This document shows positions 1 through 64,000 of a stretch of DNA of 64,000 nt, piece by piece. Location: assembly GCA_964427875.1 (NCBI GenBank), contig CAYRVX010000003.1, forward strand, positions 46,910 to 110,909. The letters are read 5' to 3'. A model generated the notes under the pieces. The model saw only the letters and a list, made by a program, of their open reading frames with translations. It had not been told where the DNA came from and ran no database searches. The stretch comes from an uncultured Planctomycetaceae bacterium (GTDB taxonomy: Bacteria > Planctomycetota > Phycisphaerae > SM23-33). How positions within the stretch are numbered: the first letter of the stretch is position 1; each line of letters opens with the position of its first letter. The position numbers were made by a program, and so were the translations under genes.

Positions 1-894
1 CCACGTGCCGCTGAAGTACATCTGAATGATGGCGAGGGTCATCACGATGGCCACGAGCGTCCAGCCGATCGTCGAGGCATACCCCAGGTCGCCGGTGATG
101 AAGCCGTTCTCGTACAGGTACATCACGATGGTCAGTCCCGCGGCGTCCGGGCCCCGGCTGTTGCTGAGCATCAGGTACGGCAGCTCGAAGAGCTGGAAGG
201 ACCCGATGGTGCTCAGGACCACCACGAACACGGCGACCGGCTTGATTCCCGGCAGCGTGACGTGCCGGAACTTCTGCCACGCGTTGGCCCCGTCGACGGT
301 GGCCGCCTCGTAGAGCGTCCGGTCGATCCCCTGAAGGGCGGCCAGGAAGTAGATCATGTTGAACCCCACGTACATCCAGAGGGCCGTCAGCACGAGGCAG
401 GGCATGATGAGGCGGGAGTTGTTGAGCCACTCGGTGTCCAGCGGGAAGCCGAACGCCCAGTTCAGGCCGATGTTCAGCAGGCCGAATCGCGACGCGAAGA
501 TCAGGCTGAACAGCACGCCCACGAACACCATCCCCACGAGTCGCGGCGAGAAGAAGCACAACCGGTACACGTTCCGCCCCCGCAGCCGCTTGCGATTCAG
601 CAGCAGCGCCAGGCCGAGGCTCAGCGGCAGTTGGAGAAACACCGAGAACAACGCGAAGATGAGTGTGTTCCGGAACGCCTTCCAGAAGTCCGGGTCGGTC
701 AGCAGGAACCGGAAGTTGTCGAACCAGACGAAGACCTGCGACCTTGGCCCGGAGGTGATGAAGAACGACAGGACCACGCTCTTGATCAGCGGGTAGAGCC
801 CGAACGTGCAGAACAGCACGATGAAGGGCGCCACGAACATGTACGGCGCCCATCGCTGCTGCAACGGAAAGGTCCCTGCGCTTCGCCGGTTCAA
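1..894 (-). CDS. ABC transporter permease, sugar-type (MalF/UgpA-like). Partial: the C-terminus runs off the window start.
   Basis: The reverse-strand translation from TTG at 894 reads LNRRSAGTFPLQQRWAPYMFVAPFIVLF...EAATVDGANAWQKFRHVTLP..., the conserved EAAxxDGA permease loop. No stop is reached before position 1, so it is absent from the ORF track. Its start overlaps the stop of the upstream SBP gene. Confidence 0.78.
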   Translation of the reverse strand, partial: MNRRSAGTFPLQQRWAPYMFVAPFIVLFCTFGLYPLIKSVVLSFFITSGPRSQVFVWFDNFRFLLTDPDFWKAFRNTLIFALFSVFLQLPLSLGLALLLNRKRLRGRNVYRLCFFSPRLVGMVFVGVLFSLIFASRFGLLNIGLNWAFGFPLDTEWLNNSRLIMPCLVLTALWMYVGFNMIYFLAALQGIDRTLYEAATVDGANAWQKFRHVTLPGIKPVAVFVVVLSTIGSFQLFELPYLMLSNSRGPDAAGLTIVMYLYENGFITGDLGYASTIGWTLVAIVMTLAIIQMYFSGTW

Positions 895-2321
895 AACGGG
901 TTCCTCTTCATCTGCTTGCGGATCTCGACGGCGGCCCGCTCGAGGCGCTCTCGCACGAGCCTCTTGAGGTCTCCGGGATCGCCGGGGTCGTAGGCGGCCA
1001 CGCAACTGGCCACCACCTCGGCCATCTTGCTCTTGGCGAGTTGGATGAACGGGCTGGTGAACTGCGGGGGCGTCTGTTCGGCCAGCTTGATGTACTCCGT
1101 GCCGAGCTGCTGGTTGCACCAGTAGGGGCGTTTCTCGTGGAAGGCCGGGTGGCTCCAGGAGTCCTTGAACGGCGGGAGGATATTCAGCTCGCCGAACCGG
1201 TCGCCGAGGTCGTCGGGGTCCATGTACATGTGCCGGGCGAGCTTCCAGGCGAGCTCGCGGTCCCGGCACTTGCGCGTCATCCCGAGCATGGTCCCGCCCC
1301 AGGTGCTCGTTCGCCGCCCGCCCTTGCGGACGGCCGGCAGCGGCATCAGCTTCATCTTGCCGGCCAGTTGGGGCATGTCGTTCTGGAAGCTCCAGCTCTT
1401 CCAGTCGGGGCAGAAGCTGCACAGCGTGTAGCCGTCCTGGGTGGCCTTGGCGAAGGCCTGCCCGAACATGCCGGGGTCGGCCGCGATGCGGCCCGGGCCC
1501 TTGACCAGCGGGACGTACCACGTGAGCAGCTCGACGGCCTTGTCGTTGTCCATGATCAGGCGGCCGTCGGCGTCGAAGTAGCCGGCCGGGGCGTTCGGCT
1601 CGGCCCGCTGGAAGAGCAGGATCTCCACGGCCCAGTTGCTGCCCTTGGCCAGGTTGATCATGTAGCGGTCTTTGTGATTGGTGATCCGCCGCCCCACGCG
1701 GATGAAGTCGCCCCACGTCTGAAGCTCATTCGGGTCGATGCCGAGCTGCTCGAACAGGTCCGCCCGATACGCCAGCATCACCGGGTGCACGTCGTGCGGC
1801 AGGCCGTAGATCTTCCCGCGATGCGTATAGGGGCTCAGCCGCGTCTTGACGATCCGGTCCATCAACGGGCGCTTCTGTGGATCGGCCGGGTCCGGGCGAG
1901 TGAGGAACTCGGTGATGTCGGTGAACAGGATGTCGTCGGCCGGGCCGCGGAAGAAACTGCCGGCCCGGGAGATCTCCACCTCCACCGTATCCGGCAGGTC
2001 CAGGTCGGCCCAGTAGGCCGCGCGGAGCCGCCGCGTGACGGCGTCGCCGTGGACGTTCTGAAGGTCCAGCGTCACGTTGTGCTTCCTCTCGAAGGCCGGG
2101 CGGGCCTTCTCGTAGGCCACGTAGTGCTGGCGCGCGAAGGTCCACATGCTCAGGTCCGTGTGGGCCGCCTCAGGGGGATCGATCACCGTGACCGTCAGCA
2201 GGAACAGGCCGGAGAGGACCGTCAGGACCAGGATGATGAAAGGCGCCAGGCCGAACGGGAAGATGTCCTTCACCGTCTCCCACGACGAAGGGCCCTTGTG
2301 TGTTGATGACCGCGATTCCAT
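891..2321 (-). CDS. ABC transporter extracellular solute-binding protein (family 1, sugar-binding), membrane-anchored
   Basis: The 559-aa ORF has an internal start at MESRSS... (2321). An N-terminal TM helix (FGLAPFIILVLTVLSGLFLL) is followed by an SBP_bac_1-like sequence. It lies immediately upstream of the permease. Confidence 0.7.
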   Translation of the reverse strand: MESRSSTHKGPSSWETVKDIFPFGLAPFIILVLTVLSGLFLLTVTVIDPPEAAHTDLSMWTFARQHYVAYEKARPAFERKHNVTLDLQNVHGDAVTRRLRAAYWADLDLPDTVEVEISRAGSFFRGPADDILFTDITEFLTRPDPADPQKRPLMDRIVKTRLSPYTHRGKIYGLPHDVHPVMLAYRADLFEQLGIDPNELQTWGDFIRVGRRITNHKDRYMINLAKGSNWAVEILLFQRAEPNAPAGYFDADGRLIMDNDKAVELLTWYVPLVKGPGRIAADPGMFGQAFAKATQDGYTLCSFCPDWKSWSFQNDMPQLAGKMKLMPLPAVRKGGRRTSTWGGTMLGMTRKCRDRELAWKLARHMYMDPDDLGDRFGELNILPPFKDSWSHPAFHEKRPYWCNQQLGTEYIKLAEQTPPQFTSPFIQLAKSKMAEVVASCVAAYDPGDPGDLKRLVRERLERAAVEIRKQMKRNPF

Positions 2322-2391
2322 CCTTATTCCGTCCGACCGGCCCGAAGGCCGGAGCCATACTATGGTTCCCGCGGCGGCCTTTCGCAAGGCG

Positions 2392-3066
2392 TCACCGGGG
2401 TTGGGGCGCCGGCCGTGTCGGCGCCGGCGGCAGCGAGAGCTTCTGGCTGTAGTAGTACGGCAGGTCTTCGCTCCTCGCGTCCTTCCACAGTCCGCGACGG
2501 GCGGCCAGCGCCTCGGCCTGGAGGCGGAGGAACTCTTCCTTGTGCGGATGATCGTACCGCGGGTCGGCATAGCCGTACCCGAGTCGAATCAGCTCGCGGT
2601 TCAGCATTCGTCCGTCGGGCAGGATCACGTAGGCGAGCAGCCGCCCGTGCTTCCCCCGCGTCTTGCCGGCCAGCAGCTCCAGCTTCACGACCTTGCCGTC
2701 GCAGGCGGAGCGTGAGAACCCGTCGGCCTCCGGGCCGAAGTGCTGGACGCCCCTGTGCGGGTGCTTCGTCTCCGGCGTATCGACGCCCCAGAATCGAACG
2801 CGCGTGTAGCTGCGTCCCTCGTGGGGCGCGTCCACGTCTATCGTATCGCCGTCCACGACCCTCACGACGCGGAAGCTCTGACCGTGGTACCGCTCGTAAT
2901 CGCTCCGAGGCACCTGCGGCCGGATGCCGAACAGCCCCAGCCGATCCGCGACGATCACCGCGCCGACAACGAGCAGCGCGATCGTCAGCCACCGCGCCCG
3001 CTGGGCCGCATACCTCAGCCGCCGCTGACGGTCGGTGAGCTTCTCGCTGGACCTTCTTCGAGGCAT
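2392..3066 (-). CDS. Thermonuclease / staphylococcal-nuclease (SNase) family protein with N-terminal TM anchor
   Basis: Motifs VVDGDTIDVD ... VRFWGVDTPE ... GRLLAYV match the SNase/thermonuclease fold. A hydrophobic segment WLTIALLVVGAVIV precedes them. Confidence 0.8.
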   Translation of the reverse strand: MPRRRSSEKLTDRQRRLRYAAQRARWLTIALLVVGAVIVADRLGLFGIRPQVPRSDYERYHGQSFRVVRVVDGDTIDVDAPHEGRSYTRVRFWGVDTPETKHPHRGVQHFGPEADGFSRSACDGKVVKLELLAGKTRGKHGRLLAYVILPDGRMLNRELIRLGYGYADPRYDHPHKEEFLRLQAEALAARRGLWKDARSEDLPYYYSQKLSLPPAPTRPAPQPR

Positions 3067-3107
3067 ACCACCCGCAAGTGATTCACTTGAGTGTCTCTAC
3101 ATTCGAG

Positions 3108-3793
3108 GGCTGGGCACTTCAGTGCCCGGCTCTCACGTCTCCCGACGCCTCTGATACCTCTTGTACGGAACACCCTCCAGAAACGCCCGCAACTCCAGCG
3201 CCCGCCGCACACCCCGCTCCAACTCCACGTTGACGTGCGTATGCGGGTACTCGCGCCAATCCGCGAGAATCCCATGGCGAGCGCTCTGCGTCAACGTATA
3301 CCGGTACGCCAATCGACACTGTTTCTCGTCGCGGATGCACCCGTCGAAGTAGTCCTGGTGACCCGGGCCCGACCAGAAGGGCACCCTCCTTGCTGCCAGG
3401 AGATCGTTGACCAGCTTTGCGACCGAACCGTGGATCTTCCGCATCATCTCGCCGAGCCGGCCGCCGAGCTTGCAGTACCCCAGCACGTGATAGTGATTGT
3501 CCATCAGCGACGTCACCCAGGGCGTGAAGAGGTGCTCGCGGGCGTAGTGATCGAACCGGTCCCAGAAGACCCGCTTTGCCTGTTCGGAAGCGAAGGCGCC
3601 GAAGCGGTCGGTGCAACGGGCGGTGATGAAGTAGACCTGGTTGTCGCGGTACCATTGTCGGAACCGCAGCTTGCCCCGATAGACGGGGCCCTTGGAGGGC
3701 GAGCTCTTGCGCGTCCAGGAGGACATGAGGTGTTCCCTGTGGGCGTTCCAAGGGTATAGGAACCCAAGAACCGTGCACTGAAGTGCCCAGCCC
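3108..3793 (-). mobile_element. Compact RAYT/IS200-like unit: HUH transposase gene bracketed by 19-bp inverted, palindrome-containing repeats (REP-like)
   Basis: gggctgggcacttcagtgc at 3108-3126 and its exact reverse complement gcactgaagtgcccagccc at 3775-3793. Each contains the hairpin gggcac-ttca-gtgccc. The repeats flank the 197-aa HUH gene. Confidence 0.55.
3133..3726 (-). CDS. IS200/IS605-family TnpA-like / REP-associated tyrosine transposase (RAYT)-like protein
   Basis: HUH motif NHYHVLGY. A C-terminal YRYTLTQSARHGILADW resembles the catalytic-Tyr helix (Y..N/QP..AGLV) of IS200 TnpA/RAYT. 197 aa. Confidence 0.65.
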   Translation of the reverse strand: MSSWTRKSSPSKGPVYRGKLRFRQWYRDNQVYFITARCTDRFGAFASEQAKRVFWDRFDHYAREHLFTPWVTSLMDNHYHVLGYCKLGGRLGEMMRKIHGSVAKLVNDLLAARRVPFWSGPGHQDYFDGCIRDEKQCRLAYRYTLTQSARHGILADWREYPHTHVNVELERGVRRALELRAFLEGVPYKRYQRRRET

Positions 3794-3802
3794 TTGGGGC
3801 GC

Positions 3803-5026
3803 TCAACGTTTCTTCGCCTTCCTTTGAGTCTTCGTGCCCAGATCGAAGGCGTCGTGGACGATTCTCAGGGCCCTCCTGCCCTCGTTGCGGTCGATGATAC
3901 AGGAGATCTTGATCTCGCTGGTCGTGATGTTCTGGATGTTGATCTTCGCCTTTGCCAGGGCCGCGAACATCCGCTCCGCCACGGCGGTGTGAATTCGCAT
4001 GCCCATGCCCACGACGGAGACCTTCGCGAGATGGTCCTCGAACGTCGCGTGACACTCGAGCGTCTTGCAGAGCCCGGCGATCACCTCCCTTGCCTCGGGC
4101 AGGTCGGGCAGGTCCACCGTGAAGGCCACCGTCGCGCTCCTGTCTCGGCCGATCGTCTGGATGATGTCGTCCACGACGATGCTGCGCGTGGCGATGGTGT
4201 GGAAGATGGTAGCCGCGACGCCCGGCCGGTCGGGAACGCCTCGCAGGGTCACCCTCGCGAGCTTGTCCTTCAGCGCCACGCCGCTGACCACGATTCGCTC
4301 CATGGATTCCGTTTCCGCCACGATCATCGTTCCTTTTCTGTTGTTCAGGCTGCTTCGCACGTGGATGGGCACGTCGTACCTCTTGGCGAACTCGATGGCC
4401 CGGTTGTGCAGGACGCTCGCGCCGAGGCTGGCCAGCTCGAGCATCTCGTCGTAGCTGATCCGGGCGATCTTGCGGGCGTTGGGGACGATCCGCGGGTCGG
4501 CCGTGAAAATCCCGTCCACGTCCGTGTAGTTCTCGCAGACCTCGGCATCAAGCGCCGCGGCAATGGCCACCAGCGTCACGTTGCTGCCCCCCCTCCCGAG
4601 CGTCGTGACGTGACCGGCCTCCGTGATGCCCTGAAAGCCCGCGACAATCACGATCCGCCCGGCGCCCAGCGACTGGCGAAGGCGACGAACGTCGATGGAC
4701 TTGATCTTGGCCTTCGTGTGCACGTCGTCGGTGATGATCCCGATCTGCCCGGCCGTGAAACTGATCGCCGGGGCGCCCATCTCCTCCAGGGCCATCGCCA
4801 TCAGCGAGATGGTCACCTGCTCCCCGGTGGCCAGCAGTTGGTCCATCTCCCGCTTGGGCGGGTTGTCGGTGATCTGGCCGGCCAGGTCCACCAGGCGGTC
4901 CGTCGTATCTGCCATGGCCGACACGACCATGGCGACCTGGTATCCGGCCTTCCGGGTGCGAATGGCGCGCCGCGCCGCGGAGCGGATCTTGTCCGCGCCG
5001 GCGACGCTCGTGCCGCCGAATTTCAT
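3803..5026 (-). CDS. lysC: Aspartate kinase
   Basis: MKFGGTSV start (ATG at 5026). Kinase motifs VVSAM, GFQG, GRGGSD-like, and C-terminal ACT domains. The upstream 33 codons of the ORF are likely not translated. Confidence 0.9.
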   Translation of the reverse strand: MKFGGTSVAGADKIRSAARRAIRTRKAGYQVAMVVSAMADTTDRLVDLAGQITDNPPKREMDQLLATGEQVTISLMAMALEEMGAPAISFTAGQIGIITDDVHTKAKIKSIDVRRLRQSLGAGRIVIVAGFQGITEAGHVTTLGRGGSNVTLVAIAAALDAEVCENYTDVDGIFTADPRIVPNARKIARISYDEMLELASLGASVLHNRAIEFAKRYDVPIHVRSSLNNRKGTMIVAETESMERIVVSGVALKDKLARVTLRGVPDRPGVAATIFHTIATRSIVVDDIIQTIGRDRSATVAFTVDLPDLPEAREVIAGLCKTLECHATFEDHLAKVSVVGMGMRIHTAVAERMFAALAKAKINIQNITTSEIKISCIIDRNEGRRALRIVHDAFDLGTKTQRKAKKR

Positions 5027-5173
5027 CACCACGATGCCCACGTTCGATTCGTGCTCCGTCCGGAATCCCGTGCGCAATAAGGGGCGCTTCTTGCCCGGCG
5101 AGCCCAGGCAATGTAGCTTATTCACGCGGGATTTCCACCACTATTTGCCGCACCGGGGCGGGAGAGGACCGAC

Positions 5174-6697
5174 ATGCGCGACCGAGACCGCAGGCCCAGC
5201 CGGCCCGGTCCCAGCCGAAGACGCCGGGCATGCTGGATTGCGCTCGCCCTGGTGATCGCGGCCGCCGCGCTGGTGGGCCTGTTCGCCTATCGCCTGTCCT
5301 GCGACGAGGCGAGCCTCTCGGCCGTGGTTGCGGACATCCGGCGCCGCGGGGAGCCGATCGAATGGCGCGAGTTCCAGCCCGAGCCCGTTTCGCCAGAACA
5401 GAACGCCGCCGAGCTGCACATTCAGGCGGTGCGTCGGGTCCAAGGAGGGTTCAGGACGGGCTCCTCCGAGGCGACCGACCCCGACCCGAACGCCGAACGG
5501 CGCACCGACCTGTTGATGCTGCTGGAGGGGGACGTGGTCGTCCACCCCGGCCTTCGGGCGCAGCGGTCAAGAGACGTCCGCGACATCCTGGCGCTCTCGG
5601 GCGATGTGCTGTCGCTCTGCCGGCGGGCGCGCGAGCGGAAGGGCACCGACTGGGGCCTGACTTACCAAGGCCCGGCCGTGAGCTGCGTGCTGCCTTCGCT
5701 GAGGAACCTGCTGGTCCTGTCGCGGCTGCTTTGCCTGGCGGCCCTGAGGGCGCAGGAGGAAGGCCGCCCGGCCGAAGCCGCCGAGCATCTTCGCGACGCG
5801 CTGGCCCTGGCCGGATCCGTCGAGGCCATGCCCACGCTGGTGAGCTTCATGACGGCCGAGGGGATGCGGGAGACCGTCTGCACGGTCGTCGAGCAAGGGG
5901 TCCCGGACCCCTCGGCACGCCCGCGTGACGCTGAGGCGAGACAGGCCCTCCGCCGGCTCATCGACGACCTGCTCGGGCCCGATCGGTTCCCGCGTGCCAT
6001 GATGGGTGAGCGGAGCCTGCTCTACGATACGGCCGAGCGGGTGCGGTCCGGCCAGATCCCGCTGAGCACGCTGACGACCTGGCCGGGCAGCGGGGCGCTG
6101 GCGGCCATCCGCAACTTCCGCCTCGGCATGGTCGCACCGTCCTTCTACGTCTCCGACGAGATCGAGCTTCTCGAGGCGATGGGTCGGCACGTCGAGGCGT
6201 CAAAGGCCCGGACGTATCCGGCCGCTCTGGCCGCGCTGCGGAAGCGCCCGGCGACGTCGGACCCGGGCGAGCGCGGCCCGCTGGCGAGGGCGCTCTGGCC
6301 GAGCTTCCGCCGCATCCACAAGATCCGCTATCGGGTCGTGGCGAGGCAGCGCCTGGCCGCCACGGCGCTGGCGATGCGGCTGTATGAGCCGGACCACGGC
6401 GCCCGGCCGCCAGCCAGGCTCCAGGAGCTGGCGCCGCAGTACCTGCCGGCCGTGCCTGACGATCCGTTCGCTCCAGACGGCCGGGCCGTCCGCTACCTGC
6501 CGGATGCGGATCGCCCGCTTCTCTACAGCGTCTTCAAGAACGGCACGGACGACGGCGGCGAGTTCACCGTCGGCTCGCGAGGCTACGTGAGCCTCACCGA
6601 CTCCCTGGACCTGGTCTTCTTCCTCAAGGCCGGCCGCCCCGTGCCGCGAGTCGAAGATGCCTTCCCCTCTTCCCGCCCGCGCGCTACCGCACCGTGA
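5174..6697 (+). CDS. Hypothetical membrane-anchored protein (Arg-rich N-terminus + one TM helix)
   Basis: 507-aa ORF. RRRR...WIALALVIAAAALVGLF signal-anchor. No recognisable domain. Alternative-frame ORFs overlapping it look like GC artefacts. Confidence 0.4.
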   Translation: MRDRDRRPSRPGPSRRRRACWIALALVIAAAALVGLFAYRLSCDEASLSAVVADIRRRGEPIEWREFQPEPVSPEQNAAELHIQAVRRVQGGFRTGSSEATDPDPNAERRTDLLMLLEGDVVVHPGLRAQRSRDVRDILALSGDVLSLCRRARERKGTDWGLTYQGPAVSCVLPSLRNLLVLSRLLCLAALRAQEEGRPAEAAEHLRDALALAGSVEAMPTLVSFMTAEGMRETVCTVVEQGVPDPSARPRDAEARQALRRLIDDLLGPDRFPRAMMGERSLLYDTAERVRSGQIPLSTLTTWPGSGALAAIRNFRLGMVAPSFYVSDEIELLEAMGRHVEASKARTYPAALAALRKRPATSDPGERGPLARALWPSFRRIHKIRYRVVARQRLAATALAMRLYEPDHGARPPARLQELAPQYLPAVPDDPFAPDGRAVRYLPDADRPLLYSVFKNGTDDGGEFTVGSRGYVSLTDSLDLVFFLKAGRPVPRVEDAFPSSRPRATAP

Positions 6698-7871
6698 GGA
6701 AGTACTCCATCAGGTCGCAGCCGCGTTGGACGTGTAGGTCGCTCTTTGCGGCGGCGGCTTCGGTGAACTCGCCCGGCACGACAGTATTGATGCGCGAGCC
6801 CGCGATGGCGAACGGCACGATGTCGGCGGTGTGTGTCCGCACGGTGCAGGGGGTGGGATGGTCCGGCAGGACGAGGATTCGCCACTCGTCGCCTTCGGCC
6901 CGGAGCCGCTGGAGCACGGGCGCGACGATGTGCCGGTCGATGTTCTCCACGGCGGCGATCTTGCCGGCGGCGTCGGCGTGATGGCCGGCCTCGTCCGGCG
7001 CCTCGACGTGCACGCAGACGAGGTCCGCCTCGTCGAGCGCGGCGGCGGCGGCGGAGCCCTTGCCGGCGTAGTTGGTGTCGGCGAAGCCCGTGGCGCCTTC
7101 GACCTCGATCCGCTCCCATCCGATCAACGCGCCGATGCCGGCGACGAGGTCGACGGCCGTGATCACCTTGCCCGTCACGCCGAACCGCTCGGCGAACGCC
7201 GGCAGCGTGGGCGTGGTGCCCTGGCCCCACAGCCAGATGCTCGTGGCGGGGTTGTCGCCGAGGTCACGGCGGATGGCGTTGATCTCGTGTTCGGCCAGGA
7301 GGATCTGGCTGCGCTCCATCAGCACGCGAAGCCGGTCGCTGCCCGCGCCGGTGGGCAGGTAGCTTCCCACGGGCTTCGAGAGGATGTCGTGCGGCGGCAT
7401 CGTCCTGACGTCGCAGGGGCCCGGGAACGTCATCAGGTGGCGGTAGCTGACGCCGCAGTAGAACTTCACCTCGTCGGTTGCGAGGCTGCGGTTCAGCTCG
7501 TCGATGAGGGCCTGGGCCTCCCGGGTGGAGATGTGACCGGCGGAGTAGTCCTCCATGACGCCCTCGACGATGGTGACGAAGTTGCAGCGGAAGATCCACT
7601 CGTCGCCCCGGACCTCGAGCCCCCGTGCGGCTGCCTCCAGGGGAGCGCGGCCGGTGTAGAACTCCCGCGGGTCGTAGCCCAGCACGGAGAGGATGGCCAC
7701 GTCCGACCCGGCGGGCATGGAGTCGGGGATGGTCCGTACCGTGCCGATCTTGCCGTGGGCGGCGATCCAGTCGAAGTTGGGGATGTCGGCCGCCTCCAGC
7801 GGAGTCCTGCCGTCGAGCTCGTCCAGCGGGGCGTCGGCGGCGCCGTCGGGGATGATCAGTGCGTATTTCAT
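6684..7871 (-). CDS. Cofactor-independent phosphoglycerate-mutase-family protein (ApgM type), probably the 'proposed homoserine kinase' branch
   Basis: MKYALIIPDGAAD...; alkaline-phosphatase-superfamily/iPGM (archaeal-type) signature; ~395 aa. The start is 1 bp from the hom stop, giving a hom-apgM-like operon. Confidence 0.75.
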   Translation of the reverse strand: MKYALIIPDGAADAPLDELDGRTPLEAADIPNFDWIAAHGKIGTVRTIPDSMPAGSDVAILSVLGYDPREFYTGRAPLEAAARGLEVRGDEWIFRCNFVTIVEGVMEDYSAGHISTREAQALIDELNRSLATDEVKFYCGVSYRHLMTFPGPCDVRTMPPHDILSKPVGSYLPTGAGSDRLRVLMERSQILLAEHEINAIRRDLGDNPATSIWLWGQGTTPTLPAFAERFGVTGKVITAVDLVAGIGALIGWERIEVEGATGFADTNYAGKGSAAAAALDEADLVCVHVEAPDEAGHHADAAGKIAAVENIDRHIVAPVLQRLRAEGDEWRILVLPDHPTPCTVRTHTADIVPFAIAGSRINTVVPGEFTEAAAAKSDLHVQRGCDLMEYFLTVR

Positions 7872-7872
7872 G

Positions 7873-9201
7873 TCACAGCGGTTCCGGGTACTCTTCCACG
7901 ATGGGGATGCAAACGGTTTTCGCCTTGATGACCTTCAGGGCGTTCACTTCGCCCAGGGCGTGGGAGACGTTGCCTTCCAGGGCCCTGTGCGTGGTGATGA
8001 CGACGGGCACGGTGCCGCCTTCGCTGCCGGCCGGCGGCTCGTGCTGCAAGACCGAGGAAATGCTGATGTCGCGCCGCCCGAGGATTGCCGCGATCTTTGC
8101 CAGCACGCCGGGGTGGTCCTCGCAGGTCGTTCGGATGTAGTGCCGGCTGCGGGCGGCGGAGAGGGGGAGCTGCTTGGCCGGCGGGTTGAGATCGGGCCAC
8201 AGCGCCAGCTTGGCGAACAGCTCCCGCGAGGAGCCCGTTGCCGCCGCGGCCAGGTCGGCCACCACCGCGGAGGCGGTGGGCATGCCGCCGGCGCCCCGGC
8301 CGTAGTACATCGTGTGGCCGGTGGCGTGGCCGTACACGCTCACGGCGTTGAACGGCCCGGAGACCCACGCCAGCGGGTGCTCCTTCGAGATGAACGCCGG
8401 GCCCACGCGGAGGCTCAGCCCGTCGGCCTGGCGCGTGGCGATGGCCAGCAGCTTGATCACGTAGCCGAGCTCCTGTCCGTAGGCCACGTCGCAGACGTCG
8501 AGGTAATCGATCCCGCCGACCGGGATGGCGTCGAAGTCGATCTTCGCGCCGAAGGCGATGGCCGCGAGGATGGCGAGCTTGTGGGCCGAGTCGGTGCCCG
8601 CCACGTCGAGCGTGGGGTCGGCCTCGGCGAGTTTGTCGGCCTGGGCGGCGGCCAGCGCGTCGGCGTAGCTCTGGCGGTTCTGGGTCATGGCCGTCAGGAT
8701 GTAGTTGCACGTGCCGTTGACGATGCCGTACAGGGCGTCGATGCGGTTGGCCAGCAGCCCGTCGCACAGCGCCCGGAGGATGGGGACGCCGCCGGCGCAG
8801 CTCGCCTCGAAGGCGATGCTCGCGCCGTTGGCCCGCGCGAGGGCGTACAGCTCCGCGCCGTGGTGGGCCAGCAGGGCCTTGTTGGCCGTCACCACGCTCT
8901 TGCCGGCTCGCAGGGCTCGCTCGATGACTTCCCTGGCCGTGGTCGTGCCGCCGATCAGCTCCACGACCGCGCCGACCGCCTCGTCCGTCAGCGCCGCGTC
9001 GAGGTCGGCGGTGAAGAGGGCTTCGTCGAGCCCCAGGGCCCTGGCGTGGGTGAAATCGACGTCCACGATGTGCCGCAACTGGATGCGCGGCCCGAGGCGC
9101 GAGGCAAGCAGGTCGCCGTCGCGCGTCAGCAGGGTGGCCGTCGCCCCGCCGACCGTGCCGCAGCCGACCAGCGCCACACCCAATGTCGAAGCACCGTCCA
9201 T
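7873..9201 (-). CDS. hom: Homoserine dehydrogenase
   Basis: Start at MDGASTLGVALVGCGTVGG (ATG 9201). NAD-binding GxGxxG, a catalytic domain, and a C-terminal ACT domain. Confidence 0.9.
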   Translation of the reverse strand: MDGASTLGVALVGCGTVGGATATLLTRDGDLLASRLGPRIQLRHIVDVDFTHARALGLDEALFTADLDAALTDEAVGAVVELIGGTTTAREVIERALRAGKSVVTANKALLAHHGAELYALARANGASIAFEASCAGGVPILRALCDGLLANRIDALYGIVNGTCNYILTAMTQNRQSYADALAAAQADKLAEADPTLDVAGTDSAHKLAILAAIAFGAKIDFDAIPVGGIDYLDVCDVAYGQELGYVIKLLAIATRQADGLSLRVGPAFISKEHPLAWVSGPFNAVSVYGHATGHTMYYGRGAGGMPTASAVVADLAAAATGSSRELFAKLALWPDLNPPAKQLPLSAARSRHYIRTTCEDHPGVLAKIAAILGRRDISISSVLQHEPPAGSEGGTVPVVITTHRALEGNVSHALGEVNALKVIKAKTVCIPIVEEYPEPL

Positions 9202-9331
9202 CACGTCCGTCCTCTCCAGCCCGCGTGGAATGGTATGTTCGCCGCACCGGAATATCAAGACGGTCCGCCCGCGCCCGCGAGCCGGCGTCTCGCGGGACCT
9301 CCAGGCCCGGAGGCCCGGAGGCCGGGCCGGC

Positions 9332-10330
9332 TCATCTCTTGCCGCCCTCCGTCAGCGCGGGCACCTCCAGCAGCGGGGTGGGGAGCTTCTCGCTGGTGAG
9401 GTACAGCGTCTTTCCGTCCGGGCCGTAGCAGATCGACTCGCCCTGGCGCCGCCCGGGCATCCGGAGCTTGCGCCCTCCGCGCCGGAAGGCCGCCGCCCAC
9501 TTCTCGCCGGCGGCGCGCGTGTACTCGAACGCCAGGCCGTACGTCAGAACGACCGCCCGAAGCCCGTCGCCGGAGATGTCCATTGCGACGGCCGCTGCGA
9601 TGTCCAGTTCGGCGACGGCCTTGGCCACGAGCTTCCTTCTGGCGGCCTTTGGCGGCATGGGCAGCTCGTAGACCGTCCGTTTGCCCCGCTTGGAGACGAG
9701 GTAGATCGTCTTCGTGGTGGGATCGACGGCGACGGACTCGCAGTCTTGCGGCCCGTCTTCGTACGTGAAGTGAATGGCCCGGGCGACGCGGAGCTTTCCG
9801 CCGGCCTTCGGCCTGTTGGGGTCCACGGCGGGCTCCGGGACGAGGTAGAGGGACACGAACGGGCGGATGAGGGCGTTGTCGCCGGTGTCGCAGATCAGAA
9901 GGAAGTGCTTCTTTCCCACGGTGAGCCAGGCGAGGTCTTCCCAGTCGCGGTTGCGGGCGCCGATCACCGTGTACGCGCCGAGATGCCGGCCTCTCCTGTC
10001 GAAGGCGAACAGCTCCGCCGGGGAGCCGGAATCGTTCTGGGTCCAGAACACGCCCGGGGTCCGCCGGCTTGGGGCCAGGCCGCTGCTCTCGTCGATCTGC
10101 CGGCAGGCGAGCGTGCAGAGATGCCTGGGCTTTCCGTAGCGGATCGGCCCCGGCCGGCGGGCCTTATCCGCGGCGATCGCAAGAGAGACGATCAGAACGA
10201 ACGACACACCCGCTGGGCACCGAAAGCCAACCCATCTCACATCCACACTCCCACAGCTCTTCGCCTCCCGGGCTGTTCGCTTCAGCGGAACAGGCCCCGG
10301 AAAGCAGGTATACCACTGCGGCACTCCCAC
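9332..10330 (-). CDS. Hypothetical secreted/lipoprotein-like protein
   Basis: 332-aa ORF with a signal-like VSFVLIVSLAIAA. Motifs QNDSG / DTGDN suggest a phytase-like beta-propeller, but this is weak. Start uncertain. Confidence 0.35.
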   Translation of the reverse strand: MGVPQWYTCFPGPVPLKRTAREAKSCGSVDVRWVGFRCPAGVSFVLIVSLAIAADKARRPGPIRYGKPRHLCTLACRQIDESSGLAPSRRTPGVFWTQNDSGSPAELFAFDRRGRHLGAYTVIGARNRDWEDLAWLTVGKKHFLLICDTGDNALIRPFVSLYLVPEPAVDPNRPKAGGKLRVARAIHFTYEDGPQDCESVAVDPTTKTIYLVSKRGKRTVYELPMPPKAARRKLVAKAVAELDIAAAVAMDISGDGLRAVVLTYGLAFEYTRAAGEKWAAAFRRGGRKLRMPGRRQGESICYGPDGKTLYLTSEKLPTPLLEVPALTEGGKR

Positions 10331-10370
10331 GCGCCTTCACCGAGGCATCGAGTCCGCCTTCGCGCCGCGG

Positions 10371-11816
10371 TCACGCCCGCGCGCTGCTGCGGCGGACTGC
10401 CATGGCGCCGGGCAGCGTCTCGGACTTCTCCCGCACCGTGCCGAGCACGGGGTCCTTGTCGAGGTAGTATTCCCAATGGCTCATCGCATTGAGCATGCGT
10501 TTGCCGCGTCGGCAGTCGTCGATCGTCAGTTTGCCCTCGCGGACCAGATCGTAGTAGGGTCCGAGGTCGGTCTGACGGTACAGGTCCGCGAAGTGCTTGT
10601 AGAACTCCACTCGCGGCATGCGGGTCGGCGTGACGGCGTGGAGCGTGTCGTAGCACGTGTAGTCGTAGGTCAGCAGGTCGTTGAAGCGCTCGCGGTACAG
10701 TTGCGTGCCCACCAGCGGCGTCAGCACGGTGAACTGCGTATGCGTGATCTCCTTCTCGTTGACGTAGTCGCGAAGCCGCTTGAAGTCCTCGGCGGCCCAC
10801 ATCGGGTCCACGATGAACGCGCCCCAGATGATGACGCCGTTGCGCTTGAGGATGCGGATGGCCTCGTCGTTGGTGATCAGCTTGTTGGCCTTGTTCACGC
10901 TGGCGAGCGCCTCGTCCGATGCGCCCTCCAGCCCCAGCAGGATCGCATACAGGCCGACGCCGACCCACTTCTCCACCAGCTCCGGGTGTTTTGCGATGGA
11001 GTCGGTACGTGCCTCCATCGAGAAGCTCATGTCGAGCCCCTCGGCGCTGATCCGGTCGGCCAGCTCGTCTTCCCGGCGGTAGTTCATCAGGAAGTTGTCG
11101 TCCACGAACGTGACGTGGCGCGTCTCGACGTGGCGGATCTCCTCCATGACGCGTGCGGCGGACATCTGCCTCGTTCTGCCGCCGTAGAACTCGTGCACGC
11201 TGCAGAAATTGCACCGGAACGGGCAGCCGCGGCTGGCCGCCACGGACGAGTCCGGCTTGTCGAACAGGAAGAAGTAGTGCCGGCGGTACTTCGCCACGAG
11301 GTCGCGGCGCGGCAGGGCCAGTCGGTCCATGCTCCTGGATTTGGGCACCACGCGGGGGTTTCGCACGAACCGCCCGTCCCGGCTCCGCCAGAGGAGGTTC
11401 GGCACGCCGGCCAGCCCGCGACGGTCCCGGATCGCACGCACGAGGTCCGGGAAGACGAACTCTCCCTCCCCCACCGCGATCGCGTCCACCTGCGGGATCT
11501 GGAAGTCCTCCGGCATCAGCGTGCAGTGGTGCCCGCCGACCACGGTGAAGATCTCGTCGGAGAACTTCTTGACGGCCTGGAGAATGTCCTGGGCGGCGTA
11601 CACCTCCGTCGTCAGGGCGGTCACGCCCGCCAGGTCGGGCTGGAACGCCTCCAGCATGCCAAGAAGGTTTGCGTCGATCCGCATGTCGAGGATGCGCACC
11701 TCGTGCTGCGGCACGCTGCCTGCGAGAATCTCCAGGTGCAGCGGCTCGGGCATCGCCGCCAGGCGGAACCCGAAGCCGGCGATCTGATAATCCGGTTGTA
11801 TGAGCAGAATACGCAT
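10371..11816 (-). CDS. B12-binding-domain radical SAM protein
   Basis: Start at MRILLIQPDYQ (ATG 11816). An N-terminal cobalamin-binding-like domain and the CPFRCNFC (CxxxCxxC) radical-SAM cluster motif. The 711-aa ORF extension upstream is a GC read-through. Confidence 0.75.
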   Translation of the reverse strand: MRILLIQPDYQIAGFGFRLAAMPEPLHLEILAGSVPQHEVRILDMRIDANLLGMLEAFQPDLAGVTALTTEVYAAQDILQAVKKFSDEIFTVVGGHHCTLMPEDFQIPQVDAIAVGEGEFVFPDLVRAIRDRRGLAGVPNLLWRSRDGRFVRNPRVVPKSRSMDRLALPRRDLVAKYRRHYFFLFDKPDSSVAASRGCPFRCNFCSVHEFYGGRTRQMSAARVMEEIRHVETRHVTFVDDNFLMNYRREDELADRISAEGLDMSFSMEARTDSIAKHPELVEKWVGVGLYAILLGLEGASDEALASVNKANKLITNDEAIRILKRNGVIIWGAFIVDPMWAAEDFKRLRDYVNEKEITHTQFTVLTPLVGTQLYRERFNDLLTYDYTCYDTLHAVTPTRMPRVEFYKHFADLYRQTDLGPYYDLVREGKLTIDDCRRGKRMLNAMSHWEYYLDKDPVLGTVREKSETLPGAMAVRRSSARA

Positions 11817-11976
11817 CGGAGCCTCTTGACGAAGTATAATCCGGACCTCACGCTGAGCATCGGCCCATGGGCACTGCCCATCTTGCGCCGGTGCAATGTA
11901 CCAGAAAATGCCGGGATCGCCGAGAAGTTCGCAAAAAGCCCGCGGAGCATTCCGGCGGGACCGCGAAAGGACGCTC

Positions 11977-12669
11977 ATGCCCAGCCAACGCGCCCGCCGG
12001 CTCCTGAGAAGCGTGCTGAAGCTGCTGCGGCGCGCCCACGGCCGGCGGCGTTGGCCGGGACCTCGCGACCCCGTCGACGTGCTCGTGGCGACCATTCTCT
12101 CGCAGAACACCAGCGGCGCCAACAGCGCAGCGGGCTTCCGGCGGCTCAAGGAGCGTTTTGCCACGTGGGACGAGGTCGCCGACGCCCGAGTCCGGGCCAT
12201 CGAGCGATGCATTCGCGTCAGCGGCCTGTCGCGCAGGAAGGCGCCGCGCATTCGCGAGATCCTTCGGCAGCTCCGTTCGGATCGCGGCGGGATCGGCCTC
12301 GCCTTCCTGGCCGAAATGGGCCCCGACCGGGCCTGCCAGGCCCTACTGCGGTTCGACGGCGTCGGCCCGAAAACGGCCCTGTGCGTCCTGATGTTCGCGA
12401 TGGGGATGCCCGTCTTCCCCGTGGACACGCATATCTTCCGCATCACTCGGCGGCTGGGCCTGCTGCCGGACGCCGCGGCGCCCCAGCGGGCGCACGAGGT
12501 CCTCACGCCCCTGATCGCCCCGGCCGACCGCTACGAGATGCACCTGTTGCTGATCGCCCACGGCCGGCGCGTCTGCCGGGCCGGAAGCCCCCAATGCTCC
12601 CGATGCCCTCTCCTGCCGCTGTGCAAGTTCGGGAAGCGCAACGCACCGCGAGCGACAGCCCGGTCTTGA
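11977..12669 (+). CDS. nth: Endonuclease III (HhH-GPD base-excision DNA glycosylase)
   Basis: HhH-GPD motif LLRFDGVGPKTA and a C-terminal 4Fe-4S loop CRAGSPQCSRCPLLPLC. Start chosen at MPSQRARR. Confidence 0.85.
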   Translation: MPSQRARRLLRSVLKLLRRAHGRRRWPGPRDPVDVLVATILSQNTSGANSAAGFRRLKERFATWDEVADARVRAIERCIRVSGLSRRKAPRIREILRQLRSDRGGIGLAFLAEMGPDRACQALLRFDGVGPKTALCVLMFAMGMPVFPVDTHIFRITRRLGLLPDAAAPQRAHEVLTPLIAPADRYEMHLLLIAHGRRVCRAGSPQCSRCPLLPLCKFGKRNAPRATARS

Positions 12670-12747
12670 GTGCGTCCACGGAGGGCGAAAGGCCGGCAGT
12701 CCTCCCTGGCCCGAGCGCCCACGGCCCCCGTCTTCCGCTCGTGCGCG

Positions 12748-13791
12748 TCAATCCTCCAGCACGTTGCCGAGCTCTTCCATGTGTTCGAGGATCCATTTGA
12801 CCTTGCGGCTGACCATTTGCAGGAAGCCGAAGCCGTCGAGCCGGCCGAAGCTGCCCGTGGCGGCGATGGGCAGGACGGCCTCGGCGGTCATGGCCTCACA
12901 CATGAGGAACGGCACGGCCTTCAGCTCGGCCACGGAGACCACGTTGACCGAGTCGTAGCCACGCATGAAGCGTTTGAACCGCGTTCGGTCGAGGTAGGCC
13001 GGCCACTTCGCCGGGTCGTCCGCGCCGCCGAGGATGGAGAATTGCAGCGCCCCGTTGGCCAGGTCGATCACCCGCTGCTGGAGGCGGGCGGCGTCGTAGT
13101 CGATGACGCCCACTATGTTCTGCTCCCTGAACAGCATGTTGCCCGGATGCCAGTCGCCGTGGACGATCTGGGCCTGCCAGTTCTTCAGCCCGAGCTTGTT
13201 GACCTCGTCGGCGCAGGACTGGTACGACCCCTTGAGGTGCTCGACCGTCTCGGTCAGCACTTCCACCGACGGCCGCGAGTCCATCGGCAGCGAGCTGATC
13301 GTGTTCTGGATGGCCTGCTGGATGGCGGGTGCGTCGTGATAGCTGCCGGTAGGGGGCTTGTAGTCGCTGCTGAAGTCGACGAGCAGCTTGTGGTAGAGCC
13401 CCAGGATCCTGCCGGAATGGAAAGTCGCGTCGAGCGAGCCATCGTATCCGGACCCGGTGATGTATTCGAACATCTCGTAGATGCTCGACTCCCACACCAG
13501 CATGGAGTCGTTCTCGTCGCGGGTGCCCAGCAGGTGGGGCAGGGGGAAGTTCTGGCCGGCGAGGGTCAACTGGATCTGATGCGTGAACGCGACCTTTGCC
13601 AGGTCGTCCTTGCCCTTCGCGCGGCGCTTGAAGAGGAACCTGCCCCGCTGGCAGTCGATGACCACCTTCGGAGCACGCCGGGAGCCCCGCGCGAACTCCT
13701 CGATGCTCGAGATGATCCCGAGGTCGTAATGGCTCAGACAGATCGCCAGCTCCCTGGCGCCGAATGTCTGGCGTACCTTGTTGTCAGTCAT
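12748..13791 (-). CDS. Aminoglycoside-phosphotransferase-fold kinase (APH/CotS/homoserine-kinase-II-like)
   Basis: Brenner-type motif HGDWHPGNML and an IDYD Mg-binding motif. 347 aa. Confidence 0.7.
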   Translation of the reverse strand: MTDNKVRQTFGARELAICLSHYDLGIISSIEEFARGSRRAPKVVIDCQRGRFLFKRRAKGKDDLAKVAFTHQIQLTLAGQNFPLPHLLGTRDENDSMLVWESSIYEMFEYITGSGYDGSLDATFHSGRILGLYHKLLVDFSSDYKPPTGSYHDAPAIQQAIQNTISSLPMDSRPSVEVLTETVEHLKGSYQSCADEVNKLGLKNWQAQIVHGDWHPGNMLFREQNIVGVIDYDAARLQQRVIDLANGALQFSILGGADDPAKWPAYLDRTRFKRFMRGYDSVNVVSVAELKAVPFLMCEAMTAEAVLPIAATGSFGRLDGFGFLQMVSRKVKWILEHMEELGNVLED

Positions 13792-14078
13792 GATCTGAGG
13801 CCGCCCGAAACGCCTACTTTGCTCCGACAGCCCGCCCTCTGCCGAACAGGCGGTTGGAACGCTTATTATAATCGATAATGCCCGAAGACCTGCATCTCTT
13901 ATGGAAAAGGTTTTGGCGCCTGGGCCGGCCGCGGGCGTCCGTCCGGCCGTCGCTTCGCCGACGGTTGGCCGCCGCGGGCCGGAAGAGTATAATCTCGTGC
14001 CGGGTGCCGAAGCGCCCCGCGAGACAGGTTGTTCGCCGCTACGATACGCATGGTCGGAAGGATTTCGGGGTCTTTGCC

Positions 14079-15482
14079 ATGGGAAAACTCTGGAGCTTGA
14101 TTCTGGCCGGGAGTTGTGCGGCTGCGCTGCCGGCGGGCCCGGCCGTCGCGCAGAACGTCTCCCGCGTCACGCCGGTCGTCCTGGCCTGCCGCAAGGCCCG
14201 CCCCGCCGTGGTCAACATCTCCACGGAGAAGATCGTCACCACGCGATGGGGCATGTTCGGCAGGGACATCTTTGAGGACATCTTTCCCAGCCCGTTCCGG
14301 CGCCACGTGCCCGTCCAGAGCCTCGGCAGCGGCTTCGTGGTGCACCCGGCCGGGTACATCGTCACCAACGCGCACGTGGTCCGTCGGGCCCGGAAGGTCA
14401 CCGTCACGCTGGCCGACAAGTCCAAACACCCCGCCAGGATCATCAGTTCCGACGAGGCGCACGACCTGGCCGTGCTGAAGATCGGGCCCCCCGGCGGCAA
14501 GGGCCTGGCTTACCTGCCGCTGGGGCGCTCCGACGACTGCATGGTCGGCGAGACCGTCGTCGCCATCGGCAACCCGCTGGGCTACTCCCACACGGTCACC
14601 CGCGGCATCGTCAGCGCGCTGAACCGCAAGCTGGAGTTTCGCCAGGGCGTCAGCTATGAGGGCCTCATCCAGACGGACGCTCCGATCAACTCCGGCTCCA
14701 GCGGCGGGCCGCTCCTGAACATCCACGGCGACCTGATAGGCATCAACACCGCCATCCGCGCCGACGCCCAGAACATCGGCTTCGCCATTCCCGTCGATTC
14801 CCTCATGGAGGAGTTTCCCACGCTGCTGGACTTCGAGCGGATCCACCGGGCGGTGTTCGGGGCGAAGGTGCTCCAGCGTCACGCAGCCGGCGGCGACGAG
14901 CTGTACGTCGCGGAGGTTCGCCCCGGCACCCCGGCCGAGGGGAAGCTGCGGGCGGGGGACCGGCTGATCTCCCTCAACGGGAAGCCCCTTCGCCAGATCC
15001 CCGAGTTCACCTGCGCGATGCTCGTCGCCGGGGCGCCCGCCAAGGCTCGCCTGAAGCTCCGCCGCGGCGAGAGGACGGTCACGGCCGTCGTGCCGGTGGA
15101 GGTCAAGCCGCGCCCCGACGGCAAGCTCCTCGCACAGAAGCTCTTCGGCATGACGCTGCGGGAGATCACGCCGCGGCTGGCCCGCGACCTTCGCCTGCCG
15201 CTGGACAGCGGGCTGCTCGTCGTCGGCATCGACGCGGACGGCCCGGCCGATCGCATCGGGCTTCAACTGAAGGACGTCATCTTCCAGGTGGGCAAGTTCT
15301 ACGTATCCGACCTGGAGGCGCTGGGCATCCTCCTGGAGGACTTCCCTTCGCACCAGGCGGTCAGGATCGGCGTAGCCCGCGGCAGCGTGGCGGTGTGGGT
15401 CCAGGTCCGCGCCCGGGGCAAGCCGGTGCGGCCCGGGACCGGCTCGCGCAGCGGCCCGGCCGGCGGGCGCGCGGATGCTTGA
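14079..15482 (+). CDS. htrA: HtrA/DegP-family periplasmic serine protease (trypsin-like + PDZ)
   Basis: Signal peptide MGKLWSLILAGSCAAALPAGPAVAQ. Catalytic triad context TNAHVV, D, GNSGGPL(LN). A C-terminal PDZ domain. Confidence 0.85.
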   Translation: MGKLWSLILAGSCAAALPAGPAVAQNVSRVTPVVLACRKARPAVVNISTEKIVTTRWGMFGRDIFEDIFPSPFRRHVPVQSLGSGFVVHPAGYIVTNAHVVRRARKVTVTLADKSKHPARIISSDEAHDLAVLKIGPPGGKGLAYLPLGRSDDCMVGETVVAIGNPLGYSHTVTRGIVSALNRKLEFRQGVSYEGLIQTDAPINSGSSGGPLLNIHGDLIGINTAIRADAQNIGFAIPVDSLMEEFPTLLDFERIHRAVFGAKVLQRHAAGGDELYVAEVRPGTPAEGKLRAGDRLISLNGKPLRQIPEFTCAMLVAGAPAKARLKLRRGERTVTAVVPVEVKPRPDGKLLAQKLFGMTLREITPRLARDLRLPLDSGLLVVGIDADGPADRIGLQLKDVIFQVGKFYVSDLEALGILLEDFPSHQAVRIGVARGSVAVWVQVRARGKPVRPGTGSRSGPAGGRADA

Positions 15483-15533
15483 CGGACCGGCCGGCAATCC
15501 ACACGGGCTCTGCGGCGAGGCGGAGGCGCAGAC

Positions 15534-16685
15534 GTGAAGGTGGTCATCGCACCGGATTCGTTCAAGGAGTCGCTGACGGCGGCCGAGGTCACCGAGGCCA
15601 TTGCCGACGGCGTGAGAGCTGCCTGCCCGCAGGCGACGCTCGACCCGTGCCCCATGGCCGACGGCGGAGAGGGCACCGTGGCGGCCATGGTCGCGGCGAC
15701 CTGCGGGGAGGTTCGAACGGCCGGGGTCGCCGGACCGCTCGGCGAGCCCCTTCAGGCGGAGTTCGGCCTGCTCGGCGCCGCGGCGGGCTCCGCCGGTCGG
15801 ACAACCGCGGTGATAGAGATGGCCGCCGCGTCGGGCCTGGACCTGGTGCCGCCCGAGCGCCGAGACCCGATGCGGACGACCACCTACGGCACGGGGGAGC
15901 TGATCGCAGCGGCCCTGGAGGCCGGCGCGACGGGCGTCCTCATCGGCATCGGCGGCTCGGCCACCGTGGACGGCGGCTGCGGCTGCGCCCAGGCGGTGGG
16001 CGTGGTCTTCGCCGACGCCGCGGGCGATCCGTGCGTCCGCGGCCTGGCCGGCGGGGGACTGCCCACCGTTGACCGGATCGACATGAGTCGGCGCGACCCG
16101 CGAATCGCCGGCGCCCGCATCCGTGTGGCCTGCGACGTGACGAACCCCCTGACCGGCCCTCGCGGCGCCGCGGCCGTCTACGGGCCCCAGAAGGGGGCCT
16201 CTCCCGAGATGGTCCGGCAGCTCGAGGCGGGCCTGGTGCACCTTGCCGAGGTGATCCGCCGAGAGCTCGCCGTCGACGTGGAGCATCTGCCCGGCGCCGG
16301 GGCGGCCGGGGGGCTTGGGGCCGGGCTGGTCGCCTTCCTCGGCGCCGAGCTCCAGCGCGGCGTCGAGATCGTCGCCGACGCCGTCGCCCTTCGCGATCGC
16401 CTCGCCGGGGCCGACCTGTGCATTACCGGCGAGGGCCGCTTCGACGCCCAAAGCCTTTCGGGCAAGACGGCCGTCGGCGTCGCCCGCGTCGCCGGCGAGC
16501 TGTCCGTGCCGGCGATCTGCATCCCCGGCCAGGCCGAGCCGGGCCTCGACGACGAGGGGCTCTTCGCCGCGGTCCGGCCGCTGGCCGCCGGCGACGTGAC
16601 CATCGACCACGCCATGCGGCGGCCGAAGGAGCTCCTGGCGGCACGGGCGGCCGAGGCGGTGGAGGCGTTTCTCCGGGGCTCCTGA
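15534..16685 (+). CDS. glxK: Glycerate kinase
   Basis: Canonical N-terminus (M)KVVIAPDSFKESLTA. Gly-rich kinase family, 383 aa. GTG start. Confidence 0.85.
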   Translation: MKVVIAPDSFKESLTAAEVTEAIADGVRAACPQATLDPCPMADGGEGTVAAMVAATCGEVRTAGVAGPLGEPLQAEFGLLGAAAGSAGRTTAVIEMAAASGLDLVPPERRDPMRTTTYGTGELIAAALEAGATGVLIGIGGSATVDGGCGCAQAVGVVFADAAGDPCVRGLAGGGLPTVDRIDMSRRDPRIAGARIRVACDVTNPLTGPRGAAAVYGPQKGASPEMVRQLEAGLVHLAEVIRRELAVDVEHLPGAGAAGGLGAGLVAFLGAELQRGVEIVADAVALRDRLAGADLCITGEGRFDAQSLSGKTAVGVARVAGELSVPAICIPGQAEPGLDDEGLFAAVRPLAAGDVTIDHAMRRPKELLAARAAEAVEAFLRGS

Positions 16686-16799
16686 GGCGGCTCCCGGGGG
16701 CTTCACTTCCGGCCTTTCAGTATCTCTTGTGTCCGGAACCTGCTTGCGTTACGGTATTGGGCCTCGATCTGCGCCTGACGGACAGACAAGAGGGCGGTC

Positions 16800-18080
16800 A
16801 TGGACTTCTTCGACTACAGGGACGGCTCGCTGTGCTGTGAGGACGTGCCCGTTGCGGACATCGCCGCCGCGGTCGGCACGCCGGTCTACATCTACTCCGC
16901 CGCGACGCTGCTGCTGCACTATCGCCGTCTGGCCGAGGCGTTCGCCGAGCTGAAGCCCACGATCTGCTTCTCCGTCAAGTCGCTGGCGAACCTCCAGACC
17001 CTCAAGCTCCTGGCCGGGGCCGGCAGCGGGTTCGACGTGGTCTCCGGCGGCGAGCTGGCCCGCGTGCAGGCCGTCGGGGCCGACTGCCGAAGGATCGTCT
17101 TCGCGGGCGTCGGCAAGACCGATCGGGAGATCGACGAGGCGATCGAGGCCGGCATCGGGCTGTTCAACGTGGAGTCGCAGGAGGAGTTCGAGAACATCTC
17201 CCGCCTGGCCGCCGCCGCGGGCAGGCAGGTCCGCGCCGCCCTGCGGCTCAACCCCGACGTCTACGACCCCAAGACGCACAGGTACACCGCGACCGGCAAG
17301 AAGGAGACGAAGTTCGGCGTGGACATCGACCGCGCCGTCGAGTTCTTCCGGGCGTACGGCCGCGACGAGCACGCACGGCTGGACGCCATCCACCTGCACA
17401 TCGGCTCGCCGATCTACTCGGCCGAGCCGTACGTCAAGGCCATCACCAGGACGCTCGAGCTGATGGACCGGCTGAAGGGCGAGGGGTTCGAGGTCCGCAC
17501 GCTGGACATCGGCGGCGGGTTTGCCGCCGACTACGAAGAGGGCGCTTCGCCCCTCGCGACGGACTACGCCAGGGAGATCGTCCCTCTGCTGGCCGGCAGG
17601 GGCCTGGAGGTGATCCTCGAGCCCGGCCGGCAGATCGCCTGCAACGCCGGCCTGCTGCTGACGAAGGTCCTTTACGTCAAGAAGGGCGGCGAGCGGAGCT
17701 TCGTCATCGTGGATGGCGCGATGACGGACCTGGTTCGTCCGGTCATGTATGGCTCGGAGCATTTCGTCTGGCCAGCCCGGCTGGCGGAAGGAGCGCCCGC
17801 GCCCCAGCGCCGGAGCGGCTTCGCCGCCGAGGGCGGCCGGAAGGTGGACGTCGTCGGCGGCGTGTGCGAATCGAGCGATTTCCTGGCCAAGGATCGCGTT
17901 CTGCCCGTCATGCAGCGGGGCGACCTGCTGGCGGTGTTCTCCGCCGGGGCGTACGGTTTCGTGATGTCGAGCCAGTACAACTCCCGCCCTCGGGCGGCGG
18001 AGGTCCTCGTCGAGGGCGGCGCGTGGCGGATCATCCGCCCGCGGGAGACTTACGAAGACCTCTTCGCGACCGAGAAGTAG
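16800..18080 (+). CDS. lysA: Diaminopimelate decarboxylase
   Basis: PLP fold-III decarboxylase: CFSVKS, GSGFDVVSGGEL, LDIGGGF, ESSDFL. 426 aa. Confidence 0.9.
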   Translation: MDFFDYRDGSLCCEDVPVADIAAAVGTPVYIYSAATLLLHYRRLAEAFAELKPTICFSVKSLANLQTLKLLAGAGSGFDVVSGGELARVQAVGADCRRIVFAGVGKTDREIDEAIEAGIGLFNVESQEEFENISRLAAAAGRQVRAALRLNPDVYDPKTHRYTATGKKETKFGVDIDRAVEFFRAYGRDEHARLDAIHLHIGSPIYSAEPYVKAITRTLELMDRLKGEGFEVRTLDIGGGFAADYEEGASPLATDYAREIVPLLAGRGLEVILEPGRQIACNAGLLLTKVLYVKKGGERSFVIVDGAMTDLVRPVMYGSEHFVWPARLAEGAPAPQRRSGFAAEGGRKVDVVGGVCESSDFLAKDRVLPVMQRGDLLAVFSAGAYGFVMSSQYNSRPRAAEVLVEGGAWRIIRPRETYEDLFATEK

Positions 18081-18183
18081 CCCACCGCGGGTCCCGTCCG
18101 TCTCATGTCCTCCAACGCACGACCACGGCTTGCCGGTTGGCGGAACCCCCGAGAGCCCCTGTTTCCCGACAACGGCAATCGGA

Positions 18184-20199
18184 TCACGACTCGCTGCCGG
18201 CGAAGCCGAGGTACTCGTCGAGCCAGTCGTCGGTCCGCAGAACGCCCTTCCGCTGCCGCAGCGCCAGCCGCTCGGCCTTGCCCTGGGAGACGTCAAACAA
18301 CTTGCGGAGAACGCGGGAGGAGATCTCCCGCTCGGTCTTGCCGTGCCGCTTCTTCAGCGGGGCCGTCAGGTGGGGGGAGTACCGCTTCACGAGCTCGTCT
18401 TCCAGGCACACGATCGCGCCGGCCGTGCCCGGGTCGCCCTGCCTGGCCGAGCGGCCGTAAAGCTGGCGGTCGATCCGGCCCGATTCGTGCCGTTCGGTGG
18501 CCAGCACGTGCAGGCCGCCCCGTTCCGCCACGCCCCGCCCGAGCTTGATGTCCGTGCCGCGCCCGGCCATGTTCGTCGCCACCGTGATGCGCCCGGGCTG
18601 GCCGGCCTGCGCGACGATCTGCGCCTCCTCCTTGTGGCGAACGGCGTTGAGGACCTGGTGCTCGAGGTCCTCTGTCTCGAGCATGCGGCTGAGAAGCTCG
18701 CTCGCCCGGACGCTGCGTGTGCCGACGAGAACGGGCCGGCCGGTCTCGTGGACCCGGCGGATCTCGCCAACGATCGCCTTCCACTTGGCCTGCTGCGTGG
18801 CGTAGACGCGGTCGGCGGCGTACTTTCGGATGCACGGCCGGTTGGTCGGGATGATCACCGTGGGGCGGTGGTAGATCTGCCAGAACTCCCGCCAGGCCTC
18901 GACCGCCGTACCCGTCATGCCCGCGAGCTTGCGGTACAGGCGGAAGAACCGCTGAAAGCTGATTCGGGCGTACGTGTCCTTCGGCGGGTTGACCTCGAGG
19001 GTCTCCTTGGCCTCGATGGCCTGGTGCAGCCCGTCGCGCCAGGTGCGGTCGGGCATGAGGCGCCCGGTGAACTCGTCCACGATGACGACCTTGCCCTCGT
19101 CGATGATGTACTGCTTGTCGAGGACGAACAGCTCGCGGGCGCTGAGGGCCTGGATGACCAGCTCCTCTCGCCGCCGCTTGCCGGACCAGATCCCTCCAAA
19201 GGATGCGGCGAGCCGCTCGAGCTTCCTCTTGCCGGCGGGCGTCAGGTCCACCTCCCGGTAGCGATGGTTGACCCGGTAGTCCGTGCCGCGGAGGAACTGG
19301 GAGGCGATCTCGGCGGCCTGGTTGAAGGCCTCGACCTGCTCGGCGTTGGGCGCGTCGCCGGAGATGATCAGCGGCGTGACCGCCTCGTCGATGAGGACCG
19401 AGTCGGCCTCGTCCACGATCGCGTAGTTCACCCCGCGCATGACGAGCCGGTCCGTGCCCGTCCCGGCGCCCTGGGCGATCTTGGTCAGCAGGGCCATCGG
19501 AAGCCCCCGCAGCGACCCCAGCGCGAGGCGGTCGCGGAGGAAATCGGCGGTGACCTCCTTGTTCGTGCAGTAGGTGATGTCGGCCCGGTAAGCACGGCGG
19601 CGGTCCACAGGGGACATCTTCTGCTCGATGTGCGCGGCGGAGAGCCCGCAGAAGGCGTAGATCTTCCCCATCCATTCCGCGTCGCGCTTTGCGAGGTAGT
19701 CGTTGACGGTGATGATGTGGCAGCCCCGGCCGCGCCAGCCGGCGATGGTGGCCGGCAGCGTCGCCGTCAACGTCTTGCCCTCGCCGGTGGCCATCTCGGT
19801 GATGCAGCCGGCGTCCAGCGCCAGCGCGCCGGCAATCTGGACGGGAAAGTGCTTCTCCCCGATCTGCCGGCTGGCGACCTCGCGGACCAGGGCGAACGCG
19901 CGGTGAAGCTGCTGGCGCGTCTCCCTGCCGCGAAGGAACAGCTCGCGGAACGCGCCGGCTTGCTCCTTGAGCTTCGCGTCGCTCATCTCGGCGTAGAGCT
20001 TCTCGTGCCTCAGCACGTGCTTGGCCATCGAGAGGAACCGCTGGCGGCGCGGGGCGAGCTTCCCGGCGATCCCCGCGGCGGCGTCCCACACGGCGTCGAG
20101 CCCCTTGGGCAACTCGTCGCTGCGGGAGCGGTTGGCGAGCATCCGCCAGGTTGTGCTGGGGATCTGCGTCACGTCAGATCTGGAACCTCCGTTGGACAA
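18184..20199 (-). CDS. SecA paralogue (DEAD-motor NBD1-PPXD-NBD2), lacking the C-terminal HWD/CTL of canonical SecA
   Basis: Near-collinear SecA motifs: GEGKTLTATLPA, TVNDYLAKRDAEWMG, VDEADSVLIDEA(V)TPLIISG, KLAGMTGTA, VLVGT, VATNMAGRGTDIKL, GGLHVLATERHESGRIDRQLYGRSARQGDPG. Only ~670 aa. Its start overlaps the upstream M50-HlyD gene end by 26 nt. Confidence 0.8.
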   Translation of the reverse strand: MSNGGSRSDVTQIPSTTWRMLANRSRSDELPKGLDAVWDAAAGIAGKLAPRRQRFLSMAKHVLRHEKLYAEMSDAKLKEQAGAFRELFLRGRETRQQLHRAFALVREVASRQIGEKHFPVQIAGALALDAGCITEMATGEGKTLTATLPATIAGWRGRGCHIITVNDYLAKRDAEWMGKIYAFCGLSAAHIEQKMSPVDRRRAYRADITYCTNKEVTADFLRDRLALGSLRGLPMALLTKIAQGAGTGTDRLVMRGVNYAIVDEADSVLIDEAVTPLIISGDAPNAEQVEAFNQAAEIASQFLRGTDYRVNHRYREVDLTPAGKRKLERLAASFGGIWSGKRRREELVIQALSARELFVLDKQYIIDEGKVVIVDEFTGRLMPDRTWRDGLHQAIEAKETLEVNPPKDTYARISFQRFFRLYRKLAGMTGTAVEAWREFWQIYHRPTVIIPTNRPCIRKYAADRVYATQQAKWKAIVGEIRRVHETGRPVLVGTRSVRASELLSRMLETEDLEHQVLNAVRHKEEAQIVAQAGQPGRITVATNMAGRGTDIKLGRGVAERGGLHVLATERHESGRIDRQLYGRSARQGDPGTAGAIVCLEDELVKRYSPHLTAPLKKRHGKTEREISSRVLRKLFDVSQGKAERLALRQRKGVLRTDDWLDEYLGFAGSES

Positions 20200-22774
20200 G
20201 CTGGAGGATGGAGCGGTACCACTGGCCGGCCAGCGGGCGGCTCGGCATCTCGACGCGGACGACGACCCGCTGACCGCTGAGAAGCGGGCATCTGCCCCGC
20301 CAGGCGCTGTCCGGGTCGGCCACCGGATCGGACACGATGCGGATCTCGAAGAACCGCTCGGTGGCCTTCTTGCCGCGCGGGTCTTTCGGGTCGGTCTGGA
20401 TGGACCCCCCCGCGGCGTAGCCCAGCGCGGCGGAGGGGAGCTGCTCCCTTCCGGCCTCTATGATCTGGCGGATTCGGCCGGTCATGGGCGGATCGGGCAG
20501 GCCCTTGATGCGGATCTCGATCCCGCGCCAGGGCACCTTTCGGCGGGCGAGCACCTGGGCGTACTCCCGCCCGTTGATGCGGACGATGGCCAGGTCCTCG
20601 ATGGCCTGGTGGTCACGGGGGACCTCCCCGAGGCGGATGTGGACGGTGTGGAGCTTCTCTCCTGCGGCGGGCTCGGCGGACTGGCCGGCGTTCGAGTCCG
20701 CGGCCGGGCGAGGGGTGAGTGAGGCGTTGGGATCGGCGTTGGCGTCGACGGCCTTGGCGCCGAGACCGGCGTCTTCCGGCTCGATCCGCTGCACGACGAA
20801 GCCGACAGGCTCGTCGGGGCGGCCGGCCAGGATGAGTTGGCCGGTCAACTCCTCCTGCTTCGCGGCGGCTGTCCGCAGCGCCGCCCGGATGTCGGCGGCG
20901 GCCTCGGCGGGGAGGTGAAGCTCATAGAGGTCGGTAGGCCGGCCAAGCAGCATGTCGGCCACCTCTTGCCTCGCCGTGGCGCGGATGATGACCTCCCGGC
21001 TTGCGACGAGCCCGATCTGGTCGCCCCGGCGGAGGTACGCCCCGCGGGCGCGGTCGATCTTCGGGGCGATCCATTCGCCGTCCAGCCCGGCGCGGATGAC
21101 CAGGTCCTCGCGCTTCTCCTCGACGCGGTGGATCCGCTCGTCGAGCGCGGCGATCCGCTCGGCGAGGATCTGGGCGGCCGCGACGTCCTGAGTCTGGGCG
21201 AGCAGGCGCTGGGCCACGAGCTGGCGCCGCTCGGCCAGGAACTGCTCGTGCTGGGCAAGGAGCTCGGGGCTTTCCCCCGTCAGCAGCGGCTCGCCGTCGC
21301 GCTTGACCGGCCGGCCGGAACCCAACGTGCCCGTCACGAAGCCGTCGGTGGCGGCGTGGACGATCTGGAGGCGCTGCGGCTCGACCACGCCGTCGAGGCG
21401 GAACCGGTCCGGCGCGGGGACGAAGCCGATGCCGCCGACGATCAGTCCCAGGACCAGGAAGGTGGTGGCCATCGCGCGGGCCCGGACGCGGGTCAGCTCG
21501 CCGCTCGTGGCCAGGTACCGGAAGAACTTGCCCAGCGGTACGAGCACCCAGGTCACCGCCGCGGCCGTCGCCAGGATCACACCCAACATGAACAGCTTGC
21601 TCGCGACGAACAGGAGAATCCGCACGCAGATGAACACGCGGTAGAGGGTCGAGGCGATGCCGTAGAAGACGAACCATGCCTTCTCGCCGCGGGTGTGGGC
21701 GGGGTTGCGCGCCTGGCGAACGTTCCAGACGTACTTCTTGACCAGGTAGTAGATGTACTGCTTGGATCGCTGGGCAAGGTTGGGGATCTCCAGGATGTCC
21801 GAGAGGATGTAGTACCCGTCGTATCGCAGCAGCGGGTTGGCGTTGAAGAGGATCGTCGAGACGCTGGCGATGAACATCGCGTTGTAGCAGATGGTTCGCA
21901 GCGTGCCCTTGCCGACGTGGGCCCACACGATCGCCGCGACGGCCGCCAGCGCCAGCTCGATGATCATGCCCCCGCAACTGACGGTGATCCGCTGGCGCCG
22001 CGACCGGAACGCCCACGCGCTGGAGGCGTCCATGTACGGCATCGGCGTGAACACCAGGAACATGATGCCCATCACGTGGACTTCTCCCCCCGTGCCCGTC
22101 CGCCGGCCGAACGTCTTGCACATGAACGCGTGGCCAAATTCGTGGCAGACCTTGATCAGCACGAAGCTCAGGTACAGGAACGGCAGGTTCTCGACGTCCA
22201 GCACGTTCTCGGCCCGGCTGGACAGGTCGGACCAGTTCTCGATGACGAAGTACAGGCCCGTGCCGATCAGCCCCAGCCAGAGCAGAAAGCCGAACCACGT
22301 GAACAGCCAGGATATCGCGCCGACCCAGGCGTTCAGGAAGTTGTCCGGGTCGATCAGGGGGATGCGGATGAACAGGAGGTTCATCAGGTAGCCCTGGACC
22401 TCCCGGCGGACGCGTTTCTGGTAGCGTTTGAACAGCCCCTCCGCGTCGGGCGGCAGCTCGGCGTGCAGCAGGTTGGACGTGTAGAGCTGCCCGAGCAGTT
22501 GGATGGCCTCGCCCTGGGTGGGGGCGCCGTCGCCCAACTGGTCGGAGCAGATCCGCCAGACCTGCGCGACGGTCCTCCGCCCGTCCAGGAGGGACACGAA
22601 GCGATACGCCGCCTCGTTCAACCGGAAGTACTGGTTGCTGGAGGGGTCCTGGAGGACGTGCCACATCCGCCCCCGGTAGTGCTGGCGGTGGACCTGAACG
22701 GTGGTCCTCAGCCGCGGAGACAGCTCCGCGACACGGTACCACGATTCGCTGAATGTGGGGCGGTCAACAGGCAC
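20174..22774 (-). CDS. Tri-domain membrane protein: PqqD-like (RRE) domain + M50/site-2-protease-type zinc metalloprotease + HlyD-family periplasmic adaptor
   Basis: N-terminus YFRLNEAAYRFVSLLDGRRTVAQV (cf. PqqD KLNETAAAILELVDGRRDVAAI). An HEFGHA zinc motif in a TM helix plus NANPLLRYDGYY (S2P N..P....DG). A C-terminal coiled coil and beta-barrel typical of HlyD (RIHRVEEKREDL..., SPIDG-like). Confidence 0.75.
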   Translation of the reverse strand: MPVDRPTFSESWYRVAELSPRLRTTVQVHRQHYRGRMWHVLQDPSSNQYFRLNEAAYRFVSLLDGRRTVAQVWRICSDQLGDGAPTQGEAIQLLGQLYTSNLLHAELPPDAEGLFKRYQKRVRREVQGYLMNLLFIRIPLIDPDNFLNAWVGAISWLFTWFGFLLWLGLIGTGLYFVIENWSDLSSRAENVLDVENLPFLYLSFVLIKVCHEFGHAFMCKTFGRRTGTGGEVHVMGIMFLVFTPMPYMDASSAWAFRSRRQRITVSCGGMIIELALAAVAAIVWAHVGKGTLRTICYNAMFIASVSTILFNANPLLRYDGYYILSDILEIPNLAQRSKQYIYYLVKKYVWNVRQARNPAHTRGEKAWFVFYGIASTLYRVFICVRILLFVASKLFMLGVILATAAAVTWVLVPLGKFFRYLATSGELTRVRARAMATTFLVLGLIVGGIGFVPAPDRFRLDGVVEPQRLQIVHAATDGFVTGTLGSGRPVKRDGEPLLTGESPELLAQHEQFLAERRQLVAQRLLAQTQDVAAAQILAERIAALDERIHRVEEKREDLVIRAGLDGEWIAPKIDRARGAYLRRGDQIGLVASREVIIRATARQEVADMLLGRPTDLYELHLPAEAAADIRAALRTAAAKQEELTGQLILAGRPDEPVGFVVQRIEPEDAGLGAKAVDANADPNASLTPRPAADSNAGQSAEPAAGEKLHTVHIRLGEVPRDHQAIEDLAIVRINGREYAQVLARRKVPWRGIEIRIKGLPDPPMTGRIRQIIEAGREQLPSAALGYAAGGSIQTDPKDPRGKKATERFFEIRIVSDPVADPDSAWRGRCPLLSGQRVVVRVEMPSRPLAGQWYRSILQLVQRRFQI

Positions 22775-22806
22775 GATCAGCCCTCATTTCACCGGCCGTC
22801 GCGTAT

Positions 22807-25149
22807 CTACAGCCACAGCTTCATCCGGACCCAGTTGACCAGCCGGCGAGTCCAGATGTACCCGTAGCTCCGCCAATCGATGTCGATCTTGCCGACCCCC
22901 TCCATGCCCGGGCGGAGGATCTGGCGCGTCGCCGCCAGCCGGACCCGGACCTTGAAGACGTTCTCCTGCTCGACCACCTCGGCCACCGGATTAATCCGCT
23001 CGACGGTGAAGGCGATGCGTTCCTCCGGCAGGGCCGTGGTGGCCAGCTTGCCGGTGAGCTCCCTGTTCTCCCGCCGGGCCCTCTCCAGGGCGAGCTGGAC
23101 GTCGCCGATGAGGTCCTCCCGCACGGACAGCTCGCCTCGAAGGTCGGCGAGCGAGGCGATCTCAAACAGGACGTCGCCGGTCTTGACCGGCGCGCCGAGC
23201 TGGCGCTGGAGGTCGCCGGAGACGACATACCCGTCGATGGGCGAGACGAGCACGGCCTGGGCGATCCGGTGTTCGAGCAGCTTGATTCGCGCGGCGACCT
23301 GTTCGGCCTGGGCGCGGGCGATCTGGCTCTCGGCCCGCTTGTCTTCCCGCATGGCGGCGTCCGCCTGCTTGAGGTATGCCAGCTTCTCGGCCTCGGCCGA
23401 CATCAACTGGAGCCTGAGGTCCGCCGTCTCGAGCGTCCCCAGGACGGTCGGGCCCGGCGAGATCCTGCCGCGGAAGGCCGCGGCCAGGAGCGAGCGGTTC
23501 AGCTCCACCAGCCGGACGCCGCGCAGCGTGCCGGCCTCCAGCGCCGCCAGGAGGTCCTTGCGGCGCTCGGTCAGCTTGACATGCCGCCACGCGTCGGCGC
23601 TGTAGAACGTTCGCGTCGCCAGCAGCGCGTTCAGGTCGGCGAGCACGGCGGCGCGGGTGGCCTCGTCGATGCCCGCGATGGCGAGCTTGACCGCCTCGTT
23701 CGGGTCGACGGGCGCCGCCGATTCCACGGCCCGGCGAGTCTCTTCGCTCAGCAGCGACCAGACGTGCTTGCCGACGGAAGGCGCCTCGGCCGCCGCCCGG
23801 GCGCGGATCCCGGTCAGCAGGCCGGGCCAGTCCGAAACGTGGTGGTCCTCCAGAAGCCAGGACGGCTCGTCCGTCTTCGCGCCGCTGACCATGTCGCCCG
23901 GGAGGACGTACGCCCGCTTGAGGTAACCCTCGAACGGGGTGGGCACGACCTGCTGCGTGGTGGCCTCGAGCACGAAAGACGCCTCGGCGCGGTACTTCCC
24001 CTTGGCCAGGATGAGGAACAGGATCAGCGCGCAGATGGCGATGCCGGCGACCTTGATCCAGGTGTGTTTGGGTCCCAGTATGGTGGCGAGGCCGCTTCTT
24101 GCGGCCGCGGCGGCGCGGGCGCCGAACCAGCGGTCCTGTTTGTGGAGGCCCGCCAGCCGGGGGGTGCACAGGTCGCAGGCCAGCCGAAGCGACTCCACCT
24201 CATCGAACGCGAACGGCTCCTCGGCGAGACGTTCAAGCGTCAGCACGGCGGCGACGTCCTGGTCCCGCCGCAGCGGGAGGCCCAGAATCGCCGTCGGGCC
24301 GTGCTTCTTGGAAAGCTCTCTCGTGGCGCGGTTGACGAACGTTGTGCCCTGCGGAGCCGGACACAAGACCTCCACGTCCTGGTCCAGGGTCTCTTCCATC
24401 GCCGCCTCGATGTCCTGAACGAGCTGCATCTTGCGGCTGAACTTCTCGGTGTGGCTCATGGCCTTCAGATGGACGTACCGCCCCTTGAGGAAGCCCAGCG
24501 AGACCCGGTCGCAGTGCCAGCGGCTGGAGACCTCGTTGCACATGGCCATGGCCGCCCCCTTGAACCGGTCCTGCTCGTTGACGGCGGCGGTCGTCTCCAT
24601 GGCCAGCCGCAGGCGCATGAGGTCTCCCTGGCGCTGCTGAAGCGTCAGCCGCATCTCGTAAAGGCTCAGGAGGCTGACGGTCAGTTCCAGCCGCTGCTGC
24701 GTGGCGGCGAGCACGGCCGAGTCACTGCTGGCGACGACAAAGGTCGCCAGCCCCAGCACGCCGCTGCCGCCTCGCAGCGGGACCATGACCAGGTGCCTGC
24801 TGGCGGGCTGGCCGTACAGGTCGTCCGGCCCGTGGACGGGCTTGATGGTGGTCTTGCTCCCCGCGACGACGGCCGGTGCGGATTCAGCCGACTGGGCCAG
24901 CCAGACCGGCGCGGTCGAGCCGGGGGCCGGCTGGGGGTACACCGCCAGGATCTCCACTTGCTGATCGGCGCCGATCCGGAGAATCGCGCCGCCGTTGGCG
25001 GCGGCCAGGTGGCACTGAACGGCCAGCAGATTGACGAGGAACTGCTCCGGCGGGCCGTCGAATCGGCTAAGCCTCTCGATCATCTCGACCATCGTGGGCC
25101 GCTGCTGATCGGAGGATTCGTCGGAAACTCGAGCGGGATTGATGGTCAT
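22807..25149 (-). CDS. GAF-domain(s) + TM + HlyD-family membrane-fusion protein
   Basis: Two cytoplasmic GAF-like regions in ~1-400 aa. A TM helix IKVAGIAICALILFLILA. Then HlyD-like coiled coil/barrel: VSPIDGYVVSGDL, GDVLFEIASL. Confidence 0.7.
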   Translation of the reverse strand: MTINPARVSDESSDQQRPTMVEMIERLSRFDGPPEQFLVNLLAVQCHLAAANGGAILRIGADQQVEILAVYPQPAPGSTAPVWLAQSAESAPAVVAGSKTTIKPVHGPDDLYGQPASRHLVMVPLRGGSGVLGLATFVVASSDSAVLAATQQRLELTVSLLSLYEMRLTLQQRQGDLMRLRLAMETTAAVNEQDRFKGAAMAMCNEVSSRWHCDRVSLGFLKGRYVHLKAMSHTEKFSRKMQLVQDIEAAMEETLDQDVEVLCPAPQGTTFVNRATRELSKKHGPTAILGLPLRRDQDVAAVLTLERLAEEPFAFDEVESLRLACDLCTPRLAGLHKQDRWFGARAAAAARSGLATILGPKHTWIKVAGIAICALILFLILAKGKYRAEASFVLEATTQQVVPTPFEGYLKRAYVLPGDMVSGAKTDEPSWLLEDHHVSDWPGLLTGIRARAAAEAPSVGKHVWSLLSEETRRAVESAAPVDPNEAVKLAIAGIDEATRAAVLADLNALLATRTFYSADAWRHVKLTERRKDLLAALEAGTLRGVRLVELNRSLLAAAFRGRISPGPTVLGTLETADLRLQLMSAEAEKLAYLKQADAAMREDKRAESQIARAQAEQVAARIKLLEHRIAQAVLVSPIDGYVVSGDLQRQLGAPVKTGDVLFEIASLADLRGELSVREDLIGDVQLALERARRENRELTGKLATTALPEERIAFTVERINPVAEVVEQENVFKVRVRLAATRQILRPGMEGVGKIDIDWRSYGYIWTRRLVNWVRMKLWL

Positions 25150-25160
25150 CTGCTGCTATC

Positions 25161-26075
25161 TCATCTTGTCGGCCGCGCCGCGACCTCCCCGGCCTTCGAG
25201 CCGCCGGGCGAAGCCGTCCTCTTCCCGCCGGGAAAGCTGACGTACACGCGCTCGCCCGCCGGCCTGCCGGTGGAATTCGGCGCCTCGACCCGGACCGTCA
25301 GGGTGCCGCTGGCAGCGTCGGCGACGGCGACAATGTGGGCGATCCTCGCATCCACCAGCAGCGGACGGCTGACGTCATCCGTCTCAAACTCCACGACGGC
25401 CTTGCCGCCCTTCTTCAGACGGCGGGCCCGGCCGAGCGGAACGGGAACGTCGACCCAGAGCGGATCGATCTTGACCACGCGAATGACCCGCTCCAGTGCA
25501 TCGACCGACTCGCCTTCCTCCACCAGCCCCTGCGCCAGCGGCTTGCCCGGCCCGGGGAGGGGACGCTCCACCACCCCGTCGATGGGGCTCTTGAGCCGCA
25601 TGCGGGCATGCTGGATGCACGCCTCGCGGTACTTCCGCTGGTCCTGCTTGCGCTGAAACTTGGCCAGGTCCAGCGAGAGCTCGGAGATCTTCACCTCGAG
25701 GACGGCGTGATCGACCTCCATCTTGGTGGCCGCTCCGTTATCGAACGCCCATTCTTTCTGTTTGAGGTCGACTCTTTTCTGGGCGAGTTGGGCTTCGGCG
25801 GCCTTGACGCGGGTCTCGTCTTCGGCCTGGGCCTTTAGCTGTTCGAGCTGCGCCAACTCGGCTTCGTCGTCGAGCCGGATGAGCTCCTGGCCGGCTTTGA
25901 CCTCGTCGCCCTCTTTGACGAGCACCTTGGCGACGCGGCCGGGGCGAATGAACGATAGGGTCGCGTCGCTGCTGGGCTTGGTGAAGGCCTCAATCCGGTC
26001 CTGCCCCCAGAGGCTCGGGCAGGCGCCCAGCGCCACAAGCACAAGACTCAACACGGGGTTCCTTCTCGCTGTCAT
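25161..26075 (-). CDS. HlyD / efflux-adaptor (biotin-lipoyl-like) family protein with signal peptide
   Basis: MTARRNPVLSLVLVALGAC signal. A lipoyl-like KAGQELIRLD, a coiled-coil, and KSPIDGVV. 304 aa. First gene of the 4-gene operon. Confidence 0.7.
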   Translation of the reverse strand: MTARRNPVLSLVLVALGACPSLWGQDRIEAFTKPSSDATLSFIRPGRVAKVLVKEGDEVKAGQELIRLDDEAELAQLEQLKAQAEDETRVKAAEAQLAQKRVDLKQKEWAFDNGAATKMEVDHAVLEVKISELSLDLAKFQRKQDQRKYREACIQHARMRLKSPIDGVVERPLPGPGKPLAQGLVEEGESVDALERVIRVVKIDPLWVDVPVPLGRARRLKKGGKAVVEFETDDVSRPLLVDARIAHIVAVADAASGTLTVRVEAPNSTGRPAGERVYVSFPGGKRTASPGGSKAGEVAARPTR

Positions 26076-26273
26076 GGCGTTTTCATCCTGAAATCATCAG
26101 GGATCGACCGTCCAGATCAGCCCAATACCAGTATCGCCATATCCAAGTGGCAACACAAGGAAAAACATGCCTAAGCCCTGCGTGTGACTGCCGATTGTCT
26201 CTTGGCGGCCGGCGGCGGAAGCGGCCGCGGCCGCTCGCGCAGGCACACCGCCGGTCAGGCGGGAGGGAATCTC

Positions 26274-26303
26274 CTTGACGTCTTTCCGCACCGCACGGCA
26301 TAC
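26274..26303 (+). promoter_or_regulatory. Possible sigma70-type promoter for the sigma54-activator gene
   Basis: TTGACG (26274-26279), an 18-nt spacer, then CATACT (26298-26303). This lies ~45 nt upstream of ATG 26350. Sequence-only guess. Confidence 0.25.
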
Positions 26304-26349
26304 TGACCTGCCGCACGCCGCAAACTCCGCTGCTTCCAGGAATGGCGAG

Positions 26350-27876
26350 ATGATGGTGTCGATCAAACACTTGCCGCCGGAGGCGCTGTCGGCCCTGGTG
26401 GACGCTTCGGCGGCGATCAACTCCGCCCTGGGTCTCGACGAGACGCTGGCGGCGATTGCGCGCGCGGCCGCGTCGGTGATGCGGGCCGAGGCTTCCAGCG
26501 TTATTGTCCTGGACGAGACCCGCGGCAAGCAGGTGTTCCGGGCGGCCGTCGGTGACCGCGCCGATCAGCTCCAGGGCCTGGCCTACGATCGGGCTCTGGG
26601 CATCTCCGGCAAGGTGCTGGTGAGCGGGGAGGCCGAGATCGTTAACGACGTCTCCAAGGAGCGGTCCCATTACCACGAGATCGACGCGCTGGTGGCGTTC
26701 GAGACCCGCAGCCTCATTGCCGCCCCCCTGATCAACAAGGGCCGGACCCTCGGCGTCGTCGAGGTGCTGAACCCGGTGCAGTCCGAGCTGTTCGCCGAAG
26801 AGGACAGGCAGTTGTGCAAGGTCTTTGCCAACCTCGCGGCCATCGCGATGGCCAACGCACAGCTCTACGACCGCATCCAGCGCGAGAACGACCAACTGAA
26901 GCAGACCTACCAGCCGGCCGAGGAGATCGTCGGCATCTCCGCGGGAATGGAGAACGTCAGGAACCTGATCCGCCGGGTCTCGCGCTCGTCGGCCACCGTC
27001 CTGCTGCTGGGCGAGACGGGCACCGGCAAGGAGATCGCCGCCAGGACGGTCCACGCCGAGTCCGACCGGGGGGGCAAGCCCTTCGTGGCCATCAACTGCG
27101 CGGCCCTGCCGGAGACGCTCCTGGAAAGCGAGCTCTTCGGACACGAGGCGGGGGCGTTCACCGGAGCGGTGGAACGAAAGCTCGGCCGCTTCGAGCTGGC
27201 CGAGGGAGGCACGCTGTTCCTCGACGAGATCGCCGAGGTGGCCCCGAGCATCCAGGTGACGTTGCTTCGGGCCCTCCAGGAGAAGGAGATTGTCCGGGTC
27301 GGCGGCACGGAGACGATCGGGTGCGACGTGCGGATCGTCGCGGCGACCAACCGCGACCTCGCCGAGGAGATGAGGGCCCACAGGTTCCGAGAGGACTTGT
27401 ACTACCGGCTGAACGTCTTTCCGATCGAGATCCCCCCCCTCCGGGAACGGAGAGAGGACATCCCGCTGCTGGTGGACCACTTCATCCGTCACGTGGCGTC
27501 CGAGATGAAGATGCCCGTGCCGATTCTCTCCCCCGAGGCCATGACGGCACTGACGCAGTACGATTATCCCGGGAACATCCGGGAGTTGCAGAACATCCTG
27601 GAGCGGGCGTGCCTGCTGTGCTGCCGGATGGACGGCGCCTGGCCGCGGCCCCAGCCGATCGGGCCGGAGCACCTCCCGAGGGAGTTGGCCGGCGAGATCC
27701 AGCCGGGTGCCCCCGGCGAGTCGGCCCTGGCGGCCTCCGAGAAGGGCATGATCGTAAAGGCCCTCCGCGAGAACGCCTGGAACCAGACCAAGGCGGCCAG
27801 GGCCCTCGGCATTACCCGCGACAACATCCGCTACCGGATCCGCAAGTACAAGATACAGCTCCCCCAAAAGGGCTGA
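26350..27876 (+). CDS. Sigma-54-dependent transcriptional activator (GAF sensor + AAA+ sigma54-interaction + Fis-type HTH)
   Basis: GETGTGKE Walker A, the GAFTGA sigma54-contact motif, ELFGHE, and a C-terminal HTH ([22 protein letters not shown]). An N-terminal GAF domain. Start at MMVSIKHL. Confidence 0.88.
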
Positions 27877-28225
27877 GCGCGTCCTGCCTGCGGGCACGTC
27901 TGCCACGATGGCCCCCGACGACAGATCGTAAAGTCTTTGCTGTAAGTAGCCTGACCTGATTCCTGTCCCGGGCGCCCGGCCCCCTTGCGATTCGCTCGTC
28001 GCTCCCTATCTCCTTGCCCGCGGCTGATTTGAATCGTACTGTTGCTTGTGGCAGCAAGCCGGGCTCCGCGTTACGAAGGCCGGGGTCCTCCGGAGCTTCT
28101 CTCTGAGGCGCCTCAAGAAGCGCCCCCATTGCACCTGCGTGGCGGATCCAGTGTGGATTCCCCGTATTTCGTGCTTTCATCAAGACTTGGCGTTTGGTGC
28201 ACGCATACGCCCCAGGAGTGACCAA

Positions 28226-31200
28226 GTGAGCAATCTGAACTGGCAGCCGCCGCTGTTCGAGCAAATGGAGCCCCGTTTGCTGCTCAGCGCTTCACCGGTG
28301 CCGGAGGAGATCGACCTTCCGGCCTTCAGTGAGCAGTGCGTCACGGGCGGCCTCGACGTCGGCGAATCGCAGATGTACGTCTTCACCGCGGCGGCCAGCG
28401 GGTACGTCTACATGAACATGGGGGCCGCCGAAGGCAGCGGGGTCGATTCCTACCTGGAGGCCTTCAACTCCGGCCTGCGCAGGATCGCCCGGAACAACAA
28501 CGCCAGCAGGTACACTCAGGACAGCCGGATCCGCCTGCGCGTTAGCACGGGGCGCACGTACTACGTCCGCGCGAGGGGCGCCGCAGGAACCGATGGCGAC
28601 TACGAGCTGACGCTCACCAGCCGGCCGTACGACGACTACGGCAACACCGCCGAGGCGGCCAGGGCCCTGCGGGTCCGCCGGAGCGGCTCGACGTCGGCTC
28701 GCGGCAGGATCAACTGCGTCGGCGACACGGACTGGCTGTCGTACACGGCCCGCGACGACGGCCTGGTGCGTGTACGGATGCTCGCCTACGGCCGAGGTAA
28801 CAAGCTGGTCGGCTCGCTCGGCGTCTACGACGCCGCCGGCAACCTCATCACCAGCCAGGTCGCAGAGGAGAGCCACTGGTTCGAGCTGAGCTTCTCGGCG
28901 CTCAAGGGGCAGACGTATTACCTGGAGGCCTCCGGCGGGGAGAACACCACGGGCAGATACCTGGTCAAGGTGCTGCCGATGATCCTTCAGGAGTTCATCG
29001 ACGCAGAGGAGGTGGACCTTCCTGCCTTCAGCGAGCAGTCCGTCACGGGCGGCCTCGACGTCGGCGGGACCCAGATGTACAAGTTCACCGCGACGGCCAG
29101 CGGGTACGTCTACCTGAACATGAAGGCCGCCGAAGGCAGCGAGATCGACTCCTATCTGGAGGTCTTCAACCCCGGCCAGCGGAGGATCGCCCGGAACAGC
29201 AACGCCAACAGGTACACTCAGGACAGCCGTATCCGCCTCCGCGTTCGCGCGGGGCGCACGTACTACGTCCGCGCGAGGGCCGCCGGAGGGACCGAGGGCG
29301 ACTACGAGCTGACGCTCACCAGCCGGCCGTACGACGACTACGGCAACACCGCCGAGGCGGCCAGGGCCCTGCGGGTCCGCCGGAACGGCTCGACGGCGGC
29401 GCGGGGCAGGATCAACTGCATCGGCGACACGGACTACTTCTCGTACACCGCGCGGGGCAGCGGCCTGGTGCAGGTGCAGATGATCGCCTACGGCCGATGG
29501 AACAAGCTGTCCGGCATGCTCAACGTCTACGACGCCGCCGGCGACATGATCGCCAGCGATCACGGCGGCGTGGGCGGCACGTCCGCCCTGAGCTTTTCGG
29601 CGGTTAAGGGACAGACGTACTACATGGCGGCCTCCAGCGACGACAACAGCACGGGCAGATACCTGATGAAGGTGCTGCCGATAATCCCGCAGGAGTTCAT
29701 CGACGCGGAGGAGGTGGACGTCCCGGCCTATGGCGAGGAAACCGCCGCCGGCGCCCTCGACGTCGGCGGGACCAAGATGTACAAGTTCACCGCGGCGACC
29801 AGCGCGTATCTCTATCTGGACATGGCCGCCGCCGACGGAAGCGCGATCGACTCCTACCTGGAGGTCTTCAACTCCGCCCGGCGCAGGATCGCCCGGAACA
29901 ACAACGCCAGCAGGTACAATCGGGACAGCCGGGTCCGCATCCGCGTTCGGGCCGGCCAGACCTACTACGTCCGCGCCAGGGCCGCCCGGGGAACCGAGGG
30001 CGACTACGAGCTGACCTTCACGAGCCGGCCCAACGACGACGCGGGCAACGACATCGATCACGCCGCGTACCTTCAGCTCGAAAGCGACGGCTCCCGCCAG
30101 GCCCACGGGAAGGTCAACTATGCCGGCGACATCGACGTGCTGGAGATCGTCGCCCCCGTGACCGGCGAGATGACCGTGACGGCTGCGGCGCCCGGCGGGG
30201 ACGGCAGCATCACGCCGAGGCTCCGGGCCGATGACTCCACTGGCGAGCAACTGGTGATCGACGAAGACGGCGACGCCGCCTGCACCGTCACGTTCGGCGT
30301 GGTCGAGGGCGAGACGTACTACCTGAGGATCGCCAGCCTGGACGACAACACGGGCCGGTACGAGCTGATGGTGTCGACCGACACGGACGTCGATCCGGAC
30401 CCGGCCCCCGACCCCGACCCCGACCCGGACCCGGTTCCGCCCGACGATCCCACGCCGGGCGAGCTCGTCACGGGATGGATCAGCGAGGAGCCGGGCGGCT
30501 ACCGGCTGATCGTCGCCGGGACCGACAGCAGCGACATCATCACGCTGAGCGTCAGCGGCTCGGTGACGACGCTCACCTACGCCAGCGGCTCACTCGACTT
30601 CGCCGGCGTCTTCGACGACATCTCGATCTACGGCTTCGGCGGCGACGACGTGATCCGCATGGACTACTCGATCGCCGGCTCGGGCATCGTCTACGCCGGC
30701 GAGGGCAACGACACGGTATACGACAACAGCCTCGGCGCCGCAGGCGTGTACGGCGGGGCGGGCGACGACCTGCTGATCAGCCTCGGCGGCGGCGTGGACA
30801 GCCTCTGGGGCCAGGCGGGCTGCGACAGCTTCTGGGTGGACATGGGCGACTCGCTCGGCGACGCCGACTCCGCCGAGTACGACGCGACGGCCGTCCACCG
30901 AATCACTCAGTTCTATCAGCCCTACTCCGCGGTCCCCGGCTCTGCGGATTACGTCTCGATGGAGATCGCCGGGCAGAACTTCCGCGACCCCACACCCACC
31001 AGCTACGGGCGAGCGTGGGTGAACTTCGCGAGCAACCCGCTCTTTGCCGACGGGCCGGAACACAACGACATCCGCCAGGGCTCGGTAGGCGACTGCTACT
31101 TCCTGGCGTGCCTGGCCAGCATGTCCGACAGCGACCCGAACGTGATCCGCCAGATGGTGACGGCCCTGGGTGACGGGACGTACGCGGTGCGGTTCTTCCG

Positions 31201-31714
31201 CGGCGGTCAAGCCTCCTACCTCCGACTCGACGCCGACCTGCCCGTCTACTCCGGCAGCAGCCTCAGCTACGCCAAGCTGACGCCGGACGGCGAGACCTGG
31301 GTGGCGATCGTCGAGAAGGCCTACTGCCATTTCCGGTACGGCCAGAACTCCTACGCCTCCATCAGCGGCGGGTGGATGAGCACCGTCTTCCAGGAGATGA
31401 CCAACCGGCCCACCACCACCATGTGGACGGGCGGGTCGCAGGCGTCCCTGGCGAGCTTCATCATCTCCGCCCTCGACAGCGGGCACGCGGCCACCCTCGG
31501 AAGCTACGGTAACGCCCCCTCGCCGATCGTCGGATCGCACGCGTACATGCTCAAGTCGATCGAGTTCGTCGAGGGCGAGGCGATCGTGACGGTCTACAAT
31601 CCCTGGGGAGTGGACGGAAAGACCTACGACAGCAACTACAGCGACGGCCTGTTGAGGCTCGACCTGTCGCAGGTGCAGGCTTGCTTCTCGGCCATCGTCA
31701 TCAGCCTGGCATAG
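28226..31714 (+). CDS. Giant secreted protein: 3 tandem units of paired PPC (pre-peptidase C-terminal)-like domains + Asp/Pro linker + RTX-type Ca-binding repeats + calpain-like (C2) cysteine protease domain
   Basis: GTG start with RBS AGGAG 7 nt upstream. The N-terminus carries PPLFEQMEPRLLLSA. Three ~236-aa repeats each hold the PPC-like signature GDTDW/YxSYTA...YDAAGN...GQTYY. A linker reads PDPAPDPDPDPDP. Gly-Asp repeats GFGGDDVIRMD / GEGNDTV / GGAGDDLL. Calpain motifs QGSVGDCYFLACLAS (Cys), SHAY (His), NPWG (Asn). Confidence 0.78.
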   Translation: MSNLNWQPPLFEQMEPRLLLSASPVPEEIDLPAFSEQCVTGGLDVGESQMYVFTAAASGYVYMNMGAAEGSGVDSYLEAFNSGLRRIARNNNASRYTQDSRIRLRVSTGRTYYVRARGAAGTDGDYELTLTSRPYDDYGNTAEAARALRVRRSGSTSARGRINCVGDTDWLSYTARDDGLVRVRMLAYGRGNKLVGSLGVYDAAGNLITSQVAEESHWFELSFSALKGQTYYLEASGGENTTGRYLVKVLPMILQEFIDAEEVDLPAFSEQSVTGGLDVGGTQMYKFTATASGYVYLNMKAAEGSEIDSYLEVFNPGQRRIARNSNANRYTQDSRIRLRVRAGRTYYVRARAAGGTEGDYELTLTSRPYDDYGNTAEAARALRVRRNGSTAARGRINCIGDTDYFSYTARGSGLVQVQMIAYGRWNKLSGMLNVYDAAGDMIASDHGGVGGTSALSFSAVKGQTYYMAASSDDNSTGRYLMKVLPIIPQEFIDAEEVDVPAYGEETAAGALDVGGTKMYKFTAATSAYLYLDMAAADGSAIDSYLEVFNSARRRIARNNNASRYNRDSRVRIRVRAGQTYYVRARAARGTEGDYELTFTSRPNDDAGNDIDHAAYLQLESDGSRQAHGKVNYAGDIDVLEIVAPVTGEMTVTAAAPGGDGSITPRLRADDSTGEQLVIDEDGDAACTVTFGVVEGETYYLRIASLDDNTGRYELMVSTDTDVDPDPAPDPDPDPDPVPPDDPTPGELVTGWISEEPGGYRLIVAGTDSSDIITLSVSGSVTTLTYASGSLDFAGVFDDISIYGFGGDDVIRMDYSIAGSGIVYAGEGNDTVYDNSLGAAGVYGGAGDDLLISLGGGVDSLWGQAGCDSFWVDMGDSLGDADSAEYDATAVHRITQFYQPYSAVPGSADYVSMEIAGQNFRDPTPTSYGRAWVNFASNPLFADGPEHNDIRQGSVGDCYFLACLASMSDSDPNVIRQMVTALGDGTYAVRFFRGGQASYLRLDADLPVYSGSSLSYAKLTPDGETWVAIVEKAYCHFRYGQNSYASISGGWMSTVFQEMTNRPTTTMWTGGSQASLASFIISALDSGHAATLGSYGNAPSPIVGSHAYMLKSIEFVEGEAIVTVYNPWGVDGKTYDSNYSDGLLRLDLSQVQACFSAIVISLA
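28290..30410 (+). repeat. Three tandem ~708-bp intragenic DNA repeats (high nucleotide identity) encoding the PPC-like domain pairs
   Basis: Near-identical strings recur at ~28320, ~29020 and ~29725 (ccttcagcgagcagtccgtcacgggcggcctcgacgtcggcgg...). The protein repeats share >70% identity. Confidence 0.7.
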
Positions 31715-31751
31715 CGCTCGATTTCGCTACGACACATCCGTGGCAGCAGTT

Positions 31752-31800
31752 GGCCGGCCCCGTGCCCCTGGCATCGGGGCCGGTTGCTACCGGGGTTTTT
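31752..31800 (+). terminator. Candidate intrinsic terminator downstream of the giant protease gene
   Basis: GC stem ccggcccc/ggggccgg with a 14-nt loop, then ...ccggggttttt a few nt later. The geometry is imperfect. Confidence 0.3.
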
Positions 31801-31904
31801 CTCACCTTTCCGGGAACCTTTCTGCGCGAAAACGTCAAATAGGAATAGAGATCGTGCGGATGAAGTCGTGATTTGCGCGCTCTTGCACAGGTGTAAATGG
31901 AAAC

Positions 31905-34900
31905 GTGCGACGGATTGCTGTGATCTGCGCGGGGGCCATGCTGGGCTCGTGGGCCCTGGCGTCGGCCGCTGAAAGGCCCGGACGCGACGACGTGGTCCGC
32001 GCGCTGCTCAAGCGCTCCCGGCTGCTCGAGGATGTCCGCTTCACCGTCCCCGGGAGTCTGTATCGGGAGTACCTCCGCATAGCGTCGGTCGGCGAGGCGA
32101 TGTTCCCGGCGCCCGTGGCGAGCATCGCCGGGAACGGGCGATACCACCTGGCGCTCGATGCAGCCGGCAGGCCCGCGCTCGTTGCGACGGTGGCCCTTCG
32201 GGTCTTCAAGCCGCGGCGATGCCGGAACCTCCCCGTTCTCACGGCCGAGTGGGCGTGGGAGAAGGTCGCGGTGAACGGCGCCCCGGCCTCTCTTGCCGCG
32301 AGAAAGGGGTGGCTGCGCTTCACCCCGAGGAAGGCGGGCCGGTACGTCGTCTCCGGACAGATCGGACTCAGCAAGGGCCGCGCCGACGGCGGCAAGGTGT
32401 CCTTCGGCATTCCCAGAACGGTCCGGACGTCTTTGCGGTTCGACTCGCCCGGCCGATGGCGGGTGGCCGTGTCCGGCTCGCCGCACAGGCTCCTGGGGCA
32501 GGCGCCCGGCGGCACGCACGGCGAGCTGGCCGTCACGCCGCGAGAGCGCATCGAGGTGGAGTACACCCGTCCGGTCGAGCTGCCCCCCCGGCCGCCGCGG
32601 TACGAGCTGCGCGGCGCGACGGCGTGGAACCTGGACGCCGGGCGCCAGCAGATCGCCGCGAGATTGCGCGTCCGCATCCTCGGCGGGCGGACGGATCGGC
32701 TCATCCTGCAACTGCCCGCCTCCGCCCGACGCGTCACGATCACCGGCCCGGACGTTCGCGAGGCACAGGTTTCGCCCGCCGGTGCGGCGATCTTCCTGCG
32801 AGGGACCATCGCCGGGCAGACGCGTCTGACAGTGGGCTACGAACTGCCCCTCGGCGCGGGCAGCATCCAGCGCCTCGGGCGCCCGGAGCTGGCGGACGGC
32901 CGCTGGTCCGGAGGGACGCTGGCCGTCACCAACACCGCCGGGGCCAGCGAAATCCTGCCCCATGCCGTCCGCGGGCTGCGGGAGATACACCCGGAGGACC
33001 TGCCCGCCGAGGCGAGGGGCATGCTCGCCGGCAAGTGCGTGCTGGCCTACCAGATCACCTCCCGCTTCTTCTCCGCCGCCGTGGACGTCGTGGACCTGGG
33101 GGAGTTCGCCCTTCGCGAGTCCATCGCCGACCTCGCGCATTACCGGCTCCTGCTTCGCCCCGACGGGTCCGTTCTGTGCAAGGTGGACTACGAGATCCGC
33201 AACCGCAGCCGGCAGTTCCTGAGGCTCCACCTGCCTCGCGGCGCCCGCGTGCTGGTGGCCCGCGTGAACGACAAGCCCAGGCCCCTGACGCCCCTGCTGG
33301 ACGAGCCGGGCGCCCACCTCCTGCCGCTGGTTCGCTCGCAGGCCTCGGTCAAGGGGCTGGTGAGCTTCCCGGTTCAGATCGTCGTATTGATGCGCGGCAA
33401 GGCGCTGCGGCGAGAGGGCCTGGCGGCCGTGCCGCTGCCGCGAATCGACCTGCCGATCGCCTACGGCTGGTGCGAGCTGCACGTCCCGCGCGACATGGCG
33501 GTTGACCGGTGGGCCGGGCCGATGCAGCACGTCGAGCGATACTCCAGCGAGACGGCCGTCGCCAGCCTCACCTACGGCCGCGCCGAACTGGCCGAGGGAT
33601 ACAAACTGGAGGACCGCCCGACTGTCGAGGCGGTCCCCGAAGGCCAGCCGCAGCGCAGACCGAAGCGCCCCCCCCCGCCCATAGCGCTGGCCAAGCCGCC
33701 GGAACTGAAGCCGACGAGGCCCACAGAAGAACCGGCCAGACCGTTCGGACCCGCCACGCAGCCGGCGGCCACGGAGATCCTTGCCACGAAGGTGACGGTC
33801 CCCGAAGGCGGCACGCTTATCCTCGGCGGGCAGGTGATGCTGTCACGCAACTACTACCGGGCCGGCAGGGACTACTACGAGCGAGGCGACTACGACAAGG
33901 CCGCAATCTCCCTGGAGAACACCCTTCGCATGGCCCCGAAGAGTGCCGAGGCCGCCAATGCCGCCCGACTGCTGGCCAACATCAAGGCGGTCCGGGGCAA
34001 GCTGGCCGCGAAGAGCCGCCAGGAGAAGGCCCTCACGCGGCAGGTGAAGAAGGAGATCTCCGGCCTGAACGTCAAGCTGGAGCAGCAGCAGCGTGAGCTG
34101 ATCGAGCAGGCCGGCGAGGCGGTCCGTGGCGGCCGGCGCGATGAGGCGGCCGCCGGCTATCAGGCCGCCGTCTCGCTCGGCGAGCAGCTCATCGCTCGCG
34201 GCGCCGACGAGAGGGAGCAGTCCGTTCGTCTCCGCGACGCCAAGGAAGAGCTCGACAGGCTCCAGAAGCAGAAGCAGGCAAGAGCGACCCAACTGCGGAC
34301 ACGATACGAGGTCCTCAAGACGGCGGGGCAGTACGGAGAGGCGCTGAAGATCGGCAAGGCGCTCCAGGAGGTCTACGAGGACAAAGGGGAACAGCAGCGC
34401 CTTCGTGGCGAGCTCGAGGAGCTGGCCGCCACGACGGTGCGGGACAAGGCGCGGCATGGGGCCACCATGGCCGTCCAGGCGGCGACCGAGGTGTTCACAC
34501 TCGAACATGCCGAGGCTCGATCAGTCGCCCGCGTGCTGAGCGAGATGTTTGCCGGACGAGGGCAAAGGGGATCAGCAGCGCGTTCGTCGCGCGGGCCGAG
34601 CACTGGGCGCGATCAGAGGGTGACCATCACCGCGGATGAGACGGCCAACGCGTTGGTTCTCACCGCCCCACCGGGTCAGCGGGACAAGATCGTGGAGCTG
34701 CTCCAGCAGTTGGACGCCGCCGACTCCGACGCCAACACCGAGCGGATCACGGCCGAAGGCACATCGGGCTTCCTCCCGGCCGCCCCTCGGAACATCCCGG
34801 CCCTCAAGCTTCACGCGAGCGAGCTGCGCGAGCAGAAGAAGCACGCCGATGCCCTTGCCGTGGCCGGGCACGTTCTCCGGATGGCCCCGGCCGACGACTG

Positions 34901-36149
34901 GGCCAAGGGAGAAGTCAAGGAGCTTCAGCGAATCCTGCGATCGAAAGACGGGAGGCTAGCGCAACTCGGCTTGTTAGACTCGGCCTCCTTGCGCACTCCC
35001 GCACGCCGGCCGGACCTCAGGGCCGTCACGAAGACGTACGACGTTCGCGACTTGGTCTTCGGCGGGGGCGAAGCCGGCCGGCCGAGCGCGGGGGCAGGTG
35101 ACGACAAGCCCCGGGAGAAGGTGGCCGAGGACCTGGTCAGGACGATCCGCGGGGCCCTGGGCAGGGAAGTCGTCCTCGGCGACGCTGGTATCCAGATCTC
35201 CAACGGCAGGCTTGTCGTGAGCGCGACCGGCGGTGGCCAGAAGCTCGCGGCCGACCTGTTCACGAGGCTTCGGGACATCCGCGGGCCGCAGGTCGAGGTG
35301 GGCGGCAACATCGCCCAGCAGAGGGCGGCCGGACTCGTCCGGGCCCAACGCGACGTCAACGGCGACGGTATCGACGCGCCGGTGGCGGCCGCGTACCGCC
35401 CGAAGCAGCTCGCCGAGCAGCGGGAGTTCCAGGAGTTCCTGAGGCGAAACTACGATTGGGAGGTCGAGGCCCGACGGGCGGACGGCGGCTGGAAGTATGG
35501 CCGGTCCATGTCGAGCTATCTGCCGGCCCTGGACAGCTCGGGGCAGGCCCGGCGGTCGAGGGATCCGGCCAAGGTCACGCACGAGATAGCGGGCAAGTTG
35601 CTGATGAATGTGGGCCAGAAAGTGGCGGTCAACAGCACGAACATCTCTCTGGGTTCCGCGGCCGCCAACGCGTTGGGCATCCACTTTGCCGAGGGCCGCA
35701 ACGACATCCGCTACGCCGTCGTGGACGAGGCCCAGTTGCGGACGCTGCGCGAGATGGAGGCCCGGCGGCCGGGCGAGGGCAGGCCGGTCGCCGCCAACCC
35801 GCGGTTCCAGGAGACCATCGTCGGCACCGACGCGCTGCTGGCCAGCGGGCAGGTCGCCAACGTCACCTTCGCCGGCGACCGCGGCAACACGATCGACATC
35901 TACAGCAACCCGATCGCCCTGACGCACGAGAAGTACGTTCTGATCGACAACCACGACTACCTCACGGCCGTGCAGACCGGCCAGATGCAGCACTGGACCC
36001 AGCGGGCCAAGCCCCTCCGGTTCGCGGAGGTCCCTCAGGACATCGAGGTGCCCCGCGTGGGACGGCTGGTGAAGCTCGAGAAGACACTGATCAAACCGGC
36101 GGACGCACTGACGATCCGCGCCGAGTACACCTGGACTGGAAAGGAGTAG
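31905..36149 (+). CDS. Giant (1414 aa) secreted protein: N-terminal unknown beta-rich domains (paralogous to the next gene), Pro-rich linker, TPR-like helical region and a secretin-N-like (type II/III secretion 'short') domain
   Basis: Signal MRRIAVICAGAMLGSWALASAA. A YEIRNRSRQFLRLHLP...LLPLVRS...FPVQIV block shared with the 36154 gene. TPR-like RNYYRAGRDYYERGDYDKAAISLENTLRMAP. A secretin-N motif VTITADETANALVLTAPPGQRDKIVELLQQLD. No secretin beta-barrel C-domain seen. Confidence 0.6.
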   Translation: MRRIAVICAGAMLGSWALASAAERPGRDDVVRALLKRSRLLEDVRFTVPGSLYREYLRIASVGEAMFPAPVASIAGNGRYHLALDAAGRPALVATVALRVFKPRRCRNLPVLTAEWAWEKVAVNGAPASLAARKGWLRFTPRKAGRYVVSGQIGLSKGRADGGKVSFGIPRTVRTSLRFDSPGRWRVAVSGSPHRLLGQAPGGTHGELAVTPRERIEVEYTRPVELPPRPPRYELRGATAWNLDAGRQQIAARLRVRILGGRTDRLILQLPASARRVTITGPDVREAQVSPAGAAIFLRGTIAGQTRLTVGYELPLGAGSIQRLGRPELADGRWSGGTLAVTNTAGASEILPHAVRGLREIHPEDLPAEARGMLAGKCVLAYQITSRFFSAAVDVVDLGEFALRESIADLAHYRLLLRPDGSVLCKVDYEIRNRSRQFLRLHLPRGARVLVARVNDKPRPLTPLLDEPGAHLLPLVRSQASVKGLVSFPVQIVVLMRGKALRREGLAAVPLPRIDLPIAYGWCELHVPRDMAVDRWAGPMQHVERYSSETAVASLTYGRAELAEGYKLEDRPTVEAVPEGQPQRRPKRPPPPIALAKPPELKPTRPTEEPARPFGPATQPAATEILATKVTVPEGGTLILGGQVMLSRNYYRAGRDYYERGDYDKAAISLENTLRMAPKSAEAANAARLLANIKAVRGKLAAKSRQEKALTRQVKKEISGLNVKLEQQQRELIEQAGEAVRGGRRDEAAAGYQAAVSLGEQLIARGADEREQSVRLRDAKEELDRLQKQKQARATQLRTRYEVLKTAGQYGEALKIGKALQEVYEDKGEQQRLRGELEELAATTVRDKARHGATMAVQAATEVFTLEHAEARSVARVLSEMFAGRGQRGSAARSSRGPSTGRDQRVTITADETANALVLTAPPGQRDKIVELLQQLDAADSDANTERITAEGTSGFLPAAPRNIPALKLHASELREQKKHADALAVAGHVLRMAPADDWAKGEVKELQRILRSKDGRLAQLGLLDSASLRTPARRPDLRAVTKTYDVRDLVFGGGEAGRPSAGAGDDKPREKVAEDLVRTIRGALGREVVLGDAGIQISNGRLVVSATGGGQKLAADLFTRLRDIRGPQVEVGGNIAQQRAAGLVRAQRDVNGDGIDAPVAAAYRPKQLAEQREFQEFLRRNYDWEVEARRADGGWKYGRSMSSYLPALDSSGQARRSRDPAKVTHEIAGKLLMNVGQKVAVNSTNISLGSAAANALGIHFAEGRNDIRYAVVDEAQLRTLREMEARRPGEGRPVAANPRFQETIVGTDALLASGQVANVTFAGDRGNTIDIYSNPIALTHEKYVLIDNHDYLTAVQTGQMQHWTQRAKPLRFAEVPQDIEVPRVGRLVKLEKTLIKPADALTIRAEYTWTGKE

Positions 36150-36153
36150 AACG

Positions 36154-38154
36154 ATGAAACGAACGGTAGTGGCGGTAGCGGCTGTCCTGATCGCCGCGGG
36201 GGCCTGCGGGCCCGCGCTCGCCGAGGCGCCGAAGCTCGGCGAGGGCAAGGGGCAGGTCACGTTGAGCTGGGACGAGTTCGTGAGGATCACCGGCTACGAC
36301 CCCGCGAAGAAGGGCTCACAGGTGCTCACCATCCCCTGGGCGCAGGTGGAGGACCTCACCGGGCTGAAGGTGGACGGCGCCATGAAGGGCGCCACCGTGG
36401 ACCTCAAATGGGGCGAGTTCCGCGCCCTGCTCGAGTGGTCGATCAAGCGGAAGGACGAAGTGCCTCCGCCGGCCGACTACATCGTCACCTCCAGCCGGTA
36501 CACCGGCAGCCTCTCCGATGACGGCGCCGCCTTCAAGCTCGCCGCGAAGATCAACATCCTCCGCAAGAAGGGCTGGAAGAAGGTCCCCATCCTCCCGGTC
36601 ACCGTCGCCCTGACCAAGACCGAGCTTCCCCAGGGGGTCTTCCTCAACGCCACGGGGACGAACTACGAGCTGCTCACCGACCAGTCGGGACCCATCGACG
36701 TGAGCATCGAGTTCTCCGTGGCCGTCAACAAGAGCGCCGGCATCAACCAGGTTGGCTTCAAGCGAGTATTGGCCGGCTCCAGCGTGCTGGACCTGACCAT
36801 CGCGCGCGAAGAGGTGGACGTGAAGGTGGCCGACTCGCAGTCGCTGGTGAGCAAGACCGTGAACAAGCAGACGCAGGTGATCGCGGCGGTGCCGTCGAAT
36901 GCGGCCGTCGCCATCTCGTGGGAACGCGCGCTGCCCAAGGTGGCGGCCGCGCCGACGAAGCTCTACGCCGAGGTCGGCACGCTCGTGGCCGTGGCCGAGG
37001 GAATGCTCCTCTGCCAGGAGGTGGTCAACTACAACATCCTTCACACGGCGGTGCGCGAGTTGAACCTCCAGGTGCCCGCGGGCGCCAGCGTCCTGACGGC
37101 AAGCGGCTCGAACTTGCAGGACTGGCGCGTGGACAATGACGGCAAGCTCCAGGTGGTGCTCAAGGCCGAGGTCATCGGCAGCTACACGCTGCGGATCACC
37201 TACGAGCAGGCGAGCAAGGCGGGGGCCGAGACGCCCGTGATCCACCCGGTCGGCGTCGAGAGGCAGCGCGGGTACGTCGGCGTGGTGGCCGTCGCCAACG
37301 TGGAGATCGCCGCCGGAAAGGTGGACGCCGCCACCGCCATCGACGTGCGCCAACTGCCCGCCGACATCGTCTCCATGACCAATCAGCCGATCCTGCTGGC
37401 CTTCCGCTACCTGGGCGAGCAGTTCAAGATCCCGCTGACCATCAAGAAGCACGCGGAGGTCGGCGTCCTCGTGACGATCGTCGACAGCGGCGTCTTCACG
37501 GCCATGCAGCTCGCCGACGGGCGGAGGATCACCAAGGTCATCTACTCCGTCCGCAACAACCGGAACCAGTTCCTTCGGCTGAAGATGCCCGAGGCCTCGG
37601 AGATCTGGTCGGTCTCGGTCAGCGGCAACACGGTCTCCCCGGCCAAGGACGAGGCCGGCAACGTCCTGGTGCCCCTGGTGCGGAGCTCGGGCGGCGCCCA
37701 GGAGCTGGCGGCCTTCCCCGTCGAGATCGTCTACGTGGAGACGCCCAAGGCCCAGGTGCCCGAGCGAGGCCAGATCCACGTCGAGCTGCCCGCCTGTAGC
37801 GTTCCCGTCGTGCACGTGATGTACAGCTACTACGCGCCGGCGGAGGGCAAGTACACGGTCGGCTGGGGCGCGAGCGGCTTCTCCGGGCCGCTTCAGGTGG
37901 TCGAGGAGTTCACATCGCTGGCAACCGGCGCCGGCCGGCAGATCGTCCGCCTCGACGCCACCAAGCAGGCCAAGCAGATGCAGAAGGCCTTCGACGCCCG
38001 CGTGGACGCCAAGGCGAAGGCCGCAGGGGCCACGCCTATCCGCGTCCGCCTGCCCATCAACGGCAAGCTGTTCAAGCTGGAGAAGATCCTCGTCCTGCCG
38101 AACGACAGGCTGTACTTCGACCTCCAGTACAGGGACTGGAAGGTCCCGAAATAG
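36154..38154 (+). CDS. Secreted 666-aa protein, paralogue of the N-terminal ~550 aa of the preceding giant protein (unnamed domain family)
   Basis: Signal MKRTVVAVAAVLIAAGACGPALA. It shares the YSVRNNRNQFLRLKMP...VLVPLVRS...FPVEIVYVE block and upstream beta-strand pattern with the 31905 gene. It starts 5 bp after the 31905 gene's stop. Confidence 0.55.
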   Translation: MKRTVVAVAAVLIAAGACGPALAEAPKLGEGKGQVTLSWDEFVRITGYDPAKKGSQVLTIPWAQVEDLTGLKVDGAMKGATVDLKWGEFRALLEWSIKRKDEVPPPADYIVTSSRYTGSLSDDGAAFKLAAKINILRKKGWKKVPILPVTVALTKTELPQGVFLNATGTNYELLTDQSGPIDVSIEFSVAVNKSAGINQVGFKRVLAGSSVLDLTIAREEVDVKVADSQSLVSKTVNKQTQVIAAVPSNAAVAISWERALPKVAAAPTKLYAEVGTLVAVAEGMLLCQEVVNYNILHTAVRELNLQVPAGASVLTASGSNLQDWRVDNDGKLQVVLKAEVIGSYTLRITYEQASKAGAETPVIHPVGVERQRGYVGVVAVANVEIAAGKVDAATAIDVRQLPADIVSMTNQPILLAFRYLGEQFKIPLTIKKHAEVGVLVTIVDSGVFTAMQLADGRRITKVIYSVRNNRNQFLRLKMPEASEIWSVSVSGNTVSPAKDEAGNVLVPLVRSSGGAQELAAFPVEIVYVETPKAQVPERGQIHVELPACSVPVVHVMYSYYAPAEGKYTVGWGASGFSGPLQVVEEFTSLATGAGRQIVRLDATKQAKQMQKAFDARVDAKAKAAGATPIRVRLPINGKLFKLEKILVLPNDRLYFDLQYRDWKVPK

Positions 38155-38453
38155 GGCATGGTTCAAACATGCGCAGCCGGTAGCCGAAGCGGCCAGGGCC
38201 TTGGCACATTTGTGAGCCCAAGATCCGAAGGTCGTTGCCGGCTGCCGGCTGCCGGCTGCGCTGGTCTCGTGGCGACCGGTCCGTTACCGCCGAGCCGACT
38301 GCAACCAAACACTGACCCCTGCTGAACCAACCCCGAATCACCCCCGGCAAAATCTTGCGCCCGCCCTCGTAAATGCCTATTTCACAGGTGTTTATAGACG
38401 CAATCGCCCAAAATGGCTTTGTTTCGTAAAAAGACTTATGCCGGACCATTCGC

Positions 38454-38498
38454 AGCCACAAAGGTCACAAAGGTCACAAAGGTCACAGAGGTCACGGG
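38454..38498 (+). repeat. Tandem 9-mer (aggtcacaa) x4-5
   Basis: gccacaaaggtcacaaaggtcacaaaggtcacagaggtcacgg. An inverted partial copy aagtgaccg lies at 38511-38519. Confidence 0.8.
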
Positions 38499-38542
38499 GT
38501 AGATAACTCAAAGTGACCGATTCGCCAGCTTCCCGGGAGGTG

Positions 38543-38732
38543 CTCGTTGACTCGTGAATTCGTTAACTCGTTGATTCGTCAAGAACTCCGCCCTGGCCAC
38601 TCGGCGGATTCGTTGCACGACCCATGGCAGCCGGCACAGCTTCTCAGTTGCCGAGCCAGCAAAGCAAAGCCCAACATCTCTTCGGGCAATATCTTTCCAG
38701 TTAACGAGTTAACGAATTAACGGATCAACGGG
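38543..38732 (+). repeat. Pair of ~28-bp inverted repeats (cgttgactcgtgaattcgttaactcgtt / aacgagttaacgaattaacggatcaacg) bracketing ~130 bp: a MITE-like or protein-binding element
   Basis: Arm 1 at 38543-38572. Arm 2 at 38703-38732, which is the reverse complement with 2-3 mismatches. The arms are built from cgtt(a/g)a(c/t)tcgtt sub-repeats. Confidence 0.6.
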
Positions 38733-39080
38733 CAACCCGTAAGCCAATCAGGATCGGTCAGTTTGAGTAGATAAGATATCGAAATGGCGTGCTTTTGCAA
38801 ACGCGCAACGGACAGAGTGTTCTCTCACGGCCCCGAGCGTTTCTGTCGTAACCGCCTGCAAAATCATAACCTTTGTGTTCTTTGTGCCCTCTGTGGCGAA
38901 CAATCCGCGTTTGGCTTCGTTTCGCGTTTTTCTTCTGATCCGCCGCCTTCCTTTTCCTTGTGATCACGATCCCCCCGTAGCAGGCATATACATCTCGCAG
39001 CCCTTTTTGCACAACGAAAATCGCCAGATTGCAGAAAAACTTCCGGCCGCGCCCGCCGGCAAGGGCGGGCGTAGGCTGAA

Positions 39081-39233
39081 GGTCGTAGGTCATAGGTCGT
39101 AGGTCGTAGGGCAGACCGTGGGACCGGATACCGTGGGGCCGTGGGACCGGATACCGTCGGACCGCAAGACCGTGCCACCGGATACCGTCAGACCGGCAAT
39201 CGTCCTCGTCGTCGTCCTCGTCCTCGTCCTCGG
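39081..39233 (+). repeat. Consecutive micro/minisatellite blocks: (ggtcgtag)x4, a ~23-bp unit (ccgtgggaccggataccgt) x3, and (cgtcct)x5
   Basis: Read directly: ggtcgtaggtcataggtcgtaggtcgtagg; gaccgtgggaccggataccgtggggccgtgggaccggataccgtcgg...ccgtgccaccggataccgt; cgtcctcgtcgtcgtcctcgtcctcgtcctcgg. Confidence 0.8.
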
Positions 39234-39246
39234 CCGTCTCTTCTCG

Positions 39247-39450
39247 GGGTTCCGAGTTCCGGCCTCCTCGGGGGCAGGCGGCCGTGCCGGCCGCCGTTAA
39301 ACGCTCCGCGCCTCCCTGCCCGGTAGGCAGCCTCCGGGTTCCGAGTTCCGAGTTCCGACCTCTTCGGGGCCAGGCGGCCGTGCCGGCCGCCGTTAAACGC
39401 TCCGCGCTCCGGGCTCCGGGTTCCGAGTTCCGCCTTCCCGGTTCCCGCTT
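39247..39450 (+). repeat. ~96-bp-period direct repeat (2 full + 1 partial copies), each with the perfect palindrome ggcggccg-tgc-cggccgcc and (gttccga)n
   Basis: Copies at 39247-39311 and 39337-39407 (gttccgagttccg.cctc.tcgggg.caggcggccgtgccggccgccgttaaacgctccgcgc). A partial copy sits at 39416-39450. Confidence 0.75.
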
Positions 39451-39454
39451 GCGA

Positions 39455-39500
39455 CTTCGTCATTCGTCATTCGTCATTCATCATTGATCATTCGGCATTG
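39455..39500 (+). repeat. Tandem heptamer (tcgtcat) x3 with degenerate copies (tcatcat, tgatcat, tcggcat)
   Basis: cttcgtcattcgtcattcgtcattcatcattgatcattcggcattg. Confidence 0.8.
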
Positions 39501-39739
39501 CTTCTCCCTTGCTTCCCCCGCCCCGCGCGGTATCCTGAATGAGACAAAAGGGCCTGCCGCTCACCGGGCGGCCGTCCGGGCAAAGCGGCAGGAACCAACG
39601 GGGCGGTGAGTGTGTCCCGCTCGCCATCATGAAAGCGTTATCTCGTTCATCCGTTCACTCGTTCACTCGCGGTCGCGGAGACGCCCGCGCAGGGCCGACG
39701 CGCTGATTCCGGGCACTCCTCGACCGTCGCCCCCGACTG

Positions 39740-42244
39740 CTAGGTGCTGATCTCGGTGACTAGGCCGACTTGCTGGGCAATGGGCGTATACAGATCCACC
39801 TCGGTTGCCGGGGTGCTGATGGTGATGATCAGCGCGTATCGCGTCTGCTTCTCGACGAAGCCCAAATGCTTGCGCTCGCGCCACCAACCGGTGACGGGGG
39901 ACACGGCTACCTGCCCGCACTGCGCAACGTAGCTGGCAGGCGCTGTCCACCAGTCCGAATGAATCGAGCCACGTGTCTGGAGCTTCGCACCGATCGTCCA
40001 GTCGATCGGATCGCTTGTAGACGGTCGGGCTTGCTCTTCTTCCCATTCCTGGCTGCTGATTCGCTGACGGAATTGCCTCTCCGTTTCGATCGGCCCTCGG
40101 AGTTTGAATCGCAGCCCATGAGAGGCATAACGGAACTTCCTGCGCCATCCCCGACGGCCGGGACTCGGCTCGACGAAATAGGAAAGCGTAATCCGAACAG
40201 TCACGTCTTGCTGGTGAAGGGCCTCCAGGGCAGCCCTCGGCCACGGCAACGAGTGGAGGACAAAGTGATTCGTCTTTGCCTTGGTGCCATCCAGCTTGAA
40301 TGGCTGAATCGCCCCCTGATGGATAAGCGACACGCAGTTCTCGACGGTATACCTGGCGCGCTCAAGGTTCGGTACGCCGTATCCGAAACAACGCAGGCGA
40401 GCATGACGTTCGTCCTGCCGGTTGCCGCGAACCTGACGCAGCATCTCGCCGGTCCACTCAGCCGAGTGGACGAGGAGGCCCCGAACCGTTTCCGGCCAGA
40501 GCTCGGGATAGTCGGCCATCAGGATGGCCGCAAGCCGGGCGGCCTGGGCAGTCGCGGCGCTCGTGTCGCCAGTCCATGTCAGCAGCCGACCCGTCGGGTC
40601 GAGTGAAGTGGTGAGCAGTGATAGATCATCGCAGCCGTCGATCTGACCCCCTGGTGATTGGGCGTAGTTGCCGCCTTCCATAACGATGTCCGGCTTCAGT
40701 GGCCATCTTCGGTCGTCCCAAGCGCGAGACGTGCGACTGGTCGGACAGAGGCCGCCTAGCGGCGCCACCGCCTGGTAGCCGTCGAAACCTATTGAGCTTA
40801 TCCGCACACGCTCCGTGAAGGCACCTACCGTCAAGGCATTCCAGCTCTGGCCGGGGTCCTCGATGCCGTTGGATGAGAGGTTGGTCTCGGGGTACGTATA
40901 CGAGGGATCCGTTGTGACATCACGGATGTTCCCGGCGGCGACCACGTACAGCCGCTGATGGCCGTCACGCTGACCCGCTGCGTGCTGGTCAATGGCCCCG
41001 GACCAGGAAGTCGGGCAACCGTGATCTCTACCCATATCAGCGGCTGTGATCGGAAGGCAGGCGACACGGCTGCGCTTGGGAGCTTGGGTCTCGGCCATGG
41101 CCAAGCTGGCTTGAGTGACGTAGCCCCATGAGTCCTCGGGGTGTGGCCGGGCGCTGTGGAGCATCCGAACGGACTCCAGGCGGTGCAGGAGTGCATGTGC
41201 CTCGGTGTTCCTAAGCAGGTCGGCAAGATGGTCGCCGAAGATGGCCAGGCCAGCGATCTCCGTACCATGGGCCTCGGCATGGTCGACCACCGGCCACGTC
41301 GGGTCCAAAGCCTGCGCGTCCTCGTCCGCAATCAACGGGCGCAATAGCGGGTGGGACGTATGCACGCCATGGTCGAGCAAACACACAGCCGGTGCGTCGG
41401 CGTGCGGCAAGACCAATCGGCCGACCAAGTCCTGGACGAACTCCCGCTGTTCCCGGGCTTGCAGGCGAAGGAACTCCGTGGGCACTTCCTTCGCCCGTCG
41501 TAATTCTGCGAGTCGATCAAGTAGCGGAACGAAGACTCGCGTCCATTGCGCGGGTGTTCCGAAGGCAAGGAAAACAAGGCGTTCAGGGAACGGAATGACG
41601 TGCTGACTCAGTTGCAGCTGAGTGTCCGCCGTTGCAGCTACAAACTCGGCGAAAGCCGAATCTGGGTCTTCATCTGCCGCAACGCGAATCCAGACCTCCC
41701 ACCAGATGGCTTGGTTCTCAGTAGCTGGGTATAGGCTCTCGTCGTCGGTCCAGAATGATGCGAGAACTGGGAAACGAATGCCGCTGATACCGGTGACCAG
41801 GTCTTCGTTCTTTGGGCGGCCGGATGGATAGCCTTCCGTTGGTGCCGTATTCTCGGTTTCGTACCGCTCGATCTTGCGAACGTACTTCTCGAGTTGCCCG
41901 TCGGGGACGTAGACCGTCGCGTGCAGACGGCCGTCATGGACTCGTGTGGAAAGCACTTCCACTTCAGGGCGGAGCTTTCTGTTCTCAAGGCTTTCGATCT
42001 TGAGGTCATACTTCCGCACGTCTTCGCCAACGACCTCAAGACACAGATCGCGTATGACATGGCCCGACTCACCGGCAAGGGATTTCGCATCTTCCACGGC
42101 CTTCTCTACGTCACCGATCAACTTCCGAGCATGGGCGCGTCGGTCACGCGGAGGCATTCTGAATTCACCTCCGCCCCCGGGCGGCCTGGTGTAGTTACGG
42201 GCCTGTCCGGGCTTCGTGATGAGAACATGTCGATGTCGCGCCAT
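39740..42244 (-). CDS. Subtilisin-like S8 serine peptidase, large (834 aa), IetS-like
   Basis: Catalytic-residue contexts LLDHGV (Asp), HGTEIAGLAI (His), VVAAGN (Asn) and GDTSAATAQAARLAAI (Ser). The gene has lower GC and different codon usage than its surroundings. Confidence 0.75.
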   Translation of the reverse strand: MARHRHVLITKPGQARNYTRPPGGGGEFRMPPRDRRAHARKLIGDVEKAVEDAKSLAGESGHVIRDLCLEVVGEDVRKYDLKIESLENRKLRPEVEVLSTRVHDGRLHATVYVPDGQLEKYVRKIERYETENTAPTEGYPSGRPKNEDLVTGISGIRFPVLASFWTDDESLYPATENQAIWWEVWIRVAADEDPDSAFAEFVAATADTQLQLSQHVIPFPERLVFLAFGTPAQWTRVFVPLLDRLAELRRAKEVPTEFLRLQAREQREFVQDLVGRLVLPHADAPAVCLLDHGVHTSHPLLRPLIADEDAQALDPTWPVVDHAEAHGTEIAGLAIFGDHLADLLRNTEAHALLHRLESVRMLHSARPHPEDSWGYVTQASLAMAETQAPKRSRVACLPITAADMGRDHGCPTSWSGAIDQHAAGQRDGHQRLYVVAAGNIRDVTTDPSYTYPETNLSSNGIEDPGQSWNALTVGAFTERVRISSIGFDGYQAVAPLGGLCPTSRTSRAWDDRRWPLKPDIVMEGGNYAQSPGGQIDGCDDLSLLTTSLDPTGRLLTWTGDTSAATAQAARLAAILMADYPELWPETVRGLLVHSAEWTGEMLRQVRGNRQDERHARLRCFGYGVPNLERARYTVENCVSLIHQGAIQPFKLDGTKAKTNHFVLHSLPWPRAALEALHQQDVTVRITLSYFVEPSPGRRGWRRKFRYASHGLRFKLRGPIETERQFRQRISSQEWEEEQARPSTSDPIDWTIGAKLQTRGSIHSDWWTAPASYVAQCGQVAVSPVTGWWRERKHLGFVEKQTRYALIITISTPATEVDLYTPIAQQVGLVTEIST

Positions 42245-42262
42245 GGGAACTCCCCGATCGGT

Positions 42263-43252
42263 TCACCTTGGTTTCCCACCGGAACGCCCACGTTGGGATA
42301 GAGCACGCTTCAGTTCGCTGGTCAGTATCTTCCGGCGTCCGTCGAGAACCGCATCTTTTGCCGCCTCTTCGCATGCCTTCACGATATCGGCGTGGGGCAT
42401 GCCTTTCGCCGTGTCCAGGATCGACCGCCAGCCAAGACGCCGAATGTCGAAGCTGCTGAGTCGGTTCTCGACGAGCCTCCGGGCCATGGTCGCAGTGGGC
42501 AATCCGTAGCGCACCGTGTCATCGAAGCGCCGGAACAGCGCCGAGTCGAGCGAGCCCTCGAGGTTGCTGGCCGCGATGATGAGCCCCATCGAGTCATCTT
42601 GTTCGAGGAAGATGAGGAATGAGTTGAGGACACGCCGGATCTCCCCGACATCATGTCCGCCATGACGATGAGCCCCGATAGCGTCGAACTCGTCGAACAG
42701 ATACACGGCGCGAGACTGCTTCATGGCGTCGAAGACAAGGCGGAGTTTGGCCGCTGTTTCGCCCATGAACTTCGTGATGAGTGTATGAAACTGAACCGTC
42801 AGGAGCGGCAAGCGCAGCTCACCGGCCAACGCGGCAGCCGTCATGGACTTCCCGCAGCCAGGCGCCCCAAGCAACAACAGCTTCCGGCGGGGAACAAGGC
42901 CGTGCGTGTGCAGACGGTCGACTTGGCGGTACTCGACCAGGACACGGTCGAGGCGCCGCTTCAGTTCGACCGTCAGAACCATGTCTGCCAGATGCGTATT
43001 CGGGAATGTGGCGGCGAAGAGACCGCTTAGCTCCCCCGTCGGCTGAGCAATTGGAACGGATTTCAATGGCGCTGGCTGCGCGGCTTGCATGCGACGAGCT
43101 TCGTCCACAAGGTGCCGAAGCTCTTCGGCGAGCTTCTTCTTCCCAGTTCTGGCCGCGTGTGCGGCGATCTGAGAGGCAACGGACAAGAACCGCTCCGGAT
43201 CTCGCTCCGTGTAGCTCTCGATCAGTGCTTTAACTTGTTGGGCTGTGGCCAT
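42263..43252 (-). CDS. AAA+ ATPase (classic AAA family), IetA-like
   Basis: Walker A LLLLGAPGCGKS, Walker B VYLFDEFDA, and sensor/arginine-finger region IIAASN...LDSALFRRFD. It ends 19 nt upstream of the S8 peptidase start, giving a two-gene operon. Confidence 0.8.
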   Translation of the reverse strand: MATAQQVKALIESYTERDPERFLSVASQIAAHAARTGKKKLAEELRHLVDEARRMQAAQPAPLKSVPIAQPTGELSGLFAATFPNTHLADMVLTVELKRRLDRVLVEYRQVDRLHTHGLVPRRKLLLLGAPGCGKSMTAAALAGELRLPLLTVQFHTLITKFMGETAAKLRLVFDAMKQSRAVYLFDEFDAIGAHRHGGHDVGEIRRVLNSFLIFLEQDDSMGLIIAASNLEGSLDSALFRRFDDTVRYGLPTATMARRLVENRLSSFDIRRLGWRSILDTAKGMPHADIVKACEEAAKDAVLDGRRKILTSELKRALSQRGRSGGKPR

Positions 43253-43591
43253 GTGGGCGCCTCAATCGACACGGCCGACCTATGCTCAGTCCTGGCGTAG
43301 CCATTGGCTTCGCCAAACTAGACGACCAGAGCAACTGCTCGCCCTTCGACCGGCCATCCGCTTTCCTTGTTGTTGCTTCGGCCTGACGGACCCGCTCATT
43401 CGCTTCGCGGCCTCGGCAGGAAACTGCCTTAGCCAGGTTTCCCGGATGAAGTTCCGCCGCAATCATCGGGAACCTCTTTGATGATTGTATCTTGTCCCCA
43501 AGCCCTGGCAAGGCTGTTTCCGGTTCTCGTAAGCCCTCATTAGCGTCCCGTTGGGCCGCCATTCCGTTGGGAACGACCTTCGGCAGGCCCT

Positions 43592-44320
43592 TTGGGCCAG
43601 GTGGGGAGCTTCCTGGACCTGGCCACATGCGAGGGCCTCGATTCCGCAATCTTCTCGGATCCCGCCTTCCTGCCGACCTACCTGGCCCGCGCCTTCGAGT
43701 ACGCCCACGACCCCGGGACGGAAGACGCCCAGCGATGGCCCCACTTCGTCGAGACGGTATTAGCTCGGATCAAGGCGCTCCGCAGTCTGTACGCCGACGT
43801 CGAGCCGCCGCCGCGGCTCGTCGAGGCCGTCGAGGCGATCACCGCCGAGCTCATCGAGTACTTGGCCCGGCACCCGCGGGCCCTCTACCGGATCAGGCCC
43901 CGCCAGTTCGAGGAGCTGATCGCCGAAATCCTCGCAAGCTACGGCTGGCAGGTGCAGCTCACACCTGCCAGCAAGGACGGCGGCTACGATCTTCTTGCCA
44001 TCTCGAAGGACGCCTCCGATCTGGAGACCTCCTGGATCGTCGAGTGCAAGAAGTATGGGCCCGAGAACAAGGTCGGCGTGGAGATTGCCCGGGCGCTATA
44101 CGGCGTCAAGACGGATCTCCGCGTCGCCAGTGCCCTCCTCGCGACGACGTCGCACTTCACCAGAGGCGTGAAGGCCTACAAGGCCTCGCATTACGATCTG
44201 GAGCTTCGTGATTACGAGGGCATCCTGGAGTGGATCAACACCTACCGTCCCAACCCCGACGGCAGGCTCTACATCAAGGACAACCGCCTGATCCTCCCGG
44301 GCGACGAACGCCCGGCGTAG
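43592..44320 (+). CDS. Mrr-catalytic-domain restriction-endonuclease-like protein
   Basis: The PRQFEELIAEILASYGWQVQLTPASKDGGYDLLAISKD...WIVECKKYGPENKVGVEIARALYG pattern is the Mrr_cat (PD-(D/E)xK) signature. The N-terminal ~100 aa are of unknown function. Confidence 0.65.
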   Translation: MGQVGSFLDLATCEGLDSAIFSDPAFLPTYLARAFEYAHDPGTEDAQRWPHFVETVLARIKALRSLYADVEPPPRLVEAVEAITAELIEYLARHPRALYRIRPRQFEELIAEILASYGWQVQLTPASKDGGYDLLAISKDASDLETSWIVECKKYGPENKVGVEIARALYGVKTDLRVASALLATTSHFTRGVKAYKASHYDLELRDYEGILEWINTYRPNPDGRLYIKDNRLILPGDERPA

Positions 44321-44396
44321 CGCGGTCGGGCTTGGTGACAGAAAGAACAACGATCCGCACAAGAGGTTAATGGAACGCGGGGGGGCGTGGGGTATT

Positions 44397-44514
44397 TGTT
44401 TAGCGGGCCGGCTTGCCGGCCACTCCTCGGCCGGCAGGGCCGAGGCCCTTGCGTCGTCCGGCGGAAGACACGGCCGGCAACCTGTCTGCCGACAGGCAGA
44501 GCCGGGCCGCTAAA
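44397..44514 (+). other. GC-rich ~120-nt element with long-range complementary arms and nested hairpins (candidate structured RNA / attenuator)
   Basis: gtttagcgg (44397-44405) pairs with ccgctaaac (44506-44514). Internal hairpins include gccggc-ttg-ccggc and tctgcc-gaca-ggcaga. It lies between the Mrr-like gene and the exbB/exbD operon. Confidence 0.25.
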
Positions 44515-44684
44515 CCATTGAACGATGCGCTCAGTTTAGCTCGCATGCGGATCGTTGATAACATTGCCCTGCTCCCGGAACCGGGCTTCGGATGAGACGT
44601 TCCTACTATGTGCTGTTCTTGAGGTGAGCTCCTTCGTTACAATCCCGGGCAGATGAGGCGGCCGGGATCAGGGAGGACCGCAGT

Positions 44685-45506
44685 ATGCGGGAACGGAAAT
44701 GGCAGTTGAGGACGGTTTGGGCCGCGTTGCTGGTGTTGCTGGCTGCCGCGGCGCCGGTGACGGTCGCGCAGGAGGGCGAGCCGCCCGCGGCGCCGACGAA
44801 GAGGGCGGCCGAAGGCGCAGCCGACGAGGAGGTCGAAGGCCTCGCCATGGACGCCCCGCAGACGCTCTGGGAGTCGCTGGAGGCGCAGTGGAGCACCCTC
44901 TACAAGCTCGGCGGGCGGACGATGATCGCCCTGGCGGCCGCCTCGATCATCGGCTTTGCGTCCCTGCTGGAGCGGGCGATCAGCCTGCTGCTGGCCTCCT
45001 TCAGCATAAGGGGCCCCGTCAGGACCGCCGGGGCCATGTGGAAACAGGAGAGGTTTGGTGACCTCGAGAGGCTGGTCGGGAGCAAGTCGGGCATTACGGC
45101 CCGTCTGATCGACTTCATCGTGCGGCACCGCGAGTATCACATTGCGGACGTCTCGGCCGCCGTGGGCGATCTCGCCAGCCGGTATATCAAGCGGCACATT
45201 CGCCGGAACTACTGGCTGCTCGTCGTGGCGGGGATCAGCCCGATGCTGGGTCTGCTCGGCACGGTCCTCGGGATGATCGAGGCCTTCGAGAAGGTCAACA
45301 TCGCCGGGTCGATGGGCAGCGCGAAGTATCTCTCGGGCGCGATCTCCAAGGCGCTGATCACGACGGCCACCGGACTGGTCATCGGGATCCCCGCGCTGTT
45401 TTTCTATCACGTTTACAAGTTCCTGACCGGCGTGCTGGCCGACACGCTGGAGGGCAGGGCCAATGAAATGGTCACCGGCTGGCTCATGAGGAAGGAGGCC
45501 GCCTGA
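44685..45506 (+). CDS. MotA/TolQ/ExbB-family proton-channel protein
   Basis: Signal plus three TM helices. A C-terminal conserved block GLLGTVLGMIEAF...ALITTATGLVIGIPALFFY. Confidence 0.85.
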   Translation: MRERKWQLRTVWAALLVLLAAAAPVTVAQEGEPPAAPTKRAAEGAADEEVEGLAMDAPQTLWESLEAQWSTLYKLGGRTMIALAAASIIGFASLLERAISLLLASFSIRGPVRTAGAMWKQERFGDLERLVGSKSGITARLIDFIVRHREYHIADVSAAVGDLASRYIKRHIRRNYWLLVVAGISPMLGLLGTVLGMIEAFEKVNIAGSMGSAKYLSGAISKALITTATGLVIGIPALFFYHVYKFLTGVLADTLEGRANEMVTGWLMRKEAA

Positions 45507-45934
45507 TGAGAATCCGACTGACCGGCGAGGAGGCCGAAGGCGAAGCCAGGATCCAGATGGCCCCGCTGATCGACTGCGTCTTCCTGCTTCTGAGCTTCTT
45601 CCTGGTCACTGCGGCCCTGCGGGAGATCCACGTGGAGCTGCCGCTGGATCTGCCCGATGCGGGTGCCTACGTGAAGGCCAAGGCGGTGGACAACACCATC
45701 GTCATCTCCGTGACGAAGGACGGGACGATCCACCTGGCCGACACGCCCGTGAACACGCGAACGCTCCTGTCGAGGCTGCGGGCCCACGCCAAGACGCCCA
45801 ACGCCCGCGTCCGCGTGGACGGCGACCGGGCCTGCGCGTTCAAGCACATCGCCTACGTGCTGGACCTGTGCCAGTTCGAGGGCCTCAACAACGTGGGGGT
45901 CCGCACGAAGGCCCCCCCCCGGCCGGGGAGGTGA
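45506..45934 (+). CDS. exbD: ExbD/TolR-family biopolymer transport protein
   Basis: INMAPLIDCVFLLLSFFLV N-terminal anchor. A periplasmic domain with ...VRVDGDRACAFKHIAYVLDLC... Its ATG overlaps the upstream stop. Confidence 0.85.
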   Translation: MRIRLTGEEAEGEARIQMAPLIDCVFLLLSFFLVTAALREIHVELPLDLPDAGAYVKAKAVDNTIVISVTKDGTIHLADTPVNTRTLLSRLRAHAKTPNARVRVDGDRACAFKHIAYVLDLCQFEGLNNVGVRTKAPPRPGR

Positions 45935-45943
45935 CAGAGACCC

Positions 45944-47293
45944 ATGCCCGAACGGCGAAGACAACTCGAGGGCTGGCGCTGGTGGGCGGTCGCGGCCATG
46001 GTGGCGATCGCCGTCTCCCTCGTGCTTCACGCGGTCATAGTCGTTGCGATCAACCGCATTCCCTGGCTGCACGATATGATCTTCCCGGAAGAGGTCGCCG
46101 TCCAGCGGACGTACTCCCCGGAGCAGATCCAGGAGACGGCCGACGACATCCGCAGGGACATCAGCAGGAAGCTGCGGGAGAAGACCGGCGAGGTGCAGGA
46201 GATCCTCGCGACGGTGGCGGACATCCGCGACCGGAAGGTGAAGGAGCACGCCGAGGGGGGCTCGGCCTCGCTGGTGACCGACACGGAGAAAGAGGCCCTG
46301 GAGCTGGCCGTACCGAGACAGGAGACGCTCTACGAGGTCTTCCGGGCGTCTCAGTTCCTCGAGCGCGGGTGCCACGACGCCTACGAGGGCTGGCGTGCCA
46401 TCACGCTGACCGTGCAGCAGAAGATCCCCCTGGAGCGCGCCAGGGAAGTCACCAAGGTCTCCCGCGTCACACGGCGGGCCGGAAAGCAGGAGCTCCTCGA
46501 GGGCCCGATCCGCAGCATGGGGGAGTTCAGGAAGTTCCGCAGCGAGGTCATCTACGTGATGACCGAGGTCGATGCCATCCTCGTCGGCGCCAAGCGAATA
46601 CGCGACCTCGTGCTGGATATCGACGCGCCGGAGCTCGGCAGCGGCCAGACCATCGCCATCCAGAACTCCGGCACGCTCTACCAGGGCAGCGGAGGCGGGT
46701 TGGAATGGGGCGCAACCGTCGGCCCGCCGCTGCTGGCCGATGAGATCTTCGCCAGCCGGGCCAGCAGCCTCTCCAGAGCGAACTTCCAACCCAAGCCCGG
46801 CCGGAAGGTCACCTCCAAGGGCAGCCCGATGGACTGGATGTACATCGACCGATGGTACTGCATCGGGCCGTTCCCCAACCCCGGCCGGAAGAACCTCGAC
46901 GAGAAGTTCCCGCCCGAGTCCGTGGTGGACCTCGACATGAGATACGAGGGCAAATACGGCGTCCTGCGCTGGAGGCCCCTTCGGGCGCCCAGTCTCTGTG
47001 TGAACCCTTACGACGTGGACAAGTACGCGATCTACTACCTGTGGACCGAGATCTGGTCCGAGGAGGAGAAGGACTACTGGTTCGCCCTGGGCAGCGACGA
47101 CTACGGCAAGCTTTGGGTCAACGGAGAGCTCATCTGGGCCAGCGGCAAGACGCCGCACCACTGGATCCCCGACCGCGGCTACCGCAAGGTGAAGCTGAGA
47201 AAAGGCCCGAACCAGATCCTGTTCAAGATAGAGAACGCCGGCGGCACGATGGGCTTCTCCGTGGTCCTCCGCGTCGCGCCCATAGGCACGTGA
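45944..47293 (+). CDS. Hypothetical membrane-anchored periplasmic protein in the exbB-exbD cluster (possible TonB-role/auxiliary protein)
   Basis: TM helix WWAVAAMVAIAVSLVLHAVIVV. No TonB C-terminal signature recognisable. 449 aa. Confidence 0.45.
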   Translation: MPERRRQLEGWRWWAVAAMVAIAVSLVLHAVIVVAINRIPWLHDMIFPEEVAVQRTYSPEQIQETADDIRRDISRKLREKTGEVQEILATVADIRDRKVKEHAEGGSASLVTDTEKEALELAVPRQETLYEVFRASQFLERGCHDAYEGWRAITLTVQQKIPLERAREVTKVSRVTRRAGKQELLEGPIRSMGEFRKFRSEVIYVMTEVDAILVGAKRIRDLVLDIDAPELGSGQTIAIQNSGTLYQGSGGGLEWGATVGPPLLADEIFASRASSLSRANFQPKPGRKVTSKGSPMDWMYIDRWYCIGPFPNPGRKNLDEKFPPESVVDLDMRYEGKYGVLRWRPLRAPSLCVNPYDVDKYAIYYLWTEIWSEEEKDYWFALGSDDYGKLWVNGELIWASGKTPHHWIPDRGYRKVKLRKGPNQILFKIENAGGTMGFSVVLRVAPIGT

Positions 47294-47302
47294 GACTGTC
47301 CG

Positions 47303-47713
47303 ATGAGCGATCTGACACGAACAGCACTGGCGATCGACGTTGAGCTCCTGAAGAAGTTCGATCGGTGGATGGCCGCCCACGGGTACACCAATCGCTCGGA
47401 GGCCGTCCGCGACCTGATCCGTGCTGCGCTGGTCGAGGCCCAGTGGCGAAATCCCAGGGCCAAGGTCGTGGCCGTGTTGAGCGTGATCTACGACCATGCC
47501 TCCCATGCGCTCGCCCAGGAGCTGACGACGATCCAGCACAGGGACCATCACGCCGTGCTGTGCAGCCAGCACGTGCATCTGGACGACCACCTGTGCCTTG
47601 AGGCCATCGTGATGCAGGGGACGGCGCGTCAGCTTCGCCGGCTGGCCGATACGATCATCGCGACCCGCGGGGTCATGGCAGGCAAGCTCACGCTGCTCAG
47701 CCGGAACGTCTGA
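47303..47713 (+). CDS. nikR: Nickel-responsive regulator NikR (RHH + ACT-like Ni-binding domain)
   Basis: An RHH N-terminus (TNRSEAVRDLIRAAL). Ni-site residues in IYDHASH...QHRDHHAVLCSQHVHLDDHLCLEAIVMQG are collinear with E. coli NikR (HxH...C). Confidence 0.85.
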   Translation: MSDLTRTALAIDVELLKKFDRWMAAHGYTNRSEAVRDLIRAALVEAQWRNPRAKVVAVLSVIYDHASHALAQELTTIQHRDHHAVLCSQHVHLDDHLCLEAIVMQGTARQLRRLADTIIATRGVMAGKLTLLSRNV

Positions 47714-47751
47714 TGGGCCCCGGCGCCGGGCGTGTGAGGCGCGGCGGCGAC

Positions 47752-48525
47752 CTATGGCTCGCGGATGCGCTGGATCTTGAACAGCGCCGGCCAGACGCCC
47801 GTGAGCTGCTGCCGCGGATACGTTTGGGCGGGGTAATTCCTGTTGAGCGGCTGTAGACGGGTCGTCTGCTCTTCGTCCTGGTAGACCCGCTTGAAGGTCG
47901 TGCCCTCGTCCCCTTCGAGGCGGACAAAGCAGTCGTCGCCGCTGCGCGCCACGGCGTTGGGGGAGAAGACCACGATGTCGCCCTCGCGGTATTCCGGCTC
48001 CATGGAGTCGCCCACGACGCGGGCGGCGAACGCCTGCGGATCGTGCATGTCCGGGCAGCGGATGTACTCGTCCGCCATGCCGGGAGGGTAGTCCAGATCG
48101 GTGAAGTGGTGGGGGTAGCCGGCCGCTACGCTGTTGATCACGGGAACGACCACGCCGGCCCAGAGATCATCGCGGCTCTCGGGGACAAAGTCGGTATCGG
48201 GCGTCGCCCCCTCCTCGTCCGCCTTGCCGCCGCGGAGCTCCCTGATGACCGCGCGAAGCCTGTCCATTTCCGCCCTGAATCTCTCGTATCGTTCTCGGAC
48301 GTCCGTCGGGGTCCGCGCCAGATGGGCGATCCTGACCAACTCGCCCGGACGAAAGGTCAGGGCCCTTTCCAGCGATCGGAGAATGCCGTCGGAAGGGGGG
48401 TTCTTCGCCTTGCCCGTCTCGATGTTCGACAGATACGGCTTGGATATCCCAACCTGCGACGCGACCACCTCCTGTGTCATACCCAGTTCTTCGCGGCGAG
48501 CTCGCACAATAGAACCCAGACTCAT
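47752..48525 (-). CDS. XRE-family HTH + S24 (LexA/CI-type) self-cleaving repressor
   Basis: HTH LGMTQEVVASQVGISKPYLSNIETGK. S24 serine motif GDSMEP and lysine ...TFKRVY. Confidence 0.8.
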   Translation of the reverse strand: MSLGSIVRARREELGMTQEVVASQVGISKPYLSNIETGKAKNPPSDGILRSLERALTFRPGELVRIAHLARTPTDVRERYERFRAEMDRLRAVIRELRGGKADEEGATPDTDFVPESRDDLWAGVVVPVINSVAAGYPHHFTDLDYPPGMADEYIRCPDMHDPQAFAARVVGDSMEPEYREGDIVVFSPNAVARSGDDCFVRLEGDEGTTFKRVYQDEEQTTRLQPLNRNYPAQTYPRQQLTGVWPALFKIQRIREP

Positions 48526-48759
48526 GGCCGATCTCCTGAATCCGTCAAAATCTACGCTTCTGTACCATTATCCACTGTTTTCGGCACAAAGGCAAGGCTT
48601 TCTGAATAAACAGGGAAAAATATTTTTCTGAAAAAACATTGACATTGCAGGTTTCGTGGCTAAAATACATATTGAGGCGGGGTGCGTCTCCAGCGGCGGC
48701 GTTGCTCAAATCATTGTGTTTCTCGCACGGCTTCCGTGCGCGAGGGTCAGGCCTGTTCG

Positions 48760-49065
48760 TCAGGAACCGGATTCATCGGGCATGTAGGTGAAGCGTATGC
48801 GGAACAGCCGTCGTCCCTCGCGCTTCTCCGGAGGGTAGAGCTCGTTGAGGGCGCAAGCAAGGCCCGCCAGGCTCTCGAAGCCGTCCGCGCGGGCGTCCTC
48901 ATCGTTCAGTTCGCCGACCTCCACGGGCTGGGCGGCGTCAATGCGGACCTTTCCCAGCCCGGGAATGGTGTGCACGGTGCCGGCCCGGAGGTGACACCAT
49001 CGCCAGAACCGCAGCGTGGTGGTCTTGACTCCAGAGCGTATGCCCTTGAAGAACCTTTTTTTCAT
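48760..49065 (-). CDS. ASCH (PUA-like) domain protein
   Basis: KKRFFKGIRSGVKTTTLRFW...AGTVHTIPGLGKVRIDAAQPVEVGELNDEDARADGF matches the ASCH beta-barrel pattern. The start is taken at MKKRFF. Confidence 0.6.
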   Translation of the reverse strand: MKKRFFKGIRSGVKTTTLRFWRWCHLRAGTVHTIPGLGKVRIDAAQPVEVGELNDEDARADGFESLAGLACALNELYPPEKREGRRLFRIRFTYMPDESGS

Positions 49066-49078
49066 CAGGAGCATTGAG

Positions 49079-50536
49079 ATGGCCTCTGCTTCCAGACTTT
49101 ACAAGTGGTCCGTTCGTGTCAACTCCAAAATCCGTCGGCCGATCCCGCAACTGCCCGATGCCGGGCGCGTAGCGGCCATGTTCGGCCTCTGCGAGGAAGG
49201 AACGGAGACGCTGTACGAGCGGTTCTCCCTGGACGTCACGCCGGGTCAGATCGTTGCGGTGACGGGGCCCTCCGGAGCGGGCAAGAGCGTGCTGCTTCGA
49301 GAGGTGGCCCGGCAGGTCCCGCGGGCCCGGTGGCTTGGGACGGACGCGCTGGCCCGAAGCGACACGCCGGCCATCTCCGTGCTGTCCGGCGGAGACCTGG
49401 CAGAGCGGCTCAGCGTCTTGGCGCGGTGCGGACTGGCCGAAGCGTCCGCCCTGGTCACCCCCGCAAGATGCCTTTCCGGCGGGCAGCTCGTCCGTCTGGC
49501 GCTGGCCGAGGCCCTCCACGCCGCACTGCGTGCCGGGCGGCCGGAGCTCATCATCACCGACGAGTTCGCATCCTCCCTGGATCCGATCACGGCGAGAATC
49601 CTGTGCCGCCAGATACGCAAGCTCATTGTCGGCTCGCCGGTGGCGATGCTGCTGGCCACGCCCCACCCGGAGCTGATCCCTCACCTGAGGCCCGATCAGG
49701 TCATCGTCAAGCCGCTTCGGCGACCGCCGCGGTTCGTGCCGAGCCCCGCCCGGGCGGGCAGCGGGCACCTGCCGCATCGCTGGCGCATAGAGCGGGGGGC
49801 CATTCGTGATTACCACAAGCTTTGTTGCTTCCACTATTTGTCGGGGCCGCCGGCGTGCCACAAGCGGGTGTACGTCATCCGCCCGCCGCGGACCGCCACC
49901 CGGCGGAGATGGCGCGACCTGACGGCGGCGGAAGTTGCCGGCGTGCTGGTCGTCTCGCCGCCGCTGGCGAACGTACGTGGCCGGAACGTCGCCACCGGCG
50001 CGCGATACGCCGGGCCGGACCGGGCGGCGGCCCTGGAACTGCTGAACGCCGAGATAGAGTCCATCTCGCGCGTTATCGTTCACCCGACATATCGCGGCTG
50101 TGGGCTGGCGGTGCGCCTGGTGCGCCATGTCCTGGCCACGGCACAGACGCCTCTGGTGGAGGCCCTGGCGGCGATGGGACGCGTCCACCCCTTCTTCGAG
50201 CGGGCGGGCATGACGGCGTTCCATCTCCCGCTGGACGAGCCCGTCAGCAGGCTGCTCAGCGCGGCCGAGGCCGTCGGGCTCTCGGCGAACGACCTGGCGG
50301 CGGTCCGGCCGGTGAGAAAGCTGCTTTCCGAACGCAGGTCGCCGCAAGCGGCCTTCTTCCGGCGCGAACTGGACCGCTGCCGCAGGAACACGTTCCCTCG
50401 GCGCCGGCTCAGGCGTCTGGCGGATCCCGTCGCCGAAGTGTGTCGCCGAACCGCGCGGCGATACGTCTATTACCTTGCCGGGAAGACAGAGGACCGACAC
50501 GATGTCACCACGAAGACACCCTCAAGCTGTCAGTAG
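49079..50536 (+). CDS. ABC-type ATPase domain fused to a C-terminal GNAT-like acetyltransferase domain
   Basis: Walker A VTGPSGAGKS, ABC signature LSGGQLVRLALAEAL, Walker B LIITDEFASSLD. C-terminal SRVIVHPTYRGCGLAVRLV...FFERAGM (GNAT motif A/B-like). The start may instead be MFGL at 49148. Confidence 0.6.
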   Translation: MASASRLYKWSVRVNSKIRRPIPQLPDAGRVAAMFGLCEEGTETLYERFSLDVTPGQIVAVTGPSGAGKSVLLREVARQVPRARWLGTDALARSDTPAISVLSGGDLAERLSVLARCGLAEASALVTPARCLSGGQLVRLALAEALHAALRAGRPELIITDEFASSLDPITARILCRQIRKLIVGSPVAMLLATPHPELIPHLRPDQVIVKPLRRPPRFVPSPARAGSGHLPHRWRIERGAIRDYHKLCCFHYLSGPPACHKRVYVIRPPRTATRRRWRDLTAAEVAGVLVVSPPLANVRGRNVATGARYAGPDRAAALELLNAEIESISRVIVHPTYRGCGLAVRLVRHVLATAQTPLVEALAAMGRVHPFFERAGMTAFHLPLDEPVSRLLSAAEAVGLSANDLAAVRPVRKLLSERRSPQAAFFRRELDRCRRNTFPRRRLRRLADPVAEVCRRTARRYVYYLAGKTEDRHDVTTKTPSSCQ

Positions 50537-51158
50537 AAGGCTGGCCCTTGCCGACCTGATCGGGCGCAAAGGCCGCGCAACCGTTCTGCCGGCCCGCGCC
50601 AGAAAGGCGCTGGCCGAGCACATCTCTCGCCACGGCTGCTACCCCCCCGTGATCGTCCGCCCGCATCCTCGTCGCGCGGGCAAGTTCGAGATACTCGACG
50701 GCCACCATCGCGCGGAGATCCTGCGAGGTCTTGGCGAGAAGACGGCTCGCTGTGAGGTCTGGCCGGTGGATTCGGCCGAGGCGGGGGTCGTGGCCGCGAC
50801 GCTGAACCGCCTCCGGGGCCGCCAGGACGTCAAACGGCGTGCCGGCCAGGTCGGGCGCCTCGTGCGCCGGTTTGGCCCAGAGGGCGCGGCGGCCAGGCTC
50901 GGCATCACGCCCACGGCCCTGCGCCAGCAGCTCGCCCCCGCCGACACGCCTGGGCACCATGAGCCTCCGGCGGCCCTGGACCTCCAGGCCGTCGTGTTCC
51001 ACCTGTCCGCCGAGGAAGTACGGCACCTGCGACAGGCGCTGGACAATGCCGGCCGCCGCACGCTCGGCCGCGCCAAGGCGCTCATGAAGGTGATCGGGCC
51101 GGGCCCGATGCAGGCCGGCGACCTCTCCAGTGCCCGACGGGAAGACGCCGCAGAGTGA
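50502..51158 (+). CDS. ParB-like nuclease (ParB/Srx) domain protein
   Basis: FEILDGHHRAEILRGLG is the ParB N-terminal-domain core motif. It overlaps the preceding gene by ~35 nt. Start uncertain (ORF begins 50475). Confidence 0.6.
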   Translation: MSPRRHPQAVSRRLALADLIGRKGRATVLPARARKALAEHISRHGCYPPVIVRPHPRRAGKFEILDGHHRAEILRGLGEKTARCEVWPVDSAEAGVVAATLNRLRGRQDVKRRAGQVGRLVRRFGPEGAAARLGITPTALRQQLAPADTPGHHEPPAALDLQAVVFHLSAEEVRHLRQALDNAGRRTLGRAKALMKVIGPGPMQAGDLSSARREDAAE

Positions 51159-51232
51159 CGGGATCGGCGGTTCGGCGTTTTGGGCGGATTTGGGATTTCG
51201 AAACCGGGGGCGCCTGGGGTAGACTGCGCCGC

Positions 51233-52084
51233 GTGAGCGGCCAGAACGTCTACCTCAACGGGCGGATCATCCCGGCGGCCGAGGCGACCGTGAGCGTCTC
51301 GGACTCGGGTCTTCTGCACGGTGCCTCGGCGTTCACGACGATGTTGGCGCACAACGGCGTCGTGTTTCGGCTGGACCGACACCTCTCGCGGCTGTTCGAG
51401 ACGATCCGGCTGCTGGGGTTTCGCGCCGACGCGGACCCCGAGTGTTTGGCCGCGGCGACGAAGGACCTGCTGGCTGCCAACGAGCTGCCCGAGGCCCGCG
51501 TGCGGATCACGCTTACTCCCGGGTCTGTTCGCGGCGTCGGGACGACCACGCTGATCACGGCCGATCCGCTGCCGGACTACCCCGCCGAGTGGTACGAGAA
51601 AGGAATCGCCGTCGTCGTCTCATCGTTCAGGCAAGGCTCGGGCTTGAGTCTTGCCGGTCACAAGACGGGCTGTTATCTTCCCCGTGTGCTGGCCCGTCAG
51701 GAAGCGGCCGCCAAGGGCGCCGAGGAAGCGATCTGGTTCACGGCGGACAACCGCCTGGCGGAGGCGTGCTTCTGCAACGTGTTCCTTGTCCTCGGCGGCG
51801 AGGCGTATACGCCGCCGAGGGACACGCCGGTGCTGCCGGGGATCGTCCGCCAAGCGGTCCTGGAGCTGTGCGAGCAGATCCACCTGGCCTGTCACGACGA
51901 CAAACCGCTTACAATTCGCGAGATGCTGACCGCCGACGAGATGTTCCTGACGGCCTCGTGCAGCGGCGTTCGCCCGGTCGTGTGCATCGAGCGTCACGGG
52001 GTGGGAGACGAGAGCCCCGGGCCCGTGACCCGGAAGATCATGGACGCATATCGCGAGCTTCTGGATCGGCAGTGCGCGTCGTGA
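51233..52084 (+). CDS. Class-IV (fold type IV) PLP aminotransferase, PabC (aminodeoxychorismate lyase)/D-aminotransferase-like
   Basis: VYLNGRIIP N-terminus, ...RLDRHLSRL..., and a GxxR/E-type fold-IV pattern. GTG start at 51233 preferred over ATG 51155. Confidence 0.75.
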   Translation: MSGQNVYLNGRIIPAAEATVSVSDSGLLHGASAFTTMLAHNGVVFRLDRHLSRLFETIRLLGFRADADPECLAAATKDLLAANELPEARVRITLTPGSVRGVGTTTLITADPLPDYPAEWYEKGIAVVVSSFRQGSGLSLAGHKTGCYLPRVLARQEAAAKGAEEAIWFTADNRLAEACFCNVFLVLGGEAYTPPRDTPVLPGIVRQAVLELCEQIHLACHDDKPLTIREMLTADEMFLTASCSGVRPVVCIERHGVGDESPGPVTRKIMDAYRELLDRQCAS

Positions 52085-52103
52085 TCGCAATAAGGAGCGA
52101 CGA

Positions 52104-53222
52104 ATGAAAGTGGCGGACATTGTCAGGGTCATCGAGTCGCTGGCGCCCCCCGAGCTTGCCGAAGAGGGGGACAATGTGGGTCTGCTGGTGGGCGACCTGG
52201 CCGGCAGCGTCAGGAAAGTGATGGTCTGCATGGACCTGACGGAGGCCGTCCTGGCCGAGGCCATTCGTCTCCGCGCCCAGATGGTGATCGCCCATCACCC
52301 GCCCATCTTCAGATCGATCTCTCGGGTGACGGCCGACGAGGCCCCCGTGACGTATGAGGCGGTCCGGCGCGGGTTGGCGATCTACGCAGCCCACACGAAT
52401 CTCGACGCCGCCCCGGGCGGCGTGAGCGACGTGCTGGCGGACGTTCTGCAACTGGTGGACCGCCGCCCATTGGAGCCCATCGTGCGGCAGGAACGCTGCA
52501 AGGTCGTGGTCTTCGTGCCGCCGGACGAGCTGCCCCGGGTGGCCAACGCCGCCTTTGCCGCAGGGGCCGGGCGCATCGGAAACTACCACGACTGCGCCTT
52601 CTTCTGCCACGGCATCGGATCGTTCTACGGCGACAGCTCCGCGCGCCCGGCCATCGGCGACGCCGCCCGTCACGAGGTCACCGAGGAACTGCGCCTGGAG
52701 GTGATCTGTCCGCGGTCCGGCGCCGCGGCCGTCTGCCAGGCCATCCGCGCCGCCCACAGCTACGAGGAGCCCGCAATCGATACGTACGTGCTCGAGGACT
52801 CCCCCGTCGGCTGCGGCCTGGGACGCATCGGCAGGCTGAAACGACCCGTGACCGTCCAGACACTCGTCAATCGCCTCAAGAAGGCGACGGGCCTGAAAAG
52901 GGTCCTTCTGGCCGCCGCGTCAGGCGAGAAGAACGGGGATCGCAAGGGCATGCTGGTGACGACGGCCGCCTGCTTCGGCGGCTCAGGAGGCCCGGTCTTC
53001 AGAAAGGCCGTCTCCCAGGGCGCCACGTTCTACGTCACCGGCGAGTTGAGCCACCACGACGCGATCGATGCCGTGGCCGCCGGGACCACGGTCGTCTGCC
53101 TGGGCCACGGCCACTCCGAACGGCTCGCAATGACACGCCTGGCGGAGCGACTGGCCGAGCAGCTCCCAAAGCTCGGGACCGTGGTCTCCCAGCGAGACAA
53201 GGACCCGTATGTTATCGTGTAG
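52104..53222 (+). CDS. Nif3-family dinuclear-metal-centre protein (YqfO/YbgI-like)
   Basis: MKVADIVRVIESLAP..NVGLLVGD...AHHP and C-terminal GHGHSE, the Nif3/GTP cyclohydrolase I type 2 homologue pattern. The insert domain indicates the long (YqfO) form. Confidence 0.8.
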   Translation: MKVADIVRVIESLAPPELAEEGDNVGLLVGDLAGSVRKVMVCMDLTEAVLAEAIRLRAQMVIAHHPPIFRSISRVTADEAPVTYEAVRRGLAIYAAHTNLDAAPGGVSDVLADVLQLVDRRPLEPIVRQERCKVVVFVPPDELPRVANAAFAAGAGRIGNYHDCAFFCHGIGSFYGDSSARPAIGDAARHEVTEELRLEVICPRSGAAAVCQAIRAAHSYEEPAIDTYVLEDSPVGCGLGRIGRLKRPVTVQTLVNRLKKATGLKRVLLAAASGEKNGDRKGMLVTTAACFGGSGGPVFRKAVSQGATFYVTGELSHHDAIDAVAAGTTVVCLGHGHSERLAMTRLAERLAEQLPKLGTVVSQRDKDPYVIV

Positions 53223-53240
53223 TGTCGAGCAGTACCCACG

Positions 53241-54548
53241 TCACCGGCGGGTCCGGTCGTCTGGTTTCTCCTGCTCTTCGTCCAGTTGGAAGAGGTCGCG
53301 CAGCGCGGCGACGTGCGCGCGAGCGGTGTCGGAGCCCGCGGCGCTCCGTAGGCGCTGCGTGCAAGTGTGCAGCATCCTGCGAATGGTTCGGTGAAGGGCC
53401 CGCTGGAGGATCTCGATGTCCTCGTCGGCGTCCTCGTGCCCGCTGAGTTTGTTTCGGGCGTCAGCCAGCTCTTCAGCGGCGATCTCCTCCATGGAGCGAT
53501 ACAACGCTTCGATCGTCGGCGTGACGTTCCGGACGTTGAGGGCGGAGAGGAACTCGTTGACGTGCTCGGCAATGATGCCGTCCGCGGCGCCGCGCTGGCC
53601 TTGCCGCAACTTCAGGTTGCCCTGAACGATCCGGTCCAGGTCGTCGATGTTGTAGAGGAAGACGTTCTCGACCTGCCCGGCGCCCGGCTCAACGTCCCGC
53701 GGGACGGCGATGTCCACGATCAGCAGGGGACGGTAAAGGCGACGGTCCTGCACCAGGCGGATCATCTCCGCCGTGAGGACGGGCTCCGTGGCGCCGGTGG
53801 AGGTGAGCACGACATCGGCCTCGGCGAGGTGATCGCCCAACTGCTCGAAGTGGCCCGCGCAGCCGCCGCAGGCTTCGGCAAGGCGCTCGGCGCGGTCTCG
53901 GCTGCGGTTGACCACGACGATGCGTCCGGCCCCGAGCCGCCGGAGCTGCTGGAGCATCAGCTCGTTCATCTTCCCCGCCCCCACGTTCAGCACGCATTTG
54001 CCCTCCAGCGTTTCGAACAGTTGCCGGACGAACTCGATGGCCACCGACGCGACCGAGACTTTTCCCACTGCGATGTCCGTCTCGGTGCGGATGTGCTTGG
54101 CCACGTGAAATGCGCCCTGGAACAACTCGTTCATCACGGCGCGGGCACAGTCGGCCTGAACGGCCTCGGCGTAGGCGCCCTTGATCTGGGAGACGATCTG
54201 GGCCTCGCCGGGCACGAGGCTGTCGAGCCCGGCGGCCACGGCGAAGAGGTGCCCGATGGCTTCGCCGTCGGCCAACGTGTAGAGGGCTTCGTCGAACCCG
54301 CCCGGCGCGAGCGAATGGAACTCGCAGAGCCAGTTGCGAAGCTCCTCCGCCCGTGGATGGCCGTGGACTGGCCTGGTGGTGTATACCTCCGTCCGGTTGC
54401 ACGTGGAGAGAATCGCGAACTCCGCGTCGGCCCAACGCTCGCGCAGGTCGCGGAGCGCCTCACGCCGCTGGGACGCGCCCAGCGCCAGCTTCTCTCTTAC
54501 GGCCACGTGGGCCGATCTGTGGCTTGCGCCAATGCAGAGGATTCGCAT
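53241..54548 (-). CDS. hemA: Glutamyl-tRNA reductase
   Basis: Start MRILCIGASHRSA (ATG 54548). Active-site context LSTCNRTEVY. NADPH domain VLNVGAGKMNE. The 671-aa ORF extension upstream is a GC read-through across the next gene. Confidence 0.88.
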   Translation of the reverse strand: MRILCIGASHRSAHVAVREKLALGASQRREALRDLRERWADAEFAILSTCNRTEVYTTRPVHGHPRAEELRNWLCEFHSLAPGGFDEALYTLADGEAIGHLFAVAAGLDSLVPGEAQIVSQIKGAYAEAVQADCARAVMNELFQGAFHVAKHIRTETDIAVGKVSVASVAIEFVRQLFETLEGKCVLNVGAGKMNELMLQQLRRLGAGRIVVVNRSRDRAERLAEACGGCAGHFEQLGDHLAEADVVLTSTGATEPVLTAEMIRLVQDRRLYRPLLIVDIAVPRDVEPGAGQVENVFLYNIDDLDRIVQGNLKLRQGQRGAADGIIAEHVNEFLSALNVRNVTPTIEALYRSMEEIAAEELADARNKLSGHEDADEDIEILQRALHRTIRRMLHTCTQRLRSAAGSDTARAHVAALRDLFQLDEEQEKPDDRTRR

Positions 54549-54550
54549 TC

Positions 54551-55366
54551 TTACGTCTTCGGTATAAGCATGCTGGCCACGAGCACGACGACGAGCAGGC
54601 CGAACCCGACGATTGAGAGGATCGCCACGGCCCGGCCGCGAAATCGCCTGGCGTAGGCCGCGTGCAGGGCAAACGTGTATAACAGCCACGTCACCGACGC
54701 CATCAGCACCTTCGGGTGGGTCGGCCAGTTCCGGAAGTACCCCTCGCGTTCGGGCTGGAATGCGCCCGCCAGTCCGGCGACGATGGTTGCGGTCACCAGG
54801 GCAAAGGCCGCCGGCAGCGCGTGGCGGACGAATCGATCCAGCCGCTCCAAAGGCGGCAGGGGCCACTTGAAAAGCGCCGGGTCCTTGCCGCGAAGCTGCT
54901 TGTGCTTCCTCAGGTATAGCCATCCCCCTGCGGCTGCGGCGGCAAAGCTGATCGCCGCCGCCACGGCGAACGTCACGTGGGCCACGTTCCAGAAGTCGCG
55001 CGTGAAGTCGCGATAGGCAGCCCCGCCCAGGGCAACGGCCAGCACGGACCACGCGGCCGCCAGCGGCAGCAGGACAAGCCCGGCCCCCGGCAGGGCGTCC
55101 ACGGCCTTGAAGTACGTCACCACGGCGCCGGTCAGCAGGGCCAGCAGCGTGAAGGCGTCGATCCCGCTGGACGTGGGAGAATGCCCGCGGGCGAGGCGCA
55201 GCACCAGCGTGGCCAGACTTAGGCTGATCCCCGCGGCCAGAGGGATCGACCCCCACCGCCCGACCCCTTCGCGTCCCGATCGCCGGCCAATCAGCGCCAG
55301 CAGCGCCGCCATCGCGTAGGCCGCCAGGGCCATGAGGCTCAGCAGTCTGGCTTCCAGAGAAGGCAT
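54551..55366 (-). CDS. Cytochrome c assembly / HemX-CcsA-like integral membrane protein
   Basis: Eight hydrophobic helices, with a W-rich motif region. It sits immediately upstream of hemA, as in hemA-hemX operons. The stop is 2 nt from the hemA start. Confidence 0.65.
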   Translation of the reverse strand: MPSLEARLLSLMALAAYAMAALLALIGRRSGREGVGRWGSIPLAAGISLSLATLVLRLARGHSPTSSGIDAFTLLALLTGAVVTYFKAVDALPGAGLVLLPLAAAWSVLAVALGGAAYRDFTRDFWNVAHVTFAVAAAISFAAAAAGGWLYLRKHKQLRGKDPALFKWPLPPLERLDRFVRHALPAAFALVTATIVAGLAGAFQPEREGYFRNWPTHPKVLMASVTWLLYTFALHAAYARRFRGRAVAILSIVGFGLLVVVLVASMLIPKT

Positions 55367-55378
55367 AGGTCTTGCCCC

Positions 55379-55996
55379 TTACCGCTCGATCAGTTCCGAG
55401 AGTTTCGCGCGGAGCCCGCCGGGTCCGCCCCGGAGGAACTCGCGATGGGTCTCATCGCTGACCAACTGCTTCATGATTCTCATGCGGCGCTGCGGATCGT
55501 CGACGGTGGCCCTGATCTCCGTGCGGATCTCGTCGAGGGCGGCGGCGAACGGGCCTACACGTTCGGGCAATTCGCCGGCGATGCGTTCCTTCAGCCAGGC
55601 CGACACCCCCGGGGCGGCCCCGCCCGTCCCGACGGCTATGACCACGTCCTCCTCGTGCACCGTCGCCGGAAGGTAGAAGTCGCACTCCTCCGGCGTGTCG
55701 GCGGTATTCACAAGGGCCCCGATCCGGCGGGCGTCCCGTGCGATCCGGGCGTTCAGGTCCCGATCGTCCGTGCAGGCGAACGCCAGAAAGGCGCCTCCCA
55801 GCAGGTCCGCATGATACGGGCGGCGGACGACCTCCAGGTCGCCGAGATCCGCATCGGCGTCGATCTGCCGGGCTACAAGCCTCACGAGTGCCTCAGCCCG
55901 GCGGAGGGACCTGGCCCTTCGCAGCCCCACCGGGCCGCCGCCCACGACGACGGCCAACCGGCCGTGAAGGTCCAACATGATCGGATACGTTCTCAT
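55379..55996 (-). CDS. Precorrin-2 dehydrogenase / sirohydrochlorin ferrochelatase (SirC/CysG N-domain-like)
   Basis: MRTYPIMLDLHGRLAVVVGGGPVGLRRARSL NAD-binding Rossmann N-terminus, characteristic of the siroheme synthase N-domain. Confidence 0.75.
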   Translation of the reverse strand: MRTYPIMLDLHGRLAVVVGGGPVGLRRARSLRRAEALVRLVARQIDADADLGDLEVVRRPYHADLLGGAFLAFACTDDRDLNARIARDARRIGALVNTADTPEECDFYLPATVHEEDVVIAVGTGGAAPGVSAWLKERIAGELPERVGPFAAALDEIRTEIRATVDDPQRRMRIMKQLVSDETHREFLRGGPGGLRAKLSELIER

Positions 55997-56041
55997 CCGG
56001 ACTTCCCTCGGCCACATCATAGCACGAAATGGCCGTGACGG

Positions 56042-57520
56042 TCAGCGGGGAACCGGCTGGCCGCTCCTCGCCTCGGCAATGGCCTCGAGCATGGCCCGGG
56101 CCTTGTGGAGGGTCTCGTGATACTCGTCCAGGGGGTCCGAATCGGCCACGATGCCGCCACCGACTTGCAGGAGGACCCGCCCGCCGTCGCAGAGGATGGT
56201 TCGGATGGCGATGTTCCATTCACACGAACCGTTCACGCCGACGATGCCGATGCAGCCGGTATAGACGCAGCGTGCCAAGCCCTCCAGTTCGTCGATGATC
56301 TCCATGGCTCGGATCTTCGGCGCGCCGGTGATGGACCCGCCGGGGAAGGTCGCTTTCAGCAGGTCGGCCGGTCCGACGCCTGACCGCAGCAGGCCCTCGA
56401 CCGTGCCGACCAGATGGAATACGGTGGGGTGGGTCTCCAGGGCTCGGGGCTCGGTGACGCGGATCGTGCCGTACTCGCAGACGCGCCCGAGGTCGTTCCT
56501 CAGCAGATCGACGATCATGGCCAGCTCGGCGTTGTCCTTCGCGCTTGCGACCAGGTCGGCCTTGGCGGCCGCGTCCACCTCCGGGGAACCGACGCGGGGG
56601 CGGGTGCCCTTGATCGGTCGGGTCGTCACGCGACGCCCGCGAACGCGCAGGAACAGCTCCGGCGAGCTGGACAGAACGGCGCATCGGGTGCCGGCCTCCT
56701 CGAAGTCGAGATAGCACGCATACCACGCGGGGTTCCGGCGGCGGAGCGTGCGGTAGATCCGCAGCGGGTCGAGCGCGGTCTCGACCTCGAAACGCTGGGA
56801 GAGGTTCACCTGAAAGATGTCTCCGGCGGCGATGTAGTCGATGCACCGCCGGACGGCCCGGCGGTACTCACTCGGGGTGAAGTTCGGTCTCGCGTCGTCG
56901 ACGGAGGGGCGTGCGGCGGCGCTGGCGCGCTCGGTGGGTTCAGGGGGCGGTTCGGGGGGAATGCTGCTTGCGCGACGGATGACGTCGCGGAGGATCGCCC
57001 CCCCCCGGCCCGCGCCGCGGGGTGGGCGGGCGAATTTCAGTTCCACCAGCGACGCCCGGCCGTCCGTGGAATCGTATATCAGCAGCGCGTCATAGAACGC
57101 CAGCCGCAGATCGGGCAGGCGGGTGTCCCGAACCGCGGCGCCGGGCAGCCGCTCTATGTGGCGCCCGACTTCATATCCGACGTAGCCGATCCATCCGGGC
57201 ACGTAGCCGCCCGTCCCCGGCTGGGACAGCCGAACCAGTGACAGGGCCTTGCCGAGGGCGGACCAGATCGCCTCGTCACTCCCCGCGCCGAGCACGTTTC
57301 CCGCACGGTCGCTCAGGACGCCGTCACGCAGGGTCAGCACTTCCGTCGGCGAGCAGGCCAGAATGCTGGACCGCCCGTACTCGGGGTGAAAGGCCGAGGA
57401 ATCCAGCAGGACCGGGTCTTCCGCGTCGCCCATAAGCTCCAGGAGCGCCGCCGGCGGGTTCCGGAGATCCGCCGCCTCGCCGACCACCTCGGCCTCAAGT
57501 GTCGTGTTGCCCAGGAGCAT
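56042..57520 (-). CDS. pabB: Aminodeoxychorismate synthase component I (PabB) / anthranilate-synthase-I family
   Basis: Chorismate-binding enzyme motifs SSSPELFLRV, PIKGTRPR, GGSITGAPKIRAMEII, GIVGV. PabB is preferred over TrpE because a pabC-like gene is nearby. 492 aa. Confidence 0.75.
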   Translation of the reverse strand: MLLGNTTLEAEVVGEAADLRNPPAALLELMGDAEDPVLLDSSAFHPEYGRSSILACSPTEVLTLRDGVLSDRAGNVLGAGSDEAIWSALGKALSLVRLSQPGTGGYVPGWIGYVGYEVGRHIERLPGAAVRDTRLPDLRLAFYDALLIYDSTDGRASLVELKFARPPRGAGRGGAILRDVIRRASSIPPEPPPEPTERASAAARPSVDDARPNFTPSEYRRAVRRCIDYIAAGDIFQVNLSQRFEVETALDPLRIYRTLRRRNPAWYACYLDFEEAGTRCAVLSSSPELFLRVRGRRVTTRPIKGTRPRVGSPEVDAAAKADLVASAKDNAELAMIVDLLRNDLGRVCEYGTIRVTEPRALETHPTVFHLVGTVEGLLRSGVGPADLLKATFPGGSITGAPKIRAMEIIDELEGLARCVYTGCIGIVGVNGSCEWNIAIRTILCDGGRVLLQVGGGIVADSDPLDEYHETLHKARAMLEAIAEARSGQPVPR

Positions 57521-57553
57521 GATTCACCTCGGCCGGCAGGTCGCCGGACGGGT

Positions 57554-58603
57554 TCAGTAATCCTGCTCTCCGTCGAAGTCGGTGCCGCTGCGGAGGAACT
57601 GATCCTCCGTCAGTTCGTCGACAGCCTTGGCCGAGGCCGCCACGATGGGATCATCGCTGAGCAGGAATCGCTCGATCAGCCTCCTTGCCTTCTTGAGGTC
57701 GCCGCGCCCGGTCACCCGGTACTTGACGGCGCCCAGGGCGATAATGGCTTGTGCTTTCCAGGCGCGGTCCTTCTCGTTCTCGGCCATGTTGAACACGTCC
57801 CCGGGCGAGAGGCGCGGCTCGAACGTAATGGGATCGTTGGCCGGAATGTTGTCCCAGACGATTCGCTTCTTCTTCCGGTAGTTCGCGCTGACCAGACGGA
57901 GGGAGCTCTCGTATTGGCGGATCGATTCAAGCCGGTGCCTCGGCGCCCCGGCCCAGAGCTTGTACAGTTCCTGGAGCCTCTGTAGGGCCGTGGTCTGTAT
58001 CTCGATGCCCTGCCAGCCGACGTGGGGGAAGGCGCGCTCGCTCAGCACGTGAACGCCGTAGATCAACAGGTCCTTGAGGTGCTTTTCGGCCTGGGCGTAT
58101 TCCTTGCGGTCCCTGTGGATCTGGTAGCACTGGTGCACGCCCACGGCCACCTTGAAGAGGTGCTCCGCGTGAGCGTGGTGGTATCCGAACTTGAGGTGCT
58201 TGGGGCTGTAGAGGAAGCTGTATCGCATATTCTTCTTCTTGGCCCCGTCCGCCACGTGGGCGGCGATCTGCTTGCATGCCTTCAGACCGGGGTCGGTCCA
58301 CGGGTTCTCGGAGGCCACGAGGCCGTCGAAATGGGGGGCGTCGCCGGTGGCCTCGATGTCGTCGGCGCTGGATATGTATACCTGGACCGCCTTCTGGTAG
58401 TCCTCCGCTGCGTTGCCGGGCGCCGTCGGCTCGACCCCGATAACTTCCCTCAACGGCACGTCCACCACCTTCAGGTCGAGGAAGCCCGCGACGTTGGTGT
58501 CTATCGGCAGGGAGGTCGGCGGGTCGACGATCACGAAGTACGCCACGCCGATCACGACGATGATCAGCGCCACTGCCAGTATCCAGCCTGTCTTGCTTCC
58601 CAC
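57554..58603 (-). CDS. Hypothetical membrane-anchored protein
   Basis: N-terminal TM helix WILAVALIIVVIGVAYFVIV. No recognised domain. 349 aa. Confidence 0.45.
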   Translation of the reverse strand: MGSKTGWILAVALIIVVIGVAYFVIVDPPTSLPIDTNVAGFLDLKVVDVPLREVIGVEPTAPGNAAEDYQKAVQVYISSADDIEATGDAPHFDGLVASENPWTDPGLKACKQIAAHVADGAKKKNMRYSFLYSPKHLKFGYHHAHAEHLFKVAVGVHQCYQIHRDRKEYAQAEKHLKDLLIYGVHVLSERAFPHVGWQGIEIQTTALQRLQELYKLWAGAPRHRLESIRQYESSLRLVSANYRKKKRIVWDNIPANDPITFEPRLSPGDVFNMAENEKDRAWKAQAIIALGAVKYRVTGRGDLKKARRLIERFLLSDDPIVAASAKAVDELTEDQFLRSGTDFDGEQDY

Positions 58604-58629
58604 GTGACGGCTCCCTCAAACGCGCTGGG

Positions 58630-61533
58630 TCATTCCTCGTTCATCGCGGCCGGGCTGATGAACATGGTACCAAGGTTCCGCGGATCATAGAAGTAACGAG
58701 GCGCGCCGGACCAGCTCGACGCCTCGGCGCCCTGGGTGGCATAGCGGGTGAAGTTGACTCGCCAGAAGGCCTCCTTTGCGCCCTCGCCGAAAGCGGCAAG
58801 GGGAACGGCCAGTTCAACGGTCCAGGCGCCCGGGCGCTCGCCAATGGCAACAGCCGCGAAGCTGGCCCAGGGCCTTGCGCGGCCGAGCGGAGGATCGCAG
58901 CCGACGCCTCGCTCACTGATCAGCACGCCGTTGGGCTTGACGATCAGGTGGTACAGGTCTTCCGGACCGCCCGCCCTGGCGCCCGGATCAAGGAGGACCT
59001 CCACCAGGTCTTCCCCGGCGGCCATCAACTGCTCGTAGTGGACACGGTTGTTGGGTTTCTTCACCACGCCGGAGAGGTTCGGCTCTTCGCAGCGAAAGGC
59101 GATGTAGAGGTTTGTCTCGTCGCGAAGGACAAAGGCCATGGTCCGGCGTTTGGCGAGGCCGTCGTCCTTGCGCCCCCGCCGGCCAATCAGCCTGAAATCC
59201 TTCGCCGTGTTGCCCGCGCGCGGGGGCCAGTCGTCCAGGAGCCCGTCGATCTTCGGCGGCTCCTTCATTCGCCCGGCGAGGAGGAAGCCGACAGAGGCGA
59301 CAACGGGGCGGTCCTTTTCCACGTTGCTGGTCAGGCGGATGGGCACGGGCATTCTGGCGTTGCCCCTCGTCGGCAGCGGGCCCGGCCCCACGGCCTCCAG
59401 GCGAACGACCCTGCGCGAAGCGGGCGGGATTCTCGTCGTCAGGCCGGTGGCGGCCAGGGCCTTCCATCCCCGGGGCAGCTCGCCGAGGCCCGCCCGAAGC
59501 TCCACCTCACGGCCGTACTGGTTGAACAGGTCCAACAGAATGGTCACGTGGAGTTTCTCGGGCGGGACCGTCTCGCTTCCGGGCGCCGGGCGGACCAGAG
59601 AGCGGGTCTGCTCGACTTTCAGTGTGCGGGTCTGCTCTCCGAGGCGCTGCCAGGAGAGTCGATGGGCCAGCGTTCGTGTGCGGGGGGCATGTTCCAGGCT
59701 GACCACGGCCTGGACCTCCTCCGCGAGGATGCGTCTGGCGAGCACCCACGTCTGCCCGTCGCCGGCCCATCCGTCGAGGCGGGGATCGAGGTAATTGTCG
59801 CCGATGCCCGCCAGCCCGGCATATCTCACCAGCGAGTTCGTCATGGCGCGGGCCACACCGGCCCGCTGACGCTTCTGAAGGATCCAGAGATAGGCGATGT
59901 CCTGAAGCCCGCGTCTCATACGCTTCAGCCGGACGGACGGCAGCGGCTCTTCGATGCCCGCGATGGTGCCGGGATAGAACAGGCGGGTCTCGCTCCCGGC
60001 GATGGGCGCGAAGGGGTCCGTCGACCAGTGCAGGACATCGGGCAGGAAGAGGCCGGTGCACCGGTACTTCATGCCGAACCAGACCATGGCGCGGACGTCG
60101 GCGGGCCTGGCGATCACGCCCAGGCTGGGCATGTAGGGCGGCGTCGCCGGCGCCAGCCAGACGCCTGCCAGCGGATGTTCCGCTCCGGCGGCCGAGGCGG
60201 CGATGGTCGGGTCCAGCATGTCGCCCGGCGGCGCGATGATATCCGTGAGGCCCCGCAGATTGCTCGGCGCCCGCCAGGGCGCCCCCGGGGGCGCGCTTGG
60301 CGGCAGTTGGCAGAGAATTGGCGTGTTCGGATCGACCTTTCTCGCGATGGCCGCCAGCCGGGCGTACGTCTTGTACGCCTCCGGGCCGGTCCGCCTGCGG
60401 CAGGGCCAGAAAAACATCCGCTCACCGGCCTGGGTGTGCTTGGCGAAGTGGTCACGACAGGCGGCCAGAAGAGCCGCCACGGTCTCTTCGTACGCTGCGG
60501 CCGACAGACCGGCGTAGTACTCGGGCTTCGGCCAGTCCCCGCTCAGCGGCAGCGGCCAGGCGGCGCAGCCGATCCGGTCGTCGAAGGCCGTACCGTCCAG
60601 GTACGGCATCACGACAGCATCGTAGTCCTGCCACTGGAGCTTCACTTCGCCGTCGGCCGTGCGCTTCATGATGGGACGGACCTGCGTATCGAACAAGTCC
60701 AGGCGGTGATCGTGGGCCAGTCGCATCAGCCGTCGGATCAGGACGAGCCCCCGCCGCACGAGCGGGTTCCTGCGATCCAGGTAGACGGGGTCGAACGGCC
60801 GGTCGTCTCTGGTCAGGAACGCGCCGAGCAGTTCTCGGTGGTCGAAGCCTCCCAAGGCCGGCACCGGCCGTGCGTCGGGCAGCACGAAGGAGTACACCTC
60901 CAACCTCAGCGCCGCGGTCCAGTGCTCCCGGCCGGCGGCCGATACGGTGAGCGTGCCGTTGTAGTCGCCCGCCGCGGCGCCGCGCGGCACGGCCAGGTCG
61001 ATCCACAAGGCCAATCGGCCGTTGGGGTCAATGTCGAAGGAATGTCCGTCGTCGGACGCGTTGATCGGCACGAGGGGATCATACGCTCCGGCCGGGGCGG
61101 GGACCTCCTCCACCAGACGAAGGTACCACGGCGGATACTCGCTGACCCGCAGCGGCAACATGCGGAAGGCCCGAATGCTCGCCCCCGGGATCGCCGCGCG
61201 GCCGGGGCCGGACAGGGCGGTCCACGCGAGCCTCACGTCTTTCGCGCCGCCGGGCCCCCCATCGACGACGATCTGAAAGCTGACGGTCTCGTTGGCGGCG
61301 GCGAAGAGTGAAATCGTCTTTCGACTGCTGTCGAACAGCCCTTCATCCTCGACCCTTTTCGTCCGGTCCGTCAGGCCGACCATGTCACTGGCTGCCCAGA
61401 CCCGAAGCGGCCGACCGCTGATGCCGCCGCTGCCCTGGACGCGCATCTGGATCTGCTCGCACCCGACGGCAAGACAAGCCGTTGAAACGAGGAGCAAAAG
61501 AAACGTCTCTCTGAGAAACGTGCGCTCTTTCAT
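58630..61533 (-). CDS. Large secreted protein (967 aa) with probable glycoside-hydrolase-like core and C-terminal CBM9/DOMON-like domain
   Basis: Lipoprotein-like signal LLLLVSTACLAVGC. A C-terminal IDGLLDDWP...LYIAFRCEEP...EVLLDP pattern typical of CBM9-like modules. The core domain is unidentified. Confidence 0.55.
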   Translation of the reverse strand: MKERTFLRETFLLLLVSTACLAVGCEQIQMRVQGSGGISGRPLRVWAASDMVGLTDRTKRVEDEGLFDSSRKTISLFAAANETVSFQIVVDGGPGGAKDVRLAWTALSGPGRAAIPGASIRAFRMLPLRVSEYPPWYLRLVEEVPAPAGAYDPLVPINASDDGHSFDIDPNGRLALWIDLAVPRGAAAGDYNGTLTVSAAGREHWTAALRLEVYSFVLPDARPVPALGGFDHRELLGAFLTRDDRPFDPVYLDRRNPLVRRGLVLIRRLMRLAHDHRLDLFDTQVRPIMKRTADGEVKLQWQDYDAVVMPYLDGTAFDDRIGCAAWPLPLSGDWPKPEYYAGLSAAAYEETVAALLAACRDHFAKHTQAGERMFFWPCRRRTGPEAYKTYARLAAIARKVDPNTPILCQLPPSAPPGAPWRAPSNLRGLTDIIAPPGDMLDPTIAASAAGAEHPLAGVWLAPATPPYMPSLGVIARPADVRAMVWFGMKYRCTGLFLPDVLHWSTDPFAPIAGSETRLFYPGTIAGIEEPLPSVRLKRMRRGLQDIAYLWILQKRQRAGVARAMTNSLVRYAGLAGIGDNYLDPRLDGWAGDGQTWVLARRILAEEVQAVVSLEHAPRTRTLAHRLSWQRLGEQTRTLKVEQTRSLVRPAPGSETVPPEKLHVTILLDLFNQYGREVELRAGLGELPRGWKALAATGLTTRIPPASRRVVRLEAVGPGPLPTRGNARMPVPIRLTSNVEKDRPVVASVGFLLAGRMKEPPKIDGLLDDWPPRAGNTAKDFRLIGRRGRKDDGLAKRRTMAFVLRDETNLYIAFRCEEPNLSGVVKKPNNRVHYEQLMAAGEDLVEVLLDPGARAGGPEDLYHLIVKPNGVLISERGVGCDPPLGRARPWASFAAVAIGERPGAWTVELAVPLAAFGEGAKEAFWRVNFTRYATQGAEASSWSGAPRYFYDPRNLGTMFISPAAMNEE

Positions 61534-61669
61534 CGCAGAGGGATTGTAGCGTCTGGATGGCGACGAACCAAGTTAGGCGTGGGTCGCGTCGAAGAGGGCG
61601 CGCGGGCCCCTGCCGTGATTCCGAGCGAAAACCCGTGCAAAGACCGGCGATTTCGGCGTTAATGGAAGC

Positions 61670-62572
61670 ATGGCAAGACGGCGACGGGATGACCTCTTTG
61701 ACGAGGAGTTTCTGGCCCGGCTCCAGCGGCTGCATCTGACCGCCAAGCGCCTGACGGCGCGGGGCGCGAGCGGCTCGCGGCGCAGCCGGCGGCTTGGCGA
61801 CGGACTGGAGTTCGCCGATCATCGGTTCTACGCACCGGGAGACGACATCCGCTTCATCGACTGGCCATACTACGCCCGGATGGAGAGGCTCCTGCTTCGG
61901 CTGTTCCACGAACGGAGCGAGGCCGACGTGGCGATCCTGCTGGACGTTTCCGCGTCGATGGCGCCGCCGCGAGCGACGGACAAGTTCGACTACGCCCGCC
62001 GGGCCGCGGCGGCATTGGCGTTTGTGGCCATGGGCGGACTGGAGCGCGTGATCGTCCAGCCGTTCGCGGCCGAACTGGCTCAGCCGCTTCGCACCGGTCG
62101 CAACCGCGGGCAGATCCTCGAGGTGCTGGACTTCCTGGTGGCCCTCCGGCCGGGCGGGAGAACACACCTGCGGCGGTGTGTACAGGCGTTCGCCGGCCAG
62201 ATGGACGGGCCGGCGACCGTGCTGCTGCTCAGTGACCTGCTGGACTGCGGGGAGGAGCTTTCCGACACATTGGCCGAGCTGCGCGGCCGGGGCTGCGACG
62301 TGACGGTCCTGCATGTGTATTCGCCGCTCGATGCATCGCCTGAGCTGAGCGGGCCGATCCGCCTGCAACAGGCGGAGACCGACGAAACGATGGTCCTTCA
62401 CGTGACGGACGAGATCAGGGCCAGCTACCGCCGGCGGTGGGAGAAGTTCGGTGCGGGCCTGGCGCGGACGGCGGCCTCGCGCGGTGCGACGTACGTGGCC
62501 GCGGCCTCCAACGTGCCGTTTGAACAGCTCGTGCTTCAAACGCTCCGGCAGGCGGGTGTGCTGGCGGGTTGA
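61670..62572 (+). CDS. DUF58-family protein (vWA-like fold, usually MoxR-associated)
   Basis: Hallmark LEFADHRFYAPGDDIRFIDW near the N-terminus. 300 aa. Confidence 0.75.
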   Translation: MARRRRDDLFDEEFLARLQRLHLTAKRLTARGASGSRRSRRLGDGLEFADHRFYAPGDDIRFIDWPYYARMERLLLRLFHERSEADVAILLDVSASMAPPRATDKFDYARRAAAALAFVAMGGLERVIVQPFAAELAQPLRTGRNRGQILEVLDFLVALRPGGRTHLRRCVQAFAGQMDGPATVLLLSDLLDCGEELSDTLAELRGRGCDVTVLHVYSPLDASPELSGPIRLQQAETDETMVLHVTDEIRASYRRRWEKFGAGLARTAASRGATYVAAASNVPFEQLVLQTLRQAGVLAG

Positions 62573-62580
62573 GTGGCTCG

Positions 62581-64000
62581 ATGAAAGCTCTGCGGGCAGC
62601 GCTTCCGATGGTTCTGATCGTGCTGGGGCCCATGGTCATGCTTCACACGCTGTGGGGCAATCCCACATCGGCGGGCGAGGACGACGTGATCTACTACTAC
62701 CCGCTGCGGAAGATGGTCGGCCGGGCCTTGCGCGAAGGCCGCTGGCCGCTGCACAATCCCCATGAAGCGACAGGGATGCCGCTGATGGGCGATCCGCAGT
62801 CGGCGGTGATGTATCCTCCCACGTGGCTGTTCGCGCTGATGGCCCCGAAGTCTGCGTACGCCGTGACGCTTTTCCTGGCCTTTTCGCTGGCCGGCGGCGG
62901 GGCGTACGTGTACCTGCGCCGTATCGGGCTGATCCGCCCCGCCGCGTGCTTCGGCGCGGCGGCGTTCATGTTCTGCGGCTTCCTGGTGGGTCACCGCGTG
63001 CACTGGTCCATCCTCCATGCGGGGGCGTACTTGCCGTGGGGACTGTGGTGCATTGAGCACCTCCGCCGCCGGCCGGCGGGGGCGTTTGCCTGGATGGTGC
63101 CGACGGCCTTCCTCACGATCGCGGCCGGTCACTGGCCCACCGTCATCCACATGGGGCTGATCTTGTCGGCATATCTCCTGCTTCGGGGCCGGCCGCTGGT
63201 GCGGTCGATTGCCGTCGCCACGGCGGCACTGATTATGGCGGCCGCGCTGGCCGGGCCGCAAATCGAAGCCACCGGCCGCGTGCTCGCGCAGGTCACGCGA
63301 AACCGCATCGGCTACGCCACCGCGGGCGAGAACAGCTTCTTTCCGGCCTCGGGGATCCTGGCGCTGTTTCCCATGGTGCTCGGCTGCCGCACGCCGAACT
63401 TCTTCCCGACGAATTGGTGGGGCCCGTGGCATCTGTGCGAGACCCTGGGATACGTCGGACTGGTGACGCTGGTCCTGGCGGCGGGAGCGGTGTGGAAGGT
63501 GTATCGCAAGGGAAACCGTGACCAGGCGCCCGAGGATGCCGCGTTTGGCCCAGCGAGGGATAACCCCGAAAGCCTCCTTCCGGCAAGGGCCGGTGAGACA
63601 GGGATACAGACCCTTCAACCGCTCGTGAGAGCCTGGACGTGGATCGCCATCGGCACCGGGATCTGGATGTTGGGGTATTACCTGCCGACCTATCGCCTGA
63701 TTCACGTGCTGCCGATCCTGGGGGTGATCCGCTGCCCTGCCCGGATGGTCCTTGGGCTGGACATGGCGCTGGCGACGCTGGCGGCCGTGGCGATTCACCT
63801 GGTCGCCGTCGGCAAGAGCTGCGACCGTGTCGGACCGCTCCGCCGGTGCGTTGCGTGGGGCGCCTCAAGAGGTCTGCCGGCCGCCATGGTTGCGACTCTG
63901 ATTCTCCTTGCCGCCGTTGGAGTGATCTCCGTGGCCTTCTTTGGCGGGGAGATCATCTTCTTTGACAGCGGCGAGGCGGGATGGCAGGCCCTGAAGGCGG
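62581..64000 (+). CDS. Polytopic integral membrane protein. Partial: continues past the window end.
   Basis: ATG at 62581, 9 nt after the DUF58 stop. The frame stays open to position 64000 with >=10 hydrophobic helices and strong GC3 bias. It is absent from the ORF track because there is no stop. The overlapping minus-strand ORF 62536..63798 is judged an artefact. Confidence 0.6.
   Translation, partial: MKALRAALPMVLIVLGPMVMLHTLWGNPTSAGEDDVIYYYPLRKMVGRALREGRWPLHNPHEATGMPLMGDPQSAVMYPPTWLFALMAPKSAYAVTLFLAFSLAGGGAYVYLRRIGLIRPAACFGAAAFMFCGFLVGHRVHWSILHAGAYLPWGLWCIEHLRRRPAGAFAWMVPTAFLTIAAGHWPTVIHMGLILSAYLLLRGRPLVRSIAVATAALIMAAALAGPQIEATGRVLAQVTRNRIGYATAGENSFFPASGILALFPMVLGCRTPNFFPTNWWGPWHLCETLGYVGLVTLVLAAGAVWKVYRKGNRDQAPEDAAFGPARDNPESLLPARAGETGIQTLQPLVRAWTWIAIGTGIWMLGYYLPTYRLIHVLPILGVIRCPARMVLGLDMALATLAAVAIHLVAVGKSCDRVGPLRRCVAWGASRGLPAAMVATLILLAAVGVISVAFFGGEIIFFDSGEAGWQALKA

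Follow-up and report, generated by a model that had tools for sequence, protein, structure and literature searches.

A chromosomal IetAS-family ATPase–subtilase gene pair at a variable insertion site in a high-GC planctomycete

Introduction

The anti-phage ietAS pair, encoding an AAA+ ATPase (IetA) and a subtilisin-like S8 protease (IetS), is reportedly among the systems of Gao et al. 2020. Pairs of the ietA/ietS type were first described as stabilising pTiC58 and SGI1 DNA (PMC5006074, PMC13069673). Homologues from B. cereus and E. coli have been tested against phage (10.1101/2022.08.27.505566, 10.1101/2022.08.21.504612), and IetAS homologues of several phyla protect against phage infection (10.1101/2022.08.27.505566, 10.1101/2022.08.21.504612, PMC13069673). 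In homologues the protease is toxic alone and is neutralised by the ATPase (PMC5006074, PMC8562856, PMC13069673); protease activity is needed, no ietA mutant could be obtained (PMC13069673), and the abortive infection mediated by ietAS is triggered by SPbeta yosG (10.1101/2022.08.27.505566). A literature search found no structural or mechanistic paper on IetAS.

The pair described here lies in a 64,000-nucleotide stretch of DNA (the window) from a planctomycete. The pTiC58 IetA/IetS pair (Yamamoto et al. 2009, as reported in PMC5006074 and PMC13069673) has the same gene order and a three-part protease, with proteins of 328 and 836 aa compared with 329 and 834 aa in the window; pairs of this type are y4kL/y4kK-like and occur on rhizobial plasmids, and the pTiC58 copy is plasmid-borne, whereas the window copy is chromosomal, in a planctomycete host of high GC. 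Likewise, Salmonella Genomic Island 1 carries SgiAT (S026/S025), an AAA antitoxin with a subtilase toxin on an integrated chromosomal element (PMC5006074). SGI1, however, is a defined island that can be mobilised and has an integrase, while no mobility gene or tRNA target can be recognised in the window insert. Mycoplasma TA132/133, likened here by its description, is a chromosomal AAA and S8 pair whose antitoxin gene comes first, as in the window, and deleting its antitoxin alone is lethal (PMC8562856); it belongs to a distant lineage, and its proteins measure 353 and 757 aa as opposed to 329 and 834 aa. The ietHAS system (Liu-DS4; PMC13069673) has the IetA/IetS core in common with the window but requires the SNF2-type helicase IetH, and no helicase gene was found among the neighbours adjacent to the window pair. 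The anti-phage ietAS systems share the two-component architecture and supply the best-matching defence profiles, while the window pair belongs to a divergent branch.

Results

Gene order and operon layout

The sequence-only reading had proposed an operon of an AAA ATPase and an S8 peptidase with the ietA/ietS architecture. Both ORFs were found at exactly the proposed positions on the minus strand, each with the corresponding Pfam match. The pair and its regulatory surroundings comprise the following features:

42263..43252, minus strand: ietA, a 329-aa classical-clade AAA+ ATPase, predicted antitoxin/regulator
39740..42244, minus strand: ietS, an 834-aa cytoplasmic S8 subtilase, predicted toxin/effector
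42245..42262, minus strand: ietA-ietS spacer, 18 nt, with a GGGGAG ribosome-binding motif read from the sequence
43484..43511, minus strand: candidate sigma-70-like promoter, TTGCCA-16-TACAAT, ~230 nt upstream of ietA

The genes are co-oriented with the ATPase gene upstream, the ietA stop codon is separated from the ietS ATG by the 18-nt spacer, and the GGGGAG Shine-Dalgarno-like motif lies 5 nt 5' of that ATG; judged from this layout, ietA and ietS are predicted to form a tight operon. An AAA gene immediately upstream of an S8 gene was also found at eight further loci with both genes complete (L002, L003, L015, L018, L019, L020, L025, and L026). The putative promoter is the only TTGCCA-16-TACAAT-type site in the region 39300-44800, but it is not significant by itself because shuffles of the region yield 0.9 +/- 1.0 such sites, and no significant promoter was detected there under this control.

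IetA and IetS domain structure

IetA matched Pfam AAA (1.5e-24) and the PADLOC IetA model PDLC02196 (3e-66), with residues 2-320 aligned to profile positions 2-320 of 374, and was 54% identical to the Ti-plasmid IetA over residues 1-321. The following elements were invariant in the alignment:

42848-42850, minus strand: Walker A K135
42689-42694, minus strand: Walker B D187/E188
42761-42772, minus strand: pore loop 1, K-F-M-G, residues 161-164
residues N230 and R241/R242: sensor-1 and the SRH arginines (arginine fingers)

By these motifs IetA is predicted to be a complete classical AAA+ unfoldase-type ATPase, and the solved structures nearest to it are NVL, NSF, p97 D2, Cdc48, and FtsH.

IetS matched Peptidase_S8 (1.3e-48, residues 284-623) and the PADLOC IetS model PDLC02198 (5e-26, residues 278-826), and was 40% identical to the Ti-plasmid IetS over residues 6-826. 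Its catalytic residues were invariant among 75 sequences, and the protein divides into three parts:

41372-41374, minus strand: catalytic D291
41267-41269, minus strand: catalytic H326
40559-40561, minus strand: catalytic S562
40928-40930, minus strand: oxyanion N439
41411..42244, minus strand: N-terminal region, residues 1-278, annotated on homologues as Y4kK_N (PF27160)
40352..41410, minus strand: S8 catalytic core, residues 279-631, with the Pfam match at 284-623 and fold matches to subtilases
39743..40351, minus strand: family-specific C-terminal beta-rich domain, residues 632-834

With all catalytic motifs of both proteins intact, a competent ATPase and a competent protease are predicted. 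Public gene calls for the protease give 805 and 793 aa, and one public caller agrees with 834 aa; the shorter calls start too late because the alignment to homologues, the Ti-plasmid protein among them, begins at residues 1-6, with M1 and H6 nearly invariant. IetS is a complete cytoplasmic subtilase with the fixed three-part architecture of its family.

In the N-terminal region, a conserved tail is accompanied by a long helix and by ferredoxin-like alpha/beta subdomains; the region is possibly propeptide- or prodomain-like. The C-terminal domain, possibly P-domain-like, was represented by ~1,388 sequences at 50% clustering (421 at E<=1e-30) and stood almost always at the C-terminus of 810-850-aa proteins. 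Within it, the basic loop 694-705 (SPGRRGWRRKFRY) combines conservation, including invariant columns, with low pLDDT. The AlphaFold model is confident and places a cytoplasmic subtilase between the N-terminal region and the C-terminal beta domain; the N-terminal tail is predicted to be confidently structured only with the rest of the protein present.

A PDB sequence search with IetS gave no match, and fold searches were therefore used. In these, the alignment of KP-43 to IetS spans 367 residues and probably also covers the C-terminal beta domain. Tk-SP, KP-43, furin/kexin, and PCSK9 are pro-form subtilases or proprotein convertases with C-terminal beta domains; they are secreted or work within the secretory pathway, and cleavage of the prodomain activates them. 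IetS differs in being cytoplasmic, in the far greater size of its N-terminal region, and in its putative control by an ATPase, and its identity to them is only 11-20%.

Family assignment

The Ti-plasmid pair used for comparison has 95% DNA identity to the copy on pTiC58-size plasmids. This founding pair and the window pair scored alike on all IetA and IetS models, the founder IetA reaching 2.5e-71 on the PADLOC IetA model. The top matches of the window pair were the NCBIfam models IteA_antiphage (NF042959) and IteS_antiphage (NF042956), whose cut-offs were missed widely (189 vs 510 bits and 59.4 vs 900 bits, respectively). Since the founding Ti-plasmid pair also fell below these cut-offs, with 199 and 41 bits, the two models describe a narrower branch, and the window pair is placed by its profile scores on a different branch from the systems tested against phage. 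It is an ordinary new copy within the known IetAS family, and the proposed ietA/ietS assignment holds.

Base composition and the empty site

The lower GC content and atypical codons that had been noticed in the genes were borne out. The 3.5 kb ietAS span has a GC content of 0.613, compared with 0.672 on average for the window, and falls within the lowest 1.3% of segments of the same size, and GC3 is 0.695 in ietS and 0.712 in ietA against 0.79-0.95 in 12 independently called neighbours. Low GC is limited to ietAS and the non-coding DNA flanking it. Every host examined shows the pair shifted towards AT compared with the neighbouring genes, with GC3 below that of the host in all five (the window host and four others).

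Comparison with relatives identified the following insert and, within it, a repeat-rich stretch:

38155..44684: insert relative to the L008 empty site, 6.5 kb, containing repeat-rich non-coding DNA, ietS, ietA, and an Mrr remnant
38155..39739: non-coding stretch downstream of ietS, 1.6 kb, with short tandem arrays and nested inverted repeats

The insert sits between a conserved 666-aa gene and exbB. In the relative L008, the 666-aa gene is followed after ~320 bp by exbB-exbD-p449, without ietS, ietA, or mrr, which documents the presence/absence polymorphism that the sequence-only reading had put forward as a check. DNA homology to 10 relatives ends at the stop codon at 38154-38156. The relative L005 carries an MntA/HepT toxin-antitoxin pair at the same position, and ORFs of L009 and L004 resemble the L005 pair; the genome-collection relatives L004 and L005 are too distant for far-side synteny, and the informative loci came from a metagenome scan. 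Other IetAS loci lie in unrelated contexts, including beside transposases and on plasmids, and the island recurs in a second sample at 99.98% identity. The ietAS genes are thus foreign DNA, gained by horizontal transfer and inserted at a variable hotspot where relatives have other toxin-antitoxin cargo, and the filled and empty sites together show the cassette acting as a two-gene mobile unit.

The non-coding stretch accounts for 15 of the 25 TRF rows of the window and contains the inverted partners I1 and I2; it gave no Rfam or Pfam match, and no ncRNA was found in it. A tRNA- or integrase-mediated island was rejected because the 64 kb window contains no tRNA and its called genes include neither an integrase nor a transposase. 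A pair of 18-nt direct repeats around ietS-ietA-mrr (39709-39726 and 44416-44433, 16/18 identical) was considered as att sites or target duplications and was not counted because shuffles of the region yield about one such pair by chance. The L025 and L026 cassettes have 74-77% DNA identity to the window over the two ORFs only; they share no flanks with it, and therefore no mobile-element boundary can be defined from DNA homology.

A housekeeping role, in which the two proteins would form a proteasome-like quality-control machine of the host, had been named as the outcome that would overturn the assignment. The combination of an ATPase and a protease has a superficial likeness to chambered protease systems, and the nearest non-Iet relatives of IetA are PAN, FtsH, and Cdc48-type unfoldases, but a conserved host machine is hard to reconcile with a pair that is absent from this locus in 10 related contigs, has a foreign composition in five hosts, occurs on plasmids and beside transposases, and acts in homologues as toxin and antitoxin (PMC5006074, PMC8562856). 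This explanation is effectively refuted by the empty site, the changing contexts, and the composition, and we assign it a negligible probability.

The neighbouring Mrr-type nuclease

An Mrr-type nuclease had been described as following the pair in a small defence island:

43592..44320, plus strand: Mrr-type nuclease gene, 5'-truncated, Mrr_cat PF04471 (2.3e-21, residues 99-215)

The gene lies on the plus strand, divergent from ietA across a 339-bp intergenic region, and therefore neither follows the ietAS operon nor is co-transcribed with it, so this part of the description was mistaken. It matches PADLOC mREase_IV (3.3e-13) and keeps the D...ExK catalytic motif (GGYD...ECK), with no ATG start. 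Its nearest homologues are proteins of 350-410 aa with PF00805 pentapeptide repeats and Mrr_cat, whereas the window gene is without the pentapeptide-repeat N-terminal domain and begins at about residue 113 of the homologues. P0271, 85% identical to the remnant, is homologous from residue ~113 and at the DNA level from window position 43602, and an in-frame stop lies upstream.

A three-gene system in which the Mrr nuclease would act with IetA and IetS, as the SNF2 helicase does in ietHAS, would explain why mrr adjoins ietA and why both mrr and ietAS are missing from the L008 empty site, and E. coli IetAS is non-randomly co-localised with type III R-M systems (10.1101/2022.08.21.504612). This possibility is nevertheless very slight: the gene is 5'-truncated and has lost the pentapeptide domain and ATG start, its GC3 of 0.87 is host-like and differs from the 0.70 of ietAS, no Mrr gene adjoins any of the eight other IetAS loci, IetAS cassettes share DNA homology over two ORFs only, and full-length pentapeptide-Mrr genes occur alone in other contexts. 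Because of its truncation, its GC3, and its absence at the other loci, Mrr was rejected both as part of the system and as a partner acquired with it; it is a truncated bystander.

A wider defence island was also sought. Nine further neighbours gave no specific defence match in PADLOC, only a generic ABC-ATPase similarity (mad3/mad8) of a 506-aa protein. With a truncated Mrr gene and no other defence neighbour, the candidate island would consist of one intact system, IetAS, and a nuclease remnant, although the site is a hotspot with toxin-antitoxin cargo in relatives.

Discussion

The window pair is likely to be a chromosomal copy of the IetAS two-gene toxin-antitoxin/abortive-infection module, these roles being carried over by analogy from the homologue experiments. 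Several of our results would also suit a pure addiction module, a selfish toxin-antitoxin pair that stabilises its carrier DNA but does not act against phage in this host. The nearest relatives of the window pair are the plasmid-stabilisation founders (54% and 40% identity) and a planctomycete plasmid copy adjoining ParDE and an integrase, and the pair misses the NCBIfam anti-phage equivalog cut-offs, while a classical toxin-antitoxin pair occupies the same hotspot in relatives. We nevertheless regard addiction without defence as unlikely: stabilisation and defence are not exclusive, with protection against phage seen in homologues of several phyla, SgiAT is without post-segregational killing from its own promoter (PMC5006074), and a chromosomal copy without mobility genes has little to stabilise.

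As a toxin-antitoxin/abortive-infection module, the pair could work as follows. In the uninfected cell, hexameric IetA would spend ATP to hold IetS latent, probably engaging and remodelling it through the pore loops. Candidates for the handle or latch are the conserved N-terminal tail of IetS, together with the possibly prodomain-like region, and the conserved flexible basic loop 694-705; this unfoldase-latch step is the part of IetA control that we infer. A phage product, or loss of the IetA supply, would break this control, and freed IetS would then cleave essential cell proteins, so that growth stops and the phage fails.

A more specific reading, which we hold to be rather doubtful, treats IetS as a cytoplasmic zymogen in which tail 1-22 and the possibly prodomain-like region would dock on the catalytic or the C-terminal domain and keep the protease latent, with the IetA pore loops acting on this latch; separately, it takes the slot after the 666-aa gene as an integrase-free hotspot where toxin-antitoxin and defence genes are exchanged, perhaps through recombination between the short tandem-repeat arrays found there. 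If the zymogen reading were true, the planctomycete clade, with hundreds of diverse full-length sequences, would provide a first structural hypothesis for an AAA+ unfoldase as an antitoxin. The confident IetS model offers concrete targets for work on IetA regulation in the N-terminal tail, the conserved basic loop 694-705, and the possibly prodomain-like N-terminal region.

A standard defence-finder run would label the pair IetAS, and the family already has >1,000 members, so the pair alone matters little. A large IetAS clade, close to the founding Ti-plasmid pair, is found widely across Planctomycetota (Phycisphaerae, Sedimentisphaerales).

Identification of the ietAS genes

Two open reading frames on the minus strand were found exactly where the sequence-only reading had placed an AAA+ ATPase and an S8 protease, and both matched the corresponding Pfam families:

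42263-43252, minus strand: ietA, AAA+ ATPase, 329 aa (Pfam AAA, 1.5e-24)
39740-42244, minus strand: ietS, S8 subtilase, 834 aa (Peptidase_S8, 1.3e-48, residues 284-623)

The ietA stop codon is separated by 18 nt from the ietS ATG, and GGGGAG is located 5 nt 5' of this ATG. Shorter public calls for IetS (805 aa by NCBI/JGI and 793 aa in a near-identical strain) lack its conserved N-terminus, the first 29 codons (42158-42244); the 834-aa form is also given by another public caller. Alignments with IetS homologues, including the Ti-plasmid protein, begin at residues 1-6, and M1 and H6 are nearly invariant. These alignments and residues, together with the second caller, the Shine-Dalgarno (SD) motif, and the confident modelling of residues 1-22, support a start at 42244. 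No signal peptide or transmembrane segment was detected in IetA or IetS.

Comparison with PADLOC profiles revealed matches of the ATPase to IetA (3e-66, covering essentially the whole profile) and of the protease to IetS (5e-26, residues 278-826). The founding pair, from an Agrobacterium Ti plasmid and with 95% DNA identity to the pair carried by A. fabrum plasmids of pTiC58 size (214,233 bp), showed 54% identity to the window IetA over its full length and 40% identity to IetS over residues 6-826. The profile matches and these identities bear out the earlier IetAS-type interpretation. A plasmid of the planctomycete Paludisphaera carries the same pair (57% and 41% identity to the window pair), adjoining ParDE, integrase, and UmuDC genes. 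In a control with the IetA and IetS models, the founding and window pairs scored 239 vs 222 and 85 vs 89 bits, respectively, and were regarded as equal on every model. The best matches of the window pair were the NCBIfam "antiphage" equivalogs IteA and IteS, yet far under their cut-offs; the founding pair likewise falls under these cut-offs, and the models therefore cover a narrower branch. The window pair is an additional member of the already known IetAS family.

Foreign origin of the island

The lower GC claimed for the pair was evident at third codon positions, with GC3 values of 0.695 (ietS) and 0.712 (ietA) against 0.79-0.95 in twelve independently called neighbours, and the 3.5 kb ietAS span ranked among the lowest 1.3% of same-size windows in GC. 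To compare loci, we used the 666-aa gene upstream of the island (ending at 38154) as an anchor; the genome collection contained only distant relatives, and a metagenome scan yielded nine loci. Locus L008, with an anchor 73% identical to that of the window, comprises the 1414-aa gene, the 666-aa gene, ~320 bp, and then exbB-exbD and the gene for a 449-aa protein (p449), with ietS, ietA, and mrr all absent. The window therefore holds a 6.5 kb insert (38155-44684). Homology of the window DNA to ten relatives stops at the anchor stop codon, and the island was also present in a second sample at 99.98% identity. No tRNA was found within the window, and no integrase or transposase near the pair.

The component genes of the window pair and its mobility were observed directly. 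DNA homology between the window and its two closest cassettes (74-77% identity) begins exactly at the start codon of ietA and ends exactly at the stop codon of ietS. The AAA gene lies immediately upstream of the S8 gene at all further loci with both genes complete (8/8), and the surroundings of these loci are unrelated to one another: housekeeping genes, HNH/EVE genes, ISL3, Mu, or IstB transposases, a type I R-M S subunit, and plasmids. In four low-GC hosts, GC3 of the pair was 0.29-0.33 vs 0.44-0.59 in neighbours. At a further IetAS locus, L025, the 78%-identical cassette is flanked (253-1738 and 5711-9218) on one side by a gene for a ThiF-family protein and on the other by genes for a DUF7380/EMARD_N protein and a type I R-M specificity subunit, a setting that resembles a genuine defence island.

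The position directly after the conserved 666-aa gene is a variable cargo hotspot. At relative locus L005 it holds an MntA (NTP_transf_2) and HepT toxin-antitoxin pair (1737-2371), closely resembled by ORFs in L009 (4546-5180) and L004 (3509-3847); L011 has a GDSL lipase there, L013 a sigma-54 activator and a Fic protein, and in L007 the 666-aa gene leads straight into nikR with nothing between. In the window, the exbB-exbD pair of 44685-47713 precedes the gene for p449, which matched no family in Pfam, NCBIfam, or PADLOC, and then that for a NikR-like regulator. L008 keeps exbB-exbD-p449 as a trio; in L007 the trio is absent from the interval separating the 666-aa gene from nikR, and it may therefore be variable too.

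The neighbouring Mrr gene

The Mrr-type nuclease gene (43592-44320), previously described as following the operon, sits on the plus strand, divergent from ietA. Its closest homologues (85%, 69%, and 68% identity) measure 350-410 aa and carry pentapeptide repeats at the N-terminus. The window Mrr matches the 85%-identical protein only from that protein's residue ~113 (43602 to 44315 at the DNA level), with an in-frame stop directly upstream of the homology and no detectable pentapeptide remnant. The gene lacks an ATG start, has a host-like GC3 of 0.87, and has no counterpart beside IetAS at the other loci (0/8); full-length pentapeptide-Mrr genes are found at other loci, together with PemK, PIN, and pentapeptide-TIR genes. 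From the truncation, missing ATG, host-like GC3, and absence at the eight loci, we concluded that mrr represents a truncated bystander, perhaps cut upon arrival of the ietAS block. The IetAS-type interpretation stands, with the proposed small defence island corrected to a single intact system, IetAS, and a truncated nuclease. Defence profiles returned nothing beyond generic ABC-ATPase similarity for nine further neighbours.

Full-length pentapeptide-repeat-Mrr genes lie by three pentapeptide-repeat-TIR proteins and a PemK toxin in L022 (9743-13240) and by a PIN protein in L023, both mrr-homologue loci; these seem to be a set of "pentapeptide repeat + effector" modules, which could represent a defence-type family. 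Beyond the island, 47752-51158 carries the gene for a 257-aa, cI/LexA-like protein that combines an XRE-type HTH with Peptidase_S24. Next comes an ASCH-domain gene, divergently oriented to two overlapping genes that encode an ABC-like ATPase of 506 aa and a protein with a ParB_N domain; PADLOC matches here were to generic ATPase only.

Catalytic motifs and proposed mechanism

In IetA, Walker A K135, Walker B D187/E188, sensor-1 N230, the SRH arginines R241/R242, and pore-loop-1 K-[F/Y]-M-G (161-164) are invariant, and the nearest solved structures are the classical-clade unfoldases NVL, NSF, p97 D2, Cdc48, and FtsH. IetS residues D291, H326, S562, and oxyanion N439 (coordinates checked) are invariant in 75 sequences; a PDB sequence search with IetS revealed no detectable relative. 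An AlphaFold model of IetS built with 75 input sequences was confident (pLDDT 85.9, pTM 0.72). Residues 1-22 reached pLDDT ~91 in this full-length model and fell below 50 (disordered) when the N-domain was modelled alone, which suggests docking onto the remainder of IetS, either the S8 or the C-terminal domain. The latter is specific to the family and has ~1,388 representatives when clustered at 50%, almost all of them located C-terminally in 810-850-aa proteins; its basic loop 694-705 (SPGRRGWRRKFRY) is conserved but modelled with low confidence. Residues 1-22 and this loop are candidate regulatory elements.

According to later papers citing the founding study, IetS is a toxin and IetA an antitoxin, and the two stabilise pTiC58 (PMC5006074, PMC13069673); SgiAT of SGI1 (PMC5006074) and mycoplasma TA132/133 (PMC8562856) behave likewise. 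IetAS homologues confer phage protection through abortive infection, for which SPbeta yosG alone suffices as trigger (10.1101/2022.08.27.505566). The active site of the protease is needed, an ietA mutant was not constructible, and the mechanism was stated as unknown as of 2026 (PMC13069673). Transferred from these homologues, the roles of toxin and antitoxin would fall to IetS and IetA of the window pair. We infer a latch step in which an IetA hexamer, with ATP and its pore loops, would keep IetS, possibly a zymogen-like protein, in a latent state; once freed by a phage product or by the loss of IetA, the protease would cleave essential proteins and stop growth.

The 1414-aa and 666-aa genes and the adjacent repeats

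Upstream of the island, 31905-38154 encodes the 1414-aa and 666-aa proteins, which have no family assignment, are distant paralogues (reciprocal tblastn matches of 25-28%), and are encoded by neighbouring genes in many relatives; the 666-aa protein has a signal-like N-terminus. The following 1.6 kb non-coding stretch (38155-39739), without Rfam or Pfam matches, accounts for 15 of the 25 tandem-repeat rows in the whole window. At least 10 different arrays of 6-9 nt, each with 3-6 copies, occur there, as does a 96-nt unit with a GC hairpin (2.1 copies). Arrays in this stretch also form nested inverted partners, with CACAAAGGT x4 facing its complement 385 nt away and TCGTTAAC-type inverted arms 130 nt apart. 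Similar short tandem oligomers follow the 666-aa gene stop codon in L007, L004, and L008 and precede the mrr homologue in L021, and thus seem typical of this lineage's intergenic DNA.

Follow-up and report, generated by a model that had tools for sequence, protein, structure and literature searches.

The defective prophage PBSX of Bacillus subtilis carries an Xre repressor, the sigma-like protein Xpf and the terminase XtmA/XtmB, and in both PBSX and RcGTA the head, tail and lysis genes are contiguous. PBSX and gene transfer agents (GTAs) are phage-derived, chromosomally fixed and vertically inherited. TmcA and NAT10 are RNA cytidine N4-acetyltransferases that couple a P-loop ATPase to a GNAT domain, the latter with a basic tail that binds nucleic acids, and Mom of phage Mu is a GNAT-fold DNA adenine methylcarbamoylase (PDB 8bv8) with neither an ATPase partner nor a ParB. 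ParB-CTPase-fold proteins fused to methyltransferases, to ASCH/DUF3850 or to an acetyltransferase have been documented in prophage contexts (PMC12704722).

Here we describe a locus at which an S24 repressor and an ASCH protein stand beside an ABC-ATPase::GNAT fusion and a ParB/Noc-like protein, within a 64-kb stretch of planctomycete DNA (the window). The partner set is that of the documented fusions (ParB fold, ASCH, acyl- or methyltransferase), but in the window the genes are separate, and the passages of that paper on these fusions describe neither an ABC partner nor a link to terminases. Homologues occur in genuine phage genomes, which also encode heads and tails: SSU5 (SSU5_125-129), nickie (gp160-gp155), Rhizobium RHEph10-like phages and Jace (gp85-gp86) carry terminase-adjacent ParB, ABC and phrog_886 'ABC ATP-binding subunit' genes. 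The ABC domain is homologous to that of the window, and for the GNAT-like protein the homology spans the whole chain, C-terminal tail included. These modules also have a ParB-like partner and lie just upstream of TerS/TerL; unlike the window, their order is ParB-ABC-x-GNAT, no S24 repressor is next door, and none of the phage modules examined has an ASCH gene. The annotation 'ABC transporter' that these genes carry is by name only.

Genes and control region of the locus

All four genes are real and intact. Their open reading frames lie at the coordinates and on the strands given in a first-pass annotation of this DNA, and profile searches bore out its four domain assignments.

47752-48525, minus strand: CI/LexA-like repressor with XRE-HTH and Peptidase_S24 domains, 257 aa (Pfam, PHROG, LexA motif alignment)
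48567-48595, minus strand: sigma-70-like promoter of the S24 gene, TTGCCT-17-GATAAT (promoter scan)
48599-48611 and 48625-48637, no strand assigned: two direct copies of TTTCTGAAWAAAC, candidate operators (repeat search)
48639-48666, plus strand: strong sigma-70-like promoter, TTGACA-16-TAAAAT, 11/12 matches (promoter scan)
48673-49078, plus strand: predicted leader (~400 nt) of the ABC::GNAT-ParB transcript, antisense through the whole ASCH gene (from promoter and gene positions)
48760-49065, minus strand: ASCH-domain protein, 101 aa, alternative start at 49074 (Pfam ASCH)
49079-50536, plus strand: ABC-ATPase::GNAT fusion, 485 aa
~49106-49708, plus strand: ABC domain of the fusion
~49784-50224, plus strand: GNAT core of the fusion
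~50237-50482, plus strand: conserved basic helical tail of the fusion
50502-51158, plus strand: ParB/Noc-like protein, 218 aa, with an N-terminal CTPase-type domain and an HTH (NCBIfam, PHROGs and PDB profile matches)

The start codons of the divergent ASCH and ABC::GNAT genes are 4-13 nt apart. The overlap reported between the ABC::GNAT and ParB genes is real (35 nt, 50502-50536), and the ParB ATG has its own Shine-Dalgarno sequence, AGAGGA, 8 nt upstream. A plus-strand ORF at 48682-49077 was rejected as a shadow, since GC3 and third-position substitution bias favour the minus-strand ASCH frame. Substitutions relative to relatives at 73-96% identity are biased to the third codon position in all four genes, which argues for purifying selection. 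In GC3 the cassette resembles the flanking aminotransferase and NIF3 genes and clearly exceeds a nearby ietAS islet; this ietAS pair and an Mrr-type enzyme are found 4-8 kb upstream.

The repressor matches Peptidase_S24 in Pfam (1.7e-20; 73.3 bits, cut-off 23.3) and phrog_4 (repressor) in PHROGs (4e-31), and its N-terminus matches Pfam HTH_3 (8.8e-12). Its motifs VAAGYP, GDSMEP and TFKRV align with A84-G85, S119 and K156 of LexA; the Ala-Gly site and Ser/Lys dyad are intact, and the protein is a candidate self-cleaving repressor. The protein shares these features, its S24 domain and a divergent, putatively autoregulated promoter layout with both LexA and lambda CI. It is not LexA proper, having no LexA_DNA_bind winged helix but an N-terminus of the HTH_3/XRE type. 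Orthologues adjoin the cassette in at least 13 loci and also in the distant locus L094; in two of them the cleavage site or the Lys is missing.

The S24 gene and the ABC::GNAT-ParB operon have a common divergent promoter region, where the promoter scan found two sites against 0.2 expected and no separate ASCH promoter. Both hexamers of the S24-gene promoter are invariant in an alignment of close relatives. The strong plus-strand promoter is conserved across the clade; in relatives it drives an HTH regulator and the cassette operon, and it is kept here despite loss of the HTH gene. The search for operators between the S24 and ASCH genes, which the first-pass annotation had proposed, yielded the two repeats as candidates only. 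They fill the stretch from one divergent -35 hexamer to the other, and the second holds the palindrome TTTTTC-T-GAAAAA. Relatives, too, have a palindrome directly beside the -35: TTTCTnAGAAA, and in L094 GTTCAA-N6-TTGAAC. We infer from the sequence that the repressor would bind at these repeats, although, being A/T-rich, they could instead be UP-element-like promoter sequence. The repeat has only these two matches in 64 kb (at 48599 and 48625; 0.24 expected), which suggests an S24 repressor dedicated to this locus and not one of global reach. The conserved divergent promoters and repeats, together with the intact cleavage residues, give control of the cassette by the S24 repressor about an even chance.

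The ABC::GNAT fusion and its partners

Fold tests assign an NBD fold to the ABC domain and a GNAT fold to the GNAT domain. Walker A (G63-K69), the LSGGQ signature (S133-Q136) and Walker B with the catalytic Glu (D161-E162) are present and invariant in 25 sequences. The pyrophosphate-binding loop of GNAT motif A (R/Q-x-x-G-x-G/A) is R339-G-C-G342-L-A344, with R and G invariant, and the ABC, GNAT and ParB motifs persist unchanged between sequences of only 30% identity. No permease was found, fused or adjacent, in ~45 planctomycete/genomic loci or in annotated phage regions; the fusion was therefore rejected as an ABC transporter and is taken to be a soluble ABC protein. It is strongly basic (pI 10.9, net charge +35), as are the GNAT cores of phage versions. 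The GNAT match is generic: many ordinary GNATs, both small-molecule and protein acetyltransferases, outscore Mom, so there is no specific relationship to Mom. The likeness to TmcA and NAT10, which extends to the basic tail, is one of analogy only, as their ATPase is RecD-helicase-like rather than ABC and no sequence homology to the fusion was detected.

In the loci compared, the ATPase and the GNAT always occur together, as a pair or as a fusion. JGI names homologues 'ABC-type ATPase with predicted acetyltransferase domain', a family that we take to be COG2401, and here too the ABC NBD is N-terminal to the GNAT-like domain; the annotation of phage Cyrano reads 'MK0520 protein, ABC-type ATPase fused to a predicted ...'. 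In the cultured SSU5 phage-plasmids and Pseudomonas phage nickie, the ABC and GNAT-like genes, usually with ParB, lie directly upstream of TerS/TerL. In Rhodococcus phage Jace, gp86 is an ABC::GNAT fusion that adjoins ParB, with a PanD-like gene and a CoA-transferase gene downstream. A GNAT-like gene is present on 285 IMG/VR contigs; among 80 loci fetched from these, ABC is adjacent to it in 79 and TerL lies within ~2 kb in 31. Clustered at 50% identity, the pair falls into 1,834 groups, and a single one of these, from E. coli phage-plasmids, has 1,192 members. It has no Pfam family and is annotated 'hypothetical' everywhere, and phage and terminase contexts dominate. The ATPase and acetyltransferase core is a widespread terminase-linked phage module.

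The ParB-like gene had been described as encoding a ParB/Srx-fold nuclease-domain protein; it is of the ParB/Noc type, and the bare Srx-type 'nuclease domain' does not hold. The window protein itself scores under the threshold of Pfam ParB_N (E 0.03; 14.7 bits, threshold 26.3), but its orthologue in L031 reaches 36.5 bits, most homologues carry a precomputed PF02195 match, and NCBIfam RepB is matched at 8.5e-8. The family profile A2 finds Noc (7ng0) as its best match, at 1.3e-12 over positions 3-199 of 203 (N-domain and HTH), and ParB (6t1f) at 1.2e-10. The box II/P-motif arginine (GxxR) is present in the invariant D66-G67-H-H-R70. A ParABS partition system was rejected, as no ParA gene adjoins the window locus or those of the relatives examined. 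ParB has been lost in 12 of the 19 loci of the fused clade and is thus not essential for the core activity. The obligate unit is ABC plus GNAT, with ParB a frequent but dispensable partner.

The ASCH protein matches Pfam ASCH (1.5e-7; 32.5 bits, cut-off 21.2), is YqfB-sized and has a G-x-K-T-T-T-L-R motif when its orthologues are aligned. Its match to the NCBIfam N4-acetylcytidine amidohydrolase (PRK04980) is weak (3.9e-4; 20.7 bits, cut-off 93). On its sequence, the protein is best called an ASCH protein, as an equivalog score so far under the cut-off does not demonstrate YqfB orthology. By analogy, a YqfB-type ASCH would be the eraser matching a TmcA/NAT10-like writer.

A fuller cassette in relatives

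Across the Phycisphaerae the locus lies in conserved synteny with NikR and with class IV aminotransferase, NIF3 and also Mur genes, and cassette identities co-diverge with those of the flanks. The locus is thus not a free-standing novel island. A ubiquitous pair at a conserved housekeeping locus had been named as grounds against novelty, and synteny and co-divergence with a housekeeping flank go part of the way there. The gene combination nevertheless lies outside described systems, with no PADLOC system match and no published description found in the literature.

In relatives the cassette is fuller: the S24 repressor faces a sigma/Q-like HTH gene followed by ABC, GNAT-like, ParB, TerS (phrog_2538, 2.6e-8) and TerL (phrog_2, 9e-18, and Terminase_6C). 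ABC::GNAT and ParB thus belong to a larger phage-derived cassette, and ASCH is limited to one sub-clade. One clade has portal (PF05133, 1e-15) and major head protein (phrog_1328, 7e-79) genes nearby, as conserved as neighbouring housekeeping genes (PfkB). As in the PBSX region and GTAs, an XRE-type repressor faces a sigma-like activator, then small and large terminase, and the cassette is likewise fixed and vertically inherited. PBSX, however, has no ABC/GNAT/ParB insert, and the relatives' cassette, unlike PBSX and RcGTA, has no structural genes after TerL. The relatives' conserved but dispersed head and packaging genes look like an undescribed GTA-like element of the Phycisphaerae.

The window lineage has no HTH regulator, TerS or TerL at this locus. 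Homologues of TerS, TerL, portal and capsid were absent from the 64-kb window (tblastn) and from ~10 kb in the three closest relatives, and a prophage or GTA at the window locus was rejected on the former ground. Terminase genes might lie elsewhere in the genome, beyond the 64 kb searched, in which case 'remnant' is too strong a word. In several lineages ABC::GNAT persists although ParB or TerL is missing. Upstream of ParB-TerS-TerL, the GNAT position is held by a DNA methyltransferase in L093 and by a DPPY-motif protein in L092.

Discussion

The best explanation overall, which we regard as evenly poised, is that the four genes are what is left of a phage-derived cassette and would provide an ATP-coupled acyl-transferase that works on DNA or nucleoprotein under the control of the repressor. 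Its parts differ in strength. A phage-derived, vertically inherited origin is highly probable, given the synteny, the co-divergence of the flanks, the relatives' TerL, TerS, portal and head genes, and the same genes beside phage terminases. The cassette would be an ancient packaging region at a fixed chromosomal locus; in the window lineage, the HTH regulator and terminases would have been lost, ABC fused to GNAT and ASCH gained, with the rest under purifying selection. The S24 repressor, on two TTTCTGAAWAAAC sites between back-to-back promoters, would repress both its own gene and the strong plus-strand promoter. DNA damage or a phage cue would bring about RecA-type stimulated self-cleavage and release the plus-strand promoter, and the transcript, running antisense through ASCH, would express ABC::GNAT and ParB.

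For ABC::GNAT itself, a repressor-controlled, ATP-coupled acyl-transferase on DNA or nucleoprotein is our best guess. With DNA targeting supplied by the ParB/Noc-like protein, ATP binding or hydrolysis by the very basic fusion would drive acyl-CoA-dependent acylation of a DNA-associated substrate, most likely DNA itself, in a mechanism like the ATPase-coupled acetylation of TmcA/NAT10 and that of the GNAT-fold DNA modifier Mom; ASCH may be a reader or eraser of the mark. A nucleic-acid substrate is tentative, at well below even weight. It is suggested by the constant ATPase-GNAT pairing, the basic charge, the methyltransferase and DPPY-motif protein of L093 and L092, the weak ASCH amidohydrolase match, the PanD-like and CoA-transferase genes of Jace, and the ParB-fold fusions documented in PMC12704722.

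The proteins may instead serve as packaging accessories of a dispersed GTA-like or defective-prophage particle system, acting with TerS/TerL (they might mark pac sites, for instance, or acetylate counter-ions or proteins of the packaging machinery), with terminase and head genes elsewhere in the genome. Tight linkage to TerL/TerS in phages and planctomycete chromosomes, the housekeeping-like conservation of one clade's head genes and a layout that recalls Xre-Xpf-XtmA-XtmB of PBSX are consistent with this. We nonetheless consider it unlikely, as the window and its closest relatives lack terminase, portal and capsid genes nearby, retention of ABC::GNAT without ParB or TerL points to a terminase-independent role, and tail or lysis genes were seen in no locus.

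A new anti-phage defence or abortive-infection module, with an ABC sensor, a GNAT effector (acetylating, for example, aminoacyl-tRNA or a phage protein) and an S24 trigger, is more doubtful still. ABC ATPases and GNAT effectors are known in defence and toxin systems (PMC12839542), genes that came from a phage would be well suited to disturb the packaging of an incoming one, and the ietAS pair and Mrr-type enzyme are close by. However, a PADLOC-DB v2 run gave only partial, weak ABC-domain matches to mad3/mad8, with ASCH and ParB matching nothing; defence islands do not typically stay in stable synteny and co-diverge vertically over deep time; the GC3 is near that of the flanking genes and well above that of the ietAS islet; and both lytic and temperate phages carry the same genes beside their own terminases.

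A role in host chromosome organisation or the DNA-damage response outside phage biology, with Noc/ParB and an SMC-like ABC ATPase or as an SOS-induced acetyltransferase like E. coli YafP, is very improbable. The best match of the ParB profile is Noc, the L091 cassette lies directly downstream of recA, and the Mur cluster adjoins the locus in two genomes, but there is no ParA nearby and no known parS-like site, the ABC domain is closer to transporter-type/PhnK NBDs than to SMC/Rad50, and phage and terminase contexts prevail. Least probable is a decaying prophage scar, as the four genes are intact and enriched in third-position substitutions, the ABC, GNAT and ParB motifs are invariant and the promoter is conserved, despite patchy loss of the HTH regulator, ParB, TerS and TerL between lineages and a 74-aa ParB remnant in L004.

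Returning to the acyl-transferase reading, its boldest form, which we hold to be distinctly unlikely, is that the ABC and GNAT-like pair is an ATP-dependent DNA acylation enzyme of tailed phages (yielding, for example, N4-acetyl-deoxycytidine) whose genes adjoin the terminase so that it marks DNA for packaging, domesticated in Phycisphaerae with ParB targeting, an ASCH reader/eraser and a self-cleaving repressor as damage-responsive switch. If DNA acylation were true, the locus would amount to a writer/eraser system, epigenetic or anti-restriction in role and new in its chemistry. The planctomycete locus has retained the pair for very long without a surrounding phage, and sometimes without terminase or ParB, which suggests that what the pair does is of use by itself. 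If its activity is nucleic-acid acylation, the pair would be a new kind of DNA modification enzyme, and this would explain the recurrent mis-annotation 'ABC transporter' in phage genomes.

Genes of the cassette

Four open reading frames had been marked out in the first-pass annotation, and our ORF listing returned exactly the same coordinates.

Cassette genes (window coordinates, strand, assignment)
47752-48525, minus: S24 repressor; XRE-type HTH (Pfam 8.8e-12) and Peptidase_S24 (Pfam 1.7e-20)
48760-49065, minus: ASCH protein (Pfam ASCH 1.5e-7)
49079-50536, plus: ABC::GNAT, an ABC ATPase joined to a GNAT acetyltransferase domain, 485 aa
50502-51158, plus: ParB-like protein (Pfam ParB_N E 0.03; NCBIfam RepB 8.5e-8)

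The Pfam matches bear out the S24 repressor and ASCH assignments made there. In the repressor, VAAGYP, GDSMEP and TFKRV line up with the Ala-Gly bond, catalytic Ser and Lys of LexA. Two orthologues at the compared loci, L010:7094-7873 (minus) and L004:4012-4833 (minus), lack the Ala-Gly site, the catalytic Lys or both (aligned segments TNTPYP and TFCRM in L010, TFQRV in L004) and may be non-cleavable variants.

The ASCH frame has GC1/2/3 of 0.63/0.48/0.78, the usual pattern of this genome, and substitutions relative to three relatives cluster at its third codon positions. An overlapping plus-strand ORF (48682-49077; 0.76/0.51/0.61) begins just past the promoter and stops 1 nt before the ABC::GNAT ATG; its GC3 (0.61 versus 0.78) and the substitution pattern mark it as a shadow ORF antisense to ASCH, and it was rejected. 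Searched against PDB sequences, the ASCH protein returned no match, and its closest named relative, the N4-acetylcytidine amidohydrolase YqfB, is a weak match far below the equivalog cut-off.

Taken by itself, the ParB-like protein matches Pfam ParB_N weakly, at E 0.03. A profile of its family matches solved Noc and ParB structures at 1.3e-12, spanning both the CTPase-type N-terminal domain and the HTH; D-G-H-H-R is invariant in the alignment. The ParB-like part of the earlier label therefore holds, but in place of a bare nuclease domain stands a DNA-binding protein of ParB/Noc type. The overlap with ABC::GNAT is real and measures 35 nt, and the ParB-like ATG is preceded by its own AGAGGA. Downstream, a class IV aminotransferase ORF is listed with a GTG start overlapping the stop codon of ParB (window 51155-51235). 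Since its homologues in relatives are 278-281 aa long and align only from residue ~27-31, the true start probably falls near 51233, and the ParB-aminotransferase spacer would then be ~75 nt.

Divergent promoters and candidate operators

The S24-ASCH intergenic spacer is 235 bp long and A/T-rich. A promoter scan found two sigma-70-like sites, with 0.2 expected.

Promoters in the S24-ASCH spacer
minus, toward the S24 gene: TTGCCT-17-GATAAT
plus, opposite-facing: TTGACA-16-TAAAAT, 11/12 consensus matches

Both divergent promoters are kept in relatives. Their -35 hexamers are separated by 43 bp, within which lie two copies of TTTCTGAAWAAAC, a sequence with no other match in the 64 kb. The operator search proposed for this spacer thus yields the repeat pair as candidate operators, and we infer that the S24 protein binds them. 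In the distant genome behind locus L094, a palindrome of different sequence, GTTCAA-N6-TTGAAC, also abuts the plus-strand -35.

In relatives, expression of a small HTH gene is driven from the plus-strand promoter. This gene is missing in the window, so the plus transcript should cross ASCH in antisense for ~400 nt before reaching ABC::GNAT; the distance from the ABC::GNAT ATG to the ASCH start is 4-13 nt. Plus-strand transcription would then interfere with ASCH. An inverted repeat with a 10-bp stem and a 3-nt loop (TCTCGCACGG ... CCGTGCGCGA, window 48721-48743) lies directly beyond the ASCH stop, ~50 nt into the predicted plus leader; it is kept in the 96%-identical relative, is missing from loci L088 and L089, and could be a terminator or attenuator.

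A vertically inherited locus

The window is chromosomal DNA of ~67% GC, and its nearest relatives are metagenome-assembled Phycisphaerae/Planctomycetota. All ABC::GNAT homologues at 45-96% identity share one chromosomal context: NikR, (CBM protein), S24 (minus), [small HTH], [ASCH (minus)], ABC::GNAT, [ParB], [~500-aa protein], class IV aminotransferase, NIF3. At the distant locus L023 (30% identity) the aminotransferase is still found ~1.6 kb downstream, and a Mur cluster lies upstream both in L003 and in the complete 3.9-Mb genome behind L094. Cassette identity tracks flank identity; in L003, for example, ABC::GNAT is 56% and S24 58% identical, with NikR at 67%, the aminotransferase at 64% and NIF3 at 55%. 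Scans of the window for tRNAs and Rfam families found nothing, and thus no tRNA-linked integration site, and no integrase appears in the gene calls or Pfam listings of the flanking regions. The neighbourhood is conserved, as the first-pass annotation had thought worth checking, but not as a mobile island, since cassette and flank identities move together at a fixed locus. The cassette is inherited vertically.

Phage origin of the cassette

The ~500-aa protein of the shared order is a large terminase, TerL (phrog_2 9.4e-18; Terminase_6C 7e-5). At loci of ~30% identity, ABC (~215 aa) and GNAT-like (~245 aa) are unfused, adjoining genes in an operon that runs small HTH (Sigma70_r4/antiterminator-Q-like), ABC, GNAT-like, ParB, small terminase TerS (phrog_2538 2.6e-8), sometimes sulfatase/FAD-oxidoreductase cargo, and TerL. 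L094 has the complete set alongside a divergently oriented S24 repressor. ParB is present in 21 of 22 unfused planctomycete loci versus 7 of 19 fused ones. Neither the window nor the three relatives closest to it (73-96% identity) have the HTH gene, TerS or TerL at the locus, and no homologue of any of them was found in the whole 64-kb window.

At L031:10540-15743 (plus), and also in L035, L041 and L027, two same-strand genes separate the small from the large terminase: a TAT-signal sulfatase and a 1,100-1,250-aa FAD-oxidoreductase/F5_F8-type-C protein, which are host-type 'cargo' within a packaging operon. In a Phycisphaerales MAG (L091:7562-12746), GNAT-like, ParB, TerS-like and TerL genes, with no ABC gene called among them, directly follow recA in the same orientation.

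The same proteins occur in phages. A tblastn search of GenBank phages found ABC and GNAT-like proteins in SSU5-type phage-plasmids, Pseudomonas phage nickie and its relatives, Rhizobium RHEph10-like phages and Rhodococcus phage Jace. The GNAT-like protein is phrog_886, for which the label 'ABC transporter ATP-binding subunit' is a misnomer; phage and planctomycete versions align over their full length, including the C-terminal PVY(Y/G)-W-NP strand. SSU5 and nickie share the order ParB, ParB, ABC, x, GNAT-like, x, DNA-binding small-terminase candidate, TerL, portal; ASCH, sought among the small genes of these two modules, was not found. Jace gp86 is an ABC::GNAT fusion like that of the window and adjoins ParB. 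The GNAT-like protein is encoded on 285 IMG/VR contigs. Among 80 fetched IMG/VR loci the ABC gene is directly upstream in 79, making ABC and GNAT-like an obligate pair, and a TerL homologue is at most ~2 kb away in 31; ParB frequently accompanies the pair. Searching 1.84 billion representatives with a profile gave 1,834 clusters (885 at E ≤ 1e-30), none carrying a Pfam family or functional name. We conclude that the cassette is phage-derived.

Head genes and alternative roles

In one clade, a portal (SPP1-type, 1.2e-15; phrog_64 4e-25) and a major head protein (phrog_1328 7e-79) are encoded a few genes from the cassette.

Head gene set
L017:693-5237, also L020, L033, L038, L039 and L041, minus: portal, 194-aa protein, major head protein, two small genes

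The set lies on the opposite strand to the cassette, with genes for a PfkB kinase and a DUF4186 protein in between. Between genomes, portal and head protein are 69-85% identical, on a par with the adjoining PfkB kinase (69-78%); they are being kept rather than lost to decay. The loci showed no tail or lysis genes, and the set looks like a dispersed gene-transfer-agent-like (GTA-like) element in Planctomycetota. The cassette might serve as a packaging accessory of such a system, a reading favoured by its terminase linkage and weakened by lineages that keep ABC::GNAT without TerL or ParB. A role in the host chromosome or damage response would fit a Noc-like ParB and the one cassette locus that adjoins recA, but ParA is missing and the ABC domain belongs to the non-SMC type.

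Defence is counted against by several observations: conserved synteny, native base composition, the ABC and GNAT-like genes carried by phages themselves, and a PADLOC run on the four proteins that gave no system, in agreement with the earlier view that the combination belongs to no described one. A small defence islet, formed by the ietAS pair and the Mrr_cat gene next to it, ends 3.4 kb before the S24 gene, on its upstream side in window order.

Defence islet (window coordinates, strand, assignment)
39740-43252, minus: ietAS pair, anti-phage/anti-plasmid
42263-43252, minus: IetA AAA ATPase (PADLOC IetA 3e-66)
39740-42244, minus: IetS subtilase (PADLOC IetS 5e-26; Pfam Peptidase_S8 1.3e-48)
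43592-44320, plus: Mrr_cat restriction endonuclease (Pfam 2.3e-21; PADLOC type IV methyl-directed REase 3.3e-13)

The ietAS pair was probably acquired horizontally, given its GC3 of ~0.70 versus ~0.9 in neighbouring genes. In the adjoining ~1.6 kb (38160-39740), GC falls to its window minimum (0.557 for 38-39 kb); this stretch has no convincing ORF, tRNA or Rfam match and may be the edge of the acquired islet. Finally, purifying selection on the cassette, together with motif conservation, contradicts a reading as junk.

Proposed activity and significance

The catalytic motifs of the cassette are intact and its strong promoter is conserved. Several lines converge on ABC::GNAT as an enzyme whose acyl transfer would be coupled to ATP and directed at DNA or at a target bound to it. 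In every case the GNAT goes together with an ATPase; to our knowledge, well-known examples of such coupling are confined to the RNA cytidine acetyltransferases TmcA/NAT10. The protein is extremely basic (pI 10.9, net +35; the same-genome repressor has pI 5.3), as are the phage versions, and its partners, ParB/Noc-like, TerS and TerL, handle DNA. Upstream of ParB-TerS-TerL, GNAT-like is replaced by a D12 class DNA methyltransferase in a cyanobacterial MAG (L093:4064-5775) and by a DPPY-motif protein, called as a DNA methyltransferase, on a metagenomic contig (L092:9222-10612). The window's clade has gained the ASCH gene, and PMC12704722 documents ParB-fold fusions with methyltransferases, the ASCH-like DUF3850, ASCH and an acetyltransferase. 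The acceptor could also be a protein (terminase, portal or nucleoid proteins) or a polyamine. Directly after the Jace fusion (L087:7113-8224), gp87-gp88 are a PanD-like aspartate decarboxylase and a CoA-transferase family III protein (Pfam 2.2e-8), a hint that the acyl donor may be other than acetyl-CoA.

The single domains of the cassette are ordinary, and COG/JGI annotation already names the fusion an 'ABC-type ATPase with predicted acetyltransferase domain'. The literature searched (COG2401, MK0520, SSU5, ABC + GNAT + ParB, Planctomycetota gene transfer agents) gave no account of the module, in line with the earlier claim that ABC::GNAT with a ParB-like protein has no described pathway; ABC-ATPase classification work might mention the family. 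Nor did it describe the terminase linkage of ABC and GNAT-like, planctomycete proteins homologous to the phage 'ABC transporter' pair, a vertically inherited Phycisphaerae cassette with an S24 switch, or the reduced, ASCH-containing form seen in the window. We class the locus as a domesticated cassette of phage origin, with an uncharacterised pair of enzymes at its core.
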